Of a DNA stretch of 63,760 bases, positions 1 to 63,760 are shown piece by piece. The DNA comes from Paraspadella gotoi (taxonomy: Eukaryota; Animalia; Chaetognatha). A program made the translations under genes and the position numbers. The stretch is from contig CM119265.1 in the NCBI GenBank assembly GCA_051294375.1, positions 28,084,665 to 28,148,424 of the forward strand, written 5' to 3'. Each line of letters opens with the position of its first letter. Within the stretch, counting starts at the first letter, position 1. Below the pieces are notes generated by a model. The model was not told where the DNA came from and did no database searches. It worked only from the letters and a program-made list of their open reading frames with translations.

Positions 1-511
1 GTTTACTAAAATACAAAAACAACAAGCCTTTCACAATTTGTGACATGAAATTCAATCAAGTAGCGAATTATTCTAACCACCTCTCGAATAATTGAATCGG
101 TTCATTCTGAAAACTTTTTAAAAATTATTAACAAAAGAACTAATTGGCAATAGAAAAAAAATTAAGAACAATCCCGAACACGACAATATGCAAATAAGAT
201 TAATGAACTAAATCTTACCACTTTCAATTTTATCTGCCATCTCAATACATTTTTCGTTGCCATCTCACCTGTTTACAGACGCCATCTCACGAGAGAAAAA
301 AAAATATCGCGACTTTCCAGAGATAGTTTTATCCGCAGGTGTCGTTGAGAGAGAGAAGAAAGAGAAGAGAGAGAGAGAGAGAGACGAAGAAACAGTGAAT
401 CGGATTTAAACCGCGCACGCGGCCACCATACAACGCACTGTGGAGGAGAGGAAGAGAGGAGAAGAGGAGAAGACAAAACAGAAGAAATAGGAAAGAAAGG
501 GAGAGAAGAGA

Positions 512-543
<32 letters not shown>

Positions 544-1398
544 AATAGGTCAGAAGGAAATACAGGGAAGAGAAAATAAAGGAGAAAGGAAAGGAAAAAA
601 ACAGACGAAACACGGACAAAAAAAATACGAAAACAAAGGAGGAAAAAGAAAATAAGAGAGAAGAATGAAGAAAAAAAAAGGAGGAAGGAGGAAGAGAAAA
701 AGGAGTAAAGAAGGAGGAGAAATAGTAGGGAGGAGGAGGAGAGAAGAGGAGGGGGAAGGAGCAGGAGAATGAGGAGGAAGAGGAAGAGGATCGTTGACGA
801 AACCAAAATATTTTTTTTCAGAGAAAAATAATTTGAAATTGAAACATGAAAAGCTACACAAGTGGAGAGGTCGAAAACTCTGTGTACATTGAGTTAAAAT
901 GAGCTTAAAATGCCCGTAAAATGAGCACATTAGGTTTGTGTGCCCATAAGCTTTGATACTTCTAAAAAAAATTTTGGCAGAAAGGCATCTTTTTAGAAAA
1001 CGAACTATTTTTTAAATGTGTTCTCATGCTTAAATACAGCATGGAGTGACTTTATTTTATACATATAGTACCCCCTTATGGGCTCTAATATGCTGATAAA
1101 ACATATCAAAAAAATATCTTGAATATAAAGTTTAATTTGCAAAAGTATCATTTACAATTATCACCTAATTGGTTTTTATTCATTGATATTTTTAAAAACA
1201 TTATACTACTAAATAGTAAACTCCCAGGAATACCGAGCAACCCCATTTAAAAAAAATCATGTTTAGAGTTTTAAATATAACTTCGATGTAGAAATATGAA
1301 TTTTTAAATATATCTGTGTAAATAACCTTTCTTTTTTCTTGTGTATGTATTTGGCAAAAGATTTTTTGTTTCAACAACATTTTACTTAATCATTAAAA

Positions 1399-1441
1399 AC
1401 GTACATGTTCTCGGCTTGGATTCAAGCGCTTCTTCAGCGTC
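1399..1441 (-). ncRNA. minimal type I hammerhead ribozyme motif (PLE-associated)
   Basis: Minus strand reads GACG-CTGAAGA-AGC-GCTTG-AATC-CAAGC-CGAGAA-CATGTA-CGT: core CUGANGA, stem II GCTTG/CAAGC, GAAA-like, palindromic ACATGT, GUA triplet, stem I ACG/CGT. Small indels present. Confidence 0.6.
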
Positions 1442-3463
1442 AATCATTTGGAAATTGTACAGTTTTTGTGTGAAAGAGGGAAAGAGAGTGAAGAATGATG
1501 AGAGAAAGAGAGAGAATAGGCAAAGTTTTCCAACACAGAGTTGAGAAAAAATAATAGTTCAAGTTAGGACAGGTAAGAATAGGACAGATCAGAGTATTTA
1601 GTTGGAATAAGAATGAAATGTCAGAGTGAGAGATTAGAGAGAGAGAGAGAGAGAAATGAAGGAGAGAGAGAGCAGAGACAGGAGAGAAAAATTAATATCA
1701 CCATTTCAAGTACAACAAATAAGTTTTTATAACATAGTTATTAACAATTAATATTTAATAAATAAAAATAAGAGTTTGATAAATGAAATGTGAAAGTGTA
1801 TGAAGATACATTTTTATTTCCTCTAAATGAATTGTAATAAATTTAGAAATTGAAGAATTATAGTAAATGAGCTCTAAAGTGAGCTTAGCTCGGAAGGGAG
1901 CTGTGTCTGCTGAAGAGCCGACCGCTCCCACCACAGCGGCACGACCGAATGAATAGCAGAAACAACATAAGAACGTGGGTCACTTGTCCCTCCTACACCA
2001 GGATCACTGCAGATCATTGTGTCGGTGCTAGTCAAAGCATGGATCTTCCATGCTCCAGTGACGACCCGCGTTTTCTCCCGGAGCAATTTGGAAACCGAAA
2101 ATTAAAAATTCTCCTAACCTAAATAATACATCAGGACCGTTCTATTGGCAGTCCTGTGCAGAGCGGGCAACCAACCCTGCCAACAGCAGCTTACGTTCGG
2201 CGAACTATGGAAAAAACATCGTAGACGTAATCTGGGTTCCAGCAACATACCGAAACCCTACCGTCACGCTCGCGCTGGCACTCCTTGTCCGCTTGTTCTG
2301 AGCACCACAGCAAACACCTGGCCACTCATTTTAGAGAGTCCATTGACCTGTCTCGTGCATCTTTTGTTTCCATGACCCGAACTTGGTTCCTTATCAAAGA
2401 TATTAGGGACGGCAATTCTCTTATTATCAAAGCTCTGAACCCTCTTTGAACCGTTGATGTGTTAAGACGATTCGACCTCCCTCCAAGCTATGATTAAACG
2501 CTCTATAAAAGCGGTGTGGTAAGTCCCCCGCCTCCACCACGTCCACAATGATTCCCCGTCTCTACTCAACGTTGACATGCGTAACCCTTACTCAGGCATG
2601 TATGCATGCCTCTCCCTCTAACTGTGTAGCAAACCCTCCCAATCCCTCTCTCTGGGACGATCGCGACAAAACGACGGTCTCCAAGAGAGGGGAGAGTTCC
2701 ACATCTGTCACAAAGTGCAAGAAACATGACTATGCCGCCCCACCTCTTCAGCAGCTGAGAAGAGCTGTGCAGCGTATCAGCTCAAAGAGACATTCGAGTA
2801 GCGCTGGAATTTTCCGCAAGGAAGCCTCCCTAGCCGACAATACACATATCGTTAAATTGTCCTCTCATCCAAAAGGACAGCGCCATATACCCACCCCATC
2901 CCCTACCTCTCATTGTCCAAAACAAGGTTGTGGGCCAGACTTCACTTTTGAGCTCCTCTTAATTTCTTAATTTCAACTTTTAAATAACAATCTTTAAACA
3001 AAGTATCTTCCACTTTCACATTCATTTTCACCTTCACTATTATTTATTAAATTAGTTTAATTGTTAATCATTTAAAACTTATTTTAATGAACATTGAAAG
3101 TAATATACTTTTATCTACGTCTCAATTCTGTCCTTCTCTCTTCTTTTCACGCTCATCTGCTCTCGGCCTCTCTCTCTCCGTCTTCTCGGAATGTCTCCGT
3201 CAGCGCGTGAGCGAGTTCCGAGTTTGGCGTAGTGTCAAGGGAGCTTTGCAAAATGCGTCGTAGGTCGTCCTGCATGGCTTAACCATGTCGCTCAGAGCCA
3301 CTTGCCACCTGAGTGGTGAGGGTGGTGGTTTTGCGTAACTGAACGTCGGGGTGTGGTGGTTGGAAATGCTTTTCCCTTATTTTCTTTCTCTCTCTCCTTA
3401 CCTCTCTCAATCTCTGTCCCTCCTTCTACACAAAAAACTGTACAATATTTCACCAAAATCATT

Positions 3464-3502
3464 GACGCTTAAGAAGCTAATCCAAAGCAAACATGTACGT
3501 TT
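3464..3502 (+). ncRNA. degenerate hammerhead motif in right PLE arm
   Basis: GACGCTTAAGAAGCTAATCCAAAGCAAACATGTACGTT is the inverted counterpart of 1399-1441, with core substitutions. Confidence 0.4.
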
Positions 3503-3767
3503 CTATATTAATAAAATTCTTGTGAAACAAAATCATTTTGCCTAAATTATTAATAATAAAAGACTAAATAAATAAAAAAATTACTATATATTATTCATTA
3601 GTAAAAGCCGATCTGAATATAGAAAAACTATCACACATATAATTTATTTTTATAAAATTAAGCCGTTTTATTTAATACACCTAGAACTTGGAAAAATGAG
3701 GAAAAATCGTAGTTTTAAACCCTTATAAAAAATCTATTCCTTNNNNNNNNNNNNNNNNNNNNNNNNN

Positions 3768-3829
3768 GGAAGAGGAGGGGAAGGAGGAGGAAGGAGGAGG
3801 AAGACAAACGAGAAGAAATAAAGAAAGGA

Positions 3830-3887
<58 letters not shown>

Positions 3888-4195
3888 AGGGGCGAGAAAG
3901 AATATAGGGAAGAGTAAATAAAGGAGAAAGGAAAGGAAAAAAACAGACGAAACACGGGACAAAAAATAACGAAAAACAAAGGAGGGAAAAAGAAAATAAG
4001 AGAGGAAGAATGAAGAAAAAAAAAGGAGGAAGGAGGAAGAGAATAAGGAGTAAAGAAGGAGGAGAAATAGTAGGGAGGAGGAGGAGGAAGAGGAGGGGAG
4101 AAGGAGCAGGAGAAGAGGAGGAAGAGGAAGAGGATCGTTGACGAAACCAAAATATTTTTTTTTCAGAGAAAAATAATTTGAAATTGAAACATGAA
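3768..4195. repeat. duplicate of purine-rich block ~450-850
   Basis: Shared unique anchors ACAGACGAAACACGG and GGATCGTTGACGAAACCAAAATATT; begins right after a 25-N gap. Confidence 0.8.
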
Positions 4196-4882
4196 AAAAA
4201 AATACGATAACAAATTAATTGAAAATGAAGTGCAAAATTGAAACAAATCGGAAATGAGGTGATAAAGAGAAAACAGCTTAATAGAAAAATGAGGAGGAAA
4301 ACAAAGGACCTTGCTAGAAGACGCAAAGAAAAGCATAATAATAAATAAATATTAATACCTAGTAAAAAATGAAAATTAGAATTAAAATGAGATAAAGGAA
4401 AAAAATGGGAATAAGATATAAAAAAAAAGGTTAAATAAATTTTATTAATAAAAAGATAAGAAATACAACTGGAGTGAGATTTTTAAAACATTTAATCACT
4501 AAATAAACTAGACCATGAGAAAGTCTTGATTGAAAGCTTGCGTAATCTTGCTTTGTAATTATCTAGTAAGAGGGACTCACCATTGCCTTTCCAAAGTCAG
4601 ATTAAATTTATTAAATTTATTCTAAAAAATTGGAAAGACAATGAACGAATTAACTAATTAATAATTAATATACAATTAATTATGATTGAAAATAGGAAAA
4701 TAGTTAATCGACCAAAAAAAAAATTCAAATCCAAAACTAAAAAATCCTAATGAGAAAAATCAGTGACAAAAATCGAAGTGAGAATTTGGACGGATTTCCG
4801 GAAGGCGGAAAGTTCCGTTTGCCGGAAAGTTGTTTTCGAATGTCACGGTTCATTGCCTCCACAAATTGGAATCTCGATATCG

Positions 4883-4942
<60 letters not shown>

Positions 4943-4995
4943 CATAACGACGAAAGATGCCCAACGCAACCTTATTTCTCTCAGGGCCTTGAGAA

Positions 4996-5036
<41 letters not shown>

Positions 5037-5593
5037 TCTGTTCCCCTGGGCAATACTTTAGATGAAGCAACAACAGATGCAATGGTCATTTGGAAAAAAT
5101 AACCAAAACTGATTTCAACATACATTTGTATTAATTCTTTGTTTCATTAGCACAGTATTACACCATAAACGGTTATCTTTAAAACAGGAACAAGAAAATT
5201 TAAATTAGTAAATTAAATTAATTAAATTAAATTAAAAGTGAGATATATTAATGAGTTTACATGATTTTTAAATTTTCATATTCGTATTGTAGTTTTTCTA
5301 TAAAAAGCCGAAAAATATCGAACAACATTTATAAATAACGTCATTTTTTAGAGAAATATTTTGTCAAAATATTACATAAAAAACAAACAAAACAAAATAA
5401 AGAATAGCGGTTTTTTTAAATGTGACTGAAAAAGTTATATATATAAATTTTATTAGTATATTTTTCCTTTCTTTAATAAATTTGATTAAAATCACTAAGT
5501 TTGAACTAATTTTAAACAAAAGAAAAAATTTACTCCAACCGAAACAAAGATTAAGAAGTGAACGCCCTTGTCGCGGAAAGGAAAATAAAAAAG

Positions 5594-5946
5594 TTGGCAT
5601 TATTTTCCGAAAGCGCCTGACTTCAGTATCTAATCCTTAAACTAAATTTCAGTTAAAATATGTAACCAAAATTTGTGACCAAATATTTAACCAAATCCTT
5701 AACTTTAATCCTCAACTATAATGAATAACCTTAATGCCTAATCTGTATCCCTAATCTATTGTCCTTAATCAAAATATTTAACCTTAATTCCTAACCCTAA
5801 TAATATTTAACCAGAACTATAACCAAATCCTAAACCTAACCCCTAATCTTAATCCTTAAACTAACTTTATATTAATTTCAAACTTAAAAATAAAATTTAT
5901 TTCTGAATTTAAGCGGGAACGGGTCGCTTTTGGCAAATAATGCCAA
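5594..5946. mobile_element. MITE-like element with 22-bp terminal inverted repeats and internal telomere-like CCTAA/CCCTAA repeats
   Basis: TTGGCATTATTTTCCGAAAGCG at 5594 vs CGCTTTTGGCAAATAATGCCAA at 5925-5946 (2 mismatches). The interior is rich in CCTAAC/CCCTAA/CCTTAA. Confidence 0.7.
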
Positions 5947-6119
5947 AAGAGTGGACCGTCACGGGGTGGTTAAGAAAAAGTTGTGAGGTCCACGGGTGGG
6001 TGATTCCGTTTCTTTACTGCGTCGATACGACCGACCATTTGTGGAAGGAAAGGCCATAGGTGGCGTTAGCAGGGGGAAGGGGGAGGTAGGAGGAGGGGAG
6101 GAGGTAGAATAGGGGGGGT

Positions 6120-6450
6120 AGGAATAGGAAAAAGGGGACAGGATTAATAGGAAAAAGGGGAGAGGATTAATAGGAAAAATGGGACAGGATTAACAAGAAA
6201 AAGGGGATAGGATTAATAGGAAAAATGGGAAAGGATTAATAGGAAAAAGGGGACAGGATTCATAGGAAAAAGGTGACAGGATTAATAGAAAAAAGAGAGA
6301 GGATTAATAGAAAAAAGAGGACAGGATTAATAGGAAAAAGGGGACAGGATTAATAGCAAAAAGGGGAGAGGATTAATAGGAAAAAGGGGACAGGATTAAT
6401 AGGAAAAATGGGAAAGGATTAATAGGAAAAAGGGGAGAGGATTAAAAGGG
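6120..6450. repeat. 23-bp minisatellite (GGATTAATAGGAAAAAGGGGACA)n
   Basis: About 13 tandem units visible. Confidence 0.9.
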
Positions 6451-6599
6451 GAAATGATTAAAAGACCAGAAAGGGGAAAAGCGGAAGGTCACTGAGAGCT
6501 GGGTGAAAACTATTTCTGGATTAACAATAAAATATCCACCCTTCTAGTATCTATAATTGTAAAGATAGTGTACATAGTGGTTTTTCTTGCTATTTAAAT

Positions 6600-6830
6600 T
6601 CTTTAAAATATAATACTACTTCATTAATAGGGAAGCCAGGTACTCTGGGAGTGAATAAAGGAAAACTGTGAGGAGTCTTGATTGAAAGCTTGCAGGGACC
6701 TGCTGTGTCATAATCTTGTAAGAGTGATAGAGATTTTAAACAACCGTAGCCTGTCCAAAGTCAGGGTCAAAATAGATTATTTATTAAATGAATGGATACT
6801 TTTTCTATTTTTTGTACCAATTTCATAGGA
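6600..6830 (+). repeat. dispersed ~230-bp unclassified repeat (core GAGTGAATAAA...GTCTTGATTGAAAGCTTGC...CCAAAGTCAG...TGTACCAATTTCATA)
   Basis: Further copies or fragments near 4470-4610, 12050-12275, 17600-17830(-), 20240-20470, 27050-27300, 33710-33955 and 60620-60790(-). Confidence 0.8.
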
Positions 6831-6919
6831 GAGGGAATAAGATAAAAAAAAATAAGAAAAAAACTGAAAAGAAAAGAGAACATGGATGTGGAAGAATAGA
6901 TTACCTTTTGTACTTGCAA

Positions 6920-7365
6920 AGGGCAAAGGTATGGAAAGAGAAGGCAAAGGTTTGGGAAGAGATGGCAGAGTTATGAGAAGAAAGGGTAGAGGTATGGGAA
7001 GAAAGGGCAGAGGAAGGTAAAGAGAGGNNNNNNNNNNNNNNNNNNNNNNNNNNNNNNNNNNNNNNNNNNNNNNNNNNNNNNNNNNNNNNNNNNNNNNNNN
7101 NNNNNNNNNNNNNNNNNNNNNNNNNNNNNNNNNNNNNNNNNNNNNNNNNNNNNNNNNNNNNNNNNNNNNNNNNNNNNNNNNNNNNNNNNNAAGGGTAGAG
7201 GTATGGGAAGGTGGCAAAGGTGTGGAGAGAGATGGCAGAGGTGTGGGGAGAGATGGCAAAGGTGTGGGGAGAGATGGCAAAGGTGTGGAGAGAGATGGCA
7301 GAGGTGTGGGAGAGATGGCAAAGGTGTGGGAGAGATGGCAGAGGTGTGGGGAGAGATGGCAAAGG
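6920..7365. repeat. 21-bp minisatellite (GAGATGGCA(A/G)AGGTGTGGGGA)n spanning an N gap
   Basis: Tandem units on both sides of the gap at 7028-7190. Confidence 0.85.
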
Positions 7366-7661
7366 TCGTCCGCCCTGAAAATTTTCTCTCCAAAGAAAAT
7401 TTCTTTCTCTTCTGAAATTTTTTATGCTTTTTGTTCTTTTTTTTTGTTCGTTTAGTTTTGTTCTTTTCTTAAAATTCAATCGTTTATTTTTTTAAGTAGT
7501 GTTGATTGTCTTCGTATGTACAATGTTTGTTTATTTGTAATTAAAATTTTTGATTGATTGATTGAAATTTCTGCGGATGAAGTTTTCTTGTTAACCTTCC
7601 TTTCTTGACAACGATTAATTGACATAGCACAAAATGTCGCATATGCAATAAGCAATAAACA

Positions 7662-7680
7662 TTGATTGATTGATTAATTA

Positions 7681-7747
<67 letters not shown>
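7662..7747. repeat. (ATTG)n microsatellite
   Basis: Direct inspection. Confidence 0.95.
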
Positions 7748-8210
7748 TGCTGGGAAACAAAAAGGCGCTCGTTGAAAAATAGAATAAATGAGTCAAACTC
7801 GAAATCCATTCGGTTCCAACTTTCCTTTTTTCTCTTTTTTTTCTTTTTTTCCTTTTTTTTCTTTTTTTTTCTTTTTTTTCTTTTTTTTCCTTTTTTTTCT
7901 TTCCGTTTTTGGTAGAAAGCATAACTAACGAACGACTGCTAATGCTGTGATACTTAACATTTCATGTTTTTTAATATATTTTTTTATTTTACAATCTTTT
8001 CTCTGCCATGAAGGAATTGCCACAAAAAAGATTAGTTTACCGTAATAACAAAATCCATTTCTGAAGACAAGAGAAAGTTTTAATCTTGTATATTGAAAAA
8101 AAAACTATATATTATTTTTAACAAACCTGAGTGGTTGTCATTTTACTCTGACTTAACTCGTGACAAAATTTTAAATTGGAGAAATTAAAGCCAGGGAAAA
8201 CTGGGACCAG

Positions 8211-8251
<41 letters not shown>

Positions 8252-11200
8252 GGAGTCAGATTCAAAGAACAAAGGCGAAGATATGAAGCCAAAGACAAAA
8301 GCGAACAGAAGAACAAAGAACGAAAATGATCCAAACAAACAAAAAATCGTTAAAACCCGCCAGAGATTTTTTTTTCTCTCTCGGTTAACCGCGTAAAAAG
8401 AAGTTTATATAAAAAGGATTTGAATTAAAAATCCTAATATAAACTAAAGATGAACTCAACGAGAAAAGAGGAAAAGAAGTTTGAAATGTATTTAGCAGTA
8501 TTGTAGTAGCGGCCATCATTCTCTATTTTCATAATTTTAACATCTTTTTCGTTTCTTATTTATTCTTTCTCTCTTTTTCCTTTTTGTAAATCACTTTAGT
8601 AATTTACTTAACCCCTGAAATTGTACATTTTTTTTCAATTTTTTTTCCGTCTATATAACTTTGACTTCTTCCTAGGAGGATTTTTGTCTTAGTTTTTTTA
8701 CTATGAGCATTTTCCTTTTATTTTCTATAAAGATTTGCTCTTCTGTCTGCACTCACTAGATCTTCACTTGCATTGCTTTCCACAAAATTGCAAATTTTTA
8801 CATGTTTTGGTCTGAATAAACCAGAGGTCGGTACAAACAAAAAAGGATTTTAAAAACAAAATAGAAATAAAATTTAGTTTAAGTAAATCCACCAGAGGTT
8901 TAAATCTTTTTTTCTGAAATAAAAGAACAGTCCTATTAAATTTTCTTTGTGTTTTCACCCTATTCTACTGGAGGACTCTATAAAGAAAGAAGCTTTTTGT
9001 AATACAAACGGATATTAATAATAAACTTTAGCTGCACCCACTTGCACCTGCTCTTCAACAAAATATCAATTTTTCGAAAAAAAATTATTATTTTAAAATT
9101 TTTATTATTTGAAAATGTTTTAATAATTTTTTGTCTTATTCTATTTTATTTTATTCTCTTTCTTATTCTACGTATTGATTAAAGCATTTTAATCATATAT
9201 AATAATAAAAATGAGAATATGATAATAATATTATTTTGATTTATAAATTATTTTTGCAAGTAGCAAAATATTATTAATGCCGCAGTAACAGTTCCGTTTA
9301 AGCCCTTAAAAATGATTTACATATATTGGCGCAGCCACTGGTTCGTTTTGTATTCTTCCTCTCTCATCTTCTCTGTTTCCTTCACCGCCTCTTTGCCTAT
9401 CTTTCCCCTCTTTACTTTCTTTCCTCCCTCTCTCTCTTTGTCTCCCTCTCTTTTCCTACCTATCATCTTCCCTCTCTCTCTCTCTCTCTCTCAAAAAGAG
9501 AGAGATTTATTTAATTCGTTCAACAGAAATAAAGATGGAATCCACGATAGAAATTCCATATAATTTGTTTCGACTTGTTTTTATCTGTTAATTTTGTCTT
9601 TACTAAGTCGCATCAGTGAGCTTTCAGATAATTGAACTCTTTTCCCTTTTCGTCATTAAATCCATTATTTCTCTCTTCTCCCCAATTCTCCTTCTCCTCG
9701 CTCCCTTAANNNNNNNNNNNNNNNNNNNNNNNNNTCTCTTTTTTTCCTCCATTTCTCCTGACGCCATCTCGCGTCAGATATTTTTCCTTATCTCCCTCGC
9801 ATCAAAACAGAAAGATTTTTCTCCCATTATTCACCGCCCAGCGTAAGAGAGGGAAGGGACGGAGGACCGACCCGACGGACGGACCTTGGACGGACGGACG
9901 GACGACCGCCGACCGAACGGAACGACGCCGAGCGACGGACGGACGGAACCAACGATCGGCCAAATGTCACCCATTTTCCTTCCTATTCATTTTTTAAACG
10001 CTCACAATTTTTTTAGTCTTTCTAAATGCATTTTTATGAACTTTGTCTCTCTTAATCTTTGTCTTTATCTCTGTCCCTCAATATCACTCAGTGAAAGAAA
10101 CTTTGTCATTTACTCTTAATTTCTTTCGAAAATTTTAAAATTGAGAAAATCAAAGACAAAAAAAAATAGGAAAATAAAATTCTCTCCTCGACTTCCTGTG
10201 ATAAAAATCTTTCTCGATGATAAACTTTTTTTAAAAAAAGTTGTTTTTTATCAGTTCGAATTTTTATCAATGGCGCCCACCGACAAAGATTTCTCAAGAA
10301 GAAAAAAAAATAATAATCGTGATTTGTTATCTGTTTTTTTTAAAACAATGATTCACTACGAACTGTAGCTTCGAAATGTATAATTAGTAGATAAATAAAA
10401 TAAAAAATAAATTTAAGAAAAATACTTTTAAAAAAATGTTGAGTTTAAAATGGGAGGAACATCGTCGTCATCGTCGTGAATCGTCGTCGTTTTCTCTCCC
10501 GCCGGAAATCCTCGCTCGTCCGGCGCCGAGAGAACGAGGAGCGAAATCGGCGCCGATGAATTCCATCTCGCGGAAAACGTCGCTTCGGGATTCGATGACC
10601 GGGGATTTCTCGGTCGCTCTCTGCCGGACGAAACCGAAAAGGAAGAAGAGACGGAAACGCGACGGGTGATGGTGAAGACCGGAGAGGGCGGCGGCGGCGG
10701 AGGAGGCGGCGCGGCGGCGGCGGCGGCGCGGAGGGGCGGCGGGCGGAGGGCGGAAGCGGCGGCGATGTCTCGCAAAACAACGACGACAACTCCCAAAATC
10801 AGAACAACAACAACGAAGCGTCTGAACTAAAGACAAAACAAATTTCGTGATTTTTCCTTTGATTTTGATTCTAATCGTCGTTTGCGTCGGAGGCGTAAAG
10901 GTTGTTCTTGTTTTTGTTGTTGTTGTTCTTGTTATTATTCTTGTTTTTGTTGTTCTTGTTGTTGTTGTTTTGTTATGATTTTGTTAACTTCATTGTTATT
11001 AAATTTTGTTTGTTTTTTTAAAAAGTCGTTTTTATTTGTAATTACAGAAATAAAATTATTTTTTTCTTTGGGTTTCCTTTCGAAACAAAGAAAGATAATC
11101 ATCCCATTTTAATTTTTTTTGCTTAATCGAAAATCTATAAATTCAAAAAAAAGTTTTTCCCCACAAGAAAAAAAAATTTTCCCGCTGACTTTACGAAAAG

Positions 11201-11418
11201 CGAAACTTTTATCGATTATTTAATTCGTTCAACAGAAATAAAGATGGAATCCACGATAGAAATTCCATATAATTTGTTTCGACTTGTTTTATCTGTTAAT
11301 TTTGTCTTTACTAAGTCGCATCAGTGAGCTTTCAAGATATTGAAACTTCTTTCCCTTTTCGTCATTAAATCCAATTACTTCTCATTTCTCCTCCAATTTC
11401 CTTCTCCTCTCTCCTCAT

Positions 11419-11449
<31 letters not shown>

Positions 11450-11816
11450 CCTTATCTTCCTCTCTCCCCATCCCAGAAATCCACGAATGCATCCAGCGCC
11501 AACTCAAAGCCGACGTTCGAATCTTACGAACGAAGTGACGTGCCACGCCCCCGCCTACGCGCTCAGCGCCGCTATGACGACGGTTGCAGGAAGCGCCGGT
11601 CATCGCCGGAAATCGTCCTTTGCGTCGCCGCCGTCCGTCAGGTGGGAGACGTAATCGAGGGGGGGGGCTTGTTGGTAGAAAACCGACATTATGGGTCTGA
11701 CAATTCGGAGAATAAAAAAAACGATTTTTGAAATGTTACATTGTGACATTGTCTTTATGAAATTAATGAGTACAAATGTATATATATTTGTTTAGCTTAA
11801 AACAAATAAAAGATTG

Positions 11817-11889
11817 AGGCTCGTCCGGGAATCGAAACCCGGGCCTCTCGCACCGAAAGCGAGAATCATACCTTCTAGACCAACGAGCC
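11817..11889 (-). tRNA. tRNA-Pro (CGG-type, noisy copy)
   Basis: Positional and sequence homolog of the clean copy at 15571-15642, with indels including in the anticodon loop. Confidence 0.7.
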
Positions 11890-12418
11890 ATCTGAGTGGA
11901 TTATGAATTATGCAACAAATATTAAGAAGTAAAAATCGTCAGTTAATATAAATAATCTTTTTTGTTTGAAGTTGGACTGGTTATGGTTAGTTTCAGCCTT
12001 ACTCTTACAATATATTATATAGGGATATAAGGGAGTGGACTTTTCATACAATAGTAACATTCTTAAAACTTTAATACCAATTTATTGATAGGGGAAGCCA
12101 GGTACTCTGAGAGTGAATAAACGAGATTGTGAGAGAAGTCTTGATTGAAAGCTTGCAGGGACCTGTAAGAGTAATAGGGGCCTTAAACACCAGAATTTCC
12201 AAAAGTCAGGGCAAGATACTTGTTTATTAAATGAATGAGTAAATTTTTACATTTGTTGTACCAATTTCATAAGTAACCTGCGTTGAAAAATCTTTCAATC
12301 AAGATTCTCTCACTGTTTTGTGAGTTAACTGCCAGATCAACTTGTGGAATGAAGTTGCATAGTATTGTTAAAGGTGATTAAACGCATATTGTCGCATTGA
12401 TTTTAAAAAAAAAGTAAT

Positions 12419-12492
12419 TGGCTCATCCGGGAGTCGAACCCGGGAACCTCTCGCACCACCAAAGCGAGAATCATACCGCTAGACCAACGGCC
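12419..12492 (-). tRNA. tRNA-Pro(TGG), noisy copy
   Basis: Homolog of 20612-20683 with indels. Confidence 0.7.
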
Positions 12493-14465
12493 GTTACAAT
12501 AGTTCATACATAATTTATAATTTTATTCTGCGATGTTATTGCTTTCTGAGCTTTTTTTTTCTTCTCTCTCTCTCTCTTCTCTCTCTCATCTCTCTCTCAG
12601 GCAGCGACGGACAACTGGTCGAGCGAAAGAGGCCGATCTATATTCGAATCGACATAGCGACGAACTTCAGCGTTGAGTTTACTTTTTTTGGACAAAAAGA
12701 GCATCAGGGTATTTGGAGGAAGAAAAAAGGGCATCATAGGCATTTGGACTGAGGAATAAAAAGGTGTCACCTATCATTTGGATGTCAAGCAGAAGGGCAA
12801 TCACGGCATTCACAAGTCAGTAGAAAAAGCATCACGGGCATTCACAAGTTGATAAACAGGGGCATTAGCGCAATTTTCAGGAAGAGAAAAGGGCATCGCG
12901 GGATCTGGAAGAAGACGATACTTCATCTGAAATTTGTGAAGAAAGATAAAAGAACATCTATGGATAAATCGCGTGGATCTTGTGATAAATTTCGTGATAA
13001 AATCTCGGTGATAGATTCAACCTCGATCTTTGAATCGAAAACGAATTGAAGGATCGAACAGAAGAAGAGAGAGGAAGAGAAGTAGGAAGAAGACGAGGAC
13101 ATGGGGTCGAGGGCGGATCTTGGGGCGGAGAAGGAGAAGGAGGAAAGAGGAAGTAGAGGAGGAGGAGAAGGGGAGGAAGGAGGAAGGCGAGAAAGGAGGA
13201 GGAGAAACGGAATACTGAAGGAGTGGAAGAGGAAAGTGAGAGAACAGGAGATGTGGAAATGAATCCGGGAAAGATGGAGAATGGTTTGATCGATTGAAAT
13301 TGAATCGAATGTCGAAGGGAAGAGACAATTCGATCAAGGATACGAACGTAAAAAACAAATCTAGTGAAAAACGAATAAATAAAGAACATAAATGTAAAAC
13401 TGCTCATTATAATATAAAAAACAAAAACTACGACGTTCGAAATAAAGAGGTGCGTCGATGACATTGAGGGACGATAAAAACATCGAGAAAAATCGGAGGA
13501 AAAGACAAAGGGCGGGAAATTCGAGAGAAGAAAAGAGGAGAATCGTTTCGACGAAACAAAGATGGAGAATTTTGGGTGAAGAAGCGAAGTTGAGGAAAAT
13601 GAGGGGACGAACGTCGACGAAAAAAAACGAAACACGTGGATTAATCAATCATCAATCAATCAATCAATCAATCAAACAATCAATCAATCATCAATCAAAT
13701 CAATCAATCAAACAATCAATTAATTTATTAATTGATTAAATTCAATAATCAAGTCAATTGATTGATTAATAGATCATTCATCAATCAATCATTCAATCAT
13801 CAATCAGATCAAGTGTGTAATCGACTAATCAACAGATCAAATCCTTTTTTCAGCGTCTCGGCAAAACCAGCACGGCTCCGATCCGAGGACGAGGACGAAG
13901 GAAGCAATAATTCGAGTCGAACAAGCCAAAGAATTTCGTGGAATTACGTACACATTCAGGGAGTAAGAGTAGGCGAGTAGAGAGAGGAGAGAGAGAAGGA
14001 GAATGAAAGGGAAAATCTTGCCCAATTTCTCTCTCATCAACTCGACAGAAAAATCTCGTCTTGGGCAAAATCCTTGGAATCGCTCCCAGTCACGAGACGA
14101 AGTCCTCACTGGTTCAACTGGCTCGACCCACAGCGTGGACGCTTGTCCGGGACCAGGTGCCGACAGGTGCCGGGACAGTGCCGACGACATCTCCGCGTTC
14201 CAGCGTCGTGTTGAGAGAGTTTTCCATCGAGTTTTGACTTCAGACTTTTAGGAAGAAGAAAGAAGAAGGAAAAGAGGGGAGAAGAGGAGGAGGAAGGGAA
14301 CGTTCAGAGCCGAGGCTGGAATAGGTAAGTGTTGTTTTTGAGGGTGAGGGTCGGATTTGGCTTTATTATAACGCGGGATGGTTGAGTGTGTTGGGCGGAA
14401 CAATAGAATTTGTTTGTACTTACACTTCGGTTTTACTTTTTACTGATGGTAAAAATTAATACTAA

Positions 14466-14535
14466 GGGCTCGTCCGGGAATTGAAACCGGACTCTCGCAC
14501 CCTAAGCGAGAATCATTCCTCTAGACCAACGAGCC
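14466..14535 (-). tRNA. tRNA-Pro(AGG)
   Basis: Minus strand GGCTCGTTGGTCTAGAGGAATGATTCTCGC-TT-AGG-GT-GCGAG...CCCGGACGAGCCC. Best AGG copy, with minor indels in the T arm. Confidence 0.85.
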
Positions 14536-14942
14536 TTTTCCTTCCTTCAGGTTCATCACCTACTCCGGACCAAGAGACTCGCTGACGAGAAAGACGAGCG
14601 ACGACGATGAACGACGACGAGAAAAACGAATTTAAAATGACAACAACAACACAACGACGCCATTTTTAAAAGACAAAAGAGTTGAAAGTTCAGGTTATAA
14701 TAAACACTTTTGTTGAAATTTGTGTTTGAATTTATTTTAAGCTTGTTACGTATTTTTATAATAAAATGAAAATAAACGTGGAAACTGGGTGGACAATTGA
14801 TTGTATATTATTTAACTATTATTTACAGAAACAATCGACGAGAAAAATGTCAAAAATTCATCAGCGAAGAAAAGACGAAAAGAAAAGATGAAGAAAATCT
14901 GGGAAAAACGTCGAAGATTCAGAAAAGTAAATAATTGAAGCT

Positions 14943-15016
14943 GGGCCTCGTCCGGGAGTTCGAACCCGGGACCTCTCGCACCCGAAGGGAAGAATCATAC
15001 ACTAGAACCAACGACC
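14943..15016 (-). tRNA. tRNA-Pro(CGG) variant with anticodon-stem mismatch, noisy copy
   Basis: Homolog of 23170-23240 and 30285-30356. Confidence 0.7.
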
Positions 15017-15075
15017 AGAGTTAGAGGAAGGGCTGAGCTTAAGTTTGGCAACTCCTGTCCACTTCTCTCCTCCCT

Positions 15076-15108
<33 letters not shown>

Positions 15109-15176
15109 TCCTCCCAGGACAGCAGTCTCCGTCCTTCTTTCGCTTCTTCTCTTCCTTCAATTCCTCCACGAAGAAG

Positions 15177-15214
<38 letters not shown>

Positions 15215-15236
15215 TCTTCCTCTCTCCCCATCCCAG

Positions 15237-15405
15237 ATCCACGAATGCATCCAGCGCCAACTCAAAGCCGACGTTCGACATCTTACGAACGAAGTGACGT
15301 GCCACGCCCCCGCCTACGCGCTCAGCGCCGCTATGACGACGGTTGCAGCGCCGGTCATCGCCGGAAATCGTCCTTGCGTCGCCGCCGTCCGTCAGGTGGG
15401 AGACG
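15237..15405 (+). CDS. exon A of unit gene (cleanest copy): IHECIQRQLKADVRHLTNEVTCHAPAYALSAAMTTVAAPVIAGNRPCVAAVRQVGD
   Basis: CT-rich tract + CCCAG acceptor; G|GTAATC donor; 169 nt (phase 0 to 1); non-low-complexity translation. Confidence 0.65.
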
Positions 15406-15570
15406 GTAATCGAGGGGGGGGGCTTGTTGGTAGAAAACCGACATTATGGGTCTGACAATTCGGAGAATAAAAAAACGATTTTTGAAATGTTACATTGTGA
15501 CATTGTCTTTATGAAATTATGAGTACAAATGTATATATATTGTTTAGCTTAAAACAAAATAAAAGATTGA

Positions 15571-15642
15571 GGGCTCGTCCGGGAATCGAACCCGGGGCCT
15601 CTCGCACCCGAAGCGAGAATCATACCTCTAGACCAACGAGCC
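15571..15642 (-). tRNA. tRNA-Pro(CGG)
   Basis: Intact 72-nt cloverleaf GGCTCGTTGGTCTAGAGGTATGATTCTCGCTTCGGGTGCGAGAGGCCCCGGGTTCGATTCCCGGACGAGCCC with A box, B box and a downstream TTTT. Confidence 0.97.
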
Positions 15643-16524
15643 ATCTGACGTGGATTCAATGAAATTTATGCAACAAATATTAAGAAGTAAATCGTCAGTT
15701 AATATAAATAATCTTTTTTGTTTGAAGTTGGACTGGTTATGGTTGTTTCAGGCCTTACTCTTACAGTATATTAATATAGGGATATAAGGGAGTGGTCTTT
15801 TCATACAATAGTAACATTCTTTAAAACTTTATACCAATTTATTGATAGGGAAGNNNNNNNNNNCCATCTCGCGTCAGATATTTCTTCTTATCTTCCTCGC
15901 ATCAAAACAGAAGATTTTTCTCCCATTATTCACCGCCCAGCGTAAGAGAGGCAAGGGACGGACGGACCGACCGACTTACGGACGGACGGACGGACCGACC
16001 GACCGACCGACGGACGGACGAACCGAGCGACGGACGGACGGACCAACGATCGGCCAAATGTCACCCATTTTCCTTCCTATTCATTTTTTTAAAACGGTCA
16101 CAATTTTTTTAGTCTTTCTAATGTCATTTTATGAACTTTGTCTCTCTTAATCTTTGTCCTTTATCTCTGTCCCTCAATGTCACTCAGTGAAGAAACTTTG
16201 TCATTTACTCTTAATTTCTTTCGAAAATTTTAAAATTGAGAAAATCAAAGACAAAAAAAATAGGAAAATAAAATTCTCTCTCTCGACTTTCTGTGATAAA
16301 AATCTTTCTCGATGATAAACTTTTTTTTTAAAAAGTTGTTTTTTATCAGTTCGAATTTTTATCAATGGCGCCACCGACAAAGATTTCTCAAGAAGAAAAA
16401 AAAATAATAATCGTGAATTTGTTATCTGTTTTGTTTTTAACAATGATTCACTACGAACTGTAGCTTCGAAATGTATAATTAGNNNNNNNNNNAAATAAAA
16501 TTTAAGAAAAATACTTTTAAAAAA

Positions 16525-16928
16525 ATGTTGAGTTTAAATGGGAGGAACATCGTCGTCATCGTCGTGATCGTCGTCGTTTTCTCTCCGCCGGAAATCCTCG
16601 CTCGTCCGGCGCCGAGAGAACGAGGAGCGAAATCGGCGCCGATGAATTCCATCTCGCCGGAAAACGTCGCTTCGAAGGATTCGATGACCGGAGGATTTCT
16701 CGGTCGCTCTCTGCCGGACGAAAACCGGAAAGGAGAAGAGACGGAAACGCGACGGGTGATGGTGAAGACCGGAGAGGCGGCGGCGGCGGAGGAGGCGGCG
16801 GCGGCGGCGGCGGCGCGGCGGCGGAGGAGCGGCGGCGGCGGAAGAGGCGGAAGCGGCGGCGATGTCTCGCAAAACAACGACGACAACCACCAAAATCAGA
16901 ACAACAACAACGTAAGCGTCTGAACTAA
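16525..16928 (+). CDS. candidate small secreted Ala/Glu/Thr-rich protein (consensus needs indel correction)
   Basis: MLSLNGRNIVVIVVIVVVFSPPEILA-RPAP is signal-peptide-like, then EAAAAEEAAAA and, by consensus, MSRKTTTTTTKIRTTTTKRLN-stop. Other frames are also largely open, so the frame is uncertain. Confidence 0.4.
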
Positions 16929-17419
16929 AGACAAAAACAAATTTCGTGATTTTTCCTTTGATTTTGATTCTAATCGTCGTTTGCGTCGGAGGCGTTAAAG
17001 GTTGTTCTTGTTTTTGTTGTTGTTGTTCTTGTTATTATTCTTGTTTTTGTTGTTCTTGTTGTTGTTTTGTTTTGATTTTGTTAACTTCATTGTTATTAAT
17101 TTTGTTTTGTTTTTTAAAAAGTCGTTTTTATTTTGTAATTACAGAAATAAAATTATTTTTTCTTTTGGTTTCCTTTCGAAACAAAGAAAGATAATTCATC
17201 CATTTTATTTTTTTTGCTTAATCGAAAATCTATAAATTCAAAAAAAAAGTTTTTCCCCACAAGAAAAAAAAATTTTCCCCTGACTTACGGAAAGCGAAAC
17301 TTTTATCGATTATTTTAATTCGTTCAACAGAAATAAAGATGGAATCCACGATAGAAATTCCATATAATTTGTTTCGACTTGTTTTATCTTGTTANNNNNN
17401 NNNNNNNNNNNNNNNNNNN

Positions 17420-18270
17420 TTTATCTTCCTTGCCCTTTCTGCCCAGGTACCGTCTACCGCTTTCCCATAACTCTGCCATCTCTTGCCCAAAGACGGGCTT
17501 GCCTTCTCTTTTCCATACCCTGTGCCCTTTGCAAGTACAAAGGTAATCTATTCTTCCACCATCCATGTTCTTTCTTTATTTTTTTTTTTTTTTATCTTAT
17601 TCCCTCTCCTATAGAATTGGTAAAAAAAAATAGAACAAATATCATTCATTTTTAATAAATAATCTATTTTGGACCCTGACTTTGGACAGGCTATGGTGTG
17701 TTAAATCTCTATCACTCTTACAGATTATGACATCAGCAGGTCCCTGCAAGCTTTCAATCCAAGACTCTCTCACAGTCTCATTTATTCACTCCACGAGTAC
17801 ACTGGCTTCCCTATTAAGAAGTAGTATTATATTTTAAGTGAATTTTAAATAGCAAGAAAAAAACCACTATTACACTATCTTACAATTATAGATACTAGAA
17901 GGTGGATATTTTATTGTTAATCCAGAAAATAGTTTTTCAACCCGACTCTCAGCAACCCTTCCTTCCCCTTTCTGTTCTTTTCTTTCCCTTTTATCTAATT
18001 ATCCTCTCCCTTTATTCCTATCTCCTTTCCCATTTTCCTATTAACCTCCTTTTCTACTTCCTTTTTGCTATAATCCTGCTGTCCTATATCGGCCTCTTTT
18101 CTATTACTCCTTGAATTCATTAATCTCGTCCCTTTCGCCTTATTGCATCAGATTTCCATTTTTCCCGCATGAATCATAATCTTCCCTTTTTCCTATTAAT
18201 CCTGTCCCTCCTTTTTTCCTAACAGAAGTCCTCTCCTCTTGCTTTTTCCTAATTATCCTATCCCACCTTT
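17420..18270 (-). repeat. inverted noisy copy of block ~6150-7027
   Basis: CCCTTTGCAAGTACAAAGGTAATCTATTCTTCCAC and GATACTAGAAGGTGGATATTTTATTGTTAATCCAG are reverse complements of 6887-6923 and 6516-6551. Confidence 0.85.
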
Positions 18271-19660
18271 TCTATTGAATCGACCCTGGTCATGTTGTAT
18301 TTCTAATTCATCTCATGACCGTTTAGGAATTATTTCTTTCTCCAGTGTGTCGTCCTTCTCCTGCCTAAGGTCCCTTTTATCCTCGAATAACCGGAAAAAG
18401 GAAGAAGAGACTAGTGGACCCCCGCGACGTGGTTGCACCCTGATTTTGTGGAAGACGGTGAATTAATCTCACTCCCTGTTGCGCGGCCTGATAATCCGGT
18501 GCCCCGCCCCTGTAGTGTCTGTATTGCACCCGCCTAGCAGGCGGCGGCGGCGCAAGTGAGGCGGTCCCAACGTGCACCTGCCGCCCTTCCTGGCCCGGCG
18601 CTACTCCGCTCTCGTTTCAAACACACGACGCACAACCTTACCAAAATCAGCAACAAACCAACAACTAAGCGTTCGTACCTGAACGCTAAACGCACAAAAC
18701 AGTTGTAATTTCGCTGATGTTGGCTCTTTAAGATTGTGATGGTCTTTATGATCGCTCTGCGCCTTCTACAAAGTTTGTTTGTCTGTGGCGGAGGCGTAAA
18801 GTGTTGTTCTTGTTGTTTGTTGTTGTTGTTCTGTATAATATTCTTGTTATTTTGTTGTTTCTTGTTGTTGTTTTGTTTCATGATTTTGTTAACTTCATTG
18901 TAATTTAGTTTATTGTTGTTTTTGTTATTTAAATAGTGTCGTTTTGTATTTTGTAATGTACAGAATATAAATATTATATTATTTTTGTTCTTTTGGTTTG
19001 CTCTTTTTCGAAACAAAGTAAAGATAATTCATCATTAGTACCATGTTTTATTGTGATTTTGTGTTGGTGTCTTGGTATGTAGTCGAAAATCTTATAAGAC
19101 TTCGTGTAAATATAAAAAAAAAGTTGTTCCGTCCCCACACGAGTATAATAAAAACAATTTTCGTTGTTTTTCTTCCGGTCCGTATCCCGACGAGTAAAGC
19201 TAAGACGAAAATCAACCTGTACTACCTTACAGTTATTTCCTCTTTAAACCCGAAGTGAACGGCGAATCCAACTTTCTTATTCGATTGTCCTAATTATTTG
19301 AAATAATGGCTGAACTCAGATTTTCCGGCCTTTAAATTTCGAATAATTTAATTTTTTGAAGTTTTCTAACAGAAATTGTTAAAGATTGTTATGCCAACGA
19401 ATTTGAATGTACCAATTATAATTTGTTTATCGACTTGTTGTTGTATCTTTGTTAATTTTTCTTTACTAAGTCGCATCAGTGAGCTTTACAGTATATTGAA
19501 CTTTATCACTAGGTTCCCTTTCGGTCATTTAAATCCTAAATCTTTCATTTCTTTCACCAATATTCTCCTCTCTCGCTCTCCTCTCATCGTCTCTCTCTCG
19601 CTCTCTCTTCTCTCTCGTCTCTCTCTCTCCTCTCTCCTTCTTCCTCTCTCCCCATCCCAG

Positions 19661-19832
19661 ATCCACGAATGCATCCAGCCGCCAACTCAAAGCCCGACGT
19701 TCGACCATCTTACGAACGAAGTACGTGCCACCGCCCCCGCCACGCGCTCAGCGCCGCTAATGACGACGGTTGTACGCGCCGGTCATCGCCGGAAATCGTC
19801 TTGCGTCGCCGCCGTCCGTCAGGTGGGAGACG
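19661..19832 (+). CDS. exon A of unit gene (copy 2, with indels)
   Basis: Homolog of 15237-15405 with the same acceptor and donor. Confidence 0.55.
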
Positions 19833-20000
19833 GTAATCGAGGGGGGGGCTTGGTCTTGGTAGAAAACCGACATTATGGGTCTGACAATTCGGAGAATAAA
19901 AAAACGATTTTGTAAATGTTACATTGTGTGACATGTCTTTATGAATTTATGAGTACAAATGTATATATATTGTTTAGCTTAAAACAAAATAAAAGATTGA

Positions 20001-20072
20001 CGGCTCGTCCGGGATCGAACCCGGGGCCTCTCGCACCGAAGCGAGAAATCATACCTCTAGACCAACGAAGCC
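20001..20072 (-). tRNA. tRNA-Pro(CGG), copy 2
   Basis: Homolog of 15571-15642 with a few indels. Confidence 0.8.
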
Positions 20073-20611
20073 ATCTGATGGATTCAATGAAATTTATGCA
20101 ACAAATATAAGGAAGTAAATCGTCAGTTAATATAAATAATCTTTTTTGTTTGAAGTTGGACTGGTTATGGTTGTTTCAGCCTTACTCTTACAGATAATAT
20201 TAATATAGGGAATTAAGCGGAGGGTCTTTTCATACAATAGTAACATTCTTTTAAACTTTATTACCAACTTTATTTGATAGGGAAGCCAGGGTACTCTGAG
20301 AGGAATAAAAACGAGATGTGAGAGAGTCTTGATTGAAAGCTTGCAGGGACCTGTAAGAGTAATAGGGCCTTAAACCACCAAAGAATTTCCAAATGCAGGG
20401 GCAAGATAGCCCTTTTTGTTTATTAAATGAATGAGTAATTTTTACATTTGTTGTACCAATTTCATAAGTAACCTGCGTTGAAAATCTTTCAATCAAGATT
20501 CTCTCACTGTTTTTAGTGAGTTAACTGCCAGATCCAACTCTGTGGATGAAGTTGCATAGTATTGTTAAAGTGATTAAACGCATATTGTCGCATTGATTTT
20601 AAAAAAAGTAT

Positions 20612-20683
20612 GGGCCCGTCCGGGAGTCGAACCCGGGACCTCTCGCACCCAAAGCGAGAATCATACCGCTAGACCAACGAGCC
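20612..20683 (-). tRNA. tRNA-Pro(TGG)
   Basis: Intact 72 nt GGCTCGTTGGTCTAGCGGTATGATTCTCGCTTTGGGTGCGAGAGGTCCCGGGTTCGACTCCCGGACGGGCCC followed by a T7 run. Confidence 0.95.
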
Positions 20684-20757
20684 GTTACATAAGTTCATAC
20701 ATAATTACATTTATTAATTTTTTTCTGCGATGTATTGCTTTCTGAGCTTTTTTTTTT

Positions 20758-20802
<45 letters not shown>

Positions 20803-20837
20803 TCTCTCCTCTCTCTCTCTTCCTCCTCTCTTTCCAG

Positions 20838-21848
20838 CGGCGACGGACAACTGGTCGAGCGAAGAGGCCGATCTATATTCGATCGACAGCGACGACTTCA
20901 GCGTTGATTTACTTTTTTTGGACAAAAGAGCATCAGGGTATTTGGAGGAAGAAAAAAGGGCATCATGGCATTTGGATGAGGATAAAAAGGTGTCACCTCA
21001 TTTGGATGTCAGCAGAAGGGCATCACGGCATTCACAAGTCAGTAGAAAAGCATCACGGCATTCACAAGTTGAAAAAAGGGCATCGCGGCATTTTCAGGAA
21101 GAGAAAAGGGCATCGCGGGATCTGGAAGAAGACGATACTTCATCTGAAATTTGTGAAGAAGATAAAAGAACATCTATGGATAAATCTCGTGGATCTTGTG
21201 ATAAATTTCGTGATAAATCTCGTGATAGATCTTCAACTCGATCTTTGAATCGAAAACGATCGAGGATCGAACAGAAGAAGAGGAAGAGGAAGAGAAGTAG
21301 GAAGAAGACGATGGACATGGCGGTCGAGGCGGATCTTGGGGCGGAGAAGGAGAAGGGGAGGAAAGAGGAAGTAGAGGAGGAGGAGAAGGGGAGGAAGGAG
21401 GAAGGCGAGAAGGAGGAGGAGAAACGGAATACCGAAGGAGTGGAAGAGGAAGTGAGAGAACAGGGAGGTGTGGAAATGAATCCGGGAAAGATGGAGAATG
21501 GTTTGACGATTGAAATTGAATCGAATGTCGAAGGGAGAGACAATTCGATCAAGGATACGAACGTAAAAAACAAATCTAGTGAAAAACGAATAAATAAAGA
21601 ACATAAATGTAAAACTGCTCATGATAATATAAAAAACAAAAACTACGACGTTCGAAATAAAAGAGGTGCGTCGATGACATTGAGGGACGATAAAAACATC
21701 GAGAAAATCGGAGGAAAAGACAAAGGGCGGGAAATTCGAGAGAAGAAAAGAGGAGAATCGTTCGACGAACAAAGATGGAGAATTTTGGGTGAAGAAGCGA
21801 AGTTGAGGAAAATGAGGGGACGAACGTCGGACGAAAAAAACGAAACAC
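20838..21848 (+). CDS. exon B of unit gene: charged protein segment with 10-aa (K/R)(R/K)ASxH repeats, basic cluster and Glu-rich tract
   Basis: TTTCCAG acceptor and C|GTGGGA donor; 1011 nt, stop-free (ORF 20735-21949), phase 1 to 1. Confidence 0.8.
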
Positions 21849-21856
21849 GTGGGATT

Positions 21857-21892
<36 letters not shown>

Positions 21893-22075
21893 NNNNNNNN
21901 NNNNNNNNNNNNNNNNNTCACATTACAATCCAACACAACAATCAATTAATTATTAATTGATTAATCAATCAATCCAATCAATCAAATGATTGATAATAGA
22001 TCATTCAATCAATCAATCGAATTAATGAATATAATCGTTTAATCGATCAATCAATCAATAATCACCTTTTTTCAG

Positions 22076-22195
22076 CGTCTCGCAAAACCAGCGCCTCCTC
22101 CATCCGAAGCGAACGACGAGGAAGCAAAATGCGTCGAACAGCCAAAGAATTTTCGGGGAATTTCGTACACATTCCAGGGGGAGGGAGAGAGAGAG

Positions 22196-22235
<40 letters not shown>

Positions 22236-22550
22236 GAAAGGAAAATCTTGCCCAATTTCTCTCTCATCAACTCGGACAGAAAAATCTCCGTCTTGGCAAA
22301 ATCCTTGGAAATCGCTCCTCAGTCACGGAGACGATCCCTCACTGGTTCACGCCTCGACCCAGCTGGACGCTTTTGGTCCGGAGACAGGTGCCGGACAGGT
22401 GCCGACAGTGCCGACGACATCTCCGCCGTTCCATCGTCGTGTTGAGAGAGTTTTTCATCGAGTTTTGAACTTCGCCTTTTGGAAGAAGAAGAAGAGGAAG
22501 AAAGAGGGAGGAAGAGAGGGAAGGGAAGTTCAGACCGAGGCTGGAAGTAG
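22076..22550 (+). CDS. exon C of unit gene (PSRKTSASSIRSERRGSKMRRTAKEFSGNF...RVFHRVLNFAFWKKKK...EAGS)
   Basis: TTTTTTCAG acceptor and AG|GTAAGT donor; 475 nt; the frame predicted from exon B equals the open ORF 22129-22554. Confidence 0.7.
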
Positions 22551-22686
22551 GTAAGTGATTGTTTGGAGGTGAGGGTCGGATTTGGTATATATAACGCGGG
22601 ATGGTTGAGTGTGTTGTGGGGAACAAATAGAATTTGTTTGTACTTCACTTCGTTTTACTTTTTACTGATGGTAAAAATAATATTAA

Positions 22687-22753
22687 GGGCTCGTCCGGGA
22701 ATGAACCGGACCTTCGCACCCTAAGCGAGAATCATCCTCTAGACCAACGAACT
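22687..22753 (-). tRNA. tRNA-Pro(AGG), copy 2 (deletions)
   Basis: CTCGC-TT-AGG-GT-GCGA anticodon arm retained. Confidence 0.7.
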
Positions 22754-22766
22754 TTTCTTCCTTCAG

Positions 22767-22908
22767 GTTCATCACCTACCATCCGACCAAGAGACTCGCT
22801 GACGAAGAAGACGACACGACGATGACGACGAAGAGAAAAACGAATTTTAAATGACAACACAACAACGACAACAACGACGCCATTTTAGACAAAGAGTTGA
22901 AAGTTCAG
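22767..22908 (+). CDS. exon D of unit gene (RFITYHPTKRLADEEDD...NDAILDKELKVQ)
   Basis: CCTTCAG acceptor with phase 2 matching exon C; CAG|GTTATA donor. Internal indels must be corrected using other copies. Confidence 0.6.
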
Positions 22909-23050
22909 GTTATAATAAAAAACACTTTTTGTAAATTTGTGGTTGAAATTTATTTAAGCTGATCAGTATTTTATAATAAAATGTAAAATAAACGTGGAAA
23001 CTTGGTGGACACAATTGATTTGTATTAAAATATTTACAATTATTTACACG

Positions 23051-23152
23051 AAACAAACGACGAGAAAAAATGTCAAAAATTCATCAGCGAAGAAAAAGAC
23101 GAAAAGAAAAAGATGAAGAAATCTGGAAAAAACATCGAAGATTTCAGAAAAA
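23051..23152 (+). CDS. exon E of unit gene (consensus KQIDEKMSKFISEEKTKRKDEEIWKNxEDFRK)
   Basis: TTTACAG acceptor is clear in the copies at 14828 and 24057; GTAAA donor; translation is from a cross-copy consensus. Confidence 0.55.
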
Positions 23153-23169
23153 GTAAAATAATTTAAACT

Positions 23170-23240
23170 GGGCTCGTCCGGGAGTCGAACCGGGACCTCT
23201 CGCACCCGAAGGGAGAATCATACCACTAGACCAACGAGCC
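23170..23240 (-). tRNA. tRNA-Pro(CGG) variant (anticodon stem CTCCC/GCGAG)
   Basis: GGCTCGTTGGTCTAGTGGTATGATTCTCCC-TT-CGG-GT-GCGAG...GGTTCGACTCCCGGACGAGCCC. Confidence 0.85.
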
Positions 23241-23285
23241 AGAGTTAGAGGAAGAGGCTGACTTATTTTCTCCTCCTCTCTCTCT

Positions 23286-23326
<41 letters not shown>

Positions 23327-23330
23327 CCAG

Positions 23331-23592
23331 GACGCAGTCTCCCTCCTTCTTTCGCTTCTTCCTTCAATTCATCCACGAAGAAGATTTTTCCCAAATGCGA
23401 TCTGCGTTTGCATCGGAATGCGATCAGAGACGCCGAATGCGAGCGAAGGAGCAAAGGAAGATGCGAGCAAAGACGGTGGAGAGGCGACGAGGGTGGTGAG
23501 AGACTGACGACAACGACGACGACAACAACAACACGACGACGACGACGAAAAAAACGAAAATTGGAAATGCTTCATGTGAGAGAAGATAAATG
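23331..23592 (+). CDS. exon F of unit gene (consensus DAVSVLLSLLPSIHPRRRFF...RMRSETPNASEGAKEDASKDGGEATRV...LETLHVREDN)
   Basis: (CT)n + CCCAG acceptor and G|GTAGGT donor; the 3' part is cleaner in ORF 30551-30799. Confidence 0.55.
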
Positions 23593-26500
23593 GTAGGTTG
23601 AAAAAAAAGAGGAAAGAAAGAAAAGAAAAAGAAAGAAGAAAGAAAGAAAGAAGAAAGAAGAAAAAAAGAAGGAAAACGAAACGAAAACAAATAACGAAAA
23701 AACAAAGATAGAAAAAAAGAAAAAGAAAAAAAAAAAAACAATCAAAATTATATAAACTACCAATCCCTAGCACGATCGAGCAAAAACTAACCTATTAACT
23801 TAATGATAATTATAATTTATTATTAAAATAATAAATTAAACTAATAATAAATTAATAATTAATAATATTTATTAATTAATAATTAATAATATATCTTAAC
23901 TTATTTAATAAAATCATTTATAATTTAAAAAATCCTCTCTCTAGGGGGGGTTTGAAATTTATTTAAGCTTGTACGTATTTTTATAATAAAATGTAAAATA
24001 AACGTGGAAACTGGGTGGACAATTGATTGTATTAAATTATTTAACTATTATTTACAGAAACAAATCGACGAGAAAAATGTCAAAAANNNNNNNNNNNNNN
24101 NNNNNNNNNNNATCGTAGAAGCATATTTAATCGTAAACTATAAATAATAAAAATGAACGGGAAATAGATAATAATCATTATTTAGCATTTTATAAATTAT
24201 TTTTGCCATTTAGTGCAAAATATTTATTAAGTGCCGCCGTAGTAACAGTTCTCGTTAAGCCCTTAAAAATGATATTTACATATATTAGGCGGCGAGCCAC
24301 TGGTTCTTTTTGTATTCTTCCTCCTCTCATCTCTCTAATTCCGTTCACCCCCTTTCATGCCTATCTTTCCCCTCTTTACTTTCTTTTTCTTCGCCTCTCT
24401 CTATATTGTCTCCCTCGTCTTTTACCTAACCATATACAATCTTCACTCTTCTCTCTCTTCCTCTGTATATCTCTCTGTCTCTCTCTCTCTCTCTCTTTTT
24501 TTCCTCATTTCTCCCGTTGACGCCATTCTCGGCGTCAGATATTTCTTTCTATCTTCCTCGCCATCAAAACACGAAGATTTCTTTCTCCCATTAATTCACC
24601 GCCCAGCGTAAGAGAGGGAAGGGACGGACTGGACCGACCGACGGACGGACGGCACGGACGGACGGAACCGACCGACCCGACCGACCGACGGACGAGAACC
24701 GAGCGACGGACGGACGGTACCAACGATCGGCCAAATGCTCACCCCATTTTCCTTCCTAATTCATTTTTTTAAACGCGTCACAATTTTTTAGTCGTTTCTA
24801 ATGTCATTTTAATGAACTTCTGTCTCTCTTCAATTTTGCCTTTATCTCTTGTCCTCAATAATCACTCAGTTGAAGAAACTTTTTGTCAGTTTTCTTCTAA
24901 AATTTCTTCTGAAAATTTTAAATTGAGAAATCAAATAGACAAGAAAAAAAAATAGGAAAATAAAATTCTCTCTCTTCGAATCTTTCTAGTGATAAAAATC
25001 TTATACTAGCGATTGATAACTTTTTTAAAAAGTTGTTTTTATCAGCTTCGAATTTAATCAATGAGCGCCACCGACAAGTATTTCTCAAGAAGCAAAAAAA
25101 ACAATAATAATCTGCTGAATTTCGTTATCTGTTTTTTTTTAACAATGATTCACTACGAAAACTGTACTTCGAAATGTATAATTAGTTAGTAAAAAAAAAA
25201 AATAATATTTAAGAAACAATACTTTTTTAAAAAATACAGTCATGTTGCAGTTTAAATGCGGAGGAAAACTCGTCGTTCATCGTACGTGATCGTTCGTCGC
25301 TTTCTCTCCGCCGAAAATCCTCGCTCGCTCCGGCTCCGCCGGAGAGAACGCAGCGAGCGAAATCGGCGGCCGATGAATTCCATCTCGCCGCGAAAACGTC
25401 GCTTTCGCCGGATTTCGATGACGGAGCGATTTCGTCGTCGCTCTCTGCCGGACGAAACTCCGGCACAAAAGGAAGAAGAGACGAAATCGCGGACGGCGGG
25501 TGATGGTGAAGACCCGGAGCAAGGCGGCGGGCGGCGGATGGAGGCGGCGGAGCAGGCGCGGCGGCAGGCGATGCGGCGGAAAGGAGGCGGCAGGCGGACA
25601 CGCGCAAGGAGGCGGAAGCGCTCTCTCGCATGTCTTCGCAAAACAACGAACGACAACCACCAAAATCAGAACAAACAAACAACGAAGCGCCATCTCGAAC
25701 TAAAGACAAAAACAAAATTTCGTGATTTTTCTTCCTTGATTTTGATTCTAATCCGTTCGGTTTAGCGTCGGAGGCACGTAAAGGTTGTCTTCGTTTTTTT
25801 GTTGTGGTTGCTTCTTGTATCTATTTCTGTTTTTTGAGTTGTTCATTCGTTGTTGTTTTGTTTATGATTTGTTAAAACGAACTCTCCACAATTTTTTTGA
25901 GTTATTAATTTTGTTTATGTTTTTTTTAAAAGTCGTTTTTATTCTTGTAATTACAGAAAATTAAAATTATTTTTTCCTTTGGTTTCCTTTCGAAACCAAG
26001 AAAGATCTATAATCATCATTTTAATTTTTTTTGCTTAATCGAAAATCTATAAAATTCCAAAAAAAAAAGCTTTTTCCCACAAGAAAAAAAAATATTCCAC
26101 TGATTCTACGGAAAAGGCCGACAACTTTTACGATTAATTTTTAATTCGTTCAACAGAAATCAAAGATGCGAATCCACGAATAAGTAGAAATTCACATATA
26201 ATTTGTTTCGACTTGTTTTATCTGTTAATTTATAGTCGTTTACTAAGTCGCATCAGTGAGCCTTTTCAGATGTTTATTGAACTTCTTTCCTTTTCGTCAT
26301 TAAATCCTATTAAATTCGTTCATATGCTCTCCCCCAATTCTCCTTCTCTCCTCTCTTCTTCTCTCTCTGCTCTCTCTCTCTCTCTCCCTTCTGCTCTCTC
26401 CTCCATCTCCAGATCCACGAATGCATCCAGCGCCAACTCAAAGCCGATCGTTCGACATCTTAACGATACGAAAGTGAAGTGACGTTGCCACGCCCCCGCC

Positions 26501-26784
26501 TACGCGCTCAGCGCCGCTATTTTGACGACGGCTTTAATGCACGCGCCGGTCATCGCCGGAAATCTAGTCCTTGCGCTTCGCCGCCGTCCGTCAGTGGAGA
26601 CGGCTAATCGAGGGGGGGGCTTGTTGGCTAGAAAAACCGGACATTATGTGCGGTCTGACATTCGGCAGAATATAAAAAACCGATTTTTGAAATGTTACAT
26701 TGTGACATTCGTCTTTATGTGAAATTATGAGTACAAATCGATATATATATTGTTTAGCTTTAAAACAAAAATACAAAGATTTGA

Positions 26785-26860
26785 GGGCTCGTCCGGGATA
26801 TCGAACTCGGGGCCTCTCGCACCCGAAGTCGAGAATCTCACTCTAGAAACCAACGAAGCC
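26785..26860 (-). tRNA. tRNA-Pro(CGG), noisy copy 3
   Basis: Homolog of 15571-15642 with many indels. Confidence 0.55.
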
Positions 26861-27449
26861 ATCTGACGTGGATTCAAATGAAATTTATGCAACAAACTAT
26901 TAGACAGTAAATCGTCATGTTAATATAAAAATAATCTTTATTTGTTTGAAGTTTGCGACTGGTGTATGCCGTTGATTTCAGGCGCTTACTACTTACAGTA
27001 TAATATTAAGTATAGGGATATATAAAGGATCGGTCTTTATTCAGTACAATAAGTAACATTCTTTTAAAACTTGACAACTATACCCAATTTATTGATTAGG
27101 GAAGCCAGCTGGGTACTTCTGAGAGTGAATAAACGAGATTGTTGAGAGAGTCTATGTATTGAAAGCTTGCAGGGACTGTAAGAGCTAATAGGCGGCCTTA
27201 AACACCAAAGGAGATTTCCAAAGTCAGGCGGCAAAGATTAGCTTGTTTATTTAAATGATAAAATGAAGTAATTTATACATTATGTGTACAATTCATAAGT
27301 AACTGCGTTGAAAATCTATTCAATCAAGATTCTCTTCACATGTTTTAGTGAGTTAAACTCCAGATCCAACTTGTGGAGATGAAGTTGCATAGTATTGTTA
27401 AGTGAAATTTAAACCATATTGTCGCATTGAATGGTTAAAAAAAAGTATT

Positions 27450-27524
27450 GGGCTCGTCCGGCAGTCAACCCGGGACCTCTCGCACCCAAAGCGCGAGAAA
27501 TCATACGCTAGAACCAAACGAGCC
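27450..27524 (-). tRNA. tRNA-Pro(TGG), noisy copy 3
   Basis: Homolog of 20612-20683. Confidence 0.55.
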
Positions 27525-27601
27525 GTACTTACAATAAGCTTCATACATTCATAATTATAATTTTTTATTCTCGCATTATTGCTTTTCTGAGCCTTTTTTT
27601 T

Positions 27602-27637
<36 letters not shown>

Positions 27638-29740
27638 AGGCAGCGACGTACATAATCTGTCTGTGCAGCAAAGAGGCCGATCTATATTCGATTCGACACG
27701 AACGTACTTAGAGCCGTTGATTTTACTTTTTCTTGAGCACAAACCAAGCTAGACATCAGGTATTTGGGAGGAAGAAAATGGCATCATGGCATTTGGCATG
27801 AGGATAAAAACCTGGTGTCACCTCAATTTTGCGATGTCAGCAGAATGGGCATCACTGCCTTCACAAGTCAGTAGAAAAAGCATCATCAGCATTCACAAGT
27901 TGAAAAAGGCGGCATGCTGCGATTTTCAGAAGAGATAAAAGGCGCCATTCGCGCGGATCCTGGTGAAGAAGACCGATACTTCATCTAAATTGCTTGTGAG
28001 AAGATAATAAAAGAGACATCTATGGATAAATCGCCTGTGGATCTTGCTTGATTAAATTCTCGCTGATAATAATCTCGTGATAGATCTTCAACCGATTCTT
28101 TAGAATTCGGAAAACAGATTGAGGACGAACAGAAGAAGAGGAAGAGGAGAGAAGAGTAGGAAGAAGACGATGGCGACATTTGCGCGCGGTCGAGGGCGGA
28201 ATCTTGCGGGCGCAGAAGGTAGAAGGGGAGAAGAGAAGCTAGACGTGTAGGGAGGAGAAGGGCAGGAAGGAGGAGAAGGCGAGAAGGATAAGGAGCGAGA
28301 AACGGTAAATAGCGAAGGAGCTGGAAGAGGAAGCCTGACGAAACAGGGAATGTGTGGATAATAGAATACCCGCGGAAAGATGGAGAAATGGTTTGGACGA
28401 TTGAAATTTGACACGAATGCGAAGTGAGCAGACAATTCGAATCAAGGGATACGAACGTATATAGAAAAAACAAATCTAAATCAGTGAAAAAACGAATAAA
28501 TAAAGAAACCATAAATGTAAAATGCTCTCATAGATTAATATAAAAGAACAAAAACTACGACGTGTTCGCAAATAAAAGAGGTGCGGATCGATGACATTGA
28601 AGACGATAAAATCATCGAAGAAAATCGGAGGAAAAGACAAAGGGCGGGGTAAATCTCGATGAGAAGGAAAGCAGGAGAAATCCGTTCGCATATACGAACA
28701 AAGATTGGAGAATTTTGGGTGCAAGAAAGCGAGAAAGTGAGGAAAAATCGACGGGCGACGAACGTGTCGGAACGAAAAAAACTAAACACAGTGCGCGTTA
28801 ATTCAATCAATCAATCAATCAATCATCAAAACAATCAATTCAATAAATCAATCATGCACATCAACCAATTCAATTAATTATTAATTGAATTAATCAATCA
28901 ATCAATTCAATTGACATCACAAACATCGATAGTTTTACATTAGCATCTAATCAATCATCAAATCAATTTGAGATCAATACAATTCAATCTAATCATGAAT
29001 GATTCGCTTTAATCGATCAATCAATACAAGTCAATCACCTTTTTTCTAGCGTTCTCGCCAAAACCAGCGCCTCCCTCCATCCGCAGCGAACGACGAGGAA
29101 GCAAAAATCGAGTCGAACAGCCAAGCAACTTTTCGGCGGCGATTTACGTTACACATTCCAGGAGAGGGAGGCGACGAGAGAACTGAGAGAGAGAAGAAGA
29201 GAGAGCAGAGGAGAGAATGATGAAGCATGGAATGCAGAGGAAATGAAAGGAAATCTTGCCCAATTTTCTCTGCTCATCACCTCGGACAGAAAATCTCACG
29301 TCTTGGCAAACTATCCTTGAATCGTCTCCTCAGTCACGGAGACCGACAACTCTCTCACCTGAGTTCACGCCTCCGACACCACTGGACGCCGTTTTGGTCG
29401 TCGCGAGACAGGTTGCCGGGAACAGCGTGCCGGAACATGTGCCGACGACATCTCCCGTATCCAATCGTCCGATGTTGAGAGAGATTTCTTCATTCGAGAT
29501 TTTTGACTTCGCCTTTTCGAGAAGAAGAAAGAAGAGAAGAAGAGGGGAAGATGAGAGGAGTGAAGTCTCAACCCGAGGCTGGAAGTAGATGTAAGTAGAT
29601 TGTTACTGAGTCGTGCAGGCGTCGCATTTGGCTTATAATATAACGCGTGTGGTTGAGTGTGTTTGGGGTAACAAATAGAATTTGTTTGTACTTACACTTG
29701 TACGTTTACTATTTACTGATGAGTAAAAATAAATACTTAA

Positions 29741-29812
29741 GGGCTCGTCCGGAATGAACCCGCGGACCTATCGCCACCTACAGCGAGGAATCAGTTCCCT
29801 AGACAACGAACC
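29741..29812 (-). tRNA. tRNA-Pro(AGG-type), very noisy copy 3
   Basis: Positional homolog of 14466-14535. Confidence 0.45.
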
Positions 29813-30284
29813 TTTTCTTCCTTCAGACGGTTCATCACCTACTCATCTCGGACACAAGAGACTCGCTGAAGAAGACGACTACACCGATGACGACGACAGT
29901 AGAAAAACGAATTTAAAATCACAATCCAACGAACAACAACGACGCCCATTTTAGAACAAAGATGTTGAACAGTTCAGTTATAATAAAAAACCACTTTTGT
30001 TGAAACTTTGTGTTTGAAATTTATTAAGCTATTCACGCTATATTTAATAATTAAAATGTAAAATAAACGTGGAAACTTGGACACATACTTGGCAATGATT
30101 GTATTAAACAAATTACTCTTAAATCTAATATTACACATATAACAACGACTACGAGAATAACCGCAATAGCAAAATTCATATCCAGCGAAGAATAAAATGA
30201 CGAAAAAGAAAAGATGAAGCAAATCTGGAACAAAAACATCGAAGTTTCAGAAAAAGTAAATAATACTTGAAGCTGGCTCGGTTC

Positions 30285-30356
30285 CGCCTCGTCCGGGAGT
30301 CGAACCCGGGACCTCTCGCACCCGAAGGGAGAATCATACCACTAGACCAACGAGCC
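30285..30356 (-). tRNA. tRNA-Pro(CGG) variant (CTCCC/GCGAG stem), copy 3
   Basis: Clean body; its 3' end lies at a sequence-quality junction. Confidence 0.8.
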
Positions 30357-30411
30357 AGAGTTAGAGGAAGAGGCTGAGCTTAGTTTGTCACTCCTGTCCC
30401 TTCTCTCTCCT

Positions 30412-30463
<52 letters not shown>

Positions 30464-33440
30464 CCAGGACGAGGCAGTCTCCGTCCTTCTTTCGCTTCTT
30501 CCTTCAATTCCATCCACGAAGAAGATTCTTTTCCAAAATGCGATCTGCGTTTGCATCGGATGCGATCAGAGACGCCGAATGCGAGCGAAGGAGCGAAGGA
30601 AGATGCGAGCAAAGACGGTGGAGAGGCGACGAGGGTGGAAGTCGACGACGACGACAACGACGACGACGACGACGACGAAAAAAGCGAAGAATTGGAAACG
30701 CTTCATGTCAGAGAAGATAATGGTAGGTTAAAGAAAAAAAAANNNNNNNNNNNNNNNNNNNNNNNNNATCGTAGAAGCATATTTAATCGTAAACTATAAA
30801 TAATAAAAATGAACGGGAAATAGATAATAATCATTATTTAGCATTTTATAAATTATTTTTGCCATTTAGTGCAAAATATTTATTAAGTGCCGCCGTAGTA
30901 ACAGTTCTCGTTAAGCCCTTAAAAATGATATTTACATATATTAGGCGGCGAGCCACTGGTTCTTTTTGTATTCTTCCTCCTCTCATCTCTCTAATTCCGT
31001 TCACCCCCTTTCATGCCTATCTTTCCCCTCTTTACTTTCTTTTTCTTCGCCTCTCTCTATATTGTCTCCCTCGTCTTTTACCTAACCATATACAATCTTC
31101 ACTCTTCTCTCTCTTCCTCTGTATATCTCTCTGTCTCTCTCTCTCTCTCTCTTTTTTTCCTCATTTCTCCCGTTGACGCCATTCTCGGCGTCAGATATTT
31201 CTTTCTATCTTCCTCGCCATCAAAACACGAAGATTTCTTTCTCCCATTAATTCACCGCCCAGCGTAAGAGAGGGAAGGGACGGACTGGACCGACCGACGG
31301 ACGGACGGCACGGACGGACGGAACCGACCGACCCGACCGACCGACGGACGAGAACCGAGCGACGGACGGACGGTACCAACGATCGGCCAAATGCTCACCC
31401 CATTTTCCTTCCTAATTCATTTTTTTAAACGCGTCACAATTTTTTAGTCGTTTCTAATGTCATTTTAATGAACTTCTGTCTCTCTTCAATTTTGCCTTTA
31501 TCTCTTGTCCTCAATAATCACTCAGTTGAAGAAACTTTTTGTCAGTTTTCTTCTAAAATTTCTTCTGAAAATTTTAAATTGAGAAATCAAATAGACAAGA
31601 AAAAAAAATAGGAAAATAAAATTCTCTCTCTTCGAATCTTTCTAGTGATAAAAATCTTATACTAGCGATTGATAACTTTTTTAAAAAGTTGTTTTTATCA
31701 GCTTCGAATTTAATCAATGAGCGCCACCGACAAGTATTTCTCAAGAAGCAAAAAAAACAATAATAATCTGCTGAATTTCGTTATCTGTTTTTTTTTAACA
31801 ATGATTCACTACGAAAACTGTACTTCGAAATGTATAATTAGTTAGTAAAAAAAAAAAATAATATTTAAGAAACAATACTTTTTTAAAAAATACAGTCATG
31901 TTGCAGTTTAAATGCGGAGGAAAACTCGTCGTTCATCGTACGTGATCGTTCGTCGCTTTCTCTCCGCCGAAAATCCTCGCTCGCTCCGGCTCCGCCGGAG
32001 AGAACGCAGCGAGCGAAATCGGCGGCCGATGAATTCCATCTCGCCGCGAAAACGTCGCTTTCGCCGGATTTCGATGACGGAGCGATTTCGTCGTCGCTCT
32101 CTGCCGGACGAAACTCCGGCACAAAAGGAAGAAGAGACGAAATCGCGGACGGCGGGTGATGGTGAAGACCCGGAGCAAGGCGGCGGGCGGCGGATGGAGG
32201 CGGCGGAGCAGGCGCGGCGGCAGGCGATGCGGCGGAAAGGAGGCGGCAGGCGGACACGCGCAAGGAGGCGGAAGCGCTCTCTCGCATGTCTTCGCAAAAC
32301 AACGAACGACAACCACCAAAATCAGAACAAACAAACAACGAAGCGCCATCTCGAACTAAAGACAAAAACAAAATTTCGTGATTTTTCTTCCTTGATTTTG
32401 ATTCTAATCCGTTCGGTTTAGCGTCGGAGGCACGTAAAGGTTGTCTTCGTTTTTTTGTTGTGGTTGCTTCTTGTATCTATTTCTGTTTTTTGAGTTGTTC
32501 ATTCGTTGTTGTTTTGTTTATGATTTGTTAAAACGAACTCTCCACAATTTTTTTGAGTTATTAATTTTGTTTATGTTTTTTTTAAAAGTCGTTTTTATTC
32601 TTGTAATTACAGAAAATTAAAATTATTTTTTCCTTTGGTTTCCTTTCGAAACCAAGAAAGATCTATAATCATCATTTTAATTTTTTTTGCTTAATCGAAA
32701 ATCTATAAAATTCCAAAAAAAAAAGCTTTTTCCCACAAGAAAAAAAAATATTCCACTGATTCTACGGAAAAGGCCGACAACTTTTACGATTAATTTTTAA
32801 TTCGTTCAACAGAAATCAAAGATGCGAATCCACGAATAAGTAGAAATTCACATATAATTTGTTTCGACTTGTTTTATCTGTTAATTTATAGTCGTTTACT
32901 AAGTCGCATCAGTGAGCCTTTTCAGATGTTTATTGAACTTCTTTCCTTTTCGTCATTAAATCCTATTAAATTCGTTCATATGCTCTCCCCCAATTCTCCT
33001 TCTCTCCTCTCTTCTTCTCTCTCTGCTCTCTCTCTCTCTCTCCCTTCTGCTCTCTCCTCCATCTCCAGATCCACGAATGCATCCAGCGCCAACTCAAAGC
33101 CGATCGTTCGACATCTTAACGATACGAAAGTGAAGTGACGTTGCCACGCCCCCGCCTACGCGCTCAGCGCCGCTATTTTGACGACGGCTTTAATGCACGC
33201 GCCGGTCATCGCCGGAAATCTAGTCCTTGCGCTTCGCCGCCGTCCGTCAGTGGAGACGGCTAATCGAGGGGGGGGCTTGTTGGCTAGAAAAACCGGACAT
33301 TATGTGCGGTCTGACATTCGGCAGAATATAAAAAACCGATTTTTGAAATGTTACATTGTGACATTCGTCTTTATGTGAAATTATGAGTACAAATCGATAT
33401 ATATATTGTTTAGCTTTAAAACAAAAATACAAAGATTTGA

Positions 33441-33516
33441 GGGCTCGTCCGGGATATCGAACTCGGGGCCTCTCGCACCCGAAGTCGAGAATCTCACTCT
33501 AGAAACCAACGAAGCC
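33441..33516 (-). tRNA. tRNA-Pro(CGG), noisy copy 4
   Basis: Identical to 26785-26860. Confidence 0.5.
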
Positions 33517-34105
33517 ATCTGACGTGGATTCAAATGAAATTTATGCAACAAACTATTAGACAGTAAATCGTCATGTTAATATAAAAATAATCTTTATTTG
33601 TTTGAAGTTTGCGACTGGTGTATGCCGTTGATTTCAGGCGCTTACTACTTACAGTATAATATTAAGTATAGGGATATATAAAGGATCGGTCTTTATTCAG
33701 TACAATAAGTAACATTCTTTTAAAACTTGACAACTATACCCAATTTATTGATTAGGGAAGCCAGCTGGGTACTTCTGAGAGTGAATAAACGAGATTGTTG
33801 AGAGAGTCTATGTATTGAAAGCTTGCAGGGACTGTAAGAGCTAATAGGCGGCCTTAAACACCAAAGGAGATTTCCAAAGTCAGGCGGCAAAGATTAGCTT
33901 GTTTATTTAAATGATAAAATGAAGTAATTTATACATTATGTGTACAATTCATAAGTAACTGCGTTGAAAATCTATTCAATCAAGATTCTCTTCACATGTT
34001 TTAGTGAGTTAAACTCCAGATCCAACTTGTGGAGATGAAGTTGCATAGTATTGTTAAGTGAAATTTAAACCATATTGTCGCATTGAATGGTTAAAAAAAA
34101 GTATT

Positions 34106-34180
34106 GGGCTCGTCCGGCAGTCAACCCGGGACCTCTCGCACCCAAAGCGCGAGAAATCATACGCTAGAACCAAACGAGCC
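34106..34180 (-). tRNA. tRNA-Pro(TGG), noisy copy 4
   Basis: Identical to 27450-27524. Confidence 0.5.
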
Positions 34181-34257
34181 GTACTTACAATAAGCTTCAT
34201 ACATTCATAATTATAATTTTTTATTCTCGCATTATTGCTTTTCTGAGCCTTTTTTTT

Positions 34258-34293
<36 letters not shown>

Positions 34294-36394
34294 AGGCAGC
34301 GACGTACATAATCTGTCTGTGCAGCAAAGAGGCCGATCTATATTCGATTCGACACGAACGTACTTAGAGCCGTTGATTTTACTTTTTCTTGAGCACAAAC
34401 CAAGCTAGACATCAGGTATTTGGGAGGAAGAAAATGGCATCATGGCATTTGGCATGAGGATAAAAACCTGGTGTCACCTCAATTTTGCGATGTCAGCAGA
34501 ATGGGCATCACTGCCTTCACAAGTCAGTAGAAAAAGCATCATCAGCATTCACAAGTTGAAAAAGGCGGCATGCTGCGATTTTCAGAAGAGATAAAAGGCG
34601 CCATTCGCGCGGATCCTGGTGAAGAAGACCGATACTTCATCTAAATTGCTTGTGAGAAGATAATAAAAGAGACATCTATGGATAAATCGCCTGTGGATCT
34701 TGCTTGATTAAATTCTCGCTGATAATAATCTCGTGATAGATCTTCAACCGATTCTTTAGAATTCGGAAAACAGATTGAGGACGAACAGAAGAAGAGGAAG
34801 AGGAGAGAAGAGTAGGAAGAAGACGATGGCGACATTTGCGCGCGGTCGAGGGCGGAATCTTGCGGGCGCAGAAGGTAGAAGGGGAGAAGAGAAGCTAGAC
34901 GTGTAGGGAGGAGAAGGGCAGGAAGGAGGAGAAGGCGAGAAGGATAAGGAGCGAGAAACGGTAAATAGCGAAGGAGCTGGAAGAGGAAGCCTGACGAAAC
35001 AGGGAATGTGTGGATAATAGAATACCCGCGGAAAGATGGAGAAATGGTTTGGACGATTGAAATTTGACACGAATGCGAAGTGAGCAGACAATTCGAATCA
35101 AGGGATACGAACGTATATAGAAAAAACAAATCTAAATCAGTGAAAAAACGAATAAATAAAGAAACCATAAATGTAAAATGCTCTCATAGATTAATATAAA
35201 AGAACAAAAACTACGACGTGTTCGCAAATAAAAGAGGTGCGGATCGATGACATTGAAGACGATAAAATCATCGAAGAAAATCGGAGGAAAAGACAAAGGG
35301 CGGGGTAAATCTCGATGAGAAGGAAAGCAGGAGAAATCCGTTCGCATATACGAACAAAGATTGGAGAATTTTGGGTGCAAGAAAGCGAGAAAGTGAGGAA
35401 AAATCGACGGGCGACGAACGTGTCGGAACGAAAAAAACTAAACACAGTGCGCGTTAATTCAATCAATCAATCAATCAATCATCAAAACAATCAATTCAAT
35501 AAATCAATCATGCACATCAACCAATTCAATTAATTATTAATTGAATTAATCAATCAATCAATTCAATTACATCCACCACATGATTAATAATTAAATTAGA
35601 TCTTCAATCATCCATAATCATGAGAGATCAGATACAATTCAATCAAATCAATTGAATGATAATCGCTTTAATCGATCAATCAAATACAAGTCATATCACC
35701 TTTTTTCAGCGTTCTCGCAAAGACCAGCGCCTCGCCATCCATCCGAGCGAACGACGCAGGAAGCAAAATCGAGTCGAACAGCCCAACAGTATTTTCGCGG
35801 AACATTTACGTACACATTCCAGTGAGGGACGAGGACAGAGAGAGAGAAGAGAGAGAGCAGGAGAAGAAGGGATAGAAGCATAGCAATGAAGAGGAAATGA
35901 AAGGAAAATCATTGCCCATTTTCTCTGCTCATCACTCGACCAGAAAAATCATCCGTCGTGGCTAATATCCTTGAAATCGGCTTCTCAGTCACGATGAGAC
36001 GAAATTCCCTCACTGAAGTTCACGCCTCCGCACCACGGGCGCGTTTTGGTCCGCCGAGACAGGTTGGCCGGAACAGCGTGCCGGAACATGGTGCACGACG
36101 ACATCTCGCGCGTATCCAATCGTCGATGTTGAGAGAGTTTCTTCATTCGAGATTTTGAACTTCGCCTTTTGAGACAGAAGAAAGAAGAGAAGAAGAGGGG
36201 AGAGAGGCGAAGGGAAGTTCAGACCGAGGCTGGAAGTAGTAAGTAGATTGTTATGGCAGTGTGCAGGGTCGGATTTGGCTTTATATATAACGCGGGTTGG
36301 CTTGAGTGTGTTTGGGCGTAACAAATAGAATTTGTTTGTACTTGCACTTGTACGTTTACTTATTTACTTGATGGTTAAAAAATAAATATCTTAA

Positions 36395-36465
36395 GGGCTC
36401 GTCCGGAAGTTTGAACCCGCGACCTATCGCCACCTACACGAGAATCATCCCTAGACCAACGAAGC
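36395..36465 (-). tRNA. tRNA-Pro(AGG-type), very noisy copy 4
   Basis: Positional homolog of 14466-14535. Confidence 0.4.
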
Positions 36466-36928
36466 TTTTCTTCCTTCAGACGGTTCATCACCTACTCTCC
36501 GACACAAGAGACTCGCTAGAAGAAGACGACTACACGATGACGACGACAGAAAAACGAATTTATGAAACACAATCAACAACAACAACGACGCCCATTTTAT
36601 AGGAACATAGAGTTGAAGTTTCAGTCTATAATAAAAAACCACTTTTGTATTGAAACTTTGTGGTTTGAAATTTATTTAAGCTTGTACGTATATTTATAAT
36701 AAATGCTAAAATAAACGTGGAAACATGGCACATACTGTGCAACCTGTTGTCACTTACAAATTACTCTTAAATCTCAATATTAACGATAAACCAATCGCGT
36801 ACGAGAATAACGAAACGTCCAAAAATTTCCATATCAGCGAAGATAAAAGACGAAAAAGAAAAGAGAAGATAATCTTGGAAAAAAACATCGAAGATATTCA
36901 GAAAAAGTAAAGTGATAATCTTAGAACT

Positions 36929-37003
36929 GGCCTCGTCGCGGTAAGTCGAACCGGACCTCTCGCACCCGAAGGCGAGATCATAACCACTAGACCATAACGA
37001 GCC
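36929..37003 (-). tRNA. tRNA-Pro(CGG), noisy copy 4 of fourth tRNA
   Basis: Positional homolog of 23170-23240. Confidence 0.45.
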
Positions 37004-38371
37004 AGAGCTAGCGAAGAGGCTGAACCTTATTTTCACTATCCCTTCTCCTCTCTCTCCTCTCTCCTCTTCTCCTCTACTCTCCTCTCTCCTCTCTCCACTC
37101 CCAGGACGCAGCAGTCTCCCTTCCTTCTATTCGCTTCTTCCTTCATCCAATCCACGAAGAAGAATTCTTTTCCAAAATGCGTATCTGCGTTTGCACATCG
37201 GTAATGCGATCAGAGACTCCTAATGCGAAGCAAAGGAGCGAGGAGGAAGAATGCGAGCAAAGACGCGTTGCGAGAGGCGACCGCAGGCGTGGGATGAAGC
37301 GACAGTCGAACAACGACGACGACACAACAACAACGACCGACGACGACAAAAAACCGAAAATTGGAAATGCTTACATGTAAGAGAAGATAATGTAGTGTTA
37401 AGAAAAAGAAAAGAAAGAAAGAAAGAGACAAGAAAGAAAGAAAGAAGTAAGAAAGAAGATCGAAACGAAAGAAAGGAGAATACATTCGAAATACGAAAAC
37501 TAGAAATGAAAGAAAGAAACAAGGTAATGATGTAAGAAAAGAAAAGAAGAAAAAATAAAGACACAATCAAAATTATTATAACTACAATCCCTAGCACGCA
37601 TCGCGAGCAAAAACTACAGCCTATTAACATAAAAATAACTAAATGAATTAATTAATTAATTTAATTAAATCTAATTAATTAATTAATTATTTAATTAAAA
37701 ATTAATTAATTAATTAAATAATTAATTAAATAATCTTTTAACTTATTTAATAAAATCATTTATTATTTAAAAATATCCTCCAATTTTCCCGTCAGATCCA
37801 TCCATCCATCCATCCGTCCNNNNNNNNNNGGGTGAAGGCATTGGTTTAACATTTTGTTAATTTTGTAATTTGGGTTAGATATGAAAAGTAAAATTGGATT
37901 TAGCCTTTTTGAAAAAACTAGTGTCAAAATTACTTTCTTAAGCTAATCTCTTCATCGAAAAATAGTAGAGCGAATGGCGTTATTGCTAATCTCTTCATTT
38001 GCGTCCTTGACCTCTTTCAGTCTTTGGTTCTCGATTGTCAATAAATCAAAAAGATTTTCCCGTTTTAGACGGCGTCGTTGTCGTTGTCGTTGTTGTTGTC
38101 GTTGTTGTTGTCATGGGCAACGACTCGTGACCCGTCATAAAATGGCGCCGGGAATTGTCAACCTTATCGGGATCGTGGGTCTTTCTCTATCTCTCTCTCT
38201 CTCTCTCTCTCTCNNNNNNNNNNNNNNNNNNNNNNNNNNNNNNNNNNNNNNNNNNNNNNNNNNNNNNNNNNNNNNNNNNNNNNNNNNNNNNNNNNNNNNN
38301 NNNNNNNNNNNNNNNNNNNNNNNNNNNNNNNNNNNNNNNNNNNNNNNNNNNNNNNNNNNNNNNNNNNNNNN

Positions 38372-38408
<37 letters not shown>

Positions 38409-38664
38409 ACTTTCCAACCCCTAAGCATTTTTCAATACTTTCCCTCGTTTTCTCAAAGTTTTCCGGTCACGTGACTTCGCCAACGGATTTTGTTTTTTTG
38501 TTTATGTCATCAGCANNNNNNNNNNNNNNNNNNNNNNNNNNNNNNNNNNNNNNNNNNNNNNNNNNNNNNNNNNNNNNNNNNNNNNNNNCGTCGTCGTCGT
38601 TATCTGCATCTACGTCGTTTTCATCGTTATTTTTAAAGTCATAATCGATATTAGCATTAGACTA

Positions 38665-38702
<38 letters not shown>

Positions 38703-39166
38703 ATGAATAGAGAGAGAATAGAAGTGTTTAACTATCTCTTCTCTTTTCGCACGAACTGGGTTTCTTGTTTTTCTTTCAACGGAAATCAAGATTTTTCTTT
38801 CTTCTCGACAAATTTGTAAATATGTTGTCGTCGTCGTCGTCGTCGTCGTCGTCGTCCTAATCTTTTTCTTCAAGATCAACATCATGTACATACATTGATT
38901 TTTCCCGTCTACATCCTTTATATATATATAAATATATCATAAACAGGACAATTTCATTTTTTCATCGGTTTTGTTGATATTAAAGGTCATAGTTTAGGTT
39001 ATACTTATTACTTATTACTATACTTTCTTTTGTCCCTTGAGTCAAAGAAACATGATTTTACTTAACGATACAAAATATGTATTTTGGTATAAAATTAATT
39101 CGTTTGAAGCGAAAGTTTGTTTTACTCGCGTAAATATTATCATCAATATTTTCATTACATCATCAC

Positions 39167-39199
<33 letters not shown>

Positions 39200-39346
39200 T
39201 ATCATCATCAGCATCATCACCGTCGTCATCGTCGTCATCAGNNNNNNNNNNATCAGCATCGTCGTCATCGTCGTCATCGTCGTCATCCCACTAGCTCCGT
39301 CCGCAAACCTGTGCTGAGGCGTGGAAACTTGAAAGGCACGGAAAAC

Positions 39347-39380
<34 letters not shown>

Positions 39381-39627
39381 NNNNNNNNNNNNNNNNNNNN
39401 NNNNNNNNNNNNNNNNNNNNNNNNNNNNNNNNNNNNNNNNNNNNNNNNNNNNNNNNNNNNNNNNNNNNNNNNNNNNNNNNNNNNNNNNNNNNNNNNNNNN
39501 NNNNNNNNNNNNNNNNNNNNNNNNNNNNNNNNNNNNNNNNNNNNNNNNNNNNNNNNNNNNNNNNNNNNNNNNNNNNNNNNNNNNNNNNNNNNNNNNNNNN
39601 NNNNNNNNNNNNNNNNNNNNNNNNNNN

Positions 39628-39664
<37 letters not shown>

Positions 39665-41159
39665 CGTTGGCTGCAAAAGAGCAAGTAACTCGCGAAAGAT
39701 TAAATAGATTAAGCGAGATGGTGAATTTAAATTTTAAAACTCGCTATACTTAGGTTTACCTATTATGACAAATAATCTACAAATAAGAAAAAACAAGAAG
39801 ACTAAGATAAAGTAATGCTGTTGAAAGACAACGTGATGATGTAGTTAGATAAAGAGAGTCGACGTGAAAAAATAACGAAAATCGGGGAAGAATCGATGAC
39901 GGGGCGNNNNNNNNNNNNNNNNNNNNNNNNNNNNNNNNNNNNNNNNNNNNNNNNNNNNNNNNNNNNNNNNNNNNNNNNNNNNNNNNNNNNNNNNNNNNNN
40001 NNNNNNNNNNNNNNNNNNNNNNNNNNNNNNNNNNNNNNAGAGGGGGAGAAATGATGTTGAGAGAAAAATGGAGGCTGCTGAAGAGTAAATGATGGCGAAA
40101 GAGCGCCCACGGGAGAAATGATGGGGAGAAATAGCGATGATGAGAACAGACGCTTTCTGTCGGAGGAAAAAAAAGGGAGGAAAGAAAATGAGGAAAAAGG
40201 AGAAAAAAGGAAATATACGAGGAATGAGGGAGGAAATGAGGAATGAGGAGATGAGAAGAGTAACGGGTTAAACAAGGAGGAAAGAGGAGAAAGGAGAAAG
40301 GAGAAAAGAGAAGGGGGAGAAAGAAAGGAGAAAGGAGAAGAAAGAAAGGGGAGGAAAGAAGTAAGAAAGAGTAAGGTAGAAGAGATGAGTTTGAGAGGGG
40401 AATATAGAAATGAAAATGGAGAAGGGACGAGGGAGATAGGAGAAGAAAAAAATAGGAAGAGAAAAGAGAAAAGAGAAAAAANNNNNNNNNNNNNNNNNNN
40501 NNNNNNNNNNNNNNNNNNNNNNNNNNNNNNNNNNNNNNNNNNNNNNNNNNNNNNNNNNNNNNNNNNNNNNNNNNNNNNNNNNNNNNNNNNNNNNNNNNNN
40601 NNNNNNNNNNNNNNNNNNNNNNNNNNNNNNNNNNNNNNNNNNNNNNNNNNNNNNNNNNNNNNNNNNNNNNNNNNNNNNNNNNNNNNNNNNNNNNNNNNNN
40701 NNNNNNNNNNNNNNNNNNNNNNNNNNNNNNNNNNNNNNNNNNNNNNNNNNNNNNNNNNNNNNNNNNNNNNNNNNNNNNNNNNNNNNNNNNNNNNNNNNNN
40801 NNNNNNNNNNNNNNNNNNNNNNNNNNNNNNNNNNNNNNNNNNNNNNNNNNNNNNNNNNNNNNNNNNNNNNNNNNNNNNNNNNNNNNNNNNNNNNNNNNNN
40901 NNNNNNNNNNNNNNNNNNNNNNNNNNNNNNNNNNNNNNNNNNNNNNNNNNNNNNNNNNTGGAAGATGAGAAAAGTGAAAAAAGTTGGAATTATGTATAAT
41001 GTATGTCGTATAAGTTTATTAGTGGAGTCGACACAGCCCGACATCCTCCAGCGACGCCGCCCCGATGCCGCCCGACGCCATCCGACGCCAACCGACGCCN
41101 NNNNNNNNNNNNNNNNNNNNNNNNTTGGTTACGATTACGCATGTATATTGCTCATAAGG

Positions 41160-42650
41160 TATTCCAAAAGTAAAAACCATTCTCCCCCCTCATCCCGGAT
41201 CCGACACGGTCAGAAGGGGCTGCAAACGATGCCCAATCCCTTGTCTTTTGGTTGACACAAAAAGAACATTTCTCTCTGAGTACAATTATTACAAAGTCAT
41301 CAATACAGATACTAAATATAGAAATTTGGGAAACAAGATCCTTTGTCTCAAGTTCAAGTCGGCTCAGACCCTTGATCATTTCTCCACGATGATATTATCC
41401 GTGTTGGTGACGCCTCAACAATTCTGGCCATATCTCCAAGATGCAAAACACCAGATGATTTTGCCTTCCAAATCTCACGTAGTGCTTTGCTCATTAGGCA
41501 TGAGCATGAACACAAGTCATGCCGGAGTTGAACATGTTCATTGTACTTTAAGACAAACGTTTGGATTCTAAAAGTCGCCAAATGGTAAAAAAGGAAATGG
41601 GTAAATGTCCTTATATCTTACCGATCTTCGATGCCAAACCCTGCTCACAAAAGATGGCTCCTCTCCTGCATTCCGTGTTCAAGAAGGTATCGTTCCGTTT
41701 CAAGAAACTCGTGTCGATTTTATGGACCTTTTGAGCTAAAAAGGCAGCCCGGTGGCATTCAACACAAGATGGATTTGTTTATTTACTTTGTTTGAAAAAT
41801 GGCGTGCTGTGCATTTAGAGGTGCGACTGATTTATCTGCCACCTGCCTTTATAAGACTGTTTGTTTCGCTTTATTTCCCGCCGACCTGGCGTCGAGAAAA
41901 TATTTCAGATTGTGGCACGAATTTTACCGGCTGTCAAAGAGCTTGGTAAAAGTCCTCAAAGAGTGGAACGACGACATCAACTCTCCATCTGCGCAATCAA
42001 AGGTATCCAATGGTCCTTTCAATCGCCCTGGCAGCCGTCGCATTGGCCGGCAGCGGTCTCCCTTGAGGCGTCTCGTCCGCTCAACCAAAGACATCCCTCA
42101 CTCGAACGGCTGCAACGGAACTCCCGCGCTACTATCACCGGACAATGTCCCTCAGCACGCTCGCTGTGTCGATGGAAGCCGATCCCGACATCAGCCCCTC
42201 TCATGTTCTCCGACGATCCCTCGCGATTGCTCCACACCCTCTAGCCCTTGCGCGGATCTGTGCTCTGGCTCCCCCTCCCTTGCAATCCAGCATCCATGGT
42301 CCCTCCCAGCAACGGCGGAGAGTGCTGCTGCTCTAGGCACGTACATGGCTCCTTTCTCGCAACTCGCGCGACACATTTCTGGCGCCGCGTGGGTGCGTGA
42401 ATATTTATCTATTCTCCAAGAAAGGCAACAGTGGAAATTCTCCTTCCGGACGACAATCTCTCGTGTGGCTGATCTTGTTCTCGTCGTCGACGATCTGCCG
42501 TCATCCGCGGTGACTGGCCTCTCCGCGATTTATCTCAAACGTTTTATCCCGGATCTGGACGCCGCGTCCGACGCGTAAAGGTCCGCACCGGCCATCAATA
42601 GAGGACGACCGGTGGATTGTCGTAAAATTGTTCTCTCGAAGCCGACGATT
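41160..42650 (+). mobile_element. BEL/Pao LTR retrotransposon integrase region (frameshifted remnant)
   Basis: Motifs across frames: HAGVEHVHCTLRQTF (HHCC zinc finger), RWICLFT, RAVHLEV, SDCGTNFTG, WVREYLSILQER and DLVLVVDD (BEL C-terminal domain). Confidence 0.9.
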
Positions 42651-42862
42651 CTATCGCCCACAGTTAAGTCTTCTGCATCTTAATTTGTTTCAAACCTTAA
42701 GTTTAAGGTTTGGTATCTCTTATTGTTTTTCTGTGTATATGTTCAAGTTATATGAAATTGGTACAACCAATTACGTGGTTACCCGCTAATTTTGCTATAT
42801 CTATTCTCATTCTCGTAAAAAATTGTTTTTGTTTTATTTAAATTTGAAAGTTTTAAAATTTT

Positions 42863-43150
42863 AGAGGCGGGAAAAATGTAGAATAGTTGTTTACTTTCGT
42901 TTCGAAAAACTGATCTTTTGGTTTACCCCGCATTTCGCGAGAAACCAGTCTGTTTCTCCTTCGCCTATGTTTTGTAATTCGGTTTCACAGACGATATCCT
43001 GCACGTTACCGTTATTTTTGCTGCTCGAATTTATGCCAAATGTCTCTCCTATTCACCCGCCGTTTATTTCGAAGTTAAAATGTATATCTTTATGCTGTAT
43101 GTAATCGCCCAAATTTCTATAAAGTTCGACGTGTTATACCAGGTCCGTTT
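42863..43150 (+). mobile_element. polypurine tract and probable 3' LTR of the BEL/Pao element
   Basis: AGAGGCGGGAAAAA followed by TGT at 42877. The LTR 3' end cannot be determined. Confidence 0.55.
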
Positions 43151-44759
43151 TTAATGGTTTTTAACTCGTTGTTAATAAGTTTTAATGCGTTTATAATTTG
43201 ACATTTTATATTAAATCGTTGTATAATCTGTTTCACATCCAGCGGCTGCTTCTGCGGATCTCTTTCCGATGCTTTTTTCCGATGCTTTTTCCGATGCTTT
43301 TTTCCGATGCATTACAGCGCTGCCCTTACGGTTCTATTACGCGAATTCATTATGGTTCTATTCCCCCCATAGGGATCTCTATGCGCTTAGTACTTTGGAA
43401 ACGTTTTGTGAAACCTGCGTGTACTGCTCTCGACTTTTGTCGTCGTGTACGATGGCTCTACACACAACTACTTACCTGGAATGTCTGATATAGTGTAAAA
43501 CACGTCTTGCAAACTAGCTTAAGGCAGGTCATACAAATTGGATAGATAGCCCAGAGCACACACCACTAGGTTCAAGACGTAAGCGAGACCGCCACCTCAC
43601 ACTTTTTTTGTTCTCACTCCTCTCTCTCGAGGAGCTCTCTCTCTCTCTTTACGACATTCTCTCACATTTTTTTTCTATCAGCCGCCCTTGCGCTTATTAG
43701 TTTTCTACTTCTATCTTAGGCTTGTTTTTTCTTCATATCTCTTTCACATTTCTCATTATTTCACACTTGTCTTTCTTATGCTTCTTTCGTTTTTTTCTTT
43801 TCTTTCATGCCATCTCACTGCGCGTTTCGGTGTGTCTGTTCTTTTTATCTATTCTGTTGTCCTGTTTACGCTCTTCTTTCTTTCTTTCTTTACTACTATC
43901 CAGTTCACTACAGATGCACACACGCACTACGGCGGTCCACCTTGACTCTGTGCAGATCATCTACTCATCTCACTCTCTCCATCACATCTCACTCCTCCAT
44001 TGCCTCGTCGTCTCTTCCACACCATTTCCCCCAACACTCTTGGGACACACACTCACTGTTATTCTTTTCCTCTTTGGTCGGAGTACTTCTCCCCCGACTT
44101 AGAGCAGTAACTCCTTGAGCGTGCATCATAACGTTCCTCTGCGCCATCTGGTTGAGCACCCTCGGGGCACCCATACTATACTACGAGATCTACTACACTC
44201 ATATCGTCACTTCCCGTTGTGGAAAATGAATGCTTAACGTTCTTCATACCATCCGCATATCTTCCCGCCTCAGTATCTCACTTTCACTATAACCTTACCT
44301 TAGACTCTGCTGTGGCGGCCACGGGGGAGTGCGGCAGGGCCCAGGCATTCGCGGTGGGAGGCTGAGGACTGCCAGCGTGATGAGCAGAAGCTAAGGGTTT
44401 AGAATTGGTTAAACAAGGAGAAAGAAAAAGGGAGAAAAAGAGAGAAAGCAGAGAAGGGAGAAAGTAGAAGGGAGAACAGGTCGAAGATAACGAAAAGGGA
44501 GGAAAGAAAGTAAAAGAAAAGAGTAAGAGGTAGAAGAGATGGTTTTGAGAGGGGGAATATAGAATGAAATGGAGAAGGGACGAGGCGGAGGAAACGGAAG
44601 AAAAGAAAACAGGTGAAGAGGAAAAAAAGCGATAAATCAGCGAAACGAAACCAAGAAATGAAATGAAGAAAGTGAAGTTGCATTATGTTATACGATTCTT
44701 CAGCTGTGGTTACTAATATGTATGTCGTATAAGTTATTTAGTGGAGTCGAGACACAGCC

Positions 44760-45545
44760 CGACATCTCCCAGCGGTCGAACGGCCGCGCCCGATTAGCGA
44801 TGCTCGACTCGCTTAACGCCCATCGACGAGCCAACCCCGACGTCAAAACACCCGCGACTGCTGAATCGGATCGAACCGACCGGCCTGATCGCCAACGGAC
44901 GATACGCCAACTTTACATCAGACCGCCACTACGCCACCATCGACGCTCAAACGGACGCACCTCCCGATTCGCGACCATCCCGATCGCCAAAAACGACGTC
45001 CCAACCGATACGCCAACGACGCCAAAACGAGCCACTCGCGACGTGCCAACCACGCCACCCCAATCGACGGCCACCGCGCCACCCTCTCCACGACGCCATC
45101 CGTACGCCACCGACGCCCCAACCGGATTCCGCCAACGACGGCCTAACAGACGACGCCACTGACAGCAACTTAAGCGGCCACCCCGCGCCAACGTGACGCC
45201 AACCGAGCCCACGTTGATGCAACCGCAACTCCCGACGCCATCGACGCCAACCGACGCCACTTCGCCCAAACCACGCCGGCTCACCCTACACTATATCCGA
45301 CGCCAACGAGAAAGCCAAACTCAACGCCACCGCGGCCGCCATCCGCACGCCCAACGACGGCCAACCTGACGCCTCAACCGCGCCGAGAACGGCCAACCGC
45401 GGGCACCCTCCGGACGTCCGCCACGCAACCTGACGCCACTCGACGCATACACGCCACCGACGCCAACCGCGCCACACCGCACACCGCGCCATCCGACGCA
45501 ACCGCCGCCACCCGGCCCAACCGAAGCCACCCCGCGCACCGGGCC
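44760..45545. repeat. degenerate GC-rich (CCGACGCCA)-type repeat array
   Basis: Recurring CCGACGCC/CAACGACG units; a cleaner start of the same array lies at 41040-41099. Confidence 0.7.
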
Positions 45546-45848
45546 GGGACGAAGGAACACGAGGCAATTACGCGGCGGAGGGAGGAAGTGGAGGAGGAGG
45601 AGTAGGAGGCGGAGAGGAGGAAGAGGAGGAAAGGAGGAGGAGGAAGAGGAAGCGGAGGAGGAAGAAGAGGAGGGGGAAGCGGAGCAGGAGGGAGAAGAGA
45701 AGGAAGTTGGAATTCGGACGAATCCCCAGAGTCTCGTCTCGACCGACGATTCCGTGGTTGTGGTCGGTGGTCGGTGGGCGGTGGGTGTGGGGAAAGATTG
45801 TGGTTGGATGGTTGGTCGTTAAGTGGCTGGTTCACGATCGGTTGATCG

Positions 45849-46270
45849 TTAATTGACTGGTTGATGTGCTAGTCGACAATTGATAGAACCTGATTGTCTT
45901 GTCAAAGATTGATTGGTCGTTAATTGAATAGTCGAATATTGATTGATCCTTAATTGGCTGGTTGATGTGCTAGTCGACAATTGATAGGACCTTGATTGGC
46001 TTGTCAAAGATTGATTGGTCGTTAATTGAATGGTCGAACATTGATTGTTCCTTAATTGGCTGGTTGATGTGCTAGTCGACAATTGATAGGACCTTGATTG
46101 GCTTGTCAAAGATCGATTGATCGTTAATTGAATGGTCGAATATTGATTGATCCTTAATTGGCTGGTTTATGATTAGTTGGACCTTAATTGGCTGGTCAAC
46201 CTTCGATTCGTTGTTATTTGGCTGGTCGAATATTGATTGGTCTTTAATTGGCTGGTCAACGATTGATTGA
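45849..46270. repeat. ~102-bp tandem repeat (3 copies plus degenerate tail)
   Basis: TTAATTG(G/A)CTGGTT recurs at 45849, 45950, 46052 and 46154. Confidence 0.9.
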
Positions 46271-47223
46271 AAGTTGGTTGGCTTGTCCTTAACCGTTAAA
46301 ACTTAAAATGTTTTTAATTTGTTTTATTTTCACGGTGAAATACAGTTAAATTTATTTTCTAATTTTGATAATTGGGTATAGAATATTTTGTTTTCTTTAA
46401 CTTATTATGTTATTAATTAATTTTTTTAAAAAACAAAGTGAAGCGTTCAAATCAGTTTCGCGTTTTTTATCTTATAAATAGAAGTTTTTATATTTTTACT
46501 AAGTAAACAAGTTTGGGCAAACAATGTCGGATCTGCCGACGATAATTAAGCTAATTAAAAAGCATCAAGCTAAAAAAAAATTATCCTATTTACAATCATA
46601 CATTCCCCAAAAAAAAGGCGGGGGGGGACGCCTTGTTTGCGTTTTATGCCAGATCAAACTCTATTTTATATGCTAAACTAAATAATAATAATAATAAAAA
46701 TAACTGCAAAATAAAAATGTATCATATTATCAATAGACTTAATTACTTTGTCAATTTCTCCTTTGAAGTTTATTACAAGAATTTTCGACCAATGCGCTGC
46801 ATTGAAAATTCCGTCTTTTTCTTTACGCTTCCTCTCTTAATAATAACCACAAAAGGTACGCTGTAGCCTGTCACTAAATTTTTGAGTTCTTTCCTGTCTT
46901 AACAAATGAGCATCCAGCAAATGTAGATGTGACAGAACGACGCAGACAGACCTTCGCGCTAAGTGACTATATAAGTTACTCGCGAGATACTCGCGCCGGA
47001 GTACAGTAAATAATTTAATGTTGTGGAGTGACTTCCCGAATATTTTGTCAGCTGTTTTAATTTCATGTCAGTTCATTTTTGTGGATCTTAAGCTCAGATA
47101 TATTACGAATTCATGTATTGTATTTTGACTTTTTTTTATTTTGCTATTAGAAAGTTAGAGATGCAAACGAAAATATCTTCGTTGTATTAGGCAATTTCTA
47201 TATTTAATTAATTAACAGAACAC

Positions 47224-47271
47224 CATGTTTCGACTCTCTTAGTTTTTTGCGAAGTTCTTTCATCAGCAAGT
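47224..47271 (-). ncRNA. noisy hammerhead motif in left PLE arm
   Basis: Minus strand CTGATGAAAAGAACTTCGC...GAGTCGAAACATG, the inverted counterpart of 48981-49017. Confidence 0.45.
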
Positions 47272-48759
47272 TTGAACATTCAATAACACCGTAAAATTTG
47301 TTAAAGAATAAACATTAGTATTGAGAGAGAGAACGAGAAGAGAGAGAGGAGGAGTTTCCTAACAAGATTGAGCAAGGATAGTGGTCAGTGTGAGGACAGT
47401 TGAAAGTAGCGGAAAGAGAGTAATGATTTTGATTGTTGAAAATGAGAAAAAGACGAAGAGGGAGAAGAGAGAGGAGAGAGAGAGAGCAGAGAGAATACAG
47501 GGAGACCTTGCGCTTGCAAGGCACCGACCGCGCCCACCACCAGCGCAAAGTGGAGATAGACAGAAGCGTCTCAAGAACGTGGGTCACTTGTCCCATCCCC
47601 TACCACCGAGGGATCACTGAATCATTGTCGCGGGTGCTGGCAAAGCAGGGGATCTCCAGTCAGTGACGACCCGCGGCTCTTTACTGTGAGCAATTGGTGA
47701 AACCGAAAGACAAAAATCCCCAGACCAAAAACACTCAGGAGCCGTCTATTGGGCGGGCCTGTGCAGGAGCGGCAACCACACCCTGCACAGCAGCCATACG
47801 TGGCGAGACAGGACAAAAGTCTCTAATCAGATAGGTTCCAACAACATATCAAAGCCCTTATCGCGGACTCTAGAGGGCACTATAAATCTGTCGTGGCAGT
47901 TGCAGAACACGCAAACAACTAGGGCATCTGTTCAGAGAAGAAGACTGTCTCGTGCTGTGCCTATGACCAAAACTGGTTCTCAAGAGGTATTAGAGAGGCA
48001 ATTTACATCAAGGCACTCGAACCCTCTTTGAAACCGTGATGGAGGACGATTCGAACGTCCTCCAAGCTATGATAATCGCTTATCAAAACTGTGGTGGAGC
48101 ACCCAACGCCACCTCAAGCCGCAAGGTGATTTCCCCTGTCCTCACTCAACGGGTCAAAGCGCAGGAGGAGCCCTCTTCAGCAGGCAATGGACGTCCGGTG
48201 TGCCTGCAACCGAGCTTGCAGCAACTTGGCGCGGACTCTTCTCGTGCTGAGCATCGCCCAAAACGGACAGCTGCAAGAGGAGGAGAGGAGTCTGTATCCC
48301 TGTTTTCCCCCCCAAAACAGGCCCGAACAAGCAATCGCCCACCTCACCGTTCAGGTGAGAGAGGGGCGCTTCGCGCAGGCCTATCAGGTCAGAGAGATAT
48401 GCGAGTGGCACTAGGCATTTTTCCAGCCGGATCATTACCAGATCCAGCCCTGTTCCATTTCCACCACAATATCATCTCAGCCATGACAGGCCAATTGACC
48501 CGACTACATCCGTTAACGCTCCACATTGCCCGCGCTGCGGGGGGGGCAAGCTACATTTTTGAGCTCTTTTTTCTTACCTACGTATTTCAACTTATCTTTA
48601 ACTTATCTATCCTCATCACTTATTCTTCTATTTCATTTTCTCTTACTAACAATCATCAGCTAACAATTAATCTATTATTACTTTTGTTAAATATTTAGTT
48701 TTTTCTAAAATTTTTCACTGTTGTAACATTGCCTCAATGTATTGATCCCTGTCTGTCTC

Positions 48760-48807
<48 letters not shown>

Positions 48808-48978
48808 CTTTTCACCAATTTCAAAAATCATTTACATCTCTCTTTCCCTTACTTTCACCTGTCCTCACATCTGACCACTATCCTTGGCTCAATTCTCTCT
48901 GTTGGAAATCTCTCTCTCTCTTCTCTTTCTCCTCTCTTCTCAAACTAATGTTTAAAATTTTGTCTATTAGAATTCACT

Positions 48979-49020
48979 TGCTGATGAAGACTCGCAAAAC
49001 TAAGAGTCGAAACATGTACA
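48979..49020 (+). ncRNA. minimal type I hammerhead ribozyme (PLE-associated)
   Basis: TG-CTGATGA-A-GACTC-GCAAAACTAA-GAGTC-GAAA-CATGTA-CA: intact core, 5-bp stem II, palindromic ACATGT, GUA triplet; stem I only 2 bp. Confidence 0.75.
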
Positions 49021-49069
49021 TTAATTAAAATAAAATTGCTATTACGAACGATATTATGTAGTAAATATA

Positions 49070-49415
49070 TGTCAGCACTCGGCCCATTGCCTAGGTTCAC
49101 CCCAGCCTCATAGAACATGACGCTTTCAAGTGCTAGACCCCACCCACACCCGCATAGGCCCTCATTCCGTAAAGCATCAGGCTCAATTGAACCACTACGG
49201 TACCGGGTTCACATCCCCACACACCACCCACCACCCCAAGCTCTCAGGATACCACTCTGCGGGAGCCGTACGACGGAACAGGCGCCCTAAGCCCCTTGGG
49301 GCATGGGCAAACCCTCAACCTTGGTCCCACGCACGGGCACCGTTCATGGACCTGCCTAGAGGGTATTAGAAGTTACGGACAGTCATCTTCAGCCCACGAT
49401 AAGCGCCTTAATTAC
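49070..49415 (+). repeat. third (noisy) copy of the TGTAGTCGGG-starting terminal sequence
   Basis: CATTGCCTAGGTTCACCCC...CATGACGCTTTCA...TTGGGGCATGG...CAGCCCACG matches the reverse complement of ~51050-51351. Confidence 0.75.
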
Positions 49416-49558
49416 CACCCAACTGGATTGAGCCCCATCCTGGTCGGAGCGTATTCCCAACCTTCTGATTCCGGCCCTTGCGTCTAGCTGAAGATGCTAC
49501 CCTCCCTACACTTTGGAAGCAGGGCAGGCAGTGGGTTACAAGTCTGAGGGGACAGCAA

Positions 49559-51351
49559 TGTAGTCGGCATTGCTAGGTTCACCCCGCTAGAAACATGACG
49601 CTTTCAGTTGTGACCCGGCTGGCTCTACACTTGGTTTAAAGCCATCAGCTCATGACACACTGGTACCGGTTCAATCCCCAAACACAGGGGACCTACTCTG
49701 CGGAAGCGTGAGGACGGCGCGTAAGCCGCGCTTGGGGCATTGGCAAACCTTCAAGCCCTGCGTTTCCAAGACCCAGGGACCCGTTCCATGCGCATATCTA
49801 TATGCTTTGCATTATTCCTTCATTAAGGTATTGTTTTTAATAAAGAACAAAACAAAGCTTTTGTTCAAAGACTTTTTATTCAGCTTTTAAAGCGAAGCTA
49901 GCAAACCCTCCAACAAACGACGCCGATCGACGACGCCGCTCTACAACGCCTCTGTCTCTGATCAAGTGGACGGTCTTGTGCGTGGTGAACTATTTTTTTT
50001 CCGCTTGGTCTCGACGCAATTCGAGAATCGACCCGTTCACCACATGTAGGTTAAACCCAGCCACATCCTCGAACTCTTAGCGCCCCTCGATTTCACCGAC
50101 GGGCGCCCACCAACCTTCACGCGACTTTTAGGCCGGCGACTTGCGCCACCGGAAACCGCATAAAATGCCGCCGCCCGTAACAGGACCGCCACGACCAGGT
50201 CTCAGGCAGCCTCCTTACGCGCCCCAGTACGCGTGTACACGCGCGGCCGCCTGTCCCCGACTCCGTTAGACCTAAACGACGAGGAAGTCGAAGCGCCCAG
50301 TATCAATTCGCCAGCCCGCAGGAGACGTGCCGGCCACCTTCGTCTTTTCCAAACGGCGATCAGTACGAGACTTACAGAAGAACAGCATACACAACCGCTC
50401 CCTGCGAATATAGGCAGAGGCGCCGCCGACTCAGTCTGAAGTCGACGCCCATCAGAGCGGCCCCGACGCCAGCAATGGCGGCACTCGCGCGCCCAAGACG
50501 CCAACTTCTCCAGAGCCGACAAGCCCAAAAACCGGAACCTCCTCCTTTGAACAAAGAAAAATAGAGACATTTGGATAAGAGAGGATGGAGTCCGCATATA
50601 CTCGAGCCAGAAAGTGTCAATGCAAAAGACAAATTCGCTTTCCTTGAGGCAAAAATGGTCAGTCGACGTTGATTCCGAGAAATCAACGCCTTTTTGTACG
50701 GCACGCCTTCGTGGAGGCAGAAATGGGAACGACGCTTTCATTGAGATACCTGCGTACCAGAATGATGGTATTACCAAACGTCGACAAGCGAGATCATCCT
50801 CGATGCCAAAATAACGCCGAAACGAAATGAAAACCGTCGCAGCACCTTGCCAGGCTTTGACCGAGAAAGCTTCACCGTCACTATCGACGATCATATTGAG
50901 GAGCTGGTTCATCCGAGACTCCCAACGGACCGTCCCACAGCCAATGTCCATAGGAACCGGCGCCAATCTGCGGACGCGGCCGAATTCCCGCCGCCATAGC
51001 GCGACAAGCATTTTGAACCCGCCGGAAAACCTCTCACCAGATGATTGAGATAAGCGCTACGTGGGCTGAAAGATAGAGCTGTCCGCTAACTTGCTCATAA
51101 CCCCCTCTTAGCAGCCATGGAACGGGTCCCTGGGCTTGGAACCAGGCCTTGAGGTTGCCATGCCCCAAAGGCGGCTTACGGCCGTTCCTCACGCTTCCCG
51201 CCAAGTACGTACCGGTTGGATTGACCCGTGGTACCTAGTGGTCATGAGCGTTGACTGGACATTTACCTCAATGAAGCCACCGGAGTACAACACTGAAAGC
51301 GTCGAACTGTATTCTAGGCGGGGTTGAAACCTAGGCCAATGCCCGACTACA
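49559..51351 (-). mobile_element. RLE-type (R2/R4/NeSL-like) non-LTR retrotransposon 3' fragment enclosed by ~230-bp inverted repeats
   Basis: Minus-strand KAWQG, SFWY, CRHC...TES zinc-knuckle-like and LP(D)LVVAV (PD-D/E nuclease-like) segments in the expected order, frameshifted. 49559-49790 is the reverse complement of 51116-51351. Confidence 0.55.
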
Positions 51352-51952
51352 ATATATATTAATGTAACCTAAAAATATAAAAACCAAGAATAAACGGATT
51401 CTCTTGTCGATGTTTGGTCGTCATTTTCATTCTGTCTTTGCTGTCTAATTCTGTTTTGTCTGTCTTTTCTAAAATGCAAAAAATTCGCGGAACGCATCAA
51501 ATTTTTTGTTTCCTCTTCAAACTTTTCGTCTTCTGAAATTCAATCTAAAACCTAATACATTGAGTGACGCAAGATGATATTAGGAAATGACATTTTTATC
51601 AATTTAGAATGACAGTTTTAATCAGTTATAAATACGATTTTATCCACCGTCTCGCATCCGAGGGAGTTTTTTAATTTTTTCCTTTCTAAGGAAAAAAGTT
51701 TGAAAAGCGAGAAAGGGACAAAAGTTTAACACGTATAATCTAGTAAGAAATATAGGAAAGATTCTTAAAAAAAATAATAGCAAAAAAAATAATATCTTAA
51801 TCGCTTAAAACGAAAACGAATCATGTCTATTCAGTTTTACTAATTTTCTTAAAGGGTAAAAATTAAGAAATACTAATTTTTAATACGTATTGCTAATTAA
51901 GTTTTTTTAAGCTTTCAACATGATATCACAACAAAAGATAACGCTTGTTACA

Positions 51953-51988
51953 GGGCTCGTCCGGGAGTCGAACCGGGGAGCTCGCGCA
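51953..51988 (-). pseudogene. tRNA-Pro 3'-half fragment
   Basis: GGGCTCGTCCGGGAGTCGAACCGGGG matches the acceptor and T arms of the tRNA-Pro genes; the D arm and most of the anticodon arm are absent. Confidence 0.7.
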
Positions 51989-52028
51989 AATTTTGTAATT
52001 TTGTAATTTTCCTACCTCCTAAACTTTT

Positions 52029-52123
<95 letters not shown>

Positions 52124-52665
52124 GAGATAGGTCATTGCCCAGAATGTCCTCCCAGCATAGCAACAGAAGGGGCGGCCCAGGGGAAGCTAGATTATAGTCA
52201 GAGAAGGAGTACCCCATTTTAATGCCCTAAAGTTACTCCTTATGGCTAAAAAAATGATTCCCCATGGGGTAGCCCTGGGGTAGCGTACTGGGGTTGCCCC
52301 CAGGGGCCGACCCGTAGGGCACACCTAGCTCCATACCAAGAGGTTGGGTACTTTTGAAGGATGACATTCTTGCTCTAAAAATATTTACAATTTTATTACA
52401 TCGACTTACAAAGCGTATTTATATCACATTGTAATCATAATTTTTAAGACGAAGTTAGTTTAAAGTCGGAAGACGATCTACGCCTCCGCTTCAAGATGGC
52501 GCGATTGTCAACGTCTCCAAAAAATGGCGCCATTCTCAACGTCTCCAAAAGATGGCGTTGATCGAACAAAAAGTTTTGCGAATTTCCGTCCACAAAGTTT
52601 GTTCGTTTTTGCCGAAGACGAAATAAGTTGAGACGGCGACGAGGAGGAATAGACCGACGGCTGAA

Positions 52666-52832
52666 AGGAATGAGGAAATGAGGAAATGAGGAAATGAGGA
52701 AATGAGGAGATGAGGAAATTATGAAATGAGGAAATGTGGAAATTATGAAATGAGGAAATGAGGAAATGAGAAAATTAGAAAATTAGAAAATGAGGAAATG
52801 AGGAAATGAGGAAATGGAAAAATTAGGAAATG
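52666..52832. repeat. (GAGGAAAT)n octamer array
   Basis: Direct inspection. Confidence 0.9.
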
Positions 52833-53614
52833 GATAAAATTAAAACCATTTACTTGACGTTATTTCTTGTTTTATTTAAATCTAATACTATTTAGATAAA
52901 CCAATATTAGCTAAGTCCTTTACGGTAACAAAAAAACTTACGTAAACAAAATCGAAGAAAAAACTACAACTCTCTGGTCATAAAAACTTCGTTCAGTTGA
53001 TCGAGAGGCTTCCAGGAAAAAAAGCCCAAATTGTCTGCGAAGTCAGCAGAGCACGCGAGAGAGAGAGAGNNNNNNNNNNNNNNNNNNNNNNNNNAGAGAG
53101 AGAGATGAGAGAGGGAAGATGAGAGCACAGAAGGACGTGAGAGAGAGACGCAGAGGCAGAGAGAGAGATGAGTATAAAACACGCCAAAAAACAAAATCTC
53201 ACCGATCGCCATTGTGTTGTACTGCGATCTGTGCCACAATCGCCATGGAGCGTATTTGCAAGCTGTGCCAAGGATGTGCGGTCCCGGCCTTAAGTTGAAA
53301 AATTGTCGGATCACAAGATTTTTTTAAAAAATGATATCGTATAAAATGTAAGACACTAACCTAAAATCTAGTTTTATCTGGTCTGTTCTTTCCGCTTTCT
53401 TATATTTATATTTACCCAGCGAGTCTCTCTGTCTGTTTGTCTGTCTTTCTCTCTCTATCGGGCTAGTCAGCACCGACCTCACTGTCCATCTCTCTCTGCC
53501 TGTAAAAAGTCTAGTAATATTTTTATTTATCTTCTTGGTCTGTCTCGTTCTGAGGATCTAAGTCCGTCTATCCTCATCTGTCAGTCCCATCATCCGTTTC
53601 TCTCTGGAATTTCT

Positions 53615-56280
53615 TTGCTAATCTCGCCTGTCATCTTTCTCATATGTTAATCTCGCTTGTCATCTATCCTTTTTGTTAATCTCGCCTGTCACTTTCCCTT
53701 TGGCTAATCTGCTTCGGTTCATCGATTCTCTTTAATGTTATCTCGCCTGTTCATCGCTTCTCTTTAGTTAATCTCGCCTTTCATCTAATTCCCTTTTGCT
53801 AATCTCACCCTTCATCCTATTCCCTTTAGTTAATCTCGCCTGTCATCGGCCCTTTTGCTAATCTCGCCCTTAGCCATCGCATTCTTCTTTAGTTAATCTC
53901 GCCTGTCATCAATTCCTCTTTAGTAATCTCGACTGTCATCAATTCTCTTTAGTTAATCTCGCCTGTCATCTGTTCCCTTTTCGCTAATCTCGCCTCGTCA
54001 TTTTGTTCTCTTTTGTTAATCTTGCCCTGTTCATTCCATTCTCTTTATTTAATGCCTCCACCGTCATCGATTCCCTTTTCGTTAATCTCGCCTGTCATTG
54101 ATTCCCTTTTTGTTAATCATCGCCTGTCATCGATTCTTTTAGCTAATCTCGCCTATCATCGATTCCTTTGCAATCTCGGCCTATCATCGATTCCCTTTTG
54201 CTAATCTCTGCCTATCCATCTATTCCCTTCTTGCTATCTCGCCTGTCATCGCATTCCCTTTTGCTAATTTCGCCTGTCACCGTAATTCCCTTTGCTAAAT
54301 CTCGCCTATCATCGATTCCCTTTGTGCTAAGCTCGCCTATCATCTAATCCCTTTTTATCTCGCGCCTGTCATCGATTCCCGCTGCGTTTTTTTCGTTAAA
54401 GTGTAGATTCGGCCCATGGACTAATCAGTTTCTTCGCAAGGCTGGTAGAAGGGACTGAGATAGATAGCTATAGATAGATAGATAGATAGAAATCTCCTCT
54501 CTCTTTTGTGTTGTATTGATCGTGCCAACAATCGCATGGGCAGTATTTGCAAGTGTGCCAAGGATTGGGTCCCGGCCTTAAAGTAAAATGTCGGATCACA
54601 AGATTTTTAAAAATGATATCGTATAAAATGTAGACACTAACTAAAATCTAGTTTTATCTGTCTGTCTTTCCGCTTGTCTTTATTATTTATATTTACCAGC
54701 GAGTCTCTCTGTCTGTTTGTCTGTCTTTCTCTCTCTATCGGGCAGTCAGCACGACTCACTGTCCATCTCTCTCTGCCTGTAAGTCTAGTAATATTTTTAT
54801 TTATCTTCTTGTCTGTCCGTCTGAGGATCTAAGTCCGTCTATCCGTCATTCTGTCAGTCCATCTATCCGTTTCTCTCTGTAATTTTTGCTAATCTCGCCT
54901 GTCATCTATTCTCTATTGTTAATCTCGCTTGTCATCTATTCCTTTTTGTTAATCTCGCCTGTCATCTATTCCCTTTTGCTAATCTTGCTTGTCATCGATT
55001 CTCTTTAGTTAATCTCGCCTGTCATCGGTTCTCTTTAGTTAATCTCGCCTGTCATCTATTCCCTTTTGCTAATCTCACCTGTCATCTATTCCCTTTAGTT
55101 AATCTCGAATCTTGGCCTGTCAGTCAAATTCGCTTTATTTAATCCATCAGGGCCCTGTTAAGTTGATTGCCCCTGTGTATGTTAATGCTTCCTGTCATCC
55201 GGATTCCCTTTTGTTAATTGGCGGTCGGCGCCTGGTCATCGGATTTCCTTTTGCTAATCTCGCCTATCGATCAGATTTTCCTTTGACTAATCCTCGCCTA
55301 TCATCTCGCGATTCCCTGTTTGCCTAATCTCCGCCTATCATTTCTATTGCGCTTTTGCTAATCTTCGCCGTGTCATCCGGATTCCTTTGCTGCTATCTCG
55401 CGCTGGTCATGCGATTGCACGCTTTTTGCTAAATCTCGTCTATCATGCGGATTCCCTTCTTGCGAATGCTCTGCTATGCATACTATCCCTTTCGCTAATC
55501 TCGAAGCCTGTCNNNNNNNNNNNNNNNNNNNNNNNNNCCTGTCATCGGCCCTTTTGCTAATCTCGCCCTTAGCCATCGCATTCTTCTTTAGTTAATCTCG
55601 CCTGTCATCAATTCCTCTTTAGTAATCTCGACTGTCATCAATTCTCTTTAGTTAATCTCGCCTGTCATCTGTTCCCTTTTCGCTAATCTCGCCTCGTCAT
55701 TTTGTTCTCTTTTGTTAATCTTGCCCTGTTCATTCCATTCTCTTTATTTAATCCATCCAGGCCGTAAGTTGATTCCCTTGTATGTTAATCTTCCTGTCAT
55801 CGATTCCCTTTTGTTAATGGCATCCGCCTGGTCATCGGATTCCTTTTGCTAATCTCGCCTATCATCGATTTCCTTTGCAATCTCGGCCTATCATTGCGAT
55901 TCCCTGTTTGCTAATCTCTCGCCTATCCATTCTATTGCGCTTCTTGCTATCTTCGCCGTGTCATCCGATTCCTTTCTGCTAATTCTCGCGCTGGTCACGC
56001 GATTGCCCTTTGCTAAATCTCGTCTATCATGCGATTCCCTTTGTGCTGAATGCTCTGCCTATCATACTATCCCTTTTGTATCTCGCGCCTGTCCATCGAT
56101 TCCCGCTGCGTTTTTTTTCGTAACGTTGTAGATGTCGGGCCATGGACTTAATCAGTTTCTCGCAAGGCTCGGTAGAAGGGACTGAGATAGATAGCAAGAG
56201 TAAAGATAATAGATTAGATAGATAGATAGAAATCTCCTCTCTCTTTTCCCTTTTGCTAATCTCGCCTGTCATCGATTCCC
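53615..56280. repeat. 30-bp minisatellite (CTAATCTCGCCTGTCATCGATTCCCTTTTG)n within a locally duplicated ~1.3 kb block
   Basis: Arrays at ~53615-54380, 54885-55512 and 55538-56100; flanking block 53200-53610 is duplicated at 54505-54880. Confidence 0.9.
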
Positions 56281-56351
56281 GCTGCGTTTTTTCGTAAAGT
56301 GTAGATGTCGGCCCATGGACTAATCAGTTTCTCGAAGCTGGTAGAAGGGAC
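56280..56351 (-). CDS. candidate exon 2 of RCC2-like fragment ([21 protein letters not shown])
   Basis: (TATC)n + TCAG acceptor, phase 1; runs directly into the 30-bp repeat and a TAG. Confidence 0.3.
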
Positions 56352-56353
56352 TG

Positions 56354-56436
<83 letters not shown>

Positions 56437-56441
56437 GAGAC

Positions 56442-56492
<51 letters not shown>

Positions 56493-57009
56493 GAAAGAGC
56501 GATAGAGAGAGAGAGACACCTGTGAGATAATTTTAGGAACGAAAAGCTAATGACATTGTTAATGAAAAACGACAAATGACGACGACGACGNNNNNNNNNN
56601 CGACGACGATAATAATATCATTGAAGACGCAAAAATAAAAATAGGAATACAAATTAAGAGAAAAGTTTAGTTTCGTTTTCGTCTGCTAATGACTTTTTTT
56701 TTCTAACTTTTTTTACGGAAAACAAATTATTTTTTACTTAAAAAATAGTAAATACCTAAAAATCTTGCCTTAATATATGTTTTAATAAATATATCTCATA
56801 GTTTTTTTAAAAAAATAGTTTAGTCTTTCTGTACATTTCAGCATTTGTGGCAAAGCTAACTAAATGTATTCATGTTATACAGCTTTATGTTTCTAATCTT
56901 TTCTCTACTTAACTGATTACAAAATCCCGTCTCTTAGTCAACTTATTACTCAATTTATATATCTCACTATGTCTACATATTTTAACAAACAACTCCCTCT
57001 CTTTCATAC

Positions 57010-57143
57010 CCCCTCAGGGCCCTCACCCCCTCAACTTTCCCCAGCCGCACAACATCAACCGACCGGTGTAAGACTCGTCTTTCTCCATCAACTTTTCTCT
57101 ATTTCGTCCAGGGATAAAAGGTGGCGCTTTTCCCTCTCGCCAT
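57010..57143 (-). CDS. candidate first exon, RCC2-like N-terminus (consensus MARGKAPFLPDEIEKLMEKDESYTGRLMLCGxGKWD)
   Basis: AAAATGGCG start context and G|GTATGA donor; consensus with the second copy at ~60240-60370; resembles the RCC2 GxLLxxGxxxWD motif (recalled, not searched). Confidence 0.35.
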
Positions 57144-57989
57144 TTTCGGCGTCTGCCGATCGGGGGAAAAAATGCTTAATTTATAAATGATTAATGAATG
57201 GTGATGTTTAATAATAATAGATAAAATTTTAAAAAAAAGATAATGATAATGATTAATGAATGGTAAAGTTTAATAATAATAGATGAAATTTAAACAAAAG
57301 GGGCGTTAAGTCGCGGTGCACAGTCTCGTGGAAAATTTTATTCANNNNNNNNNNNNNNNNNNNNNNNNNTAATGGAGAATGAGAGAGAAGAGAGAGAAGA
57401 GAGAGAGGGGTTAGAAGAGAAGAAATACGCGAAGAGAGAGCGAGAGTTGAAAGAGAAAGGGGCCGAGACCCAGCAATCCGGGAGACGGACAGATCTGACC
57501 ACCATACATCCGCACCCGATTGACAAGGCGAATCCGACGCGACAAAGACACTCTTTATTCATTCTCCGCTCTCTCTCTTTCTCTCCTCTCTATATATATA
57601 TACAAACAAGACAACGATTTAGATTCTAGTGTGAATCACTGCTTAGACTGTTCATACTACTTTCTTTAGCAAAGTTTCTACTTACGTTTTTTCACTGAAG
57701 ATTTAATCAACGATTTCATTGTAATTTGATTTCTCCTTCGACATAATTGCATTCATTCATTTAGCGATTTGACGATTTTCTATCAGATTTTGCCTGTTTT
57801 CTACATTTTTTTTACATTTTTTCCTTTTTCATTTTCGCGTTATTTCTTCTGAACTTTCGAGCTTCAGCTTAACACATTATAAAACGTTTGGGATAATTTG
57901 TGCGTCAGATAAGTTGCGACCAAAGTGGTACCATCTTCACCTCAAGAGGTGGAGGAGCGCGGAGCGTTCTCTACAGAGTTAGAGAGATG

Positions 57990-60570
57990 ATAGAGAGAGT
58001 TAGAGAGAGAGAGAGAGAGAGAGTATAACGCGCAGAGAGTGGAGAGTCTGCACCGATGACTGTGTGTGTATTGATGCGTGCCAACATAGAGGCAATAGGA
58101 GAGATATATATGAGCAAGTGTGCCAAAGGATTGGGATCCCGGCATTAAAGTAAAAATGTCGGATCGTAACAAGGATCTTTTCAAAAAAATGATATCCGTA
58201 TTAGAGGAGTGAGACACTAACTAATGCTAGTTTTTACTGCTCTGTCCTTTCCGGCTTTGTCTTTATTATCTTATATTCATCATATATATATATATATCAG
58301 GAGCAGATCAGGACTCCACTGTCCAGGCGTCTCTCTGCCTGTAACGTCTAGTAATATTTTTTATTTAATCTTCTTGTCCTGTCCGTCTGAGGACTCTAAG
58401 TCCGTCTTATCCGTCATTGCGTGCAGGTGCCGGAGTGGCAGCGTTTCTCTTTCTGTAATTTTTGCTCTAAATGCCTCGGCCTGTCATACTATTCTCTTTT
58501 GTTAATGCTCGCTTGTCATCTATTAATATAATAATAGCCCTGTCATCCTATTCCCCTTTATGCTTAATCTTTGAGCTTGTCCATCGGATTCTCCTTTAGT
58601 TATATCTCGGGCACATAGATATAATCAGGAATATATTATATAGATATATATACAGCCTGTCATCGTAATTCGCCTTCTTTGCTAATCTTAACCTGTCAAT
58701 CTATTCCCTTTAAGTTAATCCCTCGTCGGCCTAGTCATACGGGTCCACATTTTGCTAATCACTAGCCATGCAATCGATTCTCCATTAGTTAATCTCGCCT
58801 GTCATCAATTCTATATATATCAGACGTCCTCAATTCTCTTTAGTTAAATCTCGCCTGTCATGCTGGTGCGCCCTTTTGCTAATCCTCGCCTGTCATTTAT
58901 TCTCTTTTGTTAATCTTGCCTGTCATCAATTCCGCTTTTATTGTAATCTCACCTGTCTCATTCTTTTGTTAATCTCAGGCCTAGTCATCGATATACTTTT
59001 GTTAATCTGCCTGTCAACTCAATCTCCTGCTTTTTAGTTAAATCGCGCCTTTCATGCTGTTCCGCGTCTTTGCGTAATCTGGCCTGTGCATTTATGTCGC
59101 TGCTTTTAATCTTGCCTGTCGTCAATTCCTTTTATTTAATCTCGACCTGTTATTTGATTCCCTATTTGTTAATGCTCGCGCTGTCATCCGATTCCGACTT
59201 TTTGTGTTATTCATTCGCCTGTCATCGATTCCTTTTTGGATCTTCCGCCTAATCATGCGATTTGCGTGTGTGCGTGAGATCTTGCGCCTATCCAATGCGA
59301 TTTCCCTTTTGCTGGAGGAGTGCGTCGCCTATCATGCGTATTCCCAGTTTTGCTAATCTCGCGCTGTCTCTAAACTGCAGATTCGCCCTTTTGCTAATGC
59401 TCATCGCTGTCTCGTTCCCTTTTGCTATCTCAGTTATCTGTATCCTTATGCATATTCGCCTTCATCATTCCTTTCGAGCTTCTCGGGCCTGGTCGATTCG
59501 CTGCGATTTTTTTTGTAAAGTGTAAAGATGTCGGCCCATGGATACTAAAATAGTTTCTCGATAGGCATGGTAGAAGGACTGAGATAGTTAGATATAGATA
59601 GATAGATAGAGATAGATCTAGATAAGATAGATAATAGAAGAATGACTAGGAAGAAGAGAGAGAGTAGGAGAGAGAGAGAGAGGAAGAGAGAGGAGAGGGA
59701 GAGAGAGAAAGAGCGATAGAGAGAGAGAGACACCTGTGAGATAATTTAGGAACAAAAGCTTAATGACATTGTTAATGAAAAAACGACAATGAACGACGAC
59801 GAACGACAGACACGACGACGACTGAAAAAATCATTTGAACACGCAAAACAAATAAAAATAGGAATACAAATTAGAAGAGAAAAGTTTAGTTCGTTTTGTC
59901 TGCTAATGACTTTTTTTTCTAACATTTTTTTAAACGGAAAACAATTTTTTTATTACTTAAAATAAAGTAAATTACCTAAAAACTCTTCGCTCTAAAGTAT
60001 ATTGTGTTTAATAAATATACTCCATAGTTTTTAAAGAAATAGTTTAAGTACTTTATCTGTACACTTTCAGCATTTGTGGCAAAGCCAACTAAATGTATTC
60101 ATGTTTATAGCAGCTATTAATGTTTCACTATTGTCTCCTATGCTTTAACTGATTGACAAATGCCCGTCTCTTAAGCAACTGATTAGCTCAATTTAATATC
60201 TCACAGTTTACATATTTAACAACACTCCCGCTCTTTCATACCACCACTCAGCCCTCATCCCCACTTTCCCAGTCCGCACAACATCAACCGCCGTAGGTGT
60301 AAGACTGTCTTTCTCCATCAACTTTCTCTAATTTCGTCAGGGAGAAAGGGGCGCTTTCACCTCTCGCCATTTCGGCCGTCTTCGCCGATCGAGGGAAAAA
60401 AATGCTCAATTTATAAATGATTATATGAATGGTATGTGTAGTCGGGCATTGCCTAAGGTTAAAATAATAGATAAATTTAAAAAACTGAATAATCGATAAT
60501 TGATAATGATTAATGAATGGTAAAGTTTAATAATAATAGATAAAATTTAAACAAAAGGGGCGTTAACCTA
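57990..60570. repeat. noisy duplicate of ~54500-57310
   Basis: Same order of landmarks: 30-mer array, GACACCTGTGAGATAATTT, CAGCATTTGTGGCAAAGC and AAACAAAAGGGGCGTTAA. Confidence 0.85.
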
Positions 60571-61297
60571 ATGTTGAAATTATGACAGTAAAAATAATTC
60601 TAATTGCCTGAAGCTTTTATTATGAATTAGTACAACCAATATAAAATTATCCATTCATTTAATAAATAAACTATCTTGCCCCTGCCTTTGGAAAGGCTTT
60701 GCTGGTTTAAAGCGTCACATGGGAACCCGCAAGCTTTCAATCAAGACTCTCAAACTCAAGTTTATTCACTCCCAGATTTCAAAGAATGTTATTTTATATT
60801 ATTTTATAATATATTATTTTACTTAATATTGGATGACTTCATTTCGTCGTGAAGAAATTCAATTTCGTTCTAAAATAAAATTAAAAGAAAATTAGAGAAA
60901 ATACAAGAATTACATTTTTTTATTAGTCTCTTATTTAGTACTTTGTAAACGAAATAGTTTTAGTTACTAGTATTTACCTTCTCATTAAAAGTTTNNNNNN
61001 NNNNNNNNNNNNNNNNNNNNNNNNNNNNNNNNNNNNNNNNNNNNNNNNNNNNNNNNNNNNNNNNNNNNNNNNNNNNNNNNNNNNNNNNNNNNNNNNNNNN
61101 NNNNNNNNNNNNNNNNNNNNNNNNNNNNNNNNNNNNNNNNNNNNNNNNNNNNNNNNNNNNNNNNNNNNNNNNNNNNNNNNNNNNNNNNNNNNNNNNNNNN
61201 NNNNNNNNNNNNNNNNNNNNNNNNNNNNNNNNNNNNNNNNNNNNNNNNNNNNNNNNNNNNNNNNNNNNNNNNNNNNNNNNNNNNNNNNNNNNNNNNN

Positions 61298-61485
61298 CCC
61301 CTTCCTCTCTCTCTCTAACCAGCAACTGTTTCTCTCTCAATTTCATCTCCTCTTCTCTCTTCTCGTGCTCTCTCTTCAAAGTCGTCAGCTCATGTATTTC
61401 CTTCAAATTCTGAACTTCCTTCAGCGATTGCACGGATTGCAATGACTGCAATGATTGCGTGGAATCCGCTTTGCGCTCCTTCCGC
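61298..61485 (-). CDS. coiled-coil-like exon (RKERKADSTQSLQSLQSVQSLKEVQNLKEIHELTTLKREHEKREEEMKLREKQLLVRERE)
   Basis: (CTA)n-CCATCAG acceptor, stop-free up to the gap. Confidence 0.6.
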
Positions 61486-62914
61486 CTGATGGTAGTAGTA
61501 GTAATAGTACAGAACATTTGATTGTATTTCAATTGTAATATCACAACTGAATGAAAAAAAAGAAAAGGACTAATTCACTCATAACTTACAGAAATTAAAT
61601 TTCAATGACAGAAAAAAAGTAAGAAAAAAAAAAGAAAAGAAATAGAAAAAAAAGTATTAGGAAAAGAAAAGAAAGAAAAAGGAAAAAGAAAAAGCATAAA
61701 TTAAAAAATGAAGAAAGCAAAAAGAAAGACAATATTAGTCATTAATTGTCATTGTGTTGTAGAAAAAGTGTGTTATTTGAGCGTGGGAATATTTACAGCT
61801 CGATGGAATTAGAAGTGCCTACAATGAAGACTTGAGAAAATTAAAATCAAAACAACAACAACAAACAAATGTCTCAAAATAAATCCGTTTGTTTGCTATA
61901 ATTCAAACTTTTTTCTCAATTGCCAAACGACACATAAGAGTGTTACAGTTAACATTCTTTTTTGTATTTTTCTTATAATATTGTTTTGTACCAATTTCAT
62001 TTCATAAAAAATTATAATCATTTGGATCAAAATAAAGAGAGACAGACAGAGAGAGCATGAGAGAGAGATGAGTTAGATATTACATATTCAGATATATATA
62101 TATTCATGATATAAAAATAGAAAAGAGAGAACAGAGTGTTTAGACAAAGACGAGAGAGAAAGAAAGTTGAGAGCAGATGATAATAAAAATAGAAAAAAAA
62201 AATTTAGGATGTGAGAAAGATGATTAGACGATACAAGGAGAGATAAAAGAGAGAGAGCAGATAGAGAGAGAAAAGCAGAGAGAAAGAGATGACAGAGATT
62301 CAGGCAGAGAGACAGAGATTATCATGGAAAATTAAAACAAGGTACAGAGAGAGCGTAGAAAGAGAGGACAAAGAGATGAAGTTGAGAGCAAGCTAAAAAT
62401 AGAAAAAAAAAATAATAGAGTGAGAACAGAGATTAAGAGATACAAAAGAGAGATTATAAGATGAGAGAGACGACTTTACGAGAGAGAGACAAGAGAGAAA
62501 GAGACGACCGAGACAGAGAGAGAAGATATACATGAAAATTAAAAAAATGGAGAGAGATGGTTAGAAAGAGGAGACAAAGAGAGAATAGTGAGAGACGAGA
62601 TAAAAATAGAAAAAAAAAGAAATAGAGTGCAGAAAAAGATGAGAGATACAGATTGAAAGAGACGAGAGAGAGAGAGAGAGAGAGATAGATTAGAAAGAGA
62701 GCAGAGGAGGACGAGACTGAAGAGAGAGAGGAGAGATGAATAATAGAAAAATAAAAAGAGAGAGGTGTAGACCCAGAGGAGAGACGAGAATTATAAAATA
62801 GAGGGATTTAGGAATGAATCTTAAAATGCAAATAAACTTATTTTTATTTTTAAATTAGGCATTTGTTAAGGTTCGTATGTTTTTAGTTAAAAATATTATT
62901 TTATAACAAGGACT

Positions 62915-63203
62915 TATGCTCATGAATTGATGATTCAGGGCGCCGAGGATAGGGCTTTCAAAACGTCAATCCCCATCAAAAATAGACGGCGGCGGTATTC
63001 GCCCGCTGTGGATAAAGGCAGAAGGCTTCAACCCTAGTAATCCCCGAGTGAAACAATAGTGGTAGGATTCCCAAAACAGAGCCGGAAAAAAAGACAGTTT
63101 TCCGTGAACAGGAAAGACGGCGCAGTTGAAACTGTCCCCTCTTATAGCCAGTTTCAACAACTGCGCGCCCTTATCTTGGACCGGCGTCATACTTGAAAGA
63201 GCA
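62915..63203 (-). CDS. probable exon of the same minus-strand gene (frame uncertain)
   Basis: CTCTGCTCTCAG acceptor, GC-elevated non-repetitive sequence, ORF 62966-63190. Confidence 0.4.
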
Positions 63204-63260
63204 CTGAGAGCAGAGTGAGAGAGTAGAAACTGAGCNNNNNNNNNNNNNNNNNNNNNNNNN

Positions 63261-63343
63261 CACTTGTCAGTAATGCGCTTGATGGCAGATGCTTTCTGCC
63301 GACGTTTTTTCTTGTCCAGAGAAATCTGCGAATCCGATTCGTC
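63261..63343 (-). CDS. exon fragment (DESDSQISLDKKKRRQKASAIKRITDK)
   Basis: TCTCTTCTTGATTTCAG acceptor, open up to the gap. Confidence 0.5.
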
Positions 63344-63760
63344 CTGAAATCAAGAAGAGATAATTGGTTAATGATAGAAAATGGATAACGGGTTATTGGT
63401 TAAAGGGCATATAAATATGCATTGTGCATGAACATTGGATCAAATATTAAATTTAACTGGTTAGTTTCTTTTTTTTTTCTTCACAGGTGGTAAATCCGTT
63501 AAAAATTTTTTTAAAAAATTTACTAAATACATCGCTATGTACTAACCAAAATAAATTTGTTGGCAAAAATATTATTTAATGATAATATTTTTAATATGTT
63601 TTTAATCGTTTGATTTTAGTTTAAAACTATGAAAAGTATGTTTAGAAAGTAGAGATGAAATCAAATTTTACAGCAACTTGATTATCTGCAACCAAATTAT
63701 TTAAGTTTGTTTGTATTCAATCGGTTTTTAAACTAACAGATCCTTTTGATGACGAAGACG

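Follow-up and report, generated by a model that had tools for sequence, protein, structure and literature searches.

The window analyzed here is a 63,760-nt stretch of contig CM119265.1 of the chaetognath Paraspadella gotoi. Four tRNA-Pro genes, T1 to T4, lie on its minus strand between exon-like blocks of the plus strand. ARAGORN placed them at 20001-20071, 20612-20683 (TGG), 22687-22753 (AGG) and 23170-23240 (CGG). T1, a tRNA-Pro(CGG), is a noisy copy and was labelled '???' by ARAGORN because of its indels; a clean 72-nt copy lies at 15571-15642. The window contains 17 tRNA-Pro copies (16 called plus one more that was aligned) because a unit of about 7 kb has been assembled about four times. 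When the redundant copies were merged into column-majority versions, ARAGORN called these Pro-CGG, -TGG, -AGG and -CGG (4/4). The Rfam RF00005 gathering score was reached by 3/4 of the tRNAs, with the gene at 22687 falling below it. A T-run of at least four was found within 30 nt 3' in 14/15 tRNA copies examined. T1 has an oligo-T run of 4 at 7 nt 3', and T2 has a T7-9 terminator 5-6 nt 3' of the gene. The calls, the majority versions and the oligo-T terminators together uphold the initial annotation, which had placed four minus-strand tRNA-Pro genes here. Two further ARAGORN calls, an Arg(TCG) at 11816 and a Thr(GGT) at 12419, proved to be copies of the CGG and TGG genes that contain errors, and the accompanying claim of no other tRNA isotype therefore stands.

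The tRNA bodies are 60-67/72 identical in pairwise comparison. The anticodon stem is paired in the cleanest copies of T1, T2 and T3. T4 is a variant whose anticodon stem shows a C·C mismatch in 3/4 copies, the fourth being too noisy, and its acceptor stem possibly carries a second mismatch. Judged from its sequence, T4 is likely drifting toward a pseudogene. T3 and T4 lie unusually close to splice sites (13-17 nt). Candidate exon D has its AG 13-15 nt from the 5' end of T3, and the first T-run of T4 overlaps the donor at the end of candidate exon E.

The exon-like blocks are all on the plus strand. Exon A (19661-19822) has two open frames and the donor CAG/GT at 19822/19823; a clean copy of 159 nt lies at 15237-15395. 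Exon B (20838-21848) contains a 337-codon open frame. Candidate exons C (22076-22550, with the donor GTAAGT), D (22767-22908), E (23051-23152) and F (23331-23592) follow. A GTAGGT donor ends exon F, and the gene therefore likely continues. AG and GT motifs at the exon edges recur across the less noisy copies of the unit, and exons A, B and F have strong pyrimidine tracts ahead of their acceptors. The copy at 23051 lacks the AG in front of exon E, a motif that 2/3 copies matched do have. The tRNAs are flanked by GT-AG boundaries, and the host frame is open; the frames of exons C-F are uncertain because of indels in every copy. The GT-AG boundaries first proposed are present as motifs in the cleaner copies, except that the donor of exon A had been put at 19832, and contig evidence supports 19822/19823. 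The upstream block would become exon 1 if a GTAAGC donor at 16913 were genuine. This donor was discarded, since neither of the other two independent copies has its T and each of the four runs has contigs that align straight over 16913. A plus-strand, animal-type host gene around the tRNAs is likely, and it is likely an expressed, fast-evolving gene of low complexity.

Exon B is stop-free over its 337 codons, and any stop-free frame was found in 0/2000 base shuffles. The predicted product is rich in E, K, R, S and D, contains seven KRAS-like motifs in 10-residue repeats, and includes proline at 2/337 residues. The 30-nt repeats in the exon keep the frame. No homolog was found at E<=0.001 among 7,988 candidates scored (185-590 aa) or at E<=0.01 among 7,980 longer candidates. 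Two weak matches (E 1.7e-7 and 3.7e-5) were discarded as unrelated short-period repeat proteins. An Atlas search gave no usable match for exon B, and its scores for exon A all stayed below 0.8. Pfam gave nothing at cut-off for 12 translations, and the metagenome contigs searched held no corresponding locus.

Contigs of the runs were aligned over 16300-20600 only. Run X7 is RNA by the tool's guess; no record lists it as RNA, and it may be DNA. An X7 contig of 1,580 nt matches 19706-19823 only, ending one base past the CAG at the GT. DNA contigs of X1 and X4 cross the exon A donor into T1, reaching 20037 and 20014, respectively. The partner exon of the X7 contig lies outside 16300-20600, so the contig shows the departure from the donor and no complete junction. 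The predicted length of the exon A part plus B and C is 1,605 nt, against 1,580 nt for the contig. A fraction of 0.42 of the words in 19661-21850 is present in X7; exon B could supply 0.45 and exon A 0.06. X10 and X11, from other organisms, contain next to none of these words. The X7 contig supports a donor at 19822/19823, upstream of T1. X7 gives no cover in bins 19900-20187, 20476-20600 and 17164-17595, which are mostly covered by the DNA runs, an absence that proves nothing.

The initial annotation had proposed one tRNA per occupied intron, given a mini-exon between T1 and T2. The letters of this candidate (20532-20569, plus strand) are exact, showing 0 differences from the two DNA contigs that span it, and its exon status is unsupported. 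An open phase-1-to-0 segment of this kind arose in 490/500 shuffles of the interval, and none of the pieces listed for the long X7 contig falls there. The uncovered X7 bin 20476-20600 includes the mini-exon, and this gap was not counted as evidence. With the mini-exon no better than chance, a single tRNA in each intron is unproven. A layout of 2+1+1 tRNAs in three introns is more likely.

The 3' flanks of all four tRNAs are unrelated. In 11/12 flank comparisons the similarity was no better than that of shuffles, and the twelfth is explained by CT repeats in both flanks. The flanks share no homology beyond this CT microsatellite, and a repeated exon-intron-tRNA module is therefore excluded. Of the suggestion that tRNA-Pro duplicated into successive introns, local duplication survives as the simplest origin. 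For the other suggestion, a coupling of Pol III and Pol II transcription, the analysis gave no specific sign. A high-copy dispersed repeat fragment lies between T1 and T2 (20240-20467); it has no tRNA head, and other copies of it are found in the window at 6598-6827, 17615-17847 and 60620-60751.

The explanation that we consider probable is that antisense tRNA-Pro genes with their own terminators lie between exon-like blocks of a likely expressed gene, that they descend from an old local duplication, and that the repetition of the locus is an artefact. One tRNA-Pro would have been duplicated locally long ago, and anticodon changes would then have produced the four genes. Pol III would transcribe each tRNA by itself from its internal promoter boxes, stopping at the T-run behind it, and splicing of the host pre-mRNA would remove the antisense copies. 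The local duplication is likely of a kind common in compact genomes. In C. elegans 264/608 tRNAs are nested, in 229 arrangements within 204 hosts (PMC3342880), and 56% of nested tRNAs are reported as sense, leaving 44% antisense (PMC4999229). Retention in the same introns is roughly 50% in nematodes. Among Drosophila 1-kb tRNA clusters 49/71 are described as homogeneous in identity, and anticodon shifts are documented (PMC2997554). In plants, proline accounts for 166/220 of the reported tandem tRNA pairs with the same amino acid and different codons (PMC12652284).

The foremost alternative, which we regard as unlikely, is a selected regulatory unit, in which head-on Pol III throttles the host or the host promoter licenses a complete Pro decoding set in one tissue. 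All three Pro anticodons are present and all genes are antisense, T3 abuts an acceptor, and the T4 terminator overlaps a donor. There is precedent in an antisense Pol III MIR, for which a change in Polr3e protein of about 1.5-fold downward is reported (PMC5358760), and in intronic tRNAs of C. elegans described as affected by host promoters (PMC4999229). However, duplication alone yields a shared orientation and isotype, exon B has hardly any Pro codons to decode, and one of the tRNA copies is structurally defective.

Somewhat less probable still is a genuine tandem array of the unit of about 7 kb (the gene with its four tRNAs), which would make it an amplified tRNA-Pro cassette. About four assembled copies of the unit lie at 9195-37800, and most of its parts occur 4-5 times in the window. 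Contigs of the unit have 1.21, 1.35 and 1.53 times the depth of other-locus contigs, which were assumed to be single copy; this is somewhat above the comparison set, depth giving no copy number, and X1 has two variant contigs at 20142-20255. The ratio is nevertheless far below 4. Two copies are identical over 4,801 nt, errors included, while otherwise the copies show numerous indel differences, as is usual for raw long reads. Whole-unit global MAFFT alignment was too poor for error rates, and only this exact-identity count was used. The unit ends at N-gaps or within a CT repeat, with overlapping fills next to the gaps, and the gap-free head-to-tail junctions and raised copy number of a tandem tDNA array were not found in the window. 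In 3/3 DNA runs, contigs pass directly from 17389 to 19456 and leave out a 2-kb insert (17390-19455), which consists of an inverted copy of 6142-7021 together with a copy of the upstream block that is very noisy. Long-read gap-closing tools leave 25-N spacers, and gaps of 25 N flank the redundant copies here.

The fourfold repetition is thus likely long-read over-filling of gaps at a locus of one or two copies. For PBJelly, two-sided gap extensions that overlap and stay unmerged, and a read error of about 15%, are described (PMC3504050). The overlapping fills beside 25-N gaps resemble such over-filled gaps. This assembly most likely multiplies loci by gap filling, and caution is needed with its copy numbers.

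A fuller version of selection is improbable to a further degree. It would have a complete Pro decoding cassette wired into the splice signals. Some isoform would include the mini-exon, so that each intron had a single tRNA; the antisense tRNA-Pro(AGG) would contain the branch point of intron C-D, and the tRNA-Pro(CGG) terminator would double as the end of exon E. Host splicing or output would be tuned by Pol III traffic, and host transcription would gate the three Pro isoacceptors together.

It is very unlikely that there is no true host gene, with the exons being accidental or defunct frames in repeat-rich DNA and the tRNAs forming an intergenic cluster. Such a reading would account for the missing Pfam family and credible homolog, and the nature of X7 leaves room for it. 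It does not fit the long open frame with its frame-preserving repeats, the pyrimidine tracts before three acceptors, or the contig that departs at a GT donor where the DNA contigs do not. The last reading, that the tRNA-like sequences are SINE heads and the repeat between T1 and T2 a SINE body, had been named in advance as what would overturn the annotation, and is largely refuted and hardly credible: a very high-copy repeat does lie 145 nt downstream of T2 and a 36-nt tRNA-Pro 3' fragment at 51953, but the genes are complete cloverleaves with terminators directly 3' and unrelated flanks in place of a shared body or tail, depth is ordinary in 3/3 DNA runs over the stretch from T2 to the repeat, and the three other repeat copies in the window have no adjacent tRNA.

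Most likely, then, the locus is one more nested tRNA cluster, of little importance. Should the tight overlap of tRNAs and splice signals prove conserved and functional, the locus would offer a compact natural system for testing effects of intronic Pol III on host splicing or output. A thin search of the open-licence literature gave no Pro cluster in consecutive introns; the supplementary tables of PMC3342880 and PMC4999229 may hold equivalents.

Like the Polr3e MIR (PMC5358760), the tRNAs would be Pol III units antisense in a Pol II intron, and head-on interference is physically possible. The MIR is a SINE, whereas these are tRNA genes; mammal-wide conservation, ChIP occupancy and a deletion phenotype are reported for the MIR. 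Near copies of one isotype with different anticodons also occur in the Drosophila clusters (PMC2997554) and plant tRNA-Pro pairs (PMC12652284); unlike those clusters as described, the copies here are split by exon-like blocks and have lost flank similarity. A further close parallel is to the nested tRNAs of C. elegans, which are reported as autonomous genes within introns, in either orientation and with several per intron or host. In contrast to these, all four genes at this locus share one isotype, cover all three of its anticodons, and sit in an orphan host.

The initial annotation had placed four tRNA-Pro genes on the minus strand, and ARAGORN found minus-strand tRNA genes at all four positions: 20001 (T1, CGG), 20612 (T2, TGG), 22687 (T3, AGG) and 23170 (T4, variant CGG). 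The 20001 copy was labelled '???' because of indels, and 3/4 of the genes passed the Rfam threshold. BLAST, using two clean copies as query, identified 16 full tRNA-Pro copies in the window plus one 36-nt fragment, and a seventeenth copy was identified by eye at 29742. Flanking sequence grouped the copies into four genes, and the majority versions of T1 to T4 were all Pro (4/4) with the expected anticodons CGG, TGG, AGG and CGG. Their sequence looks to be of animal type. A downstream T-run (within 30 nt) was found in 14/15 copies examined. The T4 anticodon stem has a C·C mismatch in 3/4 copies, and its acceptor stem perhaps has a second mismatch. The fragment is a lone 3' tRNA-Pro end on the minus strand (51953-51988) adjoining a long CT repeat.

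The four tRNA bodies share 60-67/72 positions pairwise. Flank comparisons were no better than shuffles in 11/12 cases, and the sole match above shuffles, between the 5' flanks of T2 and T4, was a CT repeat on both sides. The flanks being unrelated, T1 to T4 are probably old duplicates, without a common flanking module. T1 to T4 are not SINE heads. A dispersed repeat (∼20240-20467; copies measure about 230-280 nt) exceeds the local baseline by a factor of thousands in summed depth in the three DNA runs, but it lies 145 nt past the T2 terminator with ordinary-depth DNA between, and its three other window copies (6598-6827, 17615-17847 and 60620-60751) have no tRNA beside them. Repeat copies differ by internal deletions, and depth was very high in all four runs aligned. 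Elsewhere, an open frame at 41796-42578 has a weak, sub-threshold DUF5641 match (E 0.0033) and, from the DUF5641 association, is probably an LTR-retrotransposon remnant.

Exon B of the putative plus-strand host gene (20838-21848) is a 337-codon open frame; 0/2000 base shuffles gave a stop-free frame on either strand. Its translation is E/K/R/S/D-rich, with just 2 prolines, and contains KRAS-like 10-residue repeats. Coding repeats of 30 nt (20924-21132) encode dibasic KRAS/RRAS motifs at regular intervals; these motifs may serve as kinase or processing sites. Family and protein homology searches with exon B returned no family and no credible homolog. Nine sequencing runs, all from a single organism and drawn from three studies, contained the stretch 19661-21850. 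X7, a run guessed to be RNA, contained 0.42 of the words in this stretch, near the 0.45 that exon B alone could supply.

Contigs were aligned to 16300-20600 only. A 1,580-nt X7 contig aligned over its first 118 letters at 19706-19823, and the remainder had no match in that interval; contigs of the DNA runs X1 and X4 continued past 19823, to 20037 and 20014. CAG/GT lies at 19822/19823 and is present in 3/5 matched copies, the remaining two being one noisy duplicated read. The exon A donor annotated at 19832 is thus unsupported. The single extra matched G, one base, fits an exon B start at GCA (2/3 independent copies), which would give a phase-0 in-frame join with exon A. Part of exon A plus exon B and candidate exon C would total 1,605 nt, close to the contig's length, with the partner exon outside the aligned stretch. 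A candidate first-exon donor lies near 15941.

The letters of the mini-exon candidate (20532-20569) held up, as two DNA contigs span it without differences; its status as an exon did not. Placed between exon A, read in its second open frame, and exon B, it allows a phase 1 to phase 0 chain, and it is the sole such segment in the real interval. Shuffled intervals yielded a mean of 6.3 such segments, with at least one in 490/500, and the phase fit therefore carries no weight as evidence. Only one piece of the 1,580-nt X7 contig is listed, and it does not fall on the mini-exon. The earlier arrangement of one tRNA per intron depended on this segment and is unsupported. The likeliest layout has T1 and T2 within one intron and T3 and T4 each in their own; an isoform including the mini-exon could still exist.

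Each tRNA would act as an autonomous Pol III unit, while host transcription would pass through on the opposite strand and splicing would remove the tRNAs. Local duplication would account for the single isotype and orientation, and single-base shifts in near-identical bodies for the three anticodons. T3 and T4 are packed against splice sites more closely than is usual. T3 starts 13-15 nt from the candidate exon D acceptor; given the usual branch-point spacing, the C-D branch point would therefore fall within the antisense tRNA. The T-run of T4 overlaps the candidate exon E donor. Such crowding is expected in short introns, and nothing in the data points to selection on it.

The window is eukaryotic DNA rich in microsatellites and N-gaps, including gaps of 25 nt at 9710, 17395, 21893, 24087 and 30743. 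About four copies of the ∼7 kb unit holding the locus occupy 9.2-37.8 kb at 80-95% identity with many indels. Two copies (24112-28912 and 30768-35568) are identical, errors included, over 4,801 nt. Units end at N-gaps or within CT repeat, and short overlapping fills adjoin gaps (9493-9709 repeats 11216-11414; 23940-24086 repeats 22943-23079). An insert at 17420-19455 comprises an inverted copy of 6142-7021 and a very noisy version of the upstream block. In X1, X2 and X4, contigs join 17389 straight to 19456.

For three DNA runs, unit depth was taken per contig (4, 5 and 5 values), adding together the two variant contigs of X1 and excluding any contig that falls on the dispersed repeat or insert. 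These depths were compared with those of contigs from other loci (13, 14 and 9 non-zero values among the 15 rows listed, with 31 further rows unlisted and the unit's row excluded). Among the contigs listed the ratios were 1.21, 1.35 and 1.53, which are only indicative and fit 1-2 unit copies, not 4. The fourfold repetition is likely an assembly artefact, and its pattern matches the 'over-filled' gaps reported when gaps are closed with long reads (PMC3504050). Further indel-rich redundant copies stand beside 25-N gaps (53212-56247 and 56280-60566; 443-852 and 3772-4197), so over-filling probably extends across the entire scaffold. About 53600-55700 is taken up by a 30-nt minisatellite.

The upstream block (16368-17163), ∼430 nt upstream of exon A with the insert removed, is covered by X7 contigs and recurs near 10300-11050 and 25100-25960. 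Its plus strand holds a frame of roughly 190 codons without introns, starting with the ATG at 16525. The predicted product is hydrophobic at its N-terminus and over a long C-terminal stretch and includes a Gly run; AATAAA follows near 17147. The block may represent a small membrane-protein gene of its own; the first 69 residues had no Pfam match.

A selected proline decoding set tied to host splice signals, with Pol III and host transcription affecting each other, is very improbable. The tRNA-Pro cluster within putative host-gene introns is a real but ordinary feature. Our literature search found no description of a Pro set in consecutive introns. According to published surveys, 264/608 C. elegans tRNAs are nested, in 229 arrangements with 204 hosts, and 52% of these are retained in C. 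briggsae (PMC3342880); a second survey gives 47% intronic, 56% of those sense, with expression influenced by host promoters (PMC4999229). In Drosophila 49/71 clusters of 1 kb are uniform in tRNA identity, and the annotation includes 16 anticodon shifts (PMC2997554). In plants proline makes up 166/220 tandem pairs of the same amino acid and different codon (PMC12652284). Antisense Pol III interference has been demonstrated at Polr3e, where the effect was 1.5-fold (PMC5358760).
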